Shown here: one piece after another, positions 1 through 64,000 of the stretch
Layout of the letters: each line of letters starts with the position of its first letter
Position numbering within the stretch: position 1 is the stretch's first letter
From: Callorhinchus milii
Lineage: Eukaryota
Assembly: GCF_018977255.1 (NCBI RefSeq)
Contig: NW_024704743.1
Span: 19,470,001-19,534,000 of the forward strand
Reading direction: 5' to 3'
DNA length: 64,000 nucleotides
Notes under the pieces: generated by a model
What the model was told of the DNA's origin: nothing
What the model saw: only the letters and a program-made list of their open reading frames with translations
Database searches by the model: none
Translations under genes and position numbers: made by a program

Positions 1-986
1 CTGCAACACCAAGCGGAGGCTGTTTAATTGATGCTTATAATGCATGCAAGATAAATCCCAGGTAAGAATCTTAACAAAATATATTGTGATGCAGTAATCG
101 TTTATTCCAACAATTCTCCCCCCTCCCCCACCACCCACGCAGTGTCCAACCCCATCAAACACCCCACCTAAAGCACTCTGAGATGTTATCTTACACAAAG
201 AGCGCTATATAAATGCAAGTTGTTGTTCAGGCAGGTATGAAAGTTGCTACAATCAGCATATCGACTATTATTATCCTCTTTAGACGTGGGACTTTCTGCA
301 GTAGTATTACCAAACTCACATAGAGCGCCTAAAAATTGTAGTGAAAAATAAAAATGTAAAGGTGAGACAAACAGTCATATGAGAAAACATAAGACAACTG
401 GCATGTGAGCATCTAAAAGCAGAATAGAAAAGGGCTTTGTTGACCAGTTATCCAGAAATCACAGCATCACCATCCCTTATCCCAGTACACGGCATATCAA
501 CCAAAGTAAATGTTTATTGGCTCAATTACTTTAGTCATCACAAGATCATAGTATGTTTGTACAGCCAGGCATACTTAAAAAATAATAAATAATCCTTGCA
601 TTTGATGTAGGACCTTTCACATCAGGAATACATCTCATAAGATATACTGTAAAGTGTATTGACTGTAAATTATGTAGGTAATTTCTACTTGTGGTTGCAG
701 ATTATAGGGCTCCCTTAAATGCAGAAGTTTAGAGAAAACAAACAGCAGCATCTCACATACCAAAGCAAAGCCCAGCAGGACACCATTGTGCAGAGAAGGA
801 ATTATAAATCCATTTACATTTCTTAGGGTCTGAACTCTCTCATGAAACTTTCTTCCATGACAAGCAAAGCATCAGCAGAAGGCAATTTGAGGTAGTTTGG
901 TTCAAGAAAACTGAAACGAATTCACTATATATACAAACACAATCAATACCTGTTATAATGAAAGTGGAAATTTTAATAATAAATGA

Positions 987-1330
987 TAATAATGCTTGCA
1001 TTTGATATAGAGCCTTACCACGTCTTCAAGATGTCTCAAAGCACTTCACAGAATATACTGTAAAGTAAATTGACTGTATATTTTGTGGATCAAACATGGC
1101 AGCCAACTGTCCCACAAACAGTTGTGGATTGAGTGACCAAATGATTATTTTAATAAAAACTTGGGAGGGTTTATTACACCGGAAAAGTGATCTGCCAAAT
1201 GATTTACAACTGGGTTCCTACTTACTGCTAGGTAAACAGAGGAGTGTGGTGTAAGGAAACTTGCCTAACGTTTCGCCCTGCCCAGGAATCGAACCCAGGT
1301 CCTCTTACTTGCAAGCCAAATGCTCCAAAC
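987..1330 (-). mobile_element. tRNA-derived SINE, family A (long/older form)
   Basis: Reverse complement of tRNA-like head (…ggaatcgaacccaggtcctc…cttgcaag…), CORE-like middle (aggtaaacagagg…gtaaggaaacttgcc) and 3' tail (aatgcttgcatttgatatag); aligns by eye with other copies in window. Confidence 0.85.
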
Positions 1331-3959
1331 AATACCCCAAATTACAGATTTTGTACATACTTATACTTCAAACGTAAAAATTGTGAAGGATGAAGGCCAA
1401 GAAAATGCTCATAAATTAAATCAACATATTTTATGTACAGTGAAAGGATAGGTTCCACCAAATTTATCTAATCAATATGCTGGAGGGCAAATTTTACTTT
1501 GAAAGTACCTCCTCTATCTGACTTGGATGCACTGTCCTGAGACTTGATAGTTCTGTGCTCAGGGTTTTTATATTCCATCTCAGATGCAGGCTCAGTTATC
1601 AACACCAAAGTGTAGGATGACACTTGCTCCAAGTTGTCTGCATCCACATCCTCATAAGGTCAAGACCTTCAGGTGAAAATAATTGCTGTTCACCTCTTCA
1701 AGCTACTCATATGAGAACGATGGACCACCCCCCCCCCCCCCCCACCCCCATCACTACGATGGGACAGGAAGAATTAGTGGGTTTACATCTGCTGTGCTCT
1801 CCATTCACCAGGCCATGCCGAAGATTGTAACCTGTCATTCTGCCCTCTTGGACTGGATCCAGTATAGCTTCTGCATCTGCACTGAACACACCCAGCACAT
1901 CTGCAGGAATCAAGGTTAAGGTATGATCACAAGCACTGCAATGTAACTAGCATTTTACAGGTGTCGCAATGATTCAAAGAAATCATCAAGCAATGCCTGA
2001 ATTCAGCATGTGTCTCAACAGTTCCAATAGAACTCCTACCATGTCCATTTCAAGAACAGTGCAAGGCATTTTTGACAACCTCTTTCTCTGAGCTTTCTTA
2101 CAATACTCCTTTATTTGGTATAATGCCTTGTCACACCATTGAGACGTCTCAAAGCGCTTCATTGGACACACTGCAATATCCAATGAATGTGTATTTCGTG
2201 GGCGAAGATGAAATGAGTGATTATAAGGTAATGTCCTGTGATCTAATGCTTTTGATCAGATCAGTTACATGCCGAGTACTAATTCTTACAATAATAATCC
2301 CTGCAGTTGATATAGCTTATTTTTGCATCATCCAGATGTCTCAAATTGCTTTGCAGGATTTAATGAGAAGTGTACTAAATACACTTATAGGCAAACCAAC
2401 AAAGAATGCATCTTTATAAATTGTGATAAACTGGTTGTAAAAATCTTCAGTTAAAATAAATGAATCGCTCCTCATCAGATATCTTTCAGCTAAGTCTGAG
2501 GGGAACTTTCTGTAACTATACCTTTAGCAGTCATGGTGACTCTCCATCTGCCTTTACAGATGCGGAAGGACACTTTGTCCATGATAAGGGTACAAAGCTG
2601 GTGTAGAAGCTGCATTCCACCAACAATGTCAGAATATGCTAATGTTCCTTCCAGCAGCTGCTGAACACCTTGGGGTGTTTCTGCCTTGCTTGTGTGTGTC
2701 TAAGTACACTTAAGGCTCCAGCATCCAAAATGTAGCTTTCATGGACACTTCATTGTATGCCACAAACTCTACAATAGTGTGAATAAAAGTTCAGGCTCTA
2801 GTAATTTAAAGTGGTGGACAAAGCTACAATTAACTATAGAATGAAAATTCAGACATAAACAAGACCATGCCAACTAACTAGACTCAAGCACCTCCGATTG
2901 GTTCTTTTCCGTCATAAACATCCTCCATAAATTAGATGTTTTTCTCTCCCATATTACAAGAAATTGCCCCCAATTGTCTGTCTGGCAAAGCAACTGAGTT
3001 CCATTCTGCAAACTAACAATTCAGATACAAGCAATTTTTTTTTTAACGTGATTTCCTTTCAAATTATATATGGGGTTAAAATTGAACACATTCCATTCCT
3101 CATTTAAGCTTGTTTTGAAACACATTTGCTCTCTCCCTTTACTTCTCAGTCTGATAATAGTAGTGCCAAAGGACCTGAAAAAGCTGGGAGTTGTTATTTT
3201 CAGTTATCCTTCACATCAGCTGAACAGTCTTACAGTTTTGCTTTGCAGGATATGCTTTTAAAAATAAATTAGGGACTATGGTAAAACTGATTTGACAAGC
3301 AGATTTGATAAATAGCACTATATTTATAGAATAAAATTGTAAGGTGTAATGTGACAAATAACACTCGTGATCATTATCACATCACATCTTGCAATCTTCA
3401 TCCTATTATTTCCCAGACTTCCTCAGTTAAAAAAAATCACAGTATGTATTGCATGCAAAATATACAAGATTAGCCGGTTTGGAATGTATATACTTTCAAA
3501 CCACAATAGCAGTGGGAAAAGGAGACTGAAATTCAATTGAAAATAATAATTATCATAGCATTTGATATAGCCTTTCACATTAGGAGAATGTCTCAAAGCA
3601 CTTCATAGGATTTAAAGTAAATTTACTGTGAAGTAAATAAATAAAGAAGAATTTATTGATGTCCTTCAATTGCAAGCTTATTTGGTTCAATGAGTGTCTA
3701 GCAGTTGTGTTGTTGATATTTAATATCAACAAGGCTAGTCAGATACAAGGATGCATCTTGGTAGCATTTGCATATAAATTAAAACCAGATTAGTATATTC
3801 TTGTATAATTCATTGCAAAGCATGGCTTCAGATCAATATTATGCACATTGTGCCCCTAAAATAAACAGTCACTACACTTTACACTACCCCACCTGATTTT
3901 GTCTCAATGTTTAACCCTAAAGCCTTTGATGTGAAGCTCTGAAATGGATTGATGGTTAT

Positions 3960-4140
3960 CAGGATCACAAGCTAGATCTGGTTGAAGAGGTGCTTTGGCC
4001 CATCGGATCTCATCCTTCCAGAAAATCCACAATAAATCCTGTGAAGGACTTTAAACGAAGATGGAAAAGTGGATATTCTGGAAGGATGAGATCAAATGGG
4101 CTGAAGGACCTTCCTCTTCCAAACCTATTTTGTGATCTTG
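3960..4140. repeat. Imperfect inverted repeat (~70-bp arms), probably two CR1-like 3' ends in opposite orientation
   Basis: 3960-4030 ggatcacaa…gatctcatccttccagaaaatccac versus reverse complement of 4069-4140 …gatctcatccttccagaatatccac; same motif recurs at ~9945-10010. Confidence 0.65.
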
Positions 4141-4360
4141 GGTCGTCCTCCCAAGGTAAGAAACACCCACTCCAGACATTGGCCTTTCAATGTGGGTATT
4201 AATTTGTAACAACCAGTTTTGATCATTTTTAGCAGCAAGTAGAGGTCTAGATTTCAAGATGAATCTTACACCACAGTATTGGTCTGAATAAAGATGTAAC
4301 AAGTTTGCTTTGTCAGAACAAAAGTAGCGTCTTTGGACAATATGTGTCATGTGTCATCAT

Positions 4361-4651
4361 GATATCTCAAAGCGCTTCACAGAATATATTGTAACGTGAA
4401 TTGACTGTATATTTTGTGGGAGAAACGCAGCAGCCAATTGCACATAGCAGTGTTACACAAACAGCTGTGTATTGAGTGACCAATTTTTTTTGGGGGGGAT
4501 AGATTATTACCCCCTTCAAGCGAGCTGGGTACTTGGTGCTAGGTAAACAGAGACGTGTGTAGTAAATAAACTTGCTTAAGGTTTCGCCCTGCCCGAGAAT
4601 CGAACCCAGAACCTCTCACTTGCGAGGCAAGTGCACTATGCTACAAGACTT
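4361..4651 (-). mobile_element. tRNA-derived SINE, family A (long form)
   Basis: …gagaatcgaacccagaacctctcacttgcgaggcaagtgcact…ctacaagac head; shared body gcagccaattgcacatagcag. Confidence 0.85.
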
Positions 4652-4654
4652 CAG

Positions 4655-5100
4655 GAAGATCTTGAGATAGGTCTTGAAGAAGGTAAGGGAGGGGGTGACG
4701 TGAAGGGACTGTGGGATGGAGTACCAAAAGGCTGAAGGCCCGACCACCGATGACTGGGGACGTGGAGCAAGCCAGAGTCTGCCGAGCGGAGGGAGTGGAC
4801 AGGCCAGTATGGGGTTAACAAGTTAACAAATCACAGAGGTAGGGAGGAGCAAGGCCATGGAGGACTTTGAAGGCCAGGACGATGATATTGAATTCTATCC
4901 TCTGGGGATGGGGAGTCAGTGGAGCCGGGTGAGGATGGAGGTGATGGGATCATGGAGGCTAGTTTTGGAAAGATTACAACCTCCAGAGTTCTGAATAATC
5001 TGCATCTTGTTGACGGAACAGTTTGTAAGACCGACAAGCAGTTAACGCAATCGAGCCTGGGTGTAATGAATGTGTGGATGGAGGGAGCACGTGACTGTGG
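4655..5100 (-). mobile_element. L2 LINE ORF2 C-terminal/3' fragment (decayed)
   Basis: Minus ORF 4831-5124 contains IHTFITPRLDCVNCL, like the L2 motif 'HAFITSRLDYCNSL'; purine-rich antisense body. Confidence 0.8.
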
Positions 5101-5930
5101 GAGGTTGTGTGTAAAAATAGTCACTACATTTCACTCTAATTACTGAAAGTGCTTGAAGACAAGTTGATGTGAAAACATGCAATAAAAATGCATGTTCCTT
5201 CATTTTTACCTCTTCTGAAAATTGCTTTTTTCCAACGTTCAGTGCTCTTGTCTGCCCAGTTCATACTGACTGAATAATCAACTACACAGCAGGACATCTC
5301 TTTCCTCTCAATCCACACTTCTCTATTGTGAGTCCTCTAATTAAAGTTCTTATCCTGTTTTGTCATTTAAGTAAAAAAACATTTGGGAAACATTGTTAAC
5401 CTTTCCAAAACCACTTTCAGTTCATGACACCGACTGCACAGCCCAGATATGAAATCAAAGGCTGAGAGACTACTTGTTTTTCTGCTGATATTACTAAGTT
5501 ATGTGAATTCATATTAGCAGCTTTATATATTGATATTATTCAATAGCAGTTTCAACATGCCAATGGAAAGAGTGTTGGACTCAGTAAGTCCGAGAGGCAG
5601 ATGGAAATTTACAGCACAGAAGACCACTTGACACACTGTGTCTGTGCCGGCTCTTTGAAAGAGCATCCCATTTACCCACCTGTTCCCCATACTCCTGCAA
5701 AAGATTCCTTTTTTTTTAGATATCTATCTGGTTCCCTCTTGAAAGACATTATGCATTCTATCTCACCACTGCAGAGCATTCCATATCCTAACAACTCTCT
5801 GTGCAAAAAAAAAATCCTCCCAATCCTCCCCTTTGCTTCCTTGCTAATGATCTTAACTCGATGCTCTTTGGTCATATTTCAGGTAAATATTCTTTGTCAA
5901 CACATTCCATTGTGTTGCATTTGCATTTGC

Positions 5931-6290
5931 ATCCTTGCATTTGATACAACGCCTTATTACATCATTGAGAGTCTGAAAGCGCTCCACACAGAATATATTG
6001 TAAAATAAATTGAATGTATACTTTGCGAGCAAAACGTGGCAGCCAATTGCACACTGCTGGGTCCTACAAACAGTCATGGATTGAGTGACCAAATAATTTA
6101 TTTATTTGTTTATTTTGAAGGGATTATTACCACCAGAGAGTGATCCATCCAATAAACTAACAACTTACTGCTCGTAAATAGAGGAGTGCGAGGTAAGAAA
6201 ACTTTCCTAAGGTTTCACCCTGCCTGAGAATCAAACCGAAGTCCTCTTTCTTGCGAGGCAATTACTCTAACCAATACGCTACAGGACTCC
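5931..6290 (-). mobile_element. tRNA-derived SINE, family A (long form)
   Basis: Ends …ctaaccaatacgctacaggactcc (reverse of head ggagtcctgtagc); tail atccttgcatttgata. Confidence 0.85.
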
Positions 6291-6724
6291 ACATAAATTA
6301 TATGGAGTGAAGCTACAATTGACCGGGACAGCAAACCACAGAGAGATGACCCAATAATTTAAATCCCAGACAGTGCTGCAAATAATATGTAGTTTAAATA
6401 AATATATTGTTGAGAACCTCAGAATTATGGACAGAGCAAATATCATCAAATGTTATTGGTAAATAGTGATTTTAGGTCTTAAACAGACATTTCTTCAAAC
6501 TTGATTCATAAATTGTTACATTACAGACAGCAAAAAAAACATTGTTAACTATTAACATTTTGGTCCAAAAAGTATAATTACGTTCTTAAAAAGGGAAGGG
6601 TAATTTGGAAGTCTTCACTTCCCCATTTAAGGCATAAACATATGAAATAAAAATAGCTTCCAGTTTTCAGCCAACTGTCTGTCTGTCTTGGGGCTTTCCA
6701 AACATCCGCATTTTTGTCTTGGTC

Positions 6725-7650
6725 AGTCTGACACTTGCTGAAACACATCACCATGATTAAGAGTATCTAAACCAAGCTGAGATTTCTGTGCACCTACACA
6801 TGCATATTCCAGGGTAGATTGTCTCTGGAATGCGCACTCTCTCCCTGGAGGACTCATCCTGTTTACCTAATTCTGGAAAGTAATTAGGCATTGGTTGGCC
6901 ATAGCTAAGGCTTGGGGACCCCAGAGTGTGCGTTGGGGTACAGCTGGAGTCTAACCAAGTAAAACCGATTTGTGGAGTCCTGTAGCTACAACAACAACAA
7001 CAACAAAGTTACATTTGTATAGCTCCTTTCATGTCGGGAGGACATCCCAAGGCGCTGGAACAGACAGATCAGTTGTTAGAGCACTAGGGTTTGATTCCCG
7101 GCAGGGAAAAATGTTGGGTGAGTTTCCTTACTCCTCACACCTCTGCAATAAGTAGAAACCCAGCTGTTAGTCGATTGGCGGATCACTTTTCCAGGGATAA
7201 TAATCCCTTTTAAAAAATTTGATCAACTCAATCCACAACTGTGCAGCGCCTTGGGACGTCCTCCCGACGTGAAAGGCGCTCTATAAATGGAATTTTGTTG
7301 TTGTTGTTGTTGTTGACTGTTTGTGGGACACTGCTGTGCACAATTGGTTGCCAAGTTGCACCCACAAAATATACAGCCAATTAACATCTAGAAGACGTGA
7401 AAAGCATTATATCAAACGCAGGGATTATTATTATTATTATTATTATTATTATAGCTTGCCATTGATATTGCTGTCTGGCAAGCTTTCCTGCTGCTTGTCC
7501 AGCTAGGACCACCCTATCCATTAGCCTTTGATTTGCAGGGTTAACAAGAGTAGGCATGGGATTATTCCATGACCCAGTGACTGGTCTGCCCTTTCAAGTC
7601 CTGCTGATGAACCAGGCCATCTGTGCTGTCATCAGCAGTGCCCAGGAATA
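6725..7650. repeat. Unclassified ~430-bp interspersed repeat, split by a SINE insertion at ~6973-7451
   Basis: 6725-6968 plus 7451-7650 are the reverse complement of the uninterrupted copy at 30730-31160 (e.g. aaggcttggggaccccagagt / actctggggtccccaagcctt). Confidence 0.8.
6974..7451 (+). mobile_element. SINE family A carrying two nested short L2 3'-tail insertions
   Basis: Head ggagtcctgtagct interrupted by an antisense (CAA)n tail at ~6988-7065; second sense tail at ~7243-7315 ending (TTG)n flanked by duplicated actgt; SINE ends in (TTA)n. Confidence 0.8.
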
Positions 7651-10173
7651 CTGCAGACCTGCCTGGCTCAGAAACCGGACTACCAAGACCGCCGCAGAGC
7701 ACTGGCTCGATTCCGACATTCCATTGCCAGGCATGTCACCTTGGAGCCAGTAAAGCTCCATGGACACCATCGCCTACCTCCCCCCCACACCCAGGAGAAT
7801 AATCACTAGTTGATAAACATCTGGATAGTAGGAGAATAGGTGTTATATGCATGAAAAATAAATTGACCTGACAGAGTTGCTCAGTATTAGAACGTACAGA
7901 ATAAAGGAAGCATACATCAGGTGGACTCAGAACCCAGGTGATTTTCAGTATAAGCACATCAATTGTCATGTGTTTTTAATCTTAAACTTCCAGGGTCTGG
8001 ATAATGAAAAACAGACTAATAGTTGCAAATCATATCATGTAAATCGTTGACTTGAGTGTCTTCTCTGACATCAGGTTGAATGAACCTGTGTCTGAACAGA
8101 TCCATGTGTCCACAGGGTTAGTGCTAAACTTTACAGATCACAAGTAATTCGGCGTTTATGAGCTCTGGCAGGCCTTGCCTTCTCTAACCACTATTTCCAA
8201 ACAGCGATGATGTAAGGTTATTTTGTAATCTCTGTGCAAACACCTTCTAATTCTCTCACAGAAATAGAAAAGAGCCAGCAACATCCACTGGACAGTGCCT
8301 GCAGTTTGCTGAAACTCTCCTCACTTTGAATGAAACTGCTTCTATAGTTATAGCGGACAAGCTACTAAAGAATATTATCACCTATATCTGGAGTTTCCAA
8401 ACCATAAAGGTGTCCTAATCTAATGCCTAACTGTTGTGCTATGGTGTAGGGTTCTTATGTTTAGATCACTATTATAAGAACATTATGCAGGAGTTTTCAT
8501 CAAACCATCTGCTCCCATTCTTAAACAACTTAAAGACCTCAAGAGAAAAGTTCACACAACTCAAGACAACAACTTACATTTGTATAATCCCCTTAATGGT
8601 GGAGTGGAGGGGAAGGGGGAACTTTAGAAGGCTGGAGCCAGCTGAGCAAGGAGCTAAGTAGAGAAGTGGGGTGTAAGCAGGTTGAAGCGGTGCTAGGGTA
8701 TGAAGTGATTTGTAAGTGAGTGTGAGGATTTTGAAATTAACATAATAATGTGCTGTCTTTAAGCCTCTCATCCACCCACCTTAACTATGAATACTGTATA
8801 GCTAGCTGCCTGCCCTTGGAGCTTCAATTGTGCAAGACGAAGGGATAGACAAAGACTTATTGGTGCAGACAGGGCTGGATTGGAGAGTGGGTCAGCTGCT
8901 TTCAGAGAAGCAAACTCCGAAATAATGAGAAAGTATAGAAATAGGTGTCACAGCTGAACCAAAGCAATTCATGCAAAAGCAGTAAGTGAGATGTTCCGCA
9001 GTGCAAAAGAAAATAGGACAAATTCATTTAACACAGATGAGATATAGGAAAAGCCATATGGAAGGCTGACAGATTTTGTGAGTGTCTCTGATGGGGGTGT
9101 GAATGTGGACATCTCACTGCCTTTTCTTGTGCTCTGAAGTTCTTGTAAAAATTGATCGTCTGAAGTGGATCCTTGTATAATCTCTAAAACGGGTTGGGTG
9201 GAGGGGGAGCGGGAATAACTAAGGCAGCCAGCACTATGCTGTATGCTGTATGTAGAAGTACATACATTGCATTGTCTAATATCAGGATTTTTTTTTAAAA
9301 AGCAGTAAGAAAGTAGCTCTTTTTCTATACTTCATGTTTTTCTAGCAATTGGAAATGTCAGGTCACATGAACCGTGCCAAATATTGAAAGATGAACTGTA
9401 ATTATTCTGCATTGCAACAATTTTCCATTGCTACGATATGAGAAAATTACAGTTATGTTATCGAAATAATAAGATAAACGATAAAGACAAATAATTAAGA
9501 TAAATGTAGATCACTGGAAGCATCAGTTTGTTAAGCAATGAGGATTTTTTCACAATAACAACAACTTGTATTTATATTGCGCCCTTCACATGGACTAGTG
9601 TCTCAGAGCACTTAACAGTGATGAAGCTTGATGCTGATTCACTTAACAATGATGAAGCTTGATTCTGTTTGACCGTGCCTAAAAAGGAGAGGTAACTATA
9701 GGCACGGGCAAACAGAAAGATCTTCAGGTGCAATCTGAGGATGGGCAATCAGGAAGCAAGGTAGATATATTAAGGCAGAAAGTTCCAGAGTTTCAGGGTA
9801 GAGTGGCTGAAAGCACGGCTACTGATGGTGGAGTAGAGGGGGTGATGGACATGCAGAAGGCCAGAGCCCGCTGAGCAAAGGGAGCAGATAGAGTAAATGA
9901 GGTTTGACCAGATTCAAGAGGTAGGGAGATGCTAGAGCAATCATAGATCACAAGATGAATGAAGAAGACTATCCGGCGTATTTGATCTCATCCTTCCAAA
10001 ATTCCCACCTCACCATCACAACATTTCTTAATTGAGTTCAATGCCCTGGCCTTAATAACCTTTCCTGATAATGCATTCCTGATGTTAATCATCCCATAAA
10101 GAAATACTTCCTGGTGTCTGTCCTGAAATTGCTCTTTTCTTCCCTGATTCTGTACCCTCTTGTTCTGCTGCTT

Positions 10174-11050
10174 CTATCAGCTTGTCTGGCAGACATCAGG
10201 ATCTGGATGAGTGCAAACTTCCTGCAGCTGAATGTGGGCAAGACAGAAACTATACTCTTTGGCTCCCATCAACGTCTTCACCCCTGCGGATCTGAACTGC
10301 TCAACCTCCCTGGGTTCTCCCTCACACTAACCGAACCAGTGCACAATCTAGACATCCAGTTCGACCACCAGCTCACCCACATCCAGTCCCCAACCAGGAC
10401 CGCTTTCCTCCATCTCTGACACATTGCCCGTTTCGGACTGTACCTTACCCCAAAATGCAGCCGAAACCCTCGTGCACGCGTTTGTCACCTCCCACCTGGA
10501 TTATTATTCCTCGCTGGTCTCCCCAGCTCCACTATTCAAAAATTCAGTTCATTCAGAACTCTGCCACTCACTTACTGACCCGGACCAAACTCCATTCTCC
10601 CATCTTACTAGCTCTGGCCAGGATCCACTGGCTCCCCATCACCGAACGGATCAACTTCAGGTCCTCGCACGCGTATTCAAATCCATTCACTCTCTGATAC
10701 CTCCCTACCTCTCCAACCTCCTGACTCCCCAATCCACCACCCGGCGCCTCTGCTTGACTGACATCGACCTCCTGCCTTGTCCCTTGCACTCTCCATTCCA
10801 CCATTGGAGGTTGCACTTTCAGCTACTATGCCCCCAAAATTTGGAACACTCTCCCTCAATCCTTCCACCTTGCCCCCTCTCTTCCCTCTTTCAAGTCTTG
10901 CCTTAAAACCTTCCTTTTCGACTGTGCTTACGATCACCTCTCCCCCTCCACCCCCCACCGCCAGCTCGGAGTCAGGTTCTGTCACCATTAAGCGCTCCGA
11001 GACGCTACCCTGCGTGGAGGGCGCTATTATAAAAGTCGTTGTTGTCGTCG
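10174..11050 (+). mobile_element. 5'-truncated L2 LINE (ORF2 C-terminus, 3'UTR, tail), frameshifted
   Basis: SACLADIRIWMSANFLQLNVGKTETILFGS, AETLVHAFVTSHLDYY, LARIHWLPITERINF motifs spread over three frames; ends agcgctccgagacgc…gggcgctattataaaagtcgttgttg. Confidence 0.9.
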
Positions 11051-11089
11051 CTTGGTATATCTGAAAGTATTGTTCTGGTTTATTTTCTC

Positions 11090-11740
11090 AATCCTATTAA
11101 AATCTTCTATGTCTTTGTAAAGTCCTCTCTGATGTCTCTTATGTTGCTGTGACCACAACTGTGCATAGTACCTCAGATGCAGCAGACCAAAGCATTGCAC
11201 TTGAGCATGATTTCTTGGGAGCTGAAGTCAACTGATTTGGCAATATAGCACAATATCCTGTTTGCCTTGCTTATTGCTTACTCACACTGTTTTAATATGA
11301 TGAGTGATGAGTCAAAAGACAACCCCAGGTTTCTTTCAGCTTCCCACTCAGCAAGTTCTCTCCCACCCGTGGACTATGTGTGCCTCCGATTTTTACTTCA
11401 ACAACAACTAATTACATTTGTGTAGCACCTTTTGTGTCGAGAGGATGTCCCAAATCACTGTAAAAAGAATACCTGGCTTGCATTTATCTATGTTGATCTT
11501 CGTTTACCAGTCATCAGCTCACATGCATCAAACGCGCCTCGTAAGACCTTTGGTGCTTCTGCTGATTCCACAGTTGCCCCCAATCTTGTGTCATCTGAAA
11601 ATGTAGTTACTTTGAGTGGAGTTTGCAAATCCAGGTCATGAATGTATAGAAGGAACAGGAGGTGCTCCAGTACAGACCCCTGAGGCAGCCCACTAAATAC
11701 CTCCAACCATGGTGACCCAGCTCCTTAATAACTCAATGTT
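11090..11740 (-). mobile_element. CR1 LINE reverse-transcriptase fragment (decayed)
   Basis: Minus ORF GLPQGSVLEHLLFLLYIHDLD…FSDDTRLG, like the CR1 RT motif '[13 protein letters not shown]…FADDTKLG'; interrupted by an L2 tail at ~11400-11460. Confidence 0.85.
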
Positions 11741-12342
11741 TGTTGGATGTTGGGGAGAGGAGGCATCTTTATAGTCTGCTCTATGGGGAAAAAAGAAACC
11801 CTTCAGGGAGTGCAGTTGTTCAATATGTTCACTGTCTCCTGTTCATTCTCTTTTTCAACCTTCGTTGAATCTCCTTTTGGGATTTTGCCTTTTCTGGTGA
11901 TTCTGTTTCTGCAATATTACTGAACACTTTCTTTGGCGTTGTCATTTGCATTTGCTACTTCCAGCATAACTCTGGCCAGTTCTCTCTGGGCTTCCCTGAT
12001 CTCTTGCGTTAAGCCCTATCTGAGCGGTTTCTTGTATTCGGGTCCCAAACTGCCGCAAATATACAGTCAATTCACTTTACAGTGTGTTCCGGTGAAGCGC
12101 TTTGGGACGTCCTCCCGACGTGAAAAGCGCTATATCAAATGCAAGGATTAGTATTGTTACTATCGAAAAGAAAACGTTGGTACAGAATTACAATGATCGA
12201 TGTTGAAATCCTGCATTGGTGTGATACCATCTTCCTCCTTTCTGGAAGACTGTTGGGATGACACGCTGGATCGATGGAAAAGCCAGATGCCAGGCAGGGA
12301 GCCAAATTGCCCAAGAATGTTGACTCGGGCAACACTTAACGT

Positions 12343-12373
<31 letters not shown>

Positions 12374-12949
12374 AGGTGGAGTGTGGGACATTGCAACACC
12401 CCTCAGTTGTGCAGCAGAGGGTGCTCTTTTGATATCCAAATGCAGGCAATTTGTGTGTTGTCCAAACCTGTTCGTGAGATACGAGAAATCGTGCAACTTC
12501 CCTACCAATCTCAGACCCCCCCCCACACCCTCCCACCCCCCACTCCCCTCCCCACCACCATCCCAACCACCCCACAGCCACTGGGAAATCGATGCTCCTG
12601 TGTTAGTATCAACTGTGACAACTTGCTCGCTTGCTGCGTAAATACATAAATAGATAAATGGATAAATAAAACAAAATAAATAAGCAAAATCAAATGCAAA
12701 AAAAAAAATTGTGTTAAGGTGGGACGTCAAGGCAGAAGGCACGACTGGAAAAGCAGCAGTCGGTGGCTGTGGCTGCGCTAACGCGTTTCTATCGCCTTTA
12801 TGCGCTGTGTCTGCTCGTGCTGTGCGCTGAACAGCGAACGTGTTTTGCGCAATTTGCTGTACAGCAAAAAAATCCTTGTCCAGCCTCGGTTCGTTCGTGA
12901 AACACTGGTGATGCTTATTGTTAGACTGTGCCCCCAAATGCAAAGGTTA

Positions 12950-13190
12950 CAGACATACATATACAATGCATACATACATATACACACACACACATACATA
13001 CACACACAGATATACACACACACACACACATACATACATACATACATACATACACACATACACACACACACACACACATACATACACACACACACACATA
13101 CATACACACACATACACACACACACACACACACACATATACATACACACACATACACACATACACACACACGCACACATACATACATACC
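12950..13190. repeat. (CA)n/(CATA)n compound microsatellite
   Basis: Directly visible. Confidence 0.95.
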
Positions 13191-13424
13191 AGCCATCCGC
13201 AATGTTATTTGTTTGTGGAATGCACACACAACTCTCTCCCCCCCTCCCCCCCCCCCCCCCACCACACACACATACATATACACATAACCCCCCCCCACCC
13301 CCCAAAAAAAAACGATGCAGGTTAGAGTTAAAGGTTACTGACAGCTGTCAGACAAAAGTTCTGTTCTCTGTGATCTGTGTTCTGCTGCGGTGGCAGCAAA
13401 TACCAGAGGGAAAATGGGCAGATG

Positions 13425-14586
13425 CTTTGGTGGTGGGGTGGGTGGGGGGTGGGAGGTGGGGGGGGGGGGGGTGGAGGGGAGTGTGAGAAGGTGGGTGGGT
13501 GGTGGTGGGTGGGGAACAGGGACTACGAAGTGGGAGAAAGCGACCAGGACAGGACATAACGAAGCTGAAGTTTAGTATCACACAGATGATCTGAGGATGG
13601 ATGGCCTGGGAGCTGGGAATCCTGGTGGGTGGGGGGGGGGGGGGTGAGTGGGGGTGGGGGGGGGGTGAGTGGGTGGTGGGGGGGTGAGTGGGTGTGGGTG
13701 GGGGGGTGAGTGGGTGTGGGTGGGGGGGTGAGTGGGTGTGGGTGGGGGGTGAGTGGGTGTGGGTGGGGGGGGTGAGTGGGTGTGGGTGGGGGGGTGAGTG
13801 GGTGTGGGTGGGGGGGTGTGGGTGGGGTGAGTGGGTGTGGGTGGGGGGGGTGAGTGGGTGGGTGGGGGGTGGGGGGTGAGTGGGTGTGGGTGGGGGGGGT
13901 GAGTGGGTGTGGGTGGGGGGGGGTGAGTGGGTGTGGGTGGGGGGTGAGTGGTGGGGTGGGGGGGGTGAGTGGGTGTGGGGGGGTGGGTGGGTGTGGGTGG
14001 GGGGGTGGGTGGGTGTGGGTGGGGGGGGTGGGTGTGGGTGGGGGGGTGAGTGGGTGTGGGTGGGGGGGGTGAGTGGGTGTGGTGGGGGTGTGGGTGTGGT
14101 GGGGGGTGAGTGGGTGTGGGTGGGGGGGGTGAGTGGGTGTGGGTGGGTGGGGGGTGAGTGGGGGGTGTGGGTGGGGGGGGGTGAGTGGGTGTGGGGGGGG
14201 AGTGGGTGGGTGTGGGTGGGTGGGGGGGGGTGGTGGGGGGGTGGGGGGGGGTGGTGTGGGTGGGGGGTGGTGGGTGGGGTGGTGGGTGGGGGGGTGAGTG
14301 GGTGTGTGGGGGGGTGAGTGGGTGTGGGTGGGGTGGGGTGTGGGGGGTGGGGGGGTGGGTGGGGGGGTGTGGGTGGGGTGGGTGGGGGGTGAGTGGGTGT
14401 GGGTGGGGGGGTGAGTGGGTGGTGTGGGTGGGTGGGGTGGTGGGTGGGGTGGGTGGTGGGTGGTGGGGGGGGTGGGTGGGGGGGGTGGGTGGGTGGGGGT
14501 GTGGGTGTGGGGGGGTGGGTGTGGGTGTGGGGGTGGGGGGGGTGAGTGTGGGTGTGAGTGTGGGTGGGGTGGGGGTGGGGGGGGGT
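13425..14586. repeat. G-rich minisatellite, unit approximately G(5-8)TGAGTGGGTGTGGGT
   Basis: Directly visible; main array 13625-14586 is almost only G/T with occasional A. Confidence 0.95.
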
Positions 14587-14589
14587 CTG

Positions 14590-14805
14590 GTTTAGCCTTC
14601 TCCGAGGTGATGGGGACTCCGGGACGTGCCGATTTGCTCCAGATGATAAAACCCCGGTGTGGCTGAGCCCTGAGCGCACTGTGTGTGGAGGGTATTGGAG
14701 AGAACACTTCCGGTTATATACAATTTGTCTCAGTGTTTGGGAGCTCTCAGCCTCCAGAGCAGCGAGTGGCTCTCACTCACTCACTCACTCACTCAGCACA
14801 TCGGA
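14590..14805 (+). promoter_or_regulatory. Putative Pol II promoter (ETS site plus TATA-like box)
   Basis: Unique CpG-containing island between simple repeats; ACTTCCGG 14706-14713 followed by TATATA 14715-14720; ctcagcc initiator-like sequence ~30 nt downstream; ~1.3 kb upstream of the putative coding exon. Confidence 0.45.
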
Positions 14806-15192
14806 TCTCTCTCTCTCTCTATCTCTCTCTGTCTGTCTCTCTCCCCTCTCTCTCTGTCTCTCTCTCCCTCTCTCTGTCTCTCTCCTCTCTGTGTCTGTCT
14901 CTCTCCCCTCTCTCTGTGTCTGTCTCTCTCCCCTCTCTCTGTCTCTCTCCTCTCTGTGTCTATCTCTCTCCCCTCTCTCTGTGTCTGTCTCTCTCCCCTC
15001 TCTCTGTGTCTGTCTCTCTCCCCTCTCTCTGTCTGTCTCTCTCCCCTCTCTCTCTGTCTGTCTCTCTCCCTCTCTCTGTCTGTCTCTCTCCCTCTCTCTG
15101 TCTGTCTCTCTCCCTCTCTCTGTCTGTCTCTCTCCCTCTCTCTGTCTGTCTCTCTCCCCTCTCTCTGTCCCCTCTCCTCCCCTCTCTCTTTC
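14806..15192. repeat. (CT)/(CTGT)-rich polypyrimidine repeat
   Basis: Directly visible. Confidence 0.95.
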
Positions 15193-15339
15193 TCATCGGC
15201 TCCTCAATACACCCGTTTGCAAACAGGCGACAGTGTTTAACATTGATCTGGTACCTACCTCACTCAGGTTAATCTTTCCCACTCCCCTCCTCCTGCTCTC
15301 CTCTCTCTTTCTGTCTGTCTCTTTCACTCTGATTCGTTT

Positions 15340-15727
15340 TCTCTCTCTCTCTCTCTCTCTCCCTGAGTTGCTTTTTAATTCCCTTTCCCTCTCTCTCTCC
15401 CTGAGTTGCTTTTTAATTCCCTTTCCCTCTCTCTCTCTCTCTCTCTCTCTCCCTGAGTTGCTTTTTAATTCCCTTCCCCTCTCTCTCCCTGAGTTGCTTT
15501 TTAATTCCCTTCCCCTTCTCTCTCTCCCTGAGTTGCTTTTTAATTCCCTTTCCCCCCCTCTCTCTCTCTCTCTCTCCCTGAGTTGCTTTTTAATTCCCTT
15601 TCCCTCTCTCTCTCTCTCTCCCCCTGAGTTGCTTTTTAATTCCCTTTCCCTCTCTCTCTCTCTGAGTTGCTTTTTAACCCCCCCCCCCCCCTCTCTCTCT
15701 CTCTCTCTCCATTTCACCCTGATTCGA

Positions 15728-15758
<31 letters not shown>

Positions 15759-15765
15759 GAGTTGC
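15340..15765. repeat. Tandem repeat: constant CTGAGTTGCTTTTTAA core separated by variable (CT)n
   Basis: Core at 15363, 15401, 15453, 15489, 15528, 15578, 15624, 15662; partial at 15757. Confidence 0.95.
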
Positions 15766-16016
15766 TGTGTGTTTAGGTTTGGGTTTGGGTTTTTTTTTCT
15801 CTTGGTTTGGTTGGAAAGTCCTAAATGCCATCAGATCGCAAGCATCAGTGAGTGGGAGAAGGTGTGCATTTTCCTCTCTCTCTTTCTCTCTCTCTCTCTT
15901 CCCTCCTTCCTCACTCCCTCCCTCCTAACCCACCCCCCCCCCCCCAAAAAAAAAAGAGAAAAATCCTTCCTATTCGCATTCTTCAAGTGGACAAGTGCAA
16001 ACTTCCCTGATACATT

Positions 16017-16125
16017 ATGGAGGGTGTCCGGAGCATTGGCGTTGTGACTGGTGGAGTGTTTTTGTGTGTAGCCCTGGGGAACCTGCTCCATCTCAGCCAG
16101 GGACAAGTCAGCCACAGAGCCGAGG
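16017..16125 (+). CDS. Putative first coding exon of a secreted or cell-surface protein (signal peptide)
   Basis: cattATGG (A at -3, G at +4); MEGVRSIGVVTGGVFLCVALGNLLHLSQGQVSHRAE with basic n-region, hydrophobic core and S-Q-G|Q cleavage-like site; ends GAGG|gtaaga, 109 nt, phase 1, which is typical of signal-peptide exons; too short for the ORF track. Confidence 0.65.
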
Positions 16126-16231
16126 GTAAGAGCTAATTTATTATTATTATTATTGCACACATTATTCCTATTGATCCCTCCTGGAGCTCACCAGTTGTGA
16201 TTTCTATGCTGCTGCTTTTTGCTTTTCTTTC

Positions 16232-16243
16232 TATATATATATG

Positions 16244-16277
<34 letters not shown>

Positions 16278-16282
16278 TATAT
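16232..16282. repeat. (TA)n microsatellite
   Basis: Directly visible. Confidence 0.95.
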
Positions 16283-17723
16283 AGTGTTGCAACATGAAGT
16301 CATTTAAATCACACTGATCGCTGGACCTCAAGGACTCTTAAAGTTGGGAAGTTTTCGATTTTTTTTGGTGGGTTTGGGGGGAGGGGGGGGGGGGTTAAGT
16401 TTCTGAAAACGTGTAGATCTGAATCTGTCCCCCCCCCCCCCCCTCCCACACACACACACACACACACGCCCCCACCCCTGGGAAACATTGAGTGGGGCGA
16501 GTTGGGGGGAGTACCAGGGATGGAGGGAGAGAGAGGGAGAGGGCTGTTTGCTGCAAGTTTTGCTCAGGATCTCGCTGGCTTTGTTGACATGCACAACACT
16601 TTGGTTCCTACCAGGAGATACTTACTTCGTCTTGTTGTTGCTTTCCCCTCGGCTCACACTTGAGATCGCATCTCGCAAAAGGAATTTGGTTGCCTGGTTG
16701 AGAAATGCACCTTAAGTTTACATGCCTTCTCCTCCAGAGCCCAGTGTGTGTGTGTGTGTTGGGGGGGGGATCAGAAGACTAACTTCCTTAAGACATAAAT
16801 GCACCCCCTCCCTCCAAAATGCTAACTTTTAAAGTCAATTACCAGTGATCCACTGGTGTGCAATTTTCTGTCACCACCAACGCAAGGAAATGGTGACTCT
16901 CTGCCTGTCATCTTGTCAAAGGTATTGCCTTGTGGATCCAGGCTGTAGGCAAAATAGCTCAGGAGGGGAGGGGGTTGGGGGTGTGGGGGGGGTGGGGGGT
17001 GGGGGGTGGGATTGGGGCAAACAATTCATAAAGAAATAAAAGCAAACTCTGCTGACATGACTGTGACTTTGATGGGATATCGTTCTCTGCTGCTTCCACG
17101 TTGGTGATGTTTTTCATCGCGAGTGTCAAGTGATTGATTCAAATAAAAGAGGTATTTTTTTTCTTTGAGAGACAGAGAGAGAGGGAGAGAGAGAGAGAGA
17201 GAGAGAGAGACTCTTATCATGTTAATTCTCCTGTATTAACCAGGACTCAAAGGACTGTTTGCACCACAGAGATGTCCCTCGGAGGGGCTCTGTGTATTGC
17301 ATCTGCAACTTCACCCCCCAAAAAAAAACATTTGCACAACGTTATAACTGCGTTGATCCCCCCCAAAAAAACACACACACTACACACACACACACACACC
17401 TTTGCAATAACCTCAAGCATCACTGCCTGAAGTTAGAGCCAAGTGGGATTCTCACGCGGTAAATAAACACTGAGCTCTTAGGGTTAACACAAACACGTCG
17501 ATGCCCACTGTTGGTGGTCAATACATTGCAATTGAAATTGGAGCTCGAAATCTTCTGCTTTTGTTTTCGAAGTCGTGCAATAACGCTTCTCCCCCCACAC
17601 ACACACACACACACGCACACACACGCAAATACTCCGCTTCTCTGGTCTTAACGCAGCGAGTAGATTGCGGGTTGGGATGATCCCCTGCAAAATGCAGTCG
17701 TATTGAAGAGCTGAGATGTAGTT

Positions 17724-18595
17724 AAGAGAGAGAGAGAGAGGAGGAGAGAGAGGGGGAGAGAGGGGGGAGGGGGAGAGGGTGGGGGGGGGGGGGAGAGAGA
17801 GAGGGGGGAGAGAGAGAGGGGGAGAGAGGGGGGGAGAGAGGTGGGGGGGGAGAGGGGGAAGAGGGGAGAGATGGTGGGGGGAGAGTGGGGGAGAGAGAGG
17901 GGTGGGGGGTGAAGGGACAGAGAGAAGGGGGGAGAGAGAGAGGGGGGGAGAGAGAGGGTGGAGAGAGAGAGGGGAGTGGGGGTGAAGGGAGAGAGAGAGG
18001 GAGGGAGAGGGAGGGAAGAGGGAGAGAGAGGGGAGAGAGAGGGGGGAGATAGAGAGAGGGGTGGAGAGAGAGAGGGGGGTGGGGGTGAAGGGAGAGAGAG
18101 AGGGAGGGAGAGGGAGGGAAGAGGGAGAGAGAGGGGAGAGAGAGGGGGGAGAGAGGGATGGGGGTGAAGAGAGAGAGAGATAGAGAGAGGGGGGGAGAGA
18201 GAGGGGGGGGAGAGAGAGTGGGGGAGAGAGGGGGGGAGAGAGAGGTGGGGAGAGAGGGGGAGAGGGGAGAGATGGTGGGGGGAGAGTGGGGGAGAGAGAG
18301 GGGTGGGGGGTGAAGGGACAGAGAGAAGGGGGGAGAGAGAGAGGGGGGGAGAGAGAGGGGTGGAGAGAGAGAGGGAGTGGGGGTGAAGGGAGAGAGAGAG
18401 GGAGGGAGAGGGAGGGAAGAGGGAGAGAGAGGGGGAGAGAGAGGGGGGAGAGAGAGAGAGGGGTGGAGAGAGAGAGGGGAGTGGGGGGTGAAGGGAGAGA
18501 GAGAGGGAGGGAGAGGGAGGGAAGAGGGAGAGAGAGGGGGAGAGAGAGGGGGGAGAGAGGGATGGGGGGTGAAGAGAGAGAGAGAGAGAGGAGGG

Positions 18596-18629
<34 letters not shown>

Positions 18630-18688
18630 AGGAGGGGAGAGAGAGAGAGAGGGGGGGAGAGAGAGAGAGAGAGGGGGAGAGGGAGAGA
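17724..18688. repeat. GA-rich polypurine repeat with recurring GGGGTGAAGGGAGAGAGAG units
   Basis: Directly visible. Confidence 0.95.
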
Positions 18689-18839
18689 CTGCTGTTCTGT
18701 TGTGATGTGACAGTGAGTGTGGAGGCAGTGAAGAGCTGTAGAGAAGCCTCGGGAGTTATCCCCAAATCAAAGCCACAGGACTCCCAAAGCCTTGAGATGT
18801 GCTCTGTTTAATGGTTTTTGCTCACATTGACCCCCTCTC

Positions 18840-18893
<54 letters not shown>

Positions 18894-19099
18894 CCCTCTC
18901 TTCTTTTTGGGGAACACATTTATTCCAGTGCCTCCTGTATCTAACACAGGGTCAAACTCTGCACTGAGTTGCTTCTCATCAATCATCTTTGCAGCGAACC
19001 AACCGTGACAGATAAACTTGTCCCTAATAAAACCTCCCTCGCTCTTTCTCCCTGATATGTGTCATTGCTCCCATCAGACTGGTTTGGTTTATTATATTA

Positions 19100-19131
<32 letters not shown>

Positions 19132-20869
19132 CATATATACCTATAGATATCTATAGACACAGGCGATGGTCTGCGGGTTTCCAGAGAGTGGAGGAATGTA
19201 TCGCACCGATTGCCTTTGGAGTCTGAAACAATACTTTTAACTCTTTCAGTAGCCCCAATGCAGCAAAACGTGACACCAAATTCATGCTACCATAACCCCC
19301 CCCCCCACATACACACACACACACACCATCACCCCCCAACCCCATTCCCCCACACACACACAAAAAAAAATTATTCACAGAAAATAAAACAGTCACCACT
19401 GTATGCTATTTGAGATATCATTCATAAAATAATATTTGCTGCGAATTGTTGGTAACTGATTGTTGTTGGAGGTGTGTGGGGTTGGGGGGGGTGGGGGGTT
19501 AGCCTTATCCTCTGTACATGTCCTTCGATCATATCAGCAGTTGTGTTCTCCACAACTAACCTTTTACAATTCATCCTGACATTTTCCTTAACCGTGTCAC
19601 CTATTCGGTAAGAAGAGGACTTTCTTTTTTTGAACCGAGTGTACAATACACAATTACGTTTGTATCAGCGCCTTTGAAGGCGTGAAGACGTCCCAAGGCG
19701 CTAGACAGTCAGGGATTTGGGATTGAGAAATTGAGTTAAATTGAGAAGGCGGGCAGAAGTTACAGAGTTAAACATGTTTACACATCAGTTCTATTGTTGT
19801 TGTATGAAATTGACCAGAGAACACACCGAGGCTCATTCCTGGATGGGTTTGAAATCCTGGATCTCACTCCAATTAGTTTGAGAAGCAGCTTAAATAGGAA
19901 CAAACCAGATATGTGCTGTGCTGAGCATAGAATTGCAGATTTAACATGATTGGCCAACTTCAGCTTCAGTGGACATGGCTCAATTCAGATTAAACAAAGA
20001 TACAGTTGAATTTTCCAAACAAAGCTGTATTTTACTGTTGCGACCCTTAACAAATACTTTGCCCTTGAGTAACAGCCAGTGTATTAATGAGCTCAGTGCC
20101 TAAAGGGACAATCTTTCCAGGGTGGGAGTGATAGTTTCTATAAATTTAAATCTCGCTAACATTTTATTTGGCAGATTGTAGGATGACATCTTGTCTGCAA
20201 TGCCAATTTAAAGGGGATTGACCCTCCCCCCCCTTCCCTTTCATCGTGGCGCACTAAACTGGATGCTGTTTTTCAAGATCTTTTATCAACAGAGATGTAG
20301 CAAAACATGTTTAGAAGGTTCATTAACTGATCACAGTGCTGTGCAGCATTCAACAGGCATTTGGCTTCAGTGGAAATTGCACTGAGCGTCTTGTAGGTAT
20401 TTCCAGCACCTAAGGCAGTGCAGGATGGACTTTCAGAGCTTGCTGTTCATGCAGCTGAAACCTGCGCAAACTGTTTGAAATGGGACAATACCTTTAAATT
20501 GCCATTGAGGACAACAACTTGATCACTTGATCCATGACTGTTTGTGGCACATTGCTGTGCGCAACTAGCTGCACGTTTCAGCCACAAATTACATTGTCAA
20601 TCCACTTTACAATATATTCTGTGAAGTACTTTGAGACTTCCCAACAACGTGATGCGGCGCTATATCAAATTCAAGCATTATTATTATAACATTTTATTCC
20701 ATAATCCGCCAAATAAAAGTGCTTGAGAGATTAATGTAATGTAAAGTACCACTCCCACCCTTTGTTTTACAGGAGAAGTGAATGTTTCTACTCATCAGTT
20801 CTTGGATTGATCAACCTTCCACATTGGTTTGCCATTGTCAGCATCAAATGCCCATAAGGCAAGTGCTGC

Positions 20870-21135
20870 AAGGGCTTTGATAGAGTCAATACAGATAAAT
20901 TATTTCCACTGCTCAGTGAATCAGTGACTGGAGGGCATCAATTTAAGATAGTTAACATATGAACAAATGGGAAGATTAGGAGAGTTTTTTTTCAGGCAGA
21001 GAGTAGTTAGGATACGGAATGCCCTCCCAGGACTGGTGGTTGAGGTAAGGACACTAGACAAATATCTGAAAATGAGTAAAATACAGAGCTATTGGAAAAG
21101 GTCAGGTACAGTTATTATAGCCTGAATGGCCTCAT
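20870..21135 (+). mobile_element. CR1 LINE 3' fragment
   Basis: gggctttgatagagt…gagggcatcaatttaag…ttttttcaggcagagagtagttaggatacggaatgccctccc: typical CR1 ORF2 end (RGH…FFxQRVVxxWNALP). Confidence 0.75.
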
Positions 21136-24100
21136 TCAGGGCTCAACATTTCTACTCCCTAAAGGAGACTGGTTGGAACTACAGGTAAGATTTTGCACGG
21201 GTTACATCACTCTGTCTCAGTCACCACTTGGGTTCAAAGGCAAGGTTAGTGCACAAATTAAGAGGGCTGAGGGAAGCAAGTGGTGGTGGAACTCACATCT
21301 CAAATAATTGAGATGGGTTATTCTACAATCAGTGTTCCCCCACAAAATTACACACTTCACAGGAAATTCTGTGAGATGCTTTTATACATCTATCCGATGT
21401 AAAAGGCATTACTTTATATCAAATGTGATTTTCATTTCATTTAATGGCATCATAAGATAAAGGTGCAGTATACTTTTTCAGGAGGGTAAACTTGGAAGGT
21501 TTGGGACCAGTAGAACTTTATGTAGAAGAACACAATAGTGATAGGAACCTTATAGAATAGAAATGTACAATATGCACAAGAATTTATTCATATACATTGC
21601 TTGTGGTTGTGTTGGGGCAGTTTAGCAGGGTAATGGAGTACAGGAATGGATCCACGACTAAATCCACGACTGTTTGTGGGTCACTGCTGTGCACAATTGG
21701 CTGCTGCGTTTCACCGACAAATATACAGTCAATTCACTTTACAGTATATTCTGTGAAGCGATTTGGGACATCTCGAAGATGTGATACATATCAAATGCAA
21801 GGATTTGTTTTTATGGTGTGCCCATGTTTGGAGTAGCACAAATGCAGAAGGTTGGCCTTTGTGTTAACACCAGTTCTGTGCCCTCAAATAGCCCCTGCAC
21901 TAGTGACAATTTCCTACTGCCTCTGAGAGCAATAAGGCCACACAGCAAGTAGCAGAAACACCAGCCACTGAAGTAGGTTTATTAGACCAAGTCACTGATA
22001 CATAGTAGGTATTCCATACATCTCTGCTTGCCCATAGCTGACTATTCAGCCATCCACCAGTTTCCCTCAACAAAGGGAGTACCAATTAGGACATTTACAT
22101 AACTAGTAGAGAGAAGCTCACAACACACAAAGGACAAGCAGATTAAATGACATTAAATATGTACACAACTTAATAAACTGAAAAGGCTCGAGAGATGATC
22201 AGGTGAAGTGCAGTATATAAATGCAAGCTGTTGTTGAATATACAGTGGAAGCCGGTTAAGCCGTACACTTTGGGGACGGATGTTTTGTCTGGCATAAGAA
22301 GTGCCCAAGGGTAATGGAAATACCAATGCCGCCAGCAGAGGAGCACCCCCAGCGCCATGTAAAAATATGTGATAATGTTGTTTCACTTGAAGTCATGTTA
22401 ACTAACCAAACAGGACATCCGGTATTTCAACCTTGGAGTTAACCTTAAAATCTTGTACCTTATGGAATTCATTAAACTACATTCACCTTTGGCCGCAAAA
22501 TACCAGCAGAGGGGTGGCCATTGCCATTCCTATTGGACGGGAAGGTAACCAATTGGAGGTGGCCTGAGGTGACTGACAGCCTGAAGCCGCTTGTTATTGG
22601 ATGGCTCAGCTGTCAATCAATTGTGATATTCCCTCCCTGGTTCTGCCATGTTCCTCCGCCCCCTCACTGATTGACAGCACAACTCCAGCCGCTTGTGAAT
22701 GGCTGGAGTCCACTGTCAATCAATCTTAGACTCCTCCCATTTACATCCAGAAGCCCCACCCTCCCCCCTTCTGTGGACACACAGAAGGTCAGAGTGAGTA
22801 TATTCAATGGCGACCAGCGCAGCATTTTACCCGGAGTAACTGGATTTTTATCCAAATCAACCGGGATATTTAAAACAGGTAATAATACAAATGATTCGGG
22901 GCTGGGGATTTTGATCAGTTTACCAGAAGTTTGCAATTAACTGGCATCTGGCAAATGCAGATTCCATTGTATTCAGTTGAATATATTTCAGTATATTTTA
23001 CAATCTGTCATTCTTTAATAGCGCTGACGATAAAGGGTAGTTTGTACTGAAGCCAAAAAGTAAAAGATTTGCAACACAGAGAGAAAAAATAGAGATTTCA
23101 AATGACTATGGATAATAATCATCTTTCCTTGCACTTGTTATAGCTCCTTTTATGTCAGGAGAATGTCTCAAAGGCTATTCCATCAAGTGAAGTGACTGTG
23201 TATTTTGGAGGCAAACATAGCACTCAATTTGCACATGGCAATGGAGTGAATGACCAATTTTATTTGTGGGATTGTTGACTCCCAGCAAAACAAAGGTAAA
23301 TATATTTTCCTGAATTCTATGAGGTACAAGATTTTAATAATAATAATAATAATCCTTGCATTTGATATAGTACTTTTCATGTCTTCTAGACATCTCAAAG
23401 CGCTTCACGGAATATACTGTAAAATGAATTGACTGTATATTTGTGGGCAAAATATAAATTTCAAATTTATATTTAAAGTTAAATTTTAGTTTAACTCCTA
23501 CTTTAAAATACTTGGTATCCTGTTTGGTTAGTTAACATTACTTCAAGTAAAAAAACATTATGCCATATTGGCCAAGGCACTGGGAGAAATTTCCTTCTCT
23601 TTTCAAATTAGATCTTTAAATTCACCTGAATAGACAGACATGATCTTGTCTCATCTGACAATGCAACACATCCCAGCACTGCGTCCTCAGCCTCTCTGGT
23701 GATCCTCCTCTTCCACAGTGATATTGCTATTTGTGACCCCTAAAGTTGACCTATAGATCAAGTTCAATGTGCATTCCAGCTGTATAATGCTGCAGGAGAT
23801 CCTTCTTCATGGCCTTCAGCAAGGTTTGAATGAGAGAAACTGGCGTTTATCCTCCCTTTTGGCAAATTATTTGAATTCCTGTTTCTTAAATTGCTGAGAG
23901 TAGTACCAAACACAGACCATTTGTTTATTAGCACTGTCTCCCAACATTCTATCCCTATTTATATGCATTGACATTGGTGTTGAAACCAGGAAACACAAAA
24001 ACTTTGGGCCCTGTGGGCCTTAGCTTAGAAAAAATAATATCTCATTCACCAGAGTGATATTCCTATTTCAATACCAGACCTTCTTATGACATTTGAGCGC

Positions 24101-24944
24101 GAGGTTGCCAAGTTGGATTATATTGTTGGAAAAGTTTTGTACTGTGAGCCTTTGTTTATTGGGAACTATCTTGAGCTGTTTTAAACTCCTTGCATGAGGG
24201 AAACCAGTTAGTGGGGGAGGAAACTTTTAGCCTGTAAGTCTGTCTGGAATTGCATTTATGTCACGTAGCTGAATGGGCAGTGTGCTAACCCACATCACTG
24301 CCAATCCCAAGTGTCAGTATTTTTAACATAAATGGGTTGAGAAGATGGGATGTATTTTCTGAACAGTTCATTGTACATTGATGAACTTGATGGATTTACA
24401 TTCACATCTGTGTCTCCAGTGGGTGTACAGATAAAATGGAGAGAGTACCAGCTGGAATAGATCAATGTTTTAATTTTAAAAGGATGAGATAAAAACTTTT
24501 TTTTTAAATCATAAAATCAAACTCTCAGAAGTGAGATTACATGAAAATCAATTTGAAATTTACTCTTGTTGCTACACCAAATGGTTGAAATATGCCGTGG
24601 AGAGATAGTTTAGGTGTTTATATTTTGATAACATTTATTTATAAGAATGTAAGATGTAATTCATAGCAATCAGTTAACAAATTAGCATTTTTACCCCATG
24701 GAGTGTTCTGACTTGGGTAGGTGAACTCTGTGCTGCAAAACCAAGTGAATTCCTGTCCTGACCAACAATTCCCCAAATAAAATTGGCCACTCACTCTGTG
24801 GATATTGCTCAGTGCAAATGGATTGATGTGTTCACCCACAATATACAAACAGTAAAACCGTTCTATAGTATATTCTACTGATTTATTATTATATATCCTG
24901 CGAAGTGCTTTGAGATGTCTCAACGATGTGATAAGGCTCACAAA

Positions 24945-25140
24945 AACAAATTATAAAAAACAATTATAAATTGGTCATTTTCAATCTGCGACTGTGGGAC
25001 ACTGCTGTGCGCAATTGGCTGCCGCGTTCGCCCACAAATATACAGTCAATTCACTTTACAGTGTGTTCTGTGAAGCGCTTTGGGACGTCCTCCCGACGTG
25101 AAAAGCGCTATATCAAATGCAAGGATTATTATTATTAAGG
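24945..25140 (+). mobile_element. 5'-truncated young SINE family A
   Basis: Near-identical to the 3' half of copies at 42039 and 50076, with full tail. Confidence 0.9.
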
Positions 25141-25224
25141 CGCTATATCAAATATTAAATGCAAGGATTATTTTTATTTCTATTAACTCCACCTATATGT
25201 TCCCAAATAAGGATGTAATTACCT

Positions 25225-25720
25225 TATTTGGAGTACTGCGATCAGTTGTGGGTACTCAATCTTAGGAAGGATATATTACTTTATCCCATGACAGTTCATT
25301 CAACTAATAACTGGGTGAAGGGGCTTAGCTATGATGAGAGGATAGGGTAGACATGAGTAATTTTCCTTAGAGGAGAAAAGGTTAAGGAATGATTTGATTG
25401 AGGTATTATTCTGTTGAAAGGAATAGATAGATTGGATAATGGATGACACTTCCCTTTGGTAGAGGGATGCATTAAAATCACAGAGCAACAACAGTTAAAA
25501 TTGATATCACAGTATAATTCACCATGCAGAGTTGTGAACCTGTGGAATACTCAATCCTAGAAAGCTATAGAGGTGGAATCAATAGGGATGTTTAAAGGAG
25601 AGATAGACAGGATACAGTACTTCGGAAGTGTGACAAAAGAGCGGGGCATTGGGATTAAATGATCTGCCAAGAGCTATAAACTGGTGGAACAAACTTAATG
25701 TCCTCCTCCTGTCCTAGTTT
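25225..25720 (+). mobile_element. CR1 LINE 3' fragment
   Basis: ggagtactgcgatcagttgtgg…aggaaggatata, ttagctatgatgagagg, gagttgtgaacctgtggaat: CR1 ORF2 C-terminal motifs. Confidence 0.75.
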
Positions 25721-26226
25721 TTTTTTATTCCTACATCACTGGTCAGAATGAACACCTCAGTATTCCCATTAACAGGGTGTACTATCTGTTTTCTTATGTA
25801 CCTGTGATACAAGTGACATTTTTCAAGTGTGAGTGTAGACAGTGAGTGTTTGCAGGAAGCTTAATTGTGGTTATTTATTACACCCACATTTATTAACCTA
25901 CACCATCCAACCTACATACTTGCATTTCACAGCAGGAGTCAGTGGAACAGAATCAGGAGAATGACGTGTGCCATTTCCTTCTCTAATCAAGACATCCTGG
26001 TCCCGATTTCTGTTCTTTGTTTTTTTTGGTCAGCCAGGTGTCTGACACATGCGGAAACCAATGCTTAAGAGTATCCAAACCAAACTGGGAATTCCATGCA
26101 TTCCGCCTTCATATGGAGATTCCTGGGATAGGTTTTTGGAATGGAATGTGTGCTCTCCTGGAATAAATTCAACTTTTTGGCTCAACATTTAAATTAAAAA
26201 AATTAAGACTAAACGTTCTCTTCTGT

Positions 26227-26533
26227 GGAGTCCTGTAGCTCAGTGGTTAAAGCACTCGCTTTGCAAGTGAGAGACCTGAGTTCCAGGCAGGGCGAAACCT
26301 TGGGCAAGTTTCCTTACTCCACACGCCTAATAATAATCCCTCCAAAACCAAAAACAATAATTAAGTGGTCATTTTCAATCCACGACTGTTTGTGGGACAT
26401 TGCTGTGCGCAATTGGCTGCCGCGTTCGCCCACAAATATACAGTCAATTCACTTTACAGTGTGTTCTGTGAAGCGCTTTGGGACGTCCTCCCGACATGAA
26501 AGGTGCTATATCAAATGCAAGGATTATTATTAT
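26227..26533 (+). mobile_element. Full-length young SINE family A (short form), tRNA-Ala(TGC)-like head
   Basis: ggagtcctgTAGCTCAGTGGttaaagcactcgctTTGCAagtgagagacctgagttc (A box, TGC anticodon loop, partial B box); L2-type tail with (TTA)n. Confidence 0.92.
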
Positions 26534-29500
26534 ATACTGGATGCTTGAAAAATGATTGAAAGTGTCCCAATAGCTCGCTTTGAGTAATGTTTGGGATTAT
26601 GTAAATGTATGGAACAGATTCCCTTGGGAGAAGGTGGAAGTAGAAAGTGTTGATTCTTTCAAAAACAAATTAGTTAGGAAATAATATCTTATGGTTCAGT
26701 ACATGACATGATGCATGCGACTTCCAGGATGGTGGAAGGCGAACTGAATGGTCCTTGAACATCTTCCGTCTAGGAATTGTCATGTTCTTATTTGACTGCC
26801 AAGAAGAAAATATTTCCCTTTAAAGAGACAATTATCGAATGCTTCAAACAATATTTGATAAATGCTGTGATCTCTCTGGAACAGTCAATGTGCAAAGCAG
26901 TTGCAAGGATAATAAGCTCTGACCCACTTTGTTATGAAAAAGTTTTAAATATAGAAAATCCCATAAGATAGCCTCACACAACTCCTGCCTGTTTATGTCA
27001 TAAAATGTGCAGAATACCATTGCGCTATTGTTCAGCAATAGTTCTTACTTAAAGTCTACATATAACCTATATCTCTGTCAATATAGGTAGCAAATGAAGG
27101 GATATGAAGATGAATGTGATCTTGAAACGGATCTTGAAACCGGTTTAGACATTGTTAAATAATAATCCTAATAATAAATAATAATAATAATCCTTAACAT
27201 ATGGTATAGACCTTTCATTTCACAAGGATGCTTCAAAATACTTCACATGATTTACTGTAAAGTGAAATGACTGTGTATTTTGAGGTGAGCACCTACAATC
27301 TTTTTAGGACTTCAAATGTAGGAAAATGTAATTGTGTATTTTGATACTTGATGCATAAAAATATTAATATCCTTACATTTGGTAAAGCATGTTTCACATC
27401 AGGAGGATGTCCCATAGCGCTTCATATGATATACTGTAAAGTAGAATGACTATATTTTGTGGGGATACATGAAGGAGAAAGGAAGAGGGGGGTATAGGAG
27501 AGAGGATTAGGATTGGTGGCAGCTCATGTGGAGTACAAACACCAGCATGGACTAATTGGACTGAGTGACCTGTTTCCGTGCTGTAATGTCCCATATAATC
27601 CTAAGTAATATTTTGATTTTTTTTACAAAAAACATGAATTCCTAAAATAGTGTGGTCTACACTGGGAGAAAATAGGGAATACTATGCTCTACTTTTCTGT
27701 AGCTTTCTCACCTTATTGTCTGGTTGAAAACTGACACAGTTCATCCATGTGTAATTGACTCCTTCAAGCACAAGGCAGCTTCCATGACCACTCGGATCCT
27801 GAGTAACTAAGCTGTCAGAAAAGGTTCTATGAGCTGACTGGCCTACTCCTTCCTGTTGCTGTATTGAAAGGATAGTTGTGTTTGTTTCACATCAGTTTTC
27901 TTATCTTAAAGCATAGGCTCTTTCTGGGGTACACACTCCAGTGTGTGTGTGTGTGTGTGTGTGTGTTCAGCCTAACCTGATCCTTTTCTCACTTATCTAA
28001 TACTTGCACGCATTCCAGTAAGTTTCACAAGATAGTGATCTGGAGCAGATGCTTTGGATAATTTACCACCTCCTCAATCTTTAGGCCTAAAGCCAATTGC
28101 CATGTTCTACCACAAGCCTAGCTAAGATAATAATAATATCACAGGCAAGGGTGGAACGTGGGAACTTCCTTTTAGTAGAGGCTCTACTGGACAAACTCAC
28201 TGAGCCATTGAGAGAGCCCAAATATGTTTTTGTATCCCACACAAAACACAGTAACCACAAAGGTATCATGTTAAGAAAATGAATTCCTGGGTTAAATTCT
28301 GATATTAGGACAATGTAATCTCTGTGATGGTGATTACAGGTCCCAGGGAAATCAGTTTGGATAATAATCTCAGCCTCTGGATAAGAATCTATGTTGTAAA
28401 AACACTTATTGGCACCGTTGATGGGGCAATGAAATGGAAGTGTTATATTGGTGCAGTCAGAGGTTGGGTGTGGAGTCACATTACGTAGAATTATGTACAT
28501 ACATAAAATTACATAGAACCTGTAGCAGTGAAACAGACGTTCAGTAGAACGAAACCGTGCTGATGTTTATAGTCGACATGAACCTCCACCCATTTCCTCC
28601 CTCCCACCCCTCTATTCCCTTCTCCCTCAAGTATGTGTCAAGTTTCTGGGAGCCGGAATTTTTCCCACTCAGCTCCTGATAACTCAGGATAAAATCTACC
28701 TAAGGCCTAGAATTGCAAGCTAAAGCACTAACGGGTAGGGTGGATCTAACTGACAAGTAGTGGGAAACTTGCTAGAATAATTAATACTTTCTGTTTCAGA
28801 CACTGGAGCTCGGGTCACTTTGTGAGATGAGTATATCACACTACAAGCTTTCAACTATGGACCCCAAATTCCACCTAGTCTTAGCCTCTAAGACCACTTT
28901 GTGTATGTAAGACTGCTCAGAATTATGGAAAATTCTCAAATTCTGAATTCCAGAATAATGCAGAAGTCTGGAAATTGTTTTTAGAAACTGGAATAACAGC
29001 ATCAAAATAAAAACTGAATTGAAAGTGTCCACACTCTTGCAAAATCTTATCTTTTAAGACAAAATGGTTGTATAGGCTCCGAGTAGGTGGAATTCTAGGC
29101 CTTATGTAGGTGCTCCCTGTGACAGAATTGTGCAGTTATTCTGATGTCTTTTCTCTCTCCAGAAAGATGATTTTTCTGTAGATGAGCAAACGACTGATAA
29201 TAAATAGAATGTATTATGTGAAGCGTTCGTTTGAGTAGGAAGTGCACTTGCACCCTACAGTTTGTGCAATAAAACATGACACGCTTTGTGTGTTGTCAGA
29301 TGCACTTTTTCATTTCCATTGGTATCCAATTAGTACTCAGCAGGGGCCTGTCCAAGCACCTTTCATCAAACTATAAGTGTCTCATAAAAGTCACTTGATC
29401 TATTCATTTTACACTGATATAAAAGGGTTATTGCATCTATTCTGGCACAGTCTTAAAGCTTGTAGTTGCAAACAATCCTGGCACAAAGACATGGTATAAA

Positions 29501-30729
29501 ACTTGCCTTTTGACGTCTGGTTTTGTACTGTATTCACACTTGCATCTTCCCATATCCTGTTTACAATATGTATTCAGTGAGGTGTCAGCATGATGCCACT
29601 TTGTCAAGTACCAGTGTTGGCTTGACAAGCTCTAGAGCTGGCTCTGCTTCACGGCATTCACAGTAGGATGGCTCTCGTCATTGGTAAAAGTTGAATTTTG
29701 AAATGTAGAAGAGTCAGGAGTATACAGTGTGTTTCCTGATTCAAATGTGCCCAGAGATACCAAATTTTACAGTTCTGACACCAATTGTAGTGTTATACTG
29801 TACTGTCCAGTCAATCTTTATCATTTACTAGCAGTAAAAGAAAACTTATGCAACCAAAAACCAGATGGTGCTTTTCCTTGCTGTTTCATATGTGTTTTTA
29901 TATTACTAACTTTGTCCTGGTGTAAAGCTTGTGTACCTTTCATACCAGTAAAAAAAACCTTATTTATGCATTATGGATTGGGATTGAAGATGGAGGTGGT
30001 ATGGAATGGCATTTGTATTCCAATGGCCTTTGCCGTCTCTATGGAAACAAACAGCGATCATTGTTCATGTCAGTCACACGTAAATTGACGTGTTGGCTTG
30101 ACACCCACGGTTGAGTCACATCACTGGTGCCATTGTGCGCGACTTCTTAAGTGTTTCAGGAAGGTCTGTTAACAAGAAAGATTCAGTCGAAATTAGCAGA
30201 AGTGAGACTAGGGGAATTTTCATCAAGAGAGGATAGGACTTCCTGTTAAGGGAAAGAAATGATTTGAGGTAGTCATTTTTTTGGAAATTAGCTGAAAGTA
30301 GGACTTCTGCCAGCAATTAGATCTGTTTTAGCTGAGAATAAATAATAATCCTTGCATTTGATTTAGGGTTAGGGTTATCACATCATAAGACATCCCAAAG
30401 GCTTCACAGGATATACTGTAAAATTGATTGACTGTATTTTGTGGGCAAAAGTGAAGAAGATAAGATGGTCTGTTTGTGAGAAATCAATTTGGTCTTGATC
30501 TTGAATGGATTCTGATAAATTTAAGGACAGCAAACAGGCCTTTACAAAGGTTTCAAACCTAAACCATTTTGCTGTCCTTTATTGTAAGCATGGAAGATAG
30601 ATGTGAGCACATGAGAAAGAAGACTTAGGCACACTTATGAGACTTTCAAACCGATTTCTTACAGAAACAGACTTATACCTTCTCTTTGTCATGCTGATAC
30701 AAATAAGTGGCCCATGGTTGGTACTAATT

Positions 30730-31160
30730 CCAGGGCACTACTGATGACAGCACAGCCAGCCTGGCTCATCAGCCGGTCCTGAAGGGCAGACCAGTCATTG
30801 GGAGCAGGGCATCATCCCACTCAGCTCCTGTTAACCCTGCAAGCCAAAGCCCTAACGGGTCGGGTGATCCTAGCTGGACAAGCAGCGGGAAAACTTGCTG
30901 GACAACAATATCAAAGGCAAGCTATGTGGGTTCAGCTGGTTAGACTCCAGCAGTACCCCAGTGCATACTCTGGGGTCCCCAAGCCTTGGCGCCTATTACT
31001 TTCCAGAATTAGGTAAGCAGGATGCATCCCTCCAAGAGAGAGAGAGTGTGCATACCATTACAACAATCTTATCTCTGGGATTTCCATGTGTAGGTGGGAT
31101 GCATCAGCTTGGTTTGGATACTCTTAAGCATGGTGATGGGTTTCTGCATGTGTCAGACAC
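30730..31160. repeat. Uninterrupted copy of unclassified ~430-bp repeat
   Basis: Reverse complement of 6725-7650 minus the SINE; partial copies at ~26035-26170 and ~28660-28780. Confidence 0.8.
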
Positions 31161-31933
31161 CCAGATAATGATAATTATCTTCTAACACTGAGTGTGCTTG
31201 TAGGGAGTTATCAACAGCCTCCTGCCCATTTTTAAGCACTCTAAGATCTCTATGAAGGGCACTATATAAATGCAATTTGTTGTTGATGTTGTTGTTACTA
31301 TCACTTATTTTGGTTGGAATTCGGTAGATTAGTTTGAAGAAAATAAGAACATTTTTTTTCCCTGACAGTAGTCTGTTGGACATAATTATTCATTAAAAAA
31401 AACTCATAAAACATCAAAGATTTGTAATGTACTGCAGTGCTAGTCCAGATCGACTCACTGTTTCCATATCCTTTGAGAGTTACTAAGAATTTGTAAACTG
31501 CGATGTATTCAGGATTTAGGTTCTTTTGTTGGGAAATGTGTTCCTTGTTCTGCATTGCAAGAACATAGCATGTTTCTAGGAAGACATTCATGTAACTTAA
31601 CTACTGTCGATACCAGATTTTGTTTTATGCAGCTGTAACTTTCCTTACATGACTATCGAGACTCCCATTTGTCAAGTTGAATGCAATGCTTCAGGCTGCT
31701 TTGGCTCCCTTGGGACAGCTCTCATTTCCGCCCCCACACTCTATTCTTACTTTAATATGTTTCACAAGCTACCACATTAATCTTGCCCACAATAGTGTTT
31801 GAGAATAAATGTTTCTACATGCACATGTGCTGCTTACTTAAGCAATACACCCATATAATATAGCATATATAGCATATTGCTATTGGCATTCATATTTGCA
31901 GATAATGCTGATCAGGTCATTTCACAATCAGAA

Positions 31934-32340
31934 ATAATAATACTAATCCTTGGATCACCTTTCATGTTGTGAAGATGCCTCAAGGCTCTTCATAGGATTC
32001 ACTGGAAAGTGCTGTGTCTGTGTATCTTTGAATGCGGCAGCCAATTTGTGCACAGCAATTTCGCATACACAGTCATGAAGTGACTGACCAGTTATATTTG
32101 GAGGGTTGTTGGTTTGGAAAAAATTATTTTTCTTTTTGAATAGTGCCATGAGATTTTTAACATCCACCTAAGCATGCAGCCAGAACCTTGGTTTAACGTT
32201 TCATCTGAATGATGACGCCTCTGACAATGCAGTGTTCCCTCAGCATTGTATTGGAGTGATAGACAAGACTCTGAGTTCAAAGCCCAGATGTGGATCTTGA
32301 ACCCACAAACTTTTGACTCAGATGTGAGAGTATTTACTGC
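31934..32340 (-). mobile_element. SINE family B (Deu-domain/SacSINE1-like), diverged
   Basis: ttgaatagtgccatgagatttttaacatccacct…gtttaacgtttcatctgaa is the reverse of the Deu-domain core; head remnant cttgaacccacaaacttttgactcaga. Confidence 0.8.
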
Positions 32341-33042
32341 TAAAAGGGTATTGTGGATGTGAAATGTTTTTTCCTTTAAAAATGAGGTGTACTGGTTTGG
32401 TTCTATGTTTGGTTTTGTGGTTTTGGAGAGGGAGGGAGAAATGCCTGAAAATGTGTCATTTTGTTTCGAGATGACCTCATCCACATGTGATGTGATTTTT
32501 AAGCACATGCTTTTGAAACCAGGAGAAGTACTGGTAAACAGATTTTCATTAACTACAGTTGTGAACCATGATGTTAAAACTGGAATGTTGCAGATTCTAT
32601 GAAACAGAACAAACAAGAGGTATACACTTTCTATGTCAATGTAAGCAGGCATCCCCAGACTCTCAGTTTGCAATGAGCCACTACTCCTGGTGTCCTGGCC
32701 AACAATCTCCCAAATAAAATTGATCACAAACTCCAGGGCTGTTTGTGAGACATTGCTGTGTGCCTGATTTGCCCATAAAATGTACACCGTCACACCATTT
32801 TACTGCATATGCCGTGAAATGTTTTGAGATGTTGTGTCGACATGATAAATTGCTATATGAAATGCGAGTATTATTACAGAAGCAAATTCAGTGGGTTTAT
32901 GGGGTATAGCAGTCTGAATCAGGGCTAACAAGGTGTAGTCCTGTAAATGCCTAATATATCCTACACCCATGTCACACTTTGCTTTGTACATCTCAAGCGA
33001 ACACAGAGAAACTATAAAAGAACTACAGAAAAAAAACGGACA

Positions 33043-33247
33043 AACACAAAATACTGCAGATGCTGGAAATCTGAAACAAAAACAAAGCGAGCTGGGAAAA
33101 CTAAGCAGGTCAGGCAGCATCTATGGAGAAAGGAAAGTGAGTCAACGCCAGATACAGAAGGGTCATGGACCCAAAACATTGACTCACTTTCCTTTCTCCA
33201 TAGATGCTGCCTGACCTGCTGAGTTTTCCCATCTCTCTCTGTTTCAG
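33043..33247. mobile_element. Penelope-like element terminal remnant forming a 55-bp inverted repeat
   Basis: Arms 33093-33147 and 33177-33231 are reverse complements with 2 mismatches; sequence ctgcagatgctggaaatctgaaacaaaaac…gcaggtcaggcagcatct resembles chondrichthyan Penelope-type termini (from memory). Confidence 0.7.
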
Positions 33248-35742
33248 GAAAAAAAATGTAGTCTGGGGAGCAGTTTGAACATAATTCAAGATGATGTGGG
33301 AATACCTTAATGATCTGAAATCAAAGGAACCAATGCACATCAATATAACAGCTAGAGCTGTGAGAGATTCCAGTAAATAAGGATAAGATCAGTATGAGAA
33401 AAAGAGAGTTTAATTACTTCAGTGAGTGTTTTATCTGACATGCATCATGGAATTTATAATTTTGTTAACGATCGTTCAGCAGTGTTAAGAATTATTTATT
33501 CTTGAAAAGAAAATGGTCAGACTAGGCACTGCTAAATTCTTAATAATCAGTGATATATATGCTTTAAAAAATAAATGAATCTATTTCTGGGAACTTCAGA
33601 CATTGGTTCTACATGTAATTATGGATGGCATAAGGCATTAAATGGATGAGATATTTCAGACCACCTGAAAGTGAATTCAGCCTCAGGAAATTCCGCCAAA
33701 GATTTCTTCCTGTAATATTAATGTGTTTCAAAACATGTTTTATATTTACAGTCTCAAGGAACAGTTTGGTTGGAAAATGATTAGGGGCCGAAGGATTAAG
33801 ATTGGGGAGCATTTGGGAATTTATTAACCAGGCTGACATAAAGTCAAGGAGGTTTATGTTGACTTGGAGATGGAAGGCTTAGTTTGAGTAGGTTCCAATG
33901 TTATAATTTAGCTTTGATGTTCCAGCTTTGGCCCAACTTTCTCCATCTCTGATCTTGCTTCACTCTGATCCTGAACTCAATAATTTTCACACTGGATTGT
34001 AGATAGTAGTAGTACTTTGGTGCCTAGGGTTAGGGCATCAGGGAACAGAATGGCTCGAGTCATTTCAAAGAAGAATGTCTTTGAGGAGTCAATAGTAAAA
34101 TATTGTACTCTAGTGCTCAGGTTTTACAACTCCTGACACAGGCCTGGGTTCTGAGCCCCAAAGTTGATATCAGAATGCGAGACTTGCTAAATCTCTACCT
34201 AGGTTTGGATAGAGCTTTTAGTCATCAATCAAATCTCAAAACTTGTTGTAAGAGTTCAAACCATGGCTCAAGGGAGATGGTCTCTCATTAGATCTAGACA
34301 TAAACAGAGAACTTTGTAACATTCCTTCTCTATTCTAAGGGTCAATGAAGATTCCAGTGTAGTCTCCATATTCCCTGGATGGTGTATTCCATTACAGCTA
34401 ATCAATAGTCCAGCACATTTTTGCTAGTGAAGCTTGTTTTTGAATGTGCCCGCCCTCTCCTGCATGACAATGTGGATGTCCCACTGGGAGCTACAACCTC
34501 TGTTTAATTAGCATAAAATAAATTCTTATTGCACAAATTCTAGCATTGCTTCATCAACCATGCTCCAAAGAAGTGCAAAGCAATACATAAAGACATCTTC
34601 AACTGAGTACAGGCCTCTTCATGTCTTCTTCATGGGTGCAGACTTCATATATTGGGTATTGGTGTAAAGTGTTTATGTTGTATAGTCATGAATATTACGT
34701 CGTTGCCCAAGGATGATTTGGCTTCATTTGAGAAATATGATCATTAGAAATATCTGATAGGATTCTCAGAACCAGTTTATCATAGAGTGGTAATATCTGT
34801 TGGGAGAAATAATTTGATCCCTTAAGGCATAAGAGCCAATGTTACATTTTAATATTCATAAACAGTAGCTGCCAAAACTGCAAACTTTATTCATTTTATA
34901 AGCAGAGTGAAATTCATTTGGAAGAAACATTTATCGGAGTTCAATAGAAAGTCACCTCAGCTTCACCCACAATCTTTTAAGATAGAATATTTTTTAAAGT
35001 GAGAATTTCCCTGGCCCCTGGAGTCCTCCTCTTGTTTTTGTCCTGATATTTGTTTTTGTCTTGAATGTAAATTTTCTCTTGACTAACCACCTTTATGCCG
35101 TCAAATTTTGTGCAGACCCACTTTATCTAAATTTGGCACATGTCTCATAAATAAAGTTTAAAAACTTGGCTCAAGAGAGTTGATCTCCTAGTAGATCTAG
35201 ACACAATCAGAGAACTTTGTAATATTACTCCTATATCGCTTTTCCATCGGACAATGCTATTTTCCACTTAGCTGCATGGTTGCCATTTCTTTTGATTAAG
35301 TATAAGACTCAATGGTTTAATTCTTTAAGTGCTGAACTGTGATTTTGAACTGTTTCCTCGAGTGGCCTAAGCTTATACTAATGCTGTAATAAAATTCAAG
35401 ATAGGCGACAGATGGTTTGAATCTACTCAGTGATAACTAAACTGAGTTAATGCTACAAAATTGTTCAAATTACCTTTTGGTATGACCATAAAAATAACCC
35501 TTTGCTCTTTTTCTCTCTCTCTAGCCCTAATCTTGTTTCTCCTATCATTCATTGTGTTCTTTTGCCTGCTCTGTGTCATGCATTGGATATCCTCTCCAAT
35601 GTATGCTTTGTTGGAATATAGCTTAAAATCCTTTGAGCAAAATGAACTTTGTAAGCAAACCATATTTTTAAATTAATTAAAAATTCTTTTATGATTTTCA
35701 AAAAAAACTACCATTTTAGTATAGAGGAATTTGTATCTTAAA

Positions 35743-36905
35743 TCAACGAGTTGTTACTTCCCACGTTCGCACCTTCCTCTCCCACCACTCCCTTCACGAA
35801 CCCCTACAATCGGATTTCTGTGACGCCCACAGTACAGAAACAGCCCTGGTCAAAGTGATGAATGACATTCTGTCCAACTGCGACCAGGGCTCTCTCTGCC
35901 TTCTTGTACTCCTTGACTTTTCTACAGCCTTCAACAATGTTGACCACTCTATCCTCATCCACCTCCACTCCTCTCACCTCAACCTTCACGGCTCTGTCCT
36001 TGACTGGTTCAGATCATACCTCTCACATCGCTTCCGCTTCATCTCCACAAATGGTTTCTCCTCTAGCCCCCGCACCGTCTCGTGCGGCGATCCTCTGTTC
36101 TTGGTCCCCTCCTCTTCAATATCTACATGCTCCCTCTTGGTGGCACCATTCGCAGACATGGAGTCAACTTCCACATGTATGCTAATGACACCCAACTATA
36201 ATCTCTGCCTCCACTCTCGACTCCAGGACCACTGCTGTCCTAACAGAACGTCCTGGATGAGAGCTAATTTTCTTCAGTTGAACGTCAACAAGACCGAGGC
36301 CCTCCTAATTGGCTCCCGTCAGCACATCCTCAGTTCAGGTGCTGACAACATCACCATCCATGGTTACACACTCCAGCTTGCTAAGCCAGTCCTGAACCTT
36401 GGCATCTTGTTTGACCCTTAACTGTCCTTTGTACCCCACATCTGCACCATGACCCGCTCTGCCTTCCTCCGCAACATCGCCCGGCTCCGACACTGTCTCA
36501 CACCACAGGCCACCTAAACCCTCTATGCAAACTCATTGTTTGTCGGCCTCCCCAACTCCTCCCTTCATAGGCTGTAGATCATCCAGAACTCTGCAGCCCG
36601 TGTTCTCCCCCGTACCAGGCTCCATGATCCTATCACCCCCATCCTCGCCCAATTCCACTGGCTTCCCATCACACAGTGGATACAGATCAAAATCCTGATC
36701 CTCACCTTCAAAGCCATCCATGGTCTTGCTCCTCCCTACCTCTTCGACCGCACTTTCGATTTCCCTGCTTCCCCCCTTCCCTCCACCCTCCCGGACCCCA
36801 ACCACCAGCTTAGGTTCAAAATGCTGTCTGTCCAGCACTTTGGGACGGCCTCCTGAAGTGAAAGGTGCTTTACAAATGTAATTTGGGATTTTGCTGTTGC
36901 TGTTG
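35743..36905 (+). mobile_element. L2 LINE ORF2 RT fragment to 3' tail, decayed
   Basis: HSTETALVKVMNDIL…[26 protein letters not shown] (YADD-derived), WMRANFLQLNVNKTE; tail gcactttgggacggcctcctgaagtgaaaggtgct…ttgctgttgctgttg. Confidence 0.92.
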
Positions 36906-37560
36906 TATTACAGATGTCCGCTCTGGCCACTGGCTCACTGTGCAGTCTTTGTTCAACTGCTCACTTGATTTCCACAGAACCTTATAGTCAGTCAATTGTT
37001 TTATGCACATACAATACCTGACGTGAGAGACGATTACCAGTGTTGATTTCCACTTTACAGCTATTCTCTCTGTCTCAAAATAAAGCCTCAAACTATATGT
37101 TCTTAACCATCCAGTATCTCTCTTTCTGTTTGTCCGTCTCTAGATTGTCAGTTCAACTCCGTTGATAGCGTTCTCATCTGTCAGATTGTTGTGAGTTCAA
37201 ACAGCATATTAGGATTTTAAGATGATATTGGGCTGACATTCGAATGAAGTGCTAGGGGAATGCTCCATTGCCGTCAGTGTCAGCCTTCATCAGAAGACGT
37301 TAAACTGAAGCCTATCTGCCTATAATCTATGGACATTATAGATTCCATGATACTATTTCACAAGAGAAAGAGAAAGGTAATTCTTAGAATTACCCTAATG
37401 TTTCTGTGATTCAGATGCAGTTCTTTTGTGCTAGTAACCACATCAATTGGTATCAATTCCAATGAGCATAAGCAATGGTTTTACACCGCTTTGTTGGCAC
37501 TGTGCATCTCTGTTCCCTGCCCACCTGTTCCTCTATTCCGAGAACGTGATTCACTTATAA

Positions 37561-37923
37561 GAATAATAATCCTTGCATTTGTTATAGTGCTTTATCACGT
37601 CTTCGAGATGTCTCAAAGCACTTCACAGGAAATTCACTGTAAAGTGAATTGACTGTATATTTTATGGGCAAAATGTGGCACCAATTGCGCACAGCAGTAT
37701 CCCACAAACAGTCATGGATTGAATGACCAAATTATTTTGAAGAAATTATTACCTCCAGAAAAGCAATTCACCAATCGACTAACTACCGGGTTCCTAGTTA
37801 CTGCTAGGTAAACAGAGGCGTGTGGAATAAGGAAACTTGCCCAACGTTTCTCCCTGTATGGGAAGTGAACCCAGGTCCTCTCGCTTGCAAGGTGTGTGCT
37901 CTAACCACTAAGCTACAGGACCC
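37561..37923 (-). mobile_element. SINE family A (long form), full length
   Basis: …ctctaaccactaagctacaggacccc head; CORE-like segment; tail aataataatccttgcattt. Confidence 0.9.
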
Positions 37924-38719
37924 CTTATGCACGTATGCATAAAGACAGAGCTTACCACTCAATGCCTCCACTAAGTTACTTTCCATATGCCCCAGGAGAG
38001 TACTCATTGACTCCCCACAAACCTTCCAGCCGTTGTGCCATAGCCGTTGTGCTAAATCCAGTTGAAAGCAAGAACCAACTCATTACATTTGAGATATTGG
38101 TCCACATTACAATGTACATCCAGGTTTAACCCTTGCATGGAATTTACATACACTGAAATAGTGGTGAAATCTAATTAGTGGCAATTTTTCTATGTATTCC
38201 TTATTAAGTCACGCAATGGAAGACAATGGGAATTCTTCTCCGATCCGATATGCTCCAAGACAAGGGTCTCACAGATTTTACGGTGATGGTAGAAAAGACT
38301 TCGGGAAATTGTATGAGAATTTGCAATAACAGAGACATCTCAGGTTTCTCACAGCATCTCTGGTTCAACGAGGGATGTTATCATGCACATTTCAAAAAAT
38401 CTGCAAAAATAATAACAATAGTACTGCAATAATCCCCCTCTCCCTGGCTCGGCCCTGGGATCCATTACTGTAAAGCACTCTGAGATGCCGTCTGGCGTGG
38501 TGGGCGCTATATAAATCCAAGTTGTTGTTGTAATACTCTTTAGCATTTTTTTCTAAAATGTAGGGGTTCTACCTGCAGCTCAATTCCAATTATAAAAATA
38601 TTGATATCCCAAGAGTGATTACTGAGCAACAACAACAAACAGCAACAAATTACATTTATATAGTGCCTTTCACATCGGAAGAACAACCCAAGGCACTGGA
38701 CAGTTAAGGATTTGCAAGC

Positions 38720-39110
38720 ATGTCAGCCTGCCTCACTTGGTAGAACTCTCGTCTCTAGGTCAGAAGGCTGGAAGTTCAGGCCCCATGTTGGGACTTCAAG
38801 CTTATTGTCAAGGGCTGATATTACAATGCAGTCATGGTGAAGAGATGCCATGTCAAAGGTCATGTCATGCAGATAAAGCATTAAGCTGAGATCCCATCCC
38901 ACCCTATTCGGGAGAAGGTGAAAGATCCCATGACACTACTGGAAAAGAGAGGGAAATTTCTTCCAGTGTTTTAGCAAATGATCCTTCAGTTAAATTGGTA
39001 ATTCACTTTATGCTGTGGGAAATTTCTGTACGAATTGGCTATTATATTCATCTACAAGTGCATAGAACAGATTTTTGGCTTTAGACGCTTTCACAAATGC
39101 TAGGATTGAT
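38720..39110 (+). mobile_element. SINE family B (Deu-like), diverged
   Basis: tgtcagcctgcctcacttggtagaactctc…cagaaggctggaagttcagg head; aaagatcccatgacactac core. Confidence 0.7.
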
Positions 39111-39591
39111 ATTCATTTCATAGAAAGATTCAGATCATGCTCTAAACCACAAGACAACATTATGGGCATCACCCCAAAATCAGAAGCCAAGTTTAAAAAT
39201 ACTCCCACTTTATATTCTCAACTATAAAATATTGAAGCAATGTTGTGGTATTTCCTAAAAGATTTCTTAAGAAATCTGTTGAATTTAATGGCCTTAATGG
39301 TGTTTGTCATTCAGACAAGAGTATTAATGTTGTTACATTATTGATCAGAAAATAATTCATAATTGATTGCTAGCGAATTTGTGTTCAGGTATATCAATGG
39401 AAGTGAAGATTTCTTCTTTCCTCCGATGGGTAACATTTCAGCTTGAACTTCTGCTTCAGTCAGTACCTTCAGAATCTGGAACCAGGCACAACAAACAGCT
39501 GCTTTCCAGCTATCCTTATCATGTCACTATGGTTGAACCCTGGCTTCTCTGAAGTCATCTGCATACCCGTTGGCGTTGTTGCCAAACATCT

Positions 39592-40215
39592 GGAGTCCTG
39601 TAGCTTAGTGGTTACAGTACTCGCCTCGCAAGCAAGATGACCTGGGTTTGATTCCCAGGAGGGACGAAACCTTAGGCAAGTTTCCTTATGATAGCATCTT
39701 GATTCTGTAACTATAGCAGTAAGTTGTGGTTACAGAATCAAGGCAAGAACTGATTAGAATAACATAATAATGAGATCTAATTAATAGGTTAAATTAAATA
39801 ATGTTTTTAGTGTTGAATGGAACATCCTCCCGACGTGAAAGACGCTATACAAATGTAATTTTGTATTTGTACTGTATTGTATTGAATATTTAGTATAGAG
39901 TCCCATAGCATAGTTTCCTTACTCCACAAGCCTCTGTTCACCTAGCAGTAAGTAGGAACCTGGTTGTTAGGTAATTGGTGGATTGCTTTTCCAGGGGTAA
40001 TAATCCCTCCCAAAAACAAAAAAAATTAATAATTTGGTCACCCATTCCAAGACTGTTTGTGGGACACAATTGTGTGCAATTGACTGCCATGTTTCGCCTA
40101 CAAAATATTCACTTTACAGTATATTGCAGTATATTCTGTGAAACACTTTGAGAAATCTCAAAGATGTGATAAGGCGCTATATCAAATGCAAGAATTATTA
40201 TTATTATTATTATTA
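39592..40215 (+). mobile_element. SINE family A (long form) interrupted by a 223-bp insertion
   Basis: Head at 39592; AGTTTCCTTA duplicated at 39679-39688 and 39912-39921; SINE resumes and ends in (TTA)n. Confidence 0.85.
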
Positions 40216-40775
40216 TCTGTTTCCTAACGAGCACTGTCTGGAAAGCAAGATACTATATGAAGGCATTTACTACATAATAATGACAGAGTTTAAATTGAAC
40301 TTAACAAGTTCTTTGTTTGTGATATAAAAGTGTTTTTTCCAAAAAAGAATTTTGCCTTTGATAGAGACAGTATACCTGAGGAAATTGGCATCATTATTTG
40401 TCCCTGTTAAATTGAGCCCTACCTATTACTGCCAGTTAACAGAATGAAGCTGTCTCTTGTTGTGGTTGCTTACTGCACTCCAGGGAAGTTGCTGGCTTTG
40501 TTATTCTAGTGACAGGTGAACTTATCTTACATTCTCTAGCGAGCTTGACTAGTTCATTCGTACAGCAAATTACTATTTTGAATACAACAGAACATTTACA
40601 GTATTAACATAACCCGATAGCTTCAATTCTTGCTAGGTTCTAGCTCTGGAAACTTGCCAGATTTAGATTAAAAAAAAGCAAAATAACACATTTACAAGGT
40701 ATGGAGTGTGTGTGTGTGTGGGGCGCGGTGTGGGGGGAGGGATCCTACTGTTAGACACATCGCGGGTCTAATTTA

Positions 40776-41189
40776 TAATAATAACTACTTTTGATATAGT
40801 GGCTTTCATACTGAGGAGACATCTCAAAAAGCTTCACAGGATTTAAAGCAAAGTGAATGTATTTATAGGCGAATGCATTTGTTGATTCATGCATAGCAGC
40901 ACCTTTCCAACAACCATCAAGTGAATGAATCCGGGGGATTGTTGGTCAGGACACCAGGAGAAAACCCCTTCTCTTTTTGAATAGTGCCATGGGATCTTTA
41001 ATGTCTACTTCAACAGGCTGACAGAACCTTGACTTGAAAGATAGCAAGTCCAACATTGCAGTGCTTCCCCAGAACTGTATTGGTGCGTCAGCTCAGATTG
41101 TGAACTCAAAGTCCCAATGTGGGGTTGATTCAACCTACAATCTTCTGACTCGGAGGTGAGAGTGCTCCAAACTGAGCCGTGCTGACACC
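40776..41189 (-). mobile_element. SINE family B (Deu-like)
   Basis: caggacaccaggagaaaacccctt…gaatagtgccatgggatctttaatgtc core; head …tctgactcggaggtgagagtgctccaaactgagccgtgctgacacc. Confidence 0.8.
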
Positions 41190-42038
41190 TAATTTGTGAT
41201 ATTCGCAAAACAATTTGTAAATAGCAAATTCCTCAGGTATCTGTATATATGTCTCCAGAACTTGGATACTGATCTCAGTTTCCAATTCTGTGTAAAAGCT
41301 AAAGAGGTTCCAGGCATCTGGAACATCTGACCTGATATCCTGATGAACCATTTACAAATCCTTTTGCGAATCTCTCCAATTGTTAACCTTCATGAGAAGA
41401 TTTCTGTTTATAACGATCACATGAAGTAAATGATCAATTTTATTTGGACAATTATTGCTCAGGAGACCAGGAGAAACTCCTTCCTTTTCTTGACTACTGT
41501 TACAAGATCTTTAACATCCACCTTGGGACCTTGGGACATCTTACCTGAAAGATGGAAACTCTTGATAATTCACCATTCTCCCAGCACTGCATTGAAATGT
41601 CAGCTTAGACTATAGCATTAAATTTCCACCACAACGCTTCAACCCGCAAGTGGGTGTCAGCCCGCCTCAGTTGGTAGCATTTTTGTCTTATGCTAGAAGA
41701 TTGTAAGATCAGAAGGTTGGAGGTTCAAGCCTCATTTCAGGAATTTGAACTCTTAATCTAGGCTGTTCAGGTGGGCATTAAAGAAACCTTTGGCACTATT
41801 TGACCAGAAATCCCCCAGAAAAAAATATTTTTTGTTATTTGCTTCATGGTTATTTGTGTGCAGATTGGCTGCTGTGTTTGCTTACACATAGTCACATAAA
41901 TCTGCTATGAAGTTTTTGATGGAATAAGATACCACTCCAAATGAAAGGATTATTACTTATTATTAAGAAATGAAAACCTTTGAAGAAATGTTGGAAAAAC
42001 AAAAGCTGCTTGCAACAGCAAATGGTTTACAGAAGAGT

Positions 42039-42353
42039 GGAATCCTGTAGCTCAGCAGTTAGAGCACTCGCTTTGCAAGCGAGAGACCTGAGTTCAATTC
42101 CAGGCAGGTCAGGGCGAAACCTTGGGCAAGTTTCCTTACTCCACACGCCTAATAATAATCCCTCCAAAAACAATAATAAAATTGGTCATTTTCAATCTAC
42201 GACTGTCTGTGGGACATTGCTGTGCGCAATTGGCTGCCGCGTTCGCCCACAAATATTCAGTCAATTCACTTTACAGTGTGTTCTGTGAAGCGCTTTGGGA
42301 CGTCCTCCCGACGTGAAAAGCGCTATATCAAATGCAAGGACTATTATTATTAT
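42039..42353 (+). mobile_element. Full-length young SINE family A (short form)
   Basis: A box tagctcagcag, B box gagttcaattcc, intact CpGs, tail agcgctttgggacgtcctcccgacgtgaaaagcgctatatcaaatgcaagg. Confidence 0.93.
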
Positions 42354-42849
42354 AAGACTAGACTATGGAGATATTAAACAGGTACATGGCATGGATTCCT
42401 ATGGTGAAGATGATGAGGTTACCTTTGAGACCCAGGATGAGGTTTGGAAACAAATAATGAGACCCATTATAAGAAGGGAGAGACAATCTGGGGTACAATC
42501 TGTGAGGATCACAGTGGAGGGGAAGGTTGCACAGGAGGTAGCCAGACAAGCCATTGTAATAAGGAACTTAATAATAGCAACAATTTGCATTATGGTGTCC
42601 TTCACACAGAATAAAATCTGAGAGCACTGTAAATTAGTTTGTAGATAGTGAGGTGTATAAGATCATAATAAAAATAAAACTGCATGCTACTTCCCACGGA
42701 TAAAGGTAAGTGATATAAAAATAAGGGCAGAAGAGATAGTAAGAGGCGAAGGAGTAAATATATTTGTTGTTTTACATGTAGGGACAATGATATATTGGAT
42801 AAAAGATCAGCAGAGCTCAAGAAAGAAAATATGGGGTTTGTGAGCAGTT

Positions 42850-43080
42850 TAAAAAAAGTGCAAAGGTAACTGGGTTGTTCCCTGTATTATCTGGAAGTAC
42901 AAAAAAGCAACTTTAATGACTGGTTAGGAAAGTTGTGTGCGTGGAAGGAAATTGAATTTGTAGATAACAGAAAAAATGTTTCATGTAAATGAAGGATGGG
43001 TTACATTTAACAAAGTAGTGAGCTGAAATGCTGGCACTAAAGATTAAAGGGAACAATTAGGTTTCATTTAAAGTAGACAT
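42850..43080 (+). mobile_element. CR1 ORF1 esterase (SGNH-like) domain remnant
   Basis: FNDWLGKLCAWKEIEFVDN then, after a frameshift, KDGLHLTK; matches the NxWL…C…FxDN…DGLHL pattern of CR1 ORF1p. Confidence 0.5.
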
Positions 43081-43199
43081 AAATTGGGAGTGCACAAGTG
43101 GGCAGAACTCTGAGCTTGTCAGTGCAGTGCATAGTTGCTTCCTGGCTCAGTTTGTCAGGGAGCCCAGACAAACTGCTCAGTTCTACTCAGTGACCTAGA

Positions 43200-43548
43200 C
43201 TTACCCGCCTATACCTTCCGTTCCTCTGGCTCCGGTCTGCTCCACATCCCCCGCCCCAACCGCCCTACCATCTGTGGCTGGGCCTTCAGCCTCTCAGCCC
43301 CTAGGCTCTGGATCTGCATTCCCCAGTGCCTTCACCTTGCTTCCTCCCTTTCCTCCTTCAAGGCCGGTCTCAAGACCTTTCTCTTTGACCGTGCCTTCAG
43401 CTCCCCTCTCGACTCTCTACCCCCTCCTCGCACCCTCCCCTCATCCTGACCATTTCCCCCCTGCTCGAGTCCTGACCCAACTGTCCAGCGCCTTGGGACG
43501 TCCTCCCGACGTGAAAGGCGCTCTATAAATGGAATCTTGTTGTTGTTG
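43200..43548 (+). mobile_element. Young L2 LINE 3' end
   Basis: …FRSSGSGLLHIPR…GWAFSLSAPRLW…SLSSFKAGLKTFLFDRAF (L2 ORF2 end), then tail agcgccttgggacgtcctcccgacgtgaaaggcgctctataaatgg…(TTG)n. Confidence 0.92.
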
Positions 43549-43789
43549 TAGACACGATTCTGGGAATAGAAATAGTATACCTCCCCCAGAATGTCTGAAT
43601 GCAATTGTACTGGCATGAAACAAACATTCTGACATTAACTCTTTCAATCTTTGGTTTGAATATGATACCCTTGTGTTCTAGTATTTTTGTTCAAGAATTA
43701 ATTGTTCACAATCTTTCTATTTTGAAGTTCTCCTTTGTATACCTGCTCATCCCATCATGCTGTTTGAAAAGGCCATTATTATTATGTGC

Positions 43790-44190
43790 AATCCTTGCAT
43801 TTAATATAGAACATTTCACATTCATAAGGACTTCATAAAGTGTTTCACAAGATATACTATAGAGTGATTGCATTGCAGAGTGACAAATGAAGCAGCCAAT
43901 TTGCTCACAGCAGTGTCTCACAAACAGCCATGAAATGAATGATGAATTTTATATCAGGGATTTTTGGCCGAGACACTGAGAGAAAATCCCTTATCTTTTC
44001 AATAGTCTCATGGGATCTTAAAAACGTCCACCTGAACAAGCAGCCAGGACCACAGTTTAGCATCTTGTTCAAAGGTTGGTACCGCCAACAATGCAGCGAT
44101 AAACTATATGGGTTTCAAGTTCCCTAATGGGGCTTGAGTCAACCTTCTGACTCAAGGGTGAGACTGCTACCAACTAAGCCGGGGTGACAC
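43790..44190 (-). mobile_element. SINE family B (Deu-like)
   Basis: atgggatcttaaaaacgtccacctgaac core; head accttctgactcaagggtgagactgctaccaactaagcc. Confidence 0.8.
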
Positions 44191-46179
44191 ACAGATATGA
44201 GAACTTGGTTCTCATATAGTCCATGACCTGATGTCAACCATGTGCATTACAGTCTGCTAGTTTCCACCAGAAACCTGTTTTTGTCACAAGAAAAAAAACT
44301 CCTGCATTAAAATTCAGTGTCAGTTTTTGATTAAAAGACAATTGAGACTTATTGATTTATTGGGACTTGCTGTTGAAAAAATGCTGGTGTGTGGGACCTC
44401 TCTGCTGAGTTTATTTTATTTTGAAACAATTGTCCAGCATTTGACAGACACTCAAAATATTAACTACAGTATGTGTTTTGGGGGAAGGGGTGGGCTGGAA
44501 AAATCCAACCAAAAAAGTTTCATTTAACAAGTTAGAAGTTCCACCTAGGTCTCGATTTGCTGCTTTCCTAGAATTTCAGAGTGTGCAGAATTAGGCAAAT
44601 TATTGAATTCAGTCTTAACTTTAGAGCCAGGTTTCTGTAGTTCTTAAAAGGAATGTACAGAAAAACGGCTACAAAATTAATAATAATAATAATCCTTGCA
44701 TTTAACATTATCACGTCTTCGCGACATCTCAAAACGCTTCACTGTATATACTATAAAATTAATTGACTGTATATTTTGTGGGCAATATGCGTTTTTTGTT
44801 TCATGGCTGTTTTGTGGTATATTCCAATGTGAAAGGCGCTGTACCAAATGTAAGGATTATTGTTATTATTTTCATGTCGGGAGGGTGGCTTAAAGCGCTT
44901 CACATGATATACTGTAAAGTGTAGCACTGTATTTTTCCTTGGCAAAATCTTGAGTCCCTGGTTCAATTTGACTTGATTTCAATACAGTGAGGATGTAGAG
45001 CATAATATATTTGAAGCTCAGGAGAAGCAGGAGAGGACAATTCAGTGGAGAAATGACAAACATAACACTGATAAATTAGAAAAAGATAAGAAAAACAAGG
45101 CTTATTTTATTTTTGCAAACCATTTTATTAGACATTTCATACTCTCATTGTGTATGCAGGTAAGTTATCACCAATGCTCCACATAATAAGTTGTTCCATT
45201 GATGTAGACTTAACAAATGTTGAATGAAGCTCAATCCAAATTACTCGGCTGCTGGATTTAGGTTTTGTTCTTGAAATGCTTCATCCTCTGACTGTTAATT
45301 TGAAAGTTCGGTTTGTTTGACCAATCATTTGTTGACGTTATTTATGATGTGAGCTGAGGTCTGAATATAGACTAAGTAATAGGCACTTAAAGTGATGGAA
45401 AAAGAGAATGGTTTGCATACACTCTGCTCTGCAGTGCCTCCTCCATAGAATTTAATGCTGATTCCGCACTGCTCTACAGCTCACAGGAACTATACTGGGA
45501 ATATCAACATATTGTTTGTTCAGGCAAGCTTTGCTTACACGACTGCCATACTAGTATTTTTGCCTTTGGTCAATTGATAGATAGCTCATTCAACAAAAGC
45601 CAGAGCCAATTTTTCACACTTCCCTCAGCAACTCATTTGGGATCTGGCAATGTTTCAGAAGGATAGACATGTTTGGCACAGAAAACCTACTGCTTCTGAT
45701 CTGAGAGAGCCTGGTTCACTTTTTAATTGTGTGACTATTGACTACGGAGCAAGCACAGTATCAATCTGCTCAAGAATGGATCCTTTACGTTCACTTTACA
45801 ACAACAACAATTTTACATTTATTACAAAACCTTTCACGCTGGGAGGATGTCTCCAAGCTCTTCACACAGCTGACAGGGACAGCCCAAGCTTGGGGTGGAG
45901 AGGTGTGGGAGAGGGGAAAGGTGACCAAAAGCATAGTCAAAAAGAAAGATCTAAAGGTCGTTTTTAAAGCTGGGGAGGTGGTGAGGTGGAGGAACTGTTT
46001 TTAGCAACAAATAAACTGGACCTTTTACTGGAGCTGCTAGTGTGGAAACTGCAGATAGAAACCTTTCACTGTGAAGTGCATCTCCAGTTAATTTAATTTA
46101 TTTATATATATTCGTAAACACAATCTGTAAGAGAGATAGATTTTCTACTTTTAAAATATAATTGCTCTTCCCATCCTCT

Positions 46180-47590
46180 CCCAAGTTGCTGGAATGAATG
46201 AGTCGTGCCTTCCACCTTTGCTCCTTTCTCTACTAGCACTTCCTGCTGGAACCTCTCCAATGGCATTTGCTCCATGTCCACAGCGCCAAGACTGATCTGG
46301 CCAAGGTAGCCAATGACATTCTCACCATCTGCGACCTGGACTCTCTCTGCCTCCTTGTTGTCCGTGATCTCTCTGGCGCCTTTGACCCAGTCCACTATTC
46401 CTTCCTTCCCCACTATCTCACCTCCCTTCTACGGCCTTATGGTTCTGTTCTTTCCTGGTTTCACTCTTACCTATTCCAGTGTTATTTCTTCATCTTTTCC
46501 AATGATACCTCCTCCCACTCCCGGACAGTCACATGTGGTGTTCCTCAGGGCTCTATCCTCGGTCCTCTCCATTTCACCATCCATATGCTTCCACTTGGTG
46601 ATACCTTCTGCAGGTCTGGGGTTCATTTCCATATGTACGTGGGTAATGTGAAACTCTATTTCTTTGCTTCTACCTTTGACCCTAGGACCCTGCCGTTCTG
46701 ATCAACTGCCTGTCAGACATCAAGCGCTGGATGAACTCTAACTTCCTTCAGTTGAATGTTGACAAGACAGAGGTTCTCCTACTTGGCTCCTGTCAATGCC
46801 TTCTTACCTTGGGCGCTGTCTGCATTGACCTACATGGATGCTCAGTCCACCTCACAAAGCTAATGTGGAACCTTAGTATCTTATTTGACTCTCAACTGCC
46901 TTTCAACAACAACAACAACAACAAAACATTTACATTTCTATTGCACCTTTCACATTGGGAGGACATTCCAAAGACTTTCAAGCCCCACGTCTGGTTTATT
47001 ACTCACTCACTTTCCCTCACCTCTGTAACATTGCCCACCTCTCCCAATACCTCTTCAGGCGATATTCCCAGTAGAGTTCCTGTGAGCTGAACAGCAATGC
47101 AGACTCAGCATTAAATTCTATAGAGGAAGGGAAGAGTTTATGCAGATTATTCTCTTGACTATTCCAATGCCCTGCTTGCTGAACTCCCCAGCTCCTTCTA
47201 GGCAAGTTGCAGATCATTCAGATTTCTGCAGCCCAAATCCTCTCCCACACCAAGATCAGTGAGCCTATCGCCCCCATCCTCTCTCAGTGATTCAAACTCA
47301 AGATCCTCCTCGCAGAGAAATCCCTCCACAGCCTTGCCCCAACATCCCTCCGTTACCTACTGTGATTCTGCATTCCCAGCTGCCCCTACGCTCAGTGAAC
47401 ACTGACCTACTTTATGTCTCCCATCCAAACTCCTCCACTATCAGTGGTGAATTTTCAACTATTCTGCCTCTGCTCTCTGGAACTCCATTCCAAAGCCCCT
47501 CTGCCTCACCCCTGCTTGTTCCACTTAAAGCCAGTCTTAAGACTTAACTTTACAACTGCATTTTTGGTTATATCCCCCCCCCATCTGTTA
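46180..47590 (+). mobile_element. L2 LINE RT fragment, heavily decayed
   Basis: HSAKTDLAKVANDIL…DLSGAFDPVHY…GVPQGSILGPLHFTIHMLPLG, MNSNFLQLNVDKTEVLLLG; antisense tail insertion at 46907-46974. Confidence 0.9.
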
Positions 47591-47865
47591 ACTGGAGTTC
47601 AATGTGATGTCAATGTGAGAACATGTTCTGTCTGGAATGTGTGGCACTGGCGACAGCATCATTTGCACGAGTTCTGGCTGTCAGAGGGGGAGGAAGAGCA
47701 ATGTTAACTTACTGTGTTAAAGGGCTTCCATTCATAAATCCGTGAGGATCTCTTTTGAGGAGGAGGCACTTGAAAAACAAATTGAATGTTTAAGATGTTT
47801 CATCACATTGAAACCCAGATTCAAGTCCAAGACCAAACAAGATAATTCAGGAAGCAATGGTTAAG

Positions 47866-48200
47866 AATAATAATCCTTGTGTTTGATATACAGTAGCATC
47901 TTATCATGTGTCTAGGCGCCTCAAAGTGCTTCACAGCAAAGTGTAAATTGTAGTGACTCTGTGCTTTTGTAGAGAAAGTGCAGCAGCCAAATTTCATACA
48001 GCAATGTCCCACAAACAGCAATGAAGTGAATGACTAGTTTTATTTGGGGGATTGTTGGCTGGAACACCAGGAGAACTATTTCTTTCTCTTTTTGGAATAG
48101 TTCCATGGGATCTGTAACGTCCTCCTGAACAGAATCTGTGTCTAATGTTTCAGCCGAAGAATTGTACCACCGGCAATGCTGGGCGCCTTCAGCACTGTCG
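47866..48200 (-). mobile_element. SINE family B (Deu-like), partial
   Basis: cagcagccaaatttcatacagcaatgtcccacaaacagc…aatagttccatgggatctgtaacgtcc. Confidence 0.75.
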
Positions 48201-48835
48201 TACTAAGTGCTGATGACATGCTTGGGTCTTAAAAGACCATACATTGGTGGAGGGAAGGAAGAAGGAGGGAGATACGGAGTGCTACAGTTACTACACTTTG
48301 CAGGATAACCTGTGAAGCACCTTGAGACATCCTCTCAACGTGAAAGGCATGTATCAAATGTAAGGATTATTATTAATAATCATAATTCCTGTAATAAATA
48401 ATAAAATTGATTTATGAGTGCAATGAATCTTGACTTTAATAACTAAGGATGCAGGGAGGAGGGAGAGGTGGCGTATTTGGAGATTTGGTGGAACAAAAGA
48501 GGATTCAAGAGGAGCAATAAACGTAATAGTGAGGTGTAATACGAGGGAGTTCATATTTTGAACTCTGAGCTATTAATATCAATTCCTGGCTGTAACCAGA
48601 AGTGTGTCACACCAATCAGGGCATCTCCACACAAATGCATTCGGAAATAGATTTGCAACTCATTCACTATGGCAAGTTGCTGTTATTAGATCTCAGTGTC
48701 AATCAAGTGAAGATGGACAAAAAAAAGTGAGATCGATAGAGACAGAGAGAGAGAAGGTTTGGACTTTGAAGGAAAGGGAGGGATCGTGCATCAAACCAGC
48801 TTTTTTTCTGTATGATGTTCATAATGCAGAGAGGT

Positions 48836-49198
48836 TATAATAATAATCCTTGCATTTGATATAACCTATTATCCTATTGTCACGACGTCTCAAAGCGCTT
48901 CGCAAGGTATACTGTAAAGTGGATCGACTGTGTACAACAGTCAGTTTGCACACAGCAATGTCCTACAAACAGTCATGGAGTGAGCGACCCATTTATTTGG
49001 GGAATTTGTTAGCCAGGACACAGGGAGAAACTCCCTTCTCTTTCAAATAGTGTCATAGGATCTTTAATGTTCACTTGAACAGACAGGTGGGACAATTTGT
49101 TAATATCTCAGGTGAAGGATGGTACTTCCGACGATGTCCCAGCGTGGTGCTTGAATCCACAATCTGGCTCAGAGGCCAGAGTGAGCCAGACTGACACA
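48836..49198 (-). mobile_element. SINE family B (Deu-like)
   Basis: Tail aataatccttgcatttgata; core agccaggacacagggagaaactcccttc…aatagtgtcataggatctttaatgtt. Confidence 0.75.
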
Positions 49199-50075
49199 CA
49201 AACTGGAAGTCATAATTGGAAGTCTAAAATTCTGTTACACTTGTTTGTATTTAGTGACATTGACAGGACAGAATTGGCAGAGGCCTGGAACTGAATGACC
49301 TTTAGGCAGGAATTTAGACATTGTATAGTTGTCTTAAAAATAGGATCAGGACCATTCAATATAACACCATTCAGCCATTTGAGACGTCGCAAAGACTTGA
49401 TAACAACAACAACAACAAGATTGCATTTATAGAGCGCCTTTCACGTCGGGAGGACATCCCAAGGTGCTGGATATAAGATGTTATATCAAAAGCAAGGATT
49501 ATTATTATTATACTCCTCCAATTTAAATTTATCTATCTTGCCAATTTTGTTTATTGTTTTAAATCATTGTATATATATATATCATTGTGTATATATATAG
49601 TTATCATTAAAGGTGTATATAAATAATAAGCAACATCACCAACATAAGAGTATTCAAGATAACTTTTGTTATTTGGGTTATAAAGAAAGTACAAATCTAT
49701 TTTTTTCAACAAATGTTCCAATTTATCAATGATATGGTTGTAGAATTGTCGCTTGCTAAGTTGAAATATACACAATGTAAAAATGAAAACTGTATATTTT
49801 TGATGATTTATGAGGGAGATATTCTGTCTGGGACACAAAATTTTATTTATATAGCGTTTTAGAGCATCCATAATATGACATTCAGTCTTCAGTCTTAACT
49901 TTGAAGTTGTCTTGTTTGTAGATCTCAATGGAACTTAAGGAAAAAATAGCTTAAAAAATAAGTCTGTATTCAACAACTTGGCAAAGTAAATCTAGAACCA
50001 GGAGGAATACATTCTACCCATGTATGAAACGTATTGGTTCTAGTGAGCTCAGAAACACAAAGACTTTCAAAAATA

Positions 50076-50390
50076 TCCTGTAGCTCAGTGGTTAGAGCAC
50101 TCACTTTGCAAGCGAGAGACCTGAGTTCAATTCCCGGCAGGGCGAAACCTTGGGCAAGTTTCCTTACTCCACACGCCTAATAATAATCTCTCCAAAAACC
50201 AAAAACAATAATAAATTGGTCATTTTCAATCTACGACTGTTTGTGGGACATTGCTGTGCGCAATTGGCTGCCGCGTTCGCCCACAAATATACAGTCAATT
50301 CACTTTACAGTGTGTTCTGTGAAGCGCTTTGGGACGTCCTCCCGACGTGAAAGGCGCTATATCAAATGCAAGGATTATTATTATTATTAT
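50076..50390 (+). mobile_element. Full-length young SINE family A (short form)
   Basis: tcctgTAGCTCAGTGGttagagcactcactTTGCAagcgagagacctGAGTTCAATTCCcgg; full tail and (TTA)n. Confidence 0.93.
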
Positions 50391-50959
50391 ATCTGAATCA
50401 GCAATTCAGGATTTACAGGAGATTAAAAACTTCCCACGGTTTGAGATGGCTATTATTCTAGAATGAATGAACAATACTCTGAGTGTGCTGACTCCACTCT
50501 GGACAGAGTACCACTGCACTGCACATTAGGTTGTGTTTGCCCTATACAGAGACGCTTGTGTCAGGAAGTTCTTCTGTCAGCCTGTTACACATTCAGATCC
50601 GGATCTGTTGATGTGTAAACCAGTGAAGTTAAGCAAGAGTTTCACTGTGTTGTAGGAAAAATAGATGTTGTATCCTTCATGCAATATCTTGTGGAGCTGT
50701 GATGTTTTCGTAACAAGAATGGGGAGTTTGGGAGCTTTTTTTAACACACAAAGTAGTGGGAATGTCCTACTGGGAACTGAGGTTCAGACAGAATCCATAT
50801 TGGCCTCCAAGAGGAACTAGGTAAATATTTTAAAAAGAGTCAGCTACAAGAGTATGAGGAAAGGGCAGGTAAATGGGACTGAAAGGATTGCACTTCAGGC
50901 AGCACGATGGGCCAAATAACCTTCTCTTTTTCTATGGTTTTTTATGGTTTATATCCTCC

Positions 50960-51305
50960 ATTCCTTGGCACCCCCTATCTCTCTGACCTCTCTCCCCACA
51001 GCATTACCTGCTGCCTCCACTCTACAGGGTCTGTCCTCCTCCGTGTCCCCCGAATCGTCCACTCCATAATCAGCGGCCGTGCTTTTAGCCACTACGCCCC
51101 CAAACTTTGGAACTCCCTCCCTCAATCCCTTTGCCTCTCCCCCTCCTTCCCCATCTTCAGGTCAGGCTTGAAGATCCTTCTCTTCGACTGTGCCTACGGT
51201 CACCTTTCCCCTCCCACTGGCTCAGCTCAGGCTCCACTATTGTTAAGCGCTCTGAGATGCTGCTGGCGTGGAGGGCGCTATATAAATGCAAGTTGTTGTT
51301 GTTGT
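50960..51305 (+). mobile_element. L2 LINE 3' end (second tail type)
   Basis: GRAFSHYAPKLWNSLPQSL…FRSGLKILLF; tail agcgctctgagatgctgctggcgtggagggcgctatataaatgcaagttgttg. Confidence 0.9.
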
Positions 51306-51637
51306 ACTAGATCATGTCAAAATACTTTGTAGTGTTTTCTGTAAAGGCTGTGTATTCGAACAAACCCAATAATATCCCACAAACAGCCACGATGTGAATG
51401 ACCATTTAAAAAAAAAATCAGGTAATTGTTGGCCGGGATACCAGGAGGGACAAACTCCCTTCTCTTTTCACCCAGGGCCCATGTAATCTTTCACATCCAC
51501 CTGTACAGGCAGAAAAGCCTTCAATTTAACGTCTCATCTGAAGGACGACACTTCCGACAATAAACCGCTCAACCAGCTTTGCATTCATGTGTCACTCTAG
51601 TCCATCAGCTTAAAGACCTGACATGGGGCTTGAACCC

Positions 51638-52050
51638 ACAACAACAACAAAATGACATTTGTATAGCACTTTTCACGTCTGGCAGACATCCCAAGGGGCT
51701 GGACCCGAGCTGGGGGTTGTGATCAGGGAGGGTGGAGGGCAGCGGTGGGTGGGGGGGGGGGGTGAAGGAGGGTGATTGAAGGTACAGTTGAAGAGGAGGA
51801 TCTTGAGAGCAGTCCTGAAGGAGGGAAGGGGTGAGGCGGAGGGAATGCGGGATTGAGTTTTAGAGGGTGGGGGCAGAGTGGGTGAAGGTCCGCTCACCAA
51901 TGGTGGGGCAGGCGAGGCGAGGGACGTGAAGCAGGTCGGAGAATGCTGAGAGGAGGGAGTGGGCAGGTTGGTAAGGGGTTAGGAGATTGCAGAGGTAGGG
52001 GGGAGCAAGGCTATGGAGGGCTTTGAAAGTGAGGATCAGGATCTTGAACT
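51638..52050 (-). mobile_element. L2 LINE 3' end inserted into a family B SINE
   Basis: Minus ORF FKILILTFKALHSLAPPYLCNLL; (CAA)n tail begins at the SINE sequence gaacccacaac. Confidence 0.88.
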
Positions 52051-52067
52051 CATCCCATTTCCCTGGC

Positions 52068-53330
52068 CCCTTGAACTGACTTTTTTTGGCCAAGTTTTCA
52101 ATTTATAAAACTAAAATAAACCCTGATATTTTAGTTTAGACATAAACTTACTCAGATGTCAGGAGGATGTTTATTACAACAATGTGACAATAAATTACTT
52201 AAGAAGCAAGAAGGCTAACAACTGAGCCACGCTGTCATCTGACTGTTATGAACTAAAAATCTGAATTGCCGATCCAAGCTCAAAGTGTTGTGCAGACAAC
52301 ATGATTATCTGTCGCCAAATTCTAGCTATCTAATCACTTTTGCAAATATTGTTTTTGTCAACTGCTTTCTATTTTTATTTAGATTGAATTGCTGAATGAA
52401 TGATCAGATGGCCATGGCACAAAGATTTGCAGACTGGTTATTTCTTTATCTGCACAGATCACAAGCTATCCGAGCCAAGCACAGTCCTAATCTAAGCATA
52501 ACAAATTCAATTTACATTTAATATGAGTCAACTGTTGAGGCTCGTCACAGTGAATGATTGAGTTGAGGGCTAGAGAAATGGCTGACAGCTTGATACTTAA
52601 AGACAGTGGCTGAATGCATTATTGCGCACTTGGGACCACTTCAGGAACCTGAGGTAATAGTTTGCTGTTCCAAGCATTAAATCTTCCTCTCTCTACCCCT
52701 CTACAATGGAACTCCCTCACTCTACCCCTCCTCTATCTACCTTTAAGTCCCAACTTAAAACTCTTTGACTTCACCTTGGTTATGTTCTCCTCTCTGGGAT
52801 TTGGACCTGAGCTGGGGGTTGGGATCAGGAGGGGTGGAGGGCAGGGATGGCAGAGGTAGGTGGGTGGCCAAAAGCGCAGTTGAAGAGGAGGATCTTAAGA
52901 ATTGCTTTGAAGGAGGCAAGGGAGGGAGCAAATCGAAGAAAATATGGGATGGAGTTCCAAAAGGTGGGGGTAAAAAGGCAGGTAAATGGGACAAAAAGGA
53001 TTGCTCTTTAAAACAGCCAGCACAGACACAATGGGCCAAATGGCCTTCTTCTACACTGTACATTTCTGTGGTTCTAAATACCCTAAAAGAACAGATAGGG
53101 ATAAATCCCTTTCGATAAGTACTCGCATCACCATAAGGCTTGTGTTTCTTTGTCTCACTTCAGTTGTCTCAATTTTAACCAGTAGACGGCTTAGAGCATT
53201 CCCTTGAACTGATTTTTTTTTGTCAAGTTTCCAACTTACAAAACTGAAATAAACCCTGATATTTTAGTTTAGACATAAACTTACTCAGATGTCAAGATCT
53301 TTATTACGACAATATAATAATAAATTACTT
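52068..53330. repeat. ~130-bp direct duplication (52068-52200 and 53201-53330)
   Basis: Shared aaataaaccctgatattttagtttagacataaacttactcagatgtca is identical; flanks similar. Confidence 0.9.
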
Positions 53331-53586
53331 TATATGAAGTACAGTTAGGTTTCATGGCACTTTCAACGTATCTCATATAGCTTTGGCTTAAAGGATTCAG
53401 GATGTGTCCACAACAACAAGACATTACATTTGTATCGCGCCTTTCAATTTGGAGGACGTCCCAAGACAATGGACTGTTAGGGACTTGGTCCCAAGCAGAG
53501 GGTTAGAATCAGGAGAGGTGGAGGGCAGGGAAGGTAGAGGTAGGAGGTGGCCAAATGCACGGTCAAAGAGGAGGTTCTAGTGACGT

Positions 53587-53873
53587 GCCTTGTAGCTCAA
53601 TGATTAGAGCACTCGCCTCGCAAGCAAAAGACCTGGGTTCTATTCCCAGCAGGGCAAAATGTTGGGCAAGTTTCCTTACTCCACTCGCCTCTGTTTACTT
53701 AGCAGTAAGCAGGAGCCTGATTGTTAGTCGATTGGTGGATCGCTTTTCCGTGGGTAATAATTCCTCCAAAAAAAATAATAATAATAATTTGGTCACTCAA
53801 TTCACGACTGTGAATCGCTTTGAGGCATCTAGAAAATGTGAGATGCTCTATATCAAATGCAAGGATTATTATT
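53587..53873 (+). mobile_element. SINE family A (long form, internal deletion near 3' end)
   Basis: tgtagctcaatgattagagcactcgcctcgcaag head; gcctctgtttacttagcagtaag CORE-like segment. Confidence 0.85.
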
Positions 53874-54509
53874 GAAGGAGACAAAGGAGGCATCAAGGTG
53901 AAGTTTCATCGATTCTTGTTTAGTGCAGTGGTCGTATTAATTTTTTGTGGTATACTAAAAATAATAATTGTTCCAACATTATTAACAATATACCAGGCGG
54001 GGCAATGGGAGGCGACTAGTTGCACGATCGAAGAAGTAAGTCTTAAAGCGGATTTTAAAGGTAGATAAAGAGACCTGTTAAAGAGTTATCCTTGTTACAG
54101 TGAACAGGCTGAGGTATGTTCACAATGTGAAGTATAAATTTCACTCCCAACACCCCTCGTTTTGACTGTTGGAATGTTTGGCCCATAATCTGCAGTCACC
54201 TTTGGGGGATGTTTACCTTTGTTTTCAACCCAACTCTGATTGAGAATAACAGTTATCGAGAACCAGTTGTGATTGGGGGGCGTGACAATCTCACACTCCT
54301 CCGCCTACAAACACGTTATCATGTCCTGCGAGACAGCTTGCCATGGCAACAACGTCCCTGCAAAATACCATGAGCGACTCCTCCAAGGCCGTGGCTGGAG
54401 CTCGAGTTGTTTGAGCTCCAAGCTCCATGAACCTATGACCTCCATCCTTAACCAGCTCAACTTGCTCCCAATGAAATTTCCCAATAATGTCAAACATCGG
54501 TAATGGTGT

Positions 54510-54745
54510 CGTGTGTAATGCTAGAAGGAATTTATATCCAATAGTGACTATTGGGTGCAATAGTCACAGATGTGAAAATATCATCTTAGAGAGGGTGCAA
54601 AGATGATTTAGCTAAATGATACCAGAGATGAGGAATTTCAATTATGTGGAGAGACTAGAGAGGCTGGGATTGTTCTCCTTAAAGCAGTGAAGGTTAAGCA
54701 GAGATTAATAGAGGGGTTTTGATAGATTATATAGGGAGAAACTGT
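54510..54745 (+). mobile_element. CR1 LINE 3' fragment
   Basis: gagagggtgcaaagatgattt…gagactagagaggctgggattgttctcctt (LERVQRRF…ERLxxLGLFSL). Confidence 0.75.
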
Positions 54746-55166
54746 AAAGTGAATCGACTATATATTTTGTGGGTGAAACGTGGCAACCAATTGCACACCA
54801 ATGTCCCATGAACAGTCATGGATTGAAGTGACAAATTTATTATTATCTCTTTTTTTTAAAGGAATTATTACCCTTCCGGAAAAGCGATCCACTAAGTAAA
54901 CAGAGGCGTGTAGAGTAAGGAAACTTGCCCAAGTTAAAGAAGGCATCTCAGAAAGGAAGTTGAAAGAGTCTAGTTCCTAGGTGGGGACATCCTGTTGGTT
55001 GTTCAATCAGGAAATGTTTACTCCATGTTTAAAATTTAAAATTTATGAAGAGCAGAGGAAAAATCATACATCATACATCAGATGAGTAATGTATTGTGCC
55101 AAAGCAATAAACATCCATTAGACAAATTACGAGACGGTCTGCAGCACCACAAACCAGAGAGGTCTG

Positions 55167-55610
55167 TGTGTCAGCCTCATTCAGCTGTTAGCACTTTCGC
55201 CTCCGAGTCAAAAGTTTGTGGGGAGAAGACCCACATCAGGAGTTTGAACTCATGTAGTCCAGGCTGACACCCCAGTGTCATGCTAGGGGAGCAGTGCATT
55301 GTCTATGGTGCTGCGCTAAGATGAGATGTTAAACTGAGGTCCCATCTGCCTGTTCAGATGGATGTTCAAGATCCCATAGCACTATTGGAAAAAAAGAAGG
55401 GCGTTTCTCCCAGTGTCATGGCCAACAAATCCCCCAAATAAAATTGGTCACTCACGACATGGCTGGTTATGGGACATTGCTGTCTGCAAATTGGCTGCTG
55501 CATTAGACTATAGAATACACTAAATCACTAAACTTTACACTAAAGCCTGTGAAGTGTTTTGAGATAACCTCCTGATGTGAAAGGAACTTTATCAAACGGA
55601 AAGATTATCA
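55167..55610 (+). mobile_element. Most complete SINE family B (tRNA-like head + Deu-domain + L2-type tail)
   Basis: gtcagcctcattcagctgttagcactttcgcctccgagtc head; gatgagatgttaaactgaggtcccatctgcctgttcagatggatgttcaagatcccatagcactatt matches the Deu-domain as I recall it from SacSINE1/AmnSINE1/SINE3. Confidence 0.85.
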
Positions 55611-58600
55611 CTATAGGTGATGAACATTTCTAACAGACGGAATCATGCAGGAGGGGTAACATAATAGGCAACAAGTGGTTAAGCTGTCAAGAGGATGTGC
55701 TGATCAGTGATGGCCTATCGTTGGACGCTAAGGAGATTAAACGTTCCATATTGAGTGTGGCATAGGAAGCCTGATCGGTTCTTAGGCTAGCCTAAAGAGG
55801 GTTTGTGACATTAGGCTGTATTTTAGTTTTCGGCCTCTTCCTTTAGTGAAGGCACAAAATATGCAGTCAATTCACTTTACAGTATATTCTGTAAAGCGCT
55901 TTGAGACATCTCAAAGACGTGATAAGACGCTATATCAAATGCAAGGATTATTATTGTTATTAAGACATGATCTGCTACTGTTGCTGACGCCACAAGCAGC
56001 TACTCTGGTGGCATGTGATACAGGTGACTAATCTCTGCAGCAATTTGCTGAGTTAAATGAGCCATTAACTATAATTTTCACCACAGGTTTGTTTGTACAC
56101 CACACCCAGGGGCACTGAAGCCAGTCCATGCTGAAAATATTCACGTGAGCACTGCCACAGGAGCTGCACTAACGGTATTAATTGGAGGAATGGGAGATGG
56201 GGGGAGAGGGTTAGTGTGACATACATAGTAGCTTGCACTATGGTTCAAGCCACCAATGTTCACTCACATCAAAAATGAGGTCAGTAACATGAGGATAGTG
56301 CATCTTTTCATTCAGCCAGTCTCCATCATATTCCAGAACAGGACTGGGGACAGTTGAGGTCAAACTTACATTAGTTGCTTAAGTTACCTTTTTGGCAAAA
56401 TCTTTATTTGATAAACAAAATGATAAAGATTCAGTGATGTTTGTGCTGTTGTAGCTGATCTCAGCCAGGCCAGTGACTGGGGCACAAGAGGCATGTGAAA
56501 TGCATTGCTCATTTAACAATTCTTAATATACCCCAATGAGGTAAAGTGGAAGATAAAAATCCTCAGCTTCAGCTGAGTACTTTGTTCTATGAGGTCCATT
56601 GCGAGCACCATTCACCTGTTCCTTTGGTCTCCTGCCTTGCTCAGCTTCATGCAGAGGTGGGGAGCACTAACCATGCAAAATGCAACCGGCCTGTTTTAAA
56701 AGTAAAGAACGTGGTGAGGAAGGATGCCAGAACAAATTCTAACAACATGAAGAACTGGACTGGCTTAAAGGTGATTTATTTTATACCCAAATCCTGGTAC
56801 CAATGTATTAACTAAGACCAGGGACTAATAATGCATTGGATTTGTGTTACCATGGCAATTAATACACATTTCATGTAGAGCTTAGCGTGTGAACAGGCTG
56901 ATCCACTTTCAGCAAATAATGAAACAACTGCATGGTTCTGGAAAAACAGTGTTGTCACCAGGTGTGGTTCGAACAGTAATTGAATGCAGCTGATATCAAA
57001 CAGAGAGGAGTCCTTCCCTCGTGATCTATTTGACCTTAGTAGTAATCATTTTCCTTTTGTGCACTGTCCTCTTTTACGTTTTTGAACTTTGATATTTTTA
57101 TTCCCTGCTGAAGCAGATTTGAAGAATGTCCTGATGTAAACACAATGTACACGTCACTTTGCCCGTTTGCATGGAAGTGTGAGCAACTGACTTGTGGAAT
57201 GGTTCATAAGGAGCAATGTTGTTCAATATCAATGTTAGTTAATTGGCAATTATTTTTAATCGTACGATAATCCCTGGAGATTACCGGGGTTATTCTGTCG
57301 ATGACTCAAACATGGCACAAAGTGATCTTGTTAGACTTCGAAGGGAGTTTCTCTTGGTGTCCTGGCCAACCATCCTCGAGATAAAATTAGTCCTCCACTT
57401 CTTGGCTGTTTGTGGGACTTTGCTGTCCGCAAATTGGCTGTTGTATTCGGCTACCTATACAGAGTCACAGAAACAACTTGCATTTATATAGCGCTGTTCA
57501 CAAGGTAGTATCATGGAGCACTTCACAGTGCCAAGATTGGATCCTGCACAAGAGAGAAAGGGAGGTAACTTTTAGCACGGCCAGAGAGTTAGACTTAAAG
57601 TTGGGATATAAAGATAGAGAAGGGCAAGGCCGAGAGATCGTGACCGTGAGTTCTAGGGGTTGGAAACATAGTGTTACTACACGTTACGGTAAATCCAGTG
57701 AAGCACATTGAGACGTTTAGATGGCGTGATAAGGTGCTTATATAAAATGCAAGGATTATTGTTAGTTATCAGCTTGCCATAAAAATGATGTCCACAAATT
57801 ATATGATTCTTTATGTATAGGTTTAATACAGCCAATGCCAGGTTTCATTTCCAACTTCATCCAATGTTGGTTTAATTTATAAAGAAGCGAACAAAGTGAG
57901 GGGAAAATCCAATGCATTGGGAAGAGGTGCAAATGTTGCTATTTATGGAGCTAATGCAACAGGAAGATTATTCTGCATGGAGTGACGGATTAGCAGACTG
58001 ACATATTAATGTAAATTGGGCCCCCATGACCTCCGAACCTGCACTCTGTGTGACTGCATAGCCAGGAAGGAAGCAAGAGAACAGGGCGCAGTTAAAAGAA
58101 ATTAAAATGCAACTGAGGATTGTATGCAACTTTTCTGAGGGATGTTTATGTTTTTGTACCTAAAACAGTCCATTAACTCTGGGATTGCATTAGTTAAAGT
58201 GTAATGCTAGCTGCATTTTAACAGCAATTTAATTTGGCTGTAAACTTTCTTGATGAATGCTCCACAGTGAATGCTTTACAATGTTTACAATCACAAGGAT
58301 AACCGCGCAGCCTGAGACACTGAAAAAGTTGTCCTTTATCAGTTTTACAGCAGAAATGGCCTGGAAAGGATTTTGTTTGTGGAGTTTGTTGTTTTGGTCA
58401 CAACAGGATTGTGACTTTAGGTTTAACGGAAAACTGGAGGCTATTCTACAGTCTATTCAGGCACGCAGTTCTCTGGTATTTAATTTACACCGTCCACATT
58501 CACTCTGGATGCTGAGGTAAGTGTTCCCAATGGAATCCTATTACGCACAAGGGAACCCAGTAAGAAATCTCGCATAGCTGCAAAGTTTGCTTAAATTCTT

Positions 58601-61600
58601 TAGCGTGTGATTGTGAAGGATATAGGACTTGTCAGTCAGAAACTTTTCATGGTGCTTTGACCTCCTGTCATTCTTTTCTAATGGCTTGCTGTGCAACCCC
58701 TCGACCTGTTAATGATTTTCTGGAAACAGAGCCATCAAGCCCATTCGTATTCCCCTGGAAATGTTTGGAGTGCTACTGGGAGTGCGGAGCAGTGGAATGC
58801 TCTTTATTTGCCTTCAGGTCTGCACTCCAAACTTTTCAGCTTCCGCTGCTGTGCTAGCTTTGGATAGAATTCTGTCATTCAGAGTTCACAGTTTGTCAAC
58901 AAATAAATGAGATGGTTCGAATGTCGTGCCATTGGGCATTCATCAAAATGACTATCAAGGAAACGCTGATCATTTGGTCAAACAGCCTTGTTTGGAAACA
59001 CTGACCTCATCTGGTTGAAAATCATTTCGTCTTCCATGTCACACTTTCCAGCAAATAACAGGGTCAGCAAAATACAGTCGAAAGTGCTTAACGGAAATGC
59101 CCTGTGGTGAGCAGACCATTCGCCTTATCCACTCATTGCTGTTAAGTAATACTGTGGGGATTCAGAGCAAATAGGTTCTTTGAACTTACATTCCTTTTAA
59201 TGAGATGCCTTCTTCGAACATTGCAGTTTGAACACAGATTAAACAAAATAATTGATTCAAACAAAGCGGTTTGTATTGTGGGCACAAGGAGGGACTGGGA
59301 CGAAGTTTCACAAATGGACACAGTGGATAGCTGTCAAATGCATTACATGATAGGAATCAATTAAGATTTGCATGTTGCTTCTGTTTTCCAAAGGGACGCC
59401 TGGGATTGAATTACAGACAGTCATACATTATTATTTGTAACCTACGTAAAACAATCAAGCGTATCTTACATCGATCGCTAAACAACTGTTCACCACTGAG
59501 GTAAAATTCCACCTGGGCCTAGATTTATTGATGTAGCATTACAATGTGTGCAGAGTTTGGCAAATTGTTAAATTCTGTTTAAACTCTGAAGCCTATTTTC
59601 CATAGTCCTTTAAAGAATTCGCAGAAAAGGTGCAAATTTAAGATGGTTTTAAGTATTTGACAAAATCTGTGGGATCTGAAATGTTACGCTTAGAGAGCAA
59701 ATCTAGACCCAGATGGTAAATTGTCCCACAGGTCTTTATACAATAATATGATTTCTATAATAGACAGATTTGCTAGTTTTAACAATCAACGTATGAAAGA
59801 TGCCAGTGAAGGTTTAACCTTTTTAACGCCAACAACAATAAATTACATTTGTAAAGATCGTTTCATGTCGGGAGGATGTCCCAAAGCAGATCGCACAATG
59901 TTGTTTGGGATAGTTGCTATCAATGCTGCCTGTGTTCAAGAAGTATAATCTAGGACATGATAAAATGTGACCTTTAGCAATATAAGACTCTACAATACAA
60001 TTCCTTTGGTAAAACCTCACATTATACACGTTTCAGGATATTTTCACAAGTTTTACGTGTATTAATAAGCACTATTGTAATTGTTCATACATACTTGTGT
60101 AACATTTAGCTATTCATTAGTTCTGTAAAAATAACACCATATTACACAGAATATTTTGAGAGGGGGTTCTAACCTTGGTCTAAAGAGATTCCTTAACTAT
60201 TGAATATGAATTTGAATCCCACACTTCCTCGAATGTTTCTCAATGTAGCCAGGTTTTGTGTTCATTCCAGCTCACAGATCCTGGCTCTTGACTGCTAGGA
60301 TTGCAATTTTCTTCCAGGTTTTATTGAAACCTCAATTCCACTATAATTAGTAACCATCATTACAAGCGAAGCGTTCGCCTTCAAACTACATAGTTACTAC
60401 AGTTTACAGTAAATCCTGTGAATCGCTTTGAGAAGTCCTCCCGACATGAAGGGCACTATATCAAATGCAAGATTAGATTAAAATGTGGGATCCAGCTTCA
60501 GTACATCAGCATTGAGCACAGAATTGAGGGAGGGTCTGACTCCAGGACATCCAGATAATACTCGATACTTAAGCAATCTCTTAATTTGGACTGCACGTTA
60601 GCCCCCAATATAAATAATGCATATTTTTGTGCAAAAGTTTTCAGTATCCTTGAAGTGTCAGTCAGTAATGTGTTCAGTTCTCGTTTCTCCTTTTTCCCAT
60701 GTAACTTAAGTTTGTAACATCTCTGGCAGTATTAAACATCACTCTGAAAGCACACAGAAATTGCATCCCAGAGTAATTGGAGGCTGTGTAAATATTCATA
60801 AGTGTTTTCCCTTCAATAATGATCCGATGCAGTGTGAAATTAGGAAAACGCAATAAATTGGATATAGCGCATCAGGCAGACATCGCATTTAATGCTGGTG
60901 GAATATTTTACACTTCATTACCTTTACATGGATGCATTGAAATAGTCTCATTAAGCAAATACTCAGTGACTTGTGCAGTTCATACCTCTGCCATTTTTCC
61001 ACCGCTTCTCCAATTATTTCCTAACTTCTAGGCCACAGGCTCAATGGGGGAACAGGTTTCCTTGGGTTTCTGCAGTCCTCTGCTACTTTGCCCAATGGGT
61101 TGTTCCTTGCTCAGCATCTTTAGCAATGTTTGACTCTAATGGGAAATCCACAATGTTGGCCATTAAGGGGAATTTCCATTATAGTCTCACATCATCAGAG
61201 GCGAAGGGTGTAACACTGAACAGAATTTTTACCCAGTCGTGTGTGAGCTTAGACAGTGTTGGCTTTTCTTCAAGTAAATGCTGAACGAGTGAACTTGCCT
61301 AATCTCAGCAGCAAAATACCCCCAGTCAGTTGGTAGCTAAGAATTAGGTAGCATTGTTAGCAGTCCCAAAGACATTATTGACAACTTTTTTTATATAACA
61401 TATAATTATCTTTGCATTTGATATAATGCCATATGTCAAAAAGTCTCAAAACTCTTCACAGATAATTACGGCTAATCATAGTGATTGTATTTGTAGGCAA
61501 ATAGGGGTGATTCTTGAAAGTTAGCACATAAGTAATGTGCTGTTTGTGAGATATTGCTGTGGCTAAATTGGCTACTGCATTTGCCCACAAAATAGTCAGT

Positions 61601-61649
61601 CATTCCATTTTATAGTATGTCCTGTAAAGCACATCGTGATATGAAATGC

Positions 61650-62387
61650 GCAACAACAATAACAACTTGTATTTATGTAGCACCCTTCATCCAGTAGCTT
61701 CTCGGAACTCTTAAAGTGTGTTGTAGCTTGACTCTGTACCTGGGGACAGGAGAGGTGATCAAAGAGGAAGATCTTCAGTTGCGATCTGAAGACAGGCAAG
61801 GAGGGTTCAAGGTGGAGGGATTGAGGCAGGGAGTTCCAGAATTTCGGGGCACAGTGGCTGAAAGCACAGCTGATAATGGTGGAGCAGAGTGGATGAGCAG
61901 AAGGCTGCGCGAAGGAGGTGGGTGGTGGGGAGGGGTGTACGCAAGTCGGAGAAGTAGGAAGGTGCTAAGGGGTGAAATGATTTGTAAATAAGTTTGAGGA
62001 TCTTGAAATTGATCTGTTCAGCAATAGGGAGCCGGTGGAACCTGGCTGGGATTAAGTTGTTGGGGGTGCGGAGACTGGTATGGGTAAGAATATGGGTGGA
62101 GGAGTTTTAGGTCAGTTGGACATTGTGAGTGGAATTAGTCAAAGAGGACAGTGAGACGAGTGGTAAATTAAAGGCTTGAATACAGAAGAAAATGAAACAT
62201 ATAGGGAGATAAGGGACAGCTTTCTTGTTGGAGAATGAAAACTGTGCTTTCTGTTTATTGAAGTTGAGAGTAAGGAACGGAAAGAAGCTGTGGACATGGG
62301 AATGGGAACTGATGCCTGAAGGAGGAATCAGCAGTGCAGGAGAAAAGAAAGAAGGAAAAGAGGACAGGAAAATGATGAGTAGATGAG
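61650..62387 (-). mobile_element. L2 LINE 3' fragment, old
   Basis: (CAA) tail at 61650; ttgaggcagggagttccagaattt is the reverse of KFWNSLPQ; purine-rich body. Confidence 0.75.
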
Positions 62388-62706
62388 AATAATAATAATA
62401 ATCCTTGCATTTGATATAGCACTTTTCACGTCGGTAGGACATCCCAAAGCGCTTCACAGAACACACTGTAAAGTGAATTGACTGTATATTTGTGGGCGAA
62501 CGCGGCAGCCAATTGAGCACAGCAATGCCCCACAAACAGACGTAGAATGAAAATGACCAATTTATTATTGTTTTTGGTTTTGGAGGGATTATTATTTATT
62601 AGGCGTGTGGAGTAAGGAAACTTGCCCAAGGTTTCGTCCTGCCTGGAATTGAACTCAGGTCTCTCACTTGCAAAGCGAGTGTTCTAACCACTGAGCTACA
62701 GGACTT
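62388..62706 (-). mobile_element. Full-length young SINE family A (short form)
   Basis: Reverse complement nearly identical to 50076-50390. Confidence 0.92.
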
Positions 62707-62928
62707 CGCAATAATATTAATCCTTGCATTTCGTATAGCGCCTTTCACATCAGGAGTACATCTCAAAGCGCTTCACATGATACGCAGTAAAGTGCAGTGA
62801 CTGTGTGTTTTGTAGGCGAAAAAATAGAAAGCATGGAATAAAGTGTGAGACAGCTACATGAGCTATACAGAAGCTGCTAGGACAAATATATCAGGAGCCT
62901 CAAGTATAGACAGCCTGATGGTGTAATG

Positions 62929-63111
62929 CAAGATGGTCCAACTGGCTCCCAATCCCTCCATTTTATCTGGTCCACAGGTCCACCTGCTCCCTCCAGAACC
63001 CATAAATGTAATGTTTTTGGAAGGGAAACACAAAAATGTTGCTTATGCCCCCACGGATATTTCCCAAATGGGGCTTCTGGGCCCCGACAGCCAAAAGGTG
63101 AGACAGCCCTG
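62929..63111. mobile_element. hAT (Charlie-type) non-autonomous MITE, ~183 bp, decayed
   Basis: 8-bp flanks GTGTAATG (62921-62928) and GTGTAGTG (63112-63119); termini CAAGATGGTCCAAC / CAGGGCTGTCTCAC(rc); subterminal gggccccg…aaaaggt. Confidence 0.65.
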
Positions 63112-63843
63112 GTGTAGTGGATTGGAGCTGCATCTTACAGACCGGTAGCTTGCTGATGTGAATCCCAGTCTACGCTGAATTTGCTGGCAGGAACACAAAT
63201 GTATGACCCAGTTTCAGGGCTGTGATATTGAGAACAGAACCTGGGAGGTGCATATCCAGATCATTCATACTCGATACTTAAGAGATCGCTAAGTCAGAGC
63301 TCAATGACTTTCGAAACACATTTGTTTTGTGTGTAAATGGTAGTATTTTGTTCAAGAGAAATCTTTGATTGGTTAACACAAAGAATGAAAATGAATGAAT
63401 AGTATTAGATCTGAAAAAGCACGATGTAACGTGCATCTGCACAACAATACAATTGCAGTACAACTTACATTTACAGCTCCTTACACGTTGGGAAAGCATC
63501 TCAAAGTGCTTGCTGCAAGGTACATGGTACAAGCACAAGGTAGTGTAATAGGAGAAAAATCCTCACACTGTGCTGAACCTGTTATGTAATCGGGTAACGC
63601 CACAATTTTAATGTTGATAAATAATAATAGTATTTCCTGTATTTGATATACTATATCACGTCGACAAAACATCTTAAAGTCTTTCACAGGATTTTCCATA
63701 AAGTGTATATTTCTACGCAAACATAACAGACAATTTACACACAGCAACGTCCCAACAGCCATGAAGTGTATTACCAATTTTTATCTGTGGGACTGATGGC
63801 CAGGATGCTGGGAGAAACACCTACTCTTTTCAAATAGTACCAT

Positions 63844-64000
63844 GGAGTCCTGTAGTTCAGTGGTAAGAGCATTCGTTTTGCAAACGAGAGGACCTGGGTT
63901 CAATTCCTGGCAAGGCCAAATGATGGGGATGGGTCCTTACTCCGCACACATCTATTTACCTAGCAGTAGGTAGGAACCTGGTCGTGTCGATTGGCGGATC
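63844..64000 (+). mobile_element. SINE family A (long form), cut by window end
   Basis: ggagtcctgtagttcagtggtaagagcattcgttttgcaaacgagaggacctgggttcaattcc. Confidence 0.88.

What the first reader, a model, noticed from the sequence alone, without database searches (positions are those of the whole stretch)
43487..43522. LINE/SINE 3' recognition stem-loop with compensatory base-pair changes visible inside the window
Seen: the L2 end at 43487 (also 7245) reads AGCGCCTT-ggg-ACGTC-ctccc-GACGT-ga-AAGGCGCT, an 8-bp outer stem plus a 5-bp inner stem. Young SINE-A copies (42289, ~25074, ~12096) read AGCGCTTT…AAAGCGCT, so one pair changes C-G to U-A. The copy at 50323 has the U-G wobble intermediate. 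A second L2 tail type (51246, 10991, ~38473) has outer AGCGCTC(T)…AGGGCGCT and inner ACGC/GCGT, changing further pairs while keeping the pairing. Established: L2-clade LINEs recognise a 3' stem-loop and mobilise SINEs sharing it (eel UnaL2/UnaSINE1, zebrafish ZfL2). Inference: the window holds a matched, recently active L2/SINE pair whose RNA structure is conserved across at least three tail variants. The terminal repeat differs: (TTG)n in LINE versus (TTA)n in SINE.
Basis: partly seen in the sequence, partly recalled or inferred. Interest (0 to 1): 0.7.

Follow-up and report, generated by a model that had tools for sequence, protein, structure and literature searches.

The report
Shared L2/SINE tail hairpin, chimaera
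The hairpin is real and is the known 3' handle by which L2 jumping genes pick out their own RNA and also copy a partner short repeat; this partnership has been described in the elephant shark, so the finding is ordinary apart from a hint that the younger short repeat changed the hairpin's loop to match one L2 type.

Summary
The stem-loop is present as described (9 pattern matches, 0 by chance; 55 tail copies in the window). The DNA is elephant-shark-like. SINE-A is most likely CmiSINE (SINE2-1_CM), whose tail-sharing with an L2 was reported in 2007 and 2017; compensatory changes in L2-type tail hairpins were reported in 2016.

Corrections:
- U·G at the flagged pair is the commonest state in three of five tail groups, so C-G (one L2 type) and U-A (young SINE) are probably two one-sided changes from a wobble ancestor.
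- Covariation inside the window is weak: two real two-sided changes, both in one L2 lineage; the rest is largely CpG decay.
- No intact L2 is present, and 7245 is a ~70-nt tail inside an old SINE, so recent activity is not shown.

Outside support is strong: in 39 clusters of related tails from metagenome contigs the flagged pair is kept in 34 (16 expected), including A-U and G-C. The young SINE's upper hairpin equals that of L2 type a (20/20) while its flanks follow older SINEs, which suggests loop exchange. The scan noted similar LINE-tail hairpins in other genomes.

The parts
43201..43449 (+). 5'-truncated L2 (type a): C-terminal remnant of ORF2, stop codon 43447-43449
   Evidence: tblastn with fish LINE ORF2 proteins to their last residues; C-terminal profile E 1e-12; stop position
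43487..43522 (+). Tail hairpin of L2 type a: outer stem 43487-43494/43515-43522, 3x2 internal loop (GGG/GA), inner stem 43498-43502/43508-43512, loop CTCCC
43523..43549 (+). Conserved linker (43523-43536) and (TTG)4 terminal repeat
   Evidence: linker shared by window and metagenome tails
7239..7316 (+). Tail-only L2a insertion (~70-78 nt) inside an old long-form SINE; hairpin 7245-7280 identical to 43487
   Evidence: 97% over 72 nt to 43478-43549, no upstream L2 match
35729..36882 (+). Longest L2 remnant: broken RT and part of the C-terminal region, followed by a type-a tail (hairpin 36834-36869)
   Evidence: Pfam RVT_1 E 7e-08; best hits C. milii RT proteins
42038..42353 (+). Young short-form SINE (probable SINE2-1_CM): tRNA-Ala-like head 42042-42111, body, hairpin 42289-42324 with U-A at pair 6, (ATT)n end
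50075..50387 (+). Young SINE copy with U.G at pair 6 (hairpin 50323-50358)
26225..26533 (+). Young SINE copy with U.G at pair 6 (hairpin 26472-26507)
62389..62703 (-). Young SINE copy with U-A at pair 6 (hairpin 62418-62453)
24956..25137 (+). 5'-truncated young SINE, U-A (hairpin 25074-25109)
12053..12159 (+). 5'-truncated young SINE, U-A (hairpin 12096-12131)
50976..51306 (+). L2 type b remnant: ORF2 C-terminus, hairpin 51246-51279 (pair 6 U.G, pair 7 C-G, inner pair 4 C-G), (GTT)n
10084..11049 (+). L2 type b remnant, hairpin 10991-11025
38474..38532 (+). Short L2 type b tail, hairpin 38474-38508 with two broken outer pairs
37555..37920 (-). Old long-form SINE with the ~60-nt body segment that the young form lacks and a different loop (TCGAA type, 3x3 internal loop); hairpin 37586-37622
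62713..62820 (-). Tail of a third SINE group (probably SacSINE1-CM; GAG internal loop, loop CTCCY, U.G at pair 6); hairpin 62737-62772
   Evidence: the family name is inferred from Luchetti 2017 and recalled Deu-SINE features, not from a consensus comparison

Best explanation
This is the 3' recognition tail of stringent-type L2 LINEs and of the tRNA-Ala SINEs that parasitise them in a chimaera genome (elephant shark or close relative). In the RNA, an outer stem, an internal loop acting as a hinge and an inner stem present a 5-nt loop to the ORF2 tail-binding region: the stem is recognised by shape, the loop gives specificity, and reverse transcription starts in the short terminal repeat (mechanism taken from eel and zebrafish L2; inferred here). 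Because only pairing matters in the stem, pair 6 drifts through U.G: L2 type a fixed C-G, the young SINE mostly U-A, and L2 type b switched two further pairs to C-G. The young SINE shares the whole upper hairpin with L2 type a, which is therefore its likely mobiliser. Shown: sequences, families, predicted fold, covariation of pair 6 in distant relatives. Inferred: binding, partner choice, direction of change.
For: 55 tail copies, 0 hits in 3 shuffles. Tails follow ORF2 C-terminal remnants in 3 of 14 type-a and 4 of 9 type-b tails tested by profile. Best RT hits are C. milii proteins; one of them, 74% identical over 117 aa to the window RT remnant, has the Pro-Trp...Arg...Glu..Trp spacing of the L2 tail-binding region. 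SINE head is tRNA-Ala-like, as in CmiSINEs. SINE and L2a agree at 42 of 46 positions; Venkatesh 2007 gives 41 of 46 for the major elephant-shark SINE and LINE. With pairs 6-8 left free in the search pattern, pair 6 is kept in 34 of 39 metagenome clusters (16.3 expected, 0 of 20000 shuffles; A-U 10, C-G 10, U-A 6, U.G 4, G-C 3, G.U 1) and in 14 of 15 clusters with an ORF2 match (6.1 expected). In four runs of this SINE family the partner base is A or G, both pairing with U (G 13.5-36.7%), and no T>C row appears at 42294. Stem swaps are tolerated and loop swaps are not in ZfL2 assays.
Against: No binding or mobilisation data exist for this element. RNAalifold predicts no structure on 37 window copies; on that set the number of pairs with a two-sided change is no higher than in shuffles (6 vs 6.5). 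Pairs 7 and 8 covary weakly or not at all in the metagenome set (25 vs 19.5, p 0.02; 20 vs 18.6, p 0.32). The cluster shuffles ignore relatedness, and some off-register column pairs also score (8x6' mutual information p 0.001). Single-copy fold z-scores are modest. Luchetti reports only 78.6% SINE/L2-2_CM tail similarity, so their L2-2_CM may not be type a. L2 versus CR1 was not tested with a tree.
Confidence: 0.85

Rival explanations
1. Loop exchange: the young SINE descends from the old long-form SINE but took over only the upper hairpin from L2 type a (or from the SacSINE-like group) by template switching or gene conversion, which gave it a new active partner and its later burst. This adds to the best explanation; it does not replace it.
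For: Young versus old SINE consensus: 8 differences in 21 columns inside the upper hairpin, 12 in 128 outside (Fisher p 0.002, interval chosen after the fact). Upper hairpin 20/20 with L2a, while the flanking segments match the old SINE at 25 of 26 positions and L2a at 21 of 26. The unpaired G in GGG is shared by L2a (13 of 14) and young SINE (6 of 6) against A in the other three groups. Old-loop forms also appear as loose ends in runs X8 and X18.
Against: Only 6 young and 9 old copies entered the consensus comparison. The SacSINE-like group differs from the young hairpin by one clear change plus CpG-type differences, so an unsampled SINE lineage may simply have kept that loop while the old long-form lineage changed its own; direction is not fixed. 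Luchetti already proposes whole 3'-end exchange with SacSINE1-CM.
Confidence: 0.3
2. The stem is inherited by descent and the variants inside this genome are neutral transitions; the apparent compensation in the window is chance plus CpG decay, and the SINE's mobiliser is another L2 not sampled here.
For: All window changes are transitions passing through U.G; 14 of 24 two-sided cells are at CpG pairs (10 expected by independent decay); the remaining 10 cells belong to one lineage (L2b), two events at most. One L2a copy (51700) has a broken C.A at pair 6. SINE flanks and end repeat differ from L2a.
Against: Pair 6 shows transversion swaps that keep pairing across distant clusters. Five tail groups keep the outer stem while loops differ. 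Identity of loop and internal loop between young SINE and L2a.
Confidence: 0.12
3. The inverted repeat matters mainly as DNA (integration, 5' truncation or host processing into small RNAs) and not as an ORF2 binding site.
For: About 8 of 14 type-a tails start within ~13 nt of the stem or inside it, judged by eye. Luchetti reports miRNA precursors resembling these SINEs, though in head and body.
Against: U.G pairs are the commonest state of pair 6 in three groups, typical of RNA; RNA binding is shown for eel and zebrafish L2 tails; position just before the terminal repeat.
Confidence: 0.03

Closest known systems
CmiSINE (SINE2-1_CM, SINE2B-1_CM) and SacSINE1-CM with L2-2_CM, Callorhinchus milii (Luchetti 2017, PMC5499810; Venkatesh 2007, PMC1845163; listed with partner CR1-2_CM in Ohshima 2013, PMC3747384)
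   Same: tRNA-Ala head, 3' end shared with a LINE tail, very high copy number, several SINE families on one tail; 42 of 46 here against 41 of 46 in the 2007 paper.
   Different: Luchetti's main text has no hit for stem, hairpin or compensatory (supplements not readable). It does not separate tail types by loop. Its 78.6% figure is lower than the match to type a.
Eel UnaL2/UnaSINE1-2 and zebrafish ZfL2-1/ZfL2-2 tails (Nomura 2006, PMC1636434; Hayashi 2014, PMC4176376)
   Same: Lower stem, flexible internal region, upper stem, 5-nt loop, short terminal repeat; stems similar and loops variable among L2-clade elements.
   Different: Loop CUCCC, not GGAUA; 3x2 purine-rich internal loop, not a bulged C with U-U; trinucleotide repeats that differ between LINE and SINE; no experiments on this family.
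L2-related tails of BivaCORE-SINE2, L2-31_ACar, AmnSINE1, LmeSINE1b, MIR_Aves1, SINE2-6_SP (Nishihara 2016, PMC4824008, Fig. 5C-D legend and text)
   Same: L2-type tail hairpin with compensatory changes between LINE and SINE across distant animals.
   Different: Drawn for single consensus pairs; the passages seen give no count of pair covariation over many families.

Membership tests
CmiSINE (SINE2-1_CM/SINE2B-1_CM) | tRNA-Ala-derived head | tested here: met
   ARAGORN tRNA-Ala-like heads, including 42042-42111; Rfam tRNA hits
CmiSINE (SINE2-1_CM/SINE2B-1_CM) | CORE conserved domain in the body | not tested
   Resemblance to CORE is recalled only; no CORE consensus was available from a tool
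CmiSINE (SINE2-1_CM/SINE2B-1_CM) | 3' end homologous to an L2 tail | tested here: met
   42 of 46 with the L2a tail
CmiSINE (SINE2-1_CM/SINE2B-1_CM) | Very high copy number in a holocephalan genome | tested here: met
   86,149 contigs of run X1 laid on one 331-nt copy; best RT hits C. milii. The species itself is coded
CmiSINE (SINE2-1_CM/SINE2B-1_CM) | Identity to the Repbase consensus; which form is 2-1 and which 2B-1 | not testable with these tools
   No Repbase; supplements of PMC5499810 not readable
L2-clade LINE | ORF2 with non-LTR reverse transcriptase upstream of the tail | tested here: met
   RVT_1 at 35720-36418 and 46237-46698; the first is followed by a type-a tail
L2-clade LINE | Conserved tail-binding region (cTBR) between EN and RT | tested here: inconclusive
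   No window remnant reaches it; the residue spacing is present in C. milii relative P0006 and in 23 of 32 long relatives
L2-clade LINE | RT phylogeny within L2 rather than CR1 | not tested
   No labelled L2 or CR1 references were fetched; papers name the partner L2-2_CM or CR1-2_CM
Stringent-type LINE/SINE 3' tail | Two-part stem-loop followed by a short tandem repeat | tested here: met
Stringent-type LINE/SINE 3' tail | Stem pairing conserved by covariation | tested here: met
   Pair 6 across 39 outside clusters; weak inside the window; pairs 1-5 were fixed by the pattern and so not tested there
Stringent-type LINE/SINE 3' tail | Hairpin required for ORF2 binding and mobilisation in trans | not testable with these tools
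   needs binding or retrotransposition assay

The most novel reading that the evidence does not exclude
The young chimaera SINE changed partner by replacing only the ~20-nt upper hairpin (internal loop and loop, the specificity determinant) with that of L2 type a, keeping its own outer stem, linker and (ATT)n end. That would be a natural test of the bipartite model (stem general, loop specific) and a finer form of partner switching than whole-tail exchange. I did not find it described in four paper searches; unseen supplements may cover it.
Probability: 0.3. Interest if true: 0.45.

Novelty: already known. Interest (0 to 1): 0.2.

Why it matters
As found, it annotates a published SINE/LINE partnership at the level of RNA structure and adds a count showing that one outer-stem pair covaries over many L2-like tails. 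It does not reveal a new system. If loop exchange holds, this genome offers natural loop and stem variants with which to test how L2 proteins choose their RNA and how a SINE outlives its partner.

Tried and rejected
- No whole genome is held for this window, so genome-wide subfamily consensuses could not be built.
- A fuzzy regular-expression scan timed out and was replaced by BLAST, Hamming and nhmmer scans.
- RNAalifold on 37 copies gave no structure. On 10 well-preserved copies that I picked it gave all 13 pairs; the picking is circular, so I give it little weight.
- Two-sided changes at CpG pairs were rejected as evidence: 14 seen, about 10 expected from independent decay.
- An alternative small hairpin using GRG and CYY around ACGT (positions 10 and 17 appear to covary) has probability about 0 in intact copies and appears only in one decayed copy: rejected.
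- 50323 as a rare transient: rejected.
- Rfam has no family for the tail; only tRNA hits.
- ARAGORN found no tRNA head in the 80 metagenome upstream pieces of at most 300 nt, so SINE status of those without an ORF2 match is open.
- Sequencing runs: no RNA holder listed on record; nothing is claimed about expression.
- Earlier scan notes near this place and by sequence: none.

Full report
Observation. A degenerate stem pattern finds 9 matches against 0.00 expected in 100 shuffles. A profile seeded from 10 tails finds 56 hits at E 0.05 or better and none in 3 block-shuffled windows; one hit was the antisense overlap of another and was dropped, leaving 55. ViennaRNA gives the 8-bp outer and 5-bp inner stem for 43487, 7245, 42289, 50323 and 51246, with z-scores of -1.2 to -2.1; 10991 and 38474 are weaker. 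On the bare hairpin the C-G, U-A and U.G forms fold alike at -20.1, -18.1 and -17.8 kcal/mol.

What the elements are. No genome is held. The RT remnant at 35720-36418 matches Pfam RVT_1 and its seven best hits are Callorhinchus milii proteins. The element ending at 43549 is a true LINE 3' end: 43156-43401 aligns with the last residues of fish ORF2 proteins and the frame stops at 43447-43449. No intact LINE is in the window; the longest remnants are 35729-36775 and 46207-46991. The copy at 7245 is only a tail inside an old SINE. SINE-A has a tRNA-Ala-like head and is extremely abundant: 86,149 contigs of run X1 lie on one copy.

Five tail groups. Of the 55 tails I sorted 52 by eye into five groups; 3 stayed unassigned. 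L2a (14): GGG/GA internal loop, loop CTCCC, (GTT)n. L2b (8): GAG, other loops, (GTT)n. Young SINE (6): GGG/GA, loop CTCCC, (ATT)n. Old long-form SINE (13): GAG, loop TCGAA or TAGAA, often a 3x3 internal loop; it has a ~60-nt body segment that the young form lacks. A third SINE group (11): GAG, loop CTCCY; probably SacSINE1-CM, a label that rests on the paper and on recall.

The flagged pair. Pair 6 is C-G in 7 and U.G in 4 of 14 L2a; U-A in 4 and U.G in 2 of 6 young SINEs; U.G in 5 and U-A in 3 of 13, and U.G in 7 and U-A in 2 of 11 old SINEs; U.G in 6 and U-A in 2 of 8 L2b. Three of the four L2a U.G rows may be cut inside the stem. U.G is thus the commonest state in three groups, and the simplest reading is a wobble ancestor fixed as C-G in L2a and as U-A in the young SINE (inference). 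In contigs at least 88% like 42289, the partner base is G in 19.4, 13.5, 36.7 and 26.5% of depth in X1, X5, X8 and X18, and no T>C row is listed at 42294; the tool warns that some differences were not counted in X1 and X18, and the reference itself carries A. X18 is labelled as another organism, so the U-A form is not confined to one species label.

Covariation inside the window is weak. On 37 of the 55 copies (the 18 least alignable left out by eye) 83.1% of cells pair against 81.1% shuffled (3 of 500), cells with two-sided change are 24 against 14.7 (2 of 500), but pairs with such a change are 6 against 6.5 (415 of 500). RNAalifold predicts nothing on this set. Fourteen of the 24 cells are at CpG pairs, where independent decay predicts about 10. 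The other ten are outer pair 7 and inner pair 4, U-A to C-G, all in L2b rows: two events at most. Dead copies mutate without regard to structure, so only family-level changes count.

Covariation outside is strong for that pair. I scanned metagenome contigs with a pattern that fixes the first five pairs and the linker and leaves pairs 6 onward free. It returned 80 stretches, possibly a cap; chance is under 1 per 1e11 bases. They fall into 39 clusters, 26 with a tandem repeat of 10 nt or more after the linker; 33 loci in 15 clusters match an ORF2 C-terminal profile at E 0.01 or better. Pair 6 is kept in 34 of 39 (16.3 expected; 0 of 20000 shuffles): A-U 10, C-G 10, U-A 6, U.G 4, G-C 3, G.U 1. 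It holds in 14 of 15 ORF2-linked clusters (6.1 expected) and 26 of 31 after further merging (13.0 expected). Pair 7 is marginal (25 vs 19.5, p 0.02) and pair 8 is not supported (20 vs 18.6). Shuffles ignore relatedness, and a few off-register column pairs score too (best: 8x6' mutual information p 0.001; pairing 6x8' p 0.01), but far below 6x6'. The hosts of these contigs are unknown.

Partner and age. The young SINE equals L2a over the upper hairpin (20/20) and L2b at 10/20; one copy pair agrees at 42 of 46 positions. Its flanks follow the old SINE (25 of 26) more than L2a (21 of 26). Differences between young and old SINE cluster in the upper hairpin: 8 in 21 columns against 12 in 128 (p 0.002, chosen after the fact; 6 and 9 copies). 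This suggests loop exchange, but the third SINE group is nearly as good a source and the direction is open. Five young copies differ pairwise by 2.0-5.9% (the shortest copy left out). On Luchetti's clock of about 1e-3 per site per million years that is roughly 10-30 million years (inference): young for the family, but no proof of present activity. Upstream of the tail, 43487 is only 68% like the L2a copy at 51638-51941.

Mechanism. In eel and zebrafish L2 the tail has a stem split by a flexible internal region and a terminal repeat where reverse transcription starts; stems are similar and loops variable across the clade (PMC1636434, parts 1-3 of 5 read). Stem swaps are tolerated, loop swaps and broken stems are not, and binding maps between EN and RT (PMC4176376, abstract, first half of Results, Discussion). 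A C. milii relative, P0006, 74% identical over 117 aa to the window RT remnant, has the residue spacing of that region. I infer the same mechanism here; nothing was tested on this element. That LINE and SINE end in different repeats fits a need for repetition more than for sequence (recalled from Kajikawa and Okada 2002, not read).

What is known. Venkatesh 2007 reports that the major SINE and LINE of the elephant shark share 41 of 46 bases at their 3' ends (PMC1845163, passages). Ohshima 2013 tabulates SINE2-1_CM with CR1-2_CM (PMC3747384, passages). Luchetti 2017 describes the tRNA-Ala CORE SINEs, SacSINE1-CM and L2-2_CM sharing one tail and proposes 3'-end exchange (PMC5499810, parts 1-3 of 6 and a term search); its main text does not mention the hairpin, and its supplements could not be read and may bear on this. 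Nishihara 2016 shows L2-type tail stem-loops with compensatory changes between a lizard L2 and a bivalve SINE, beside AmnSINE1 and LmeSINE1b (PMC4824008, passages). Passages of PMC3472496, PMC2653535, PMC4758252, PMC11481361 and PMC5135761 added only the general principle. Four searches showed no paper on loop-only exchange or on this hairpin in chimaeras.

Verdict. A real, correctly spotted hairpin of a known kind, in a SINE/LINE pair that is already published. The reading of the base changes needs correction, recent activity is not shown, and the one open lead is loop exchange. Interest 0.2.

Noticed in passing
window 6994-7068 (-), 7239-7316 (+), 49406-49473 (-), 38638-38705 (-), 46915-46973 (-), 11399-11462 (-), 59830-59887 (-), 39819-39870 (+): About 8 of 14 type-a L2 tails are only 50-80 nt long and begin within ~13 nt of the stem or inside it (by eye); several sit inside older SINEs or L2 remnants, two in the same SINE at 6.97-7.45 kb. 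Possible 5' truncation at the hairpin.
   Followed up: partly
window 45799-45866 (-): An L2-like end (GTT repeat, upstream match to L2 3' region) with the SINE-type 5' flank and GAG internal loop but a CTCCC loop; it may represent an older L2 tail close to the SINE ancestor.
   Followed up: no
window 42309: The last loop base is T in 12-43% of depth in four runs, above the other four hairpin CpG sites (0.6-14.5%), suggesting a SINE subfamily with loop CTCCT.
   Followed up: partly
P0003 (C. milii predicted protein): A database RT protein reads through a type-a tail; its end resembles the translation of the window hairpin, so the gene model includes non-coding LINE tail.
   Followed up: partly
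L001-L080: The same outer stem and linker occur in metagenome contigs with many different end repeats (ATT, TTAC, GAAT, ATTGAC, TATTG and others); repeat unit varies freely while the linker is kept.
   Followed up: partly
window 12700-18900: GC-rich stretch of long low-complexity tracts (CA, GT, CT and C-rich arrays) that yields many spurious long frames; not examined further.
   Followed up: no
window 42100-42110 and 42033-42038 / 42354-42359: The 42289 SINE copy has a private 5-nt insertion after the tRNA head and a possible 6-nt target duplication with one mismatch.
   Followed up: no
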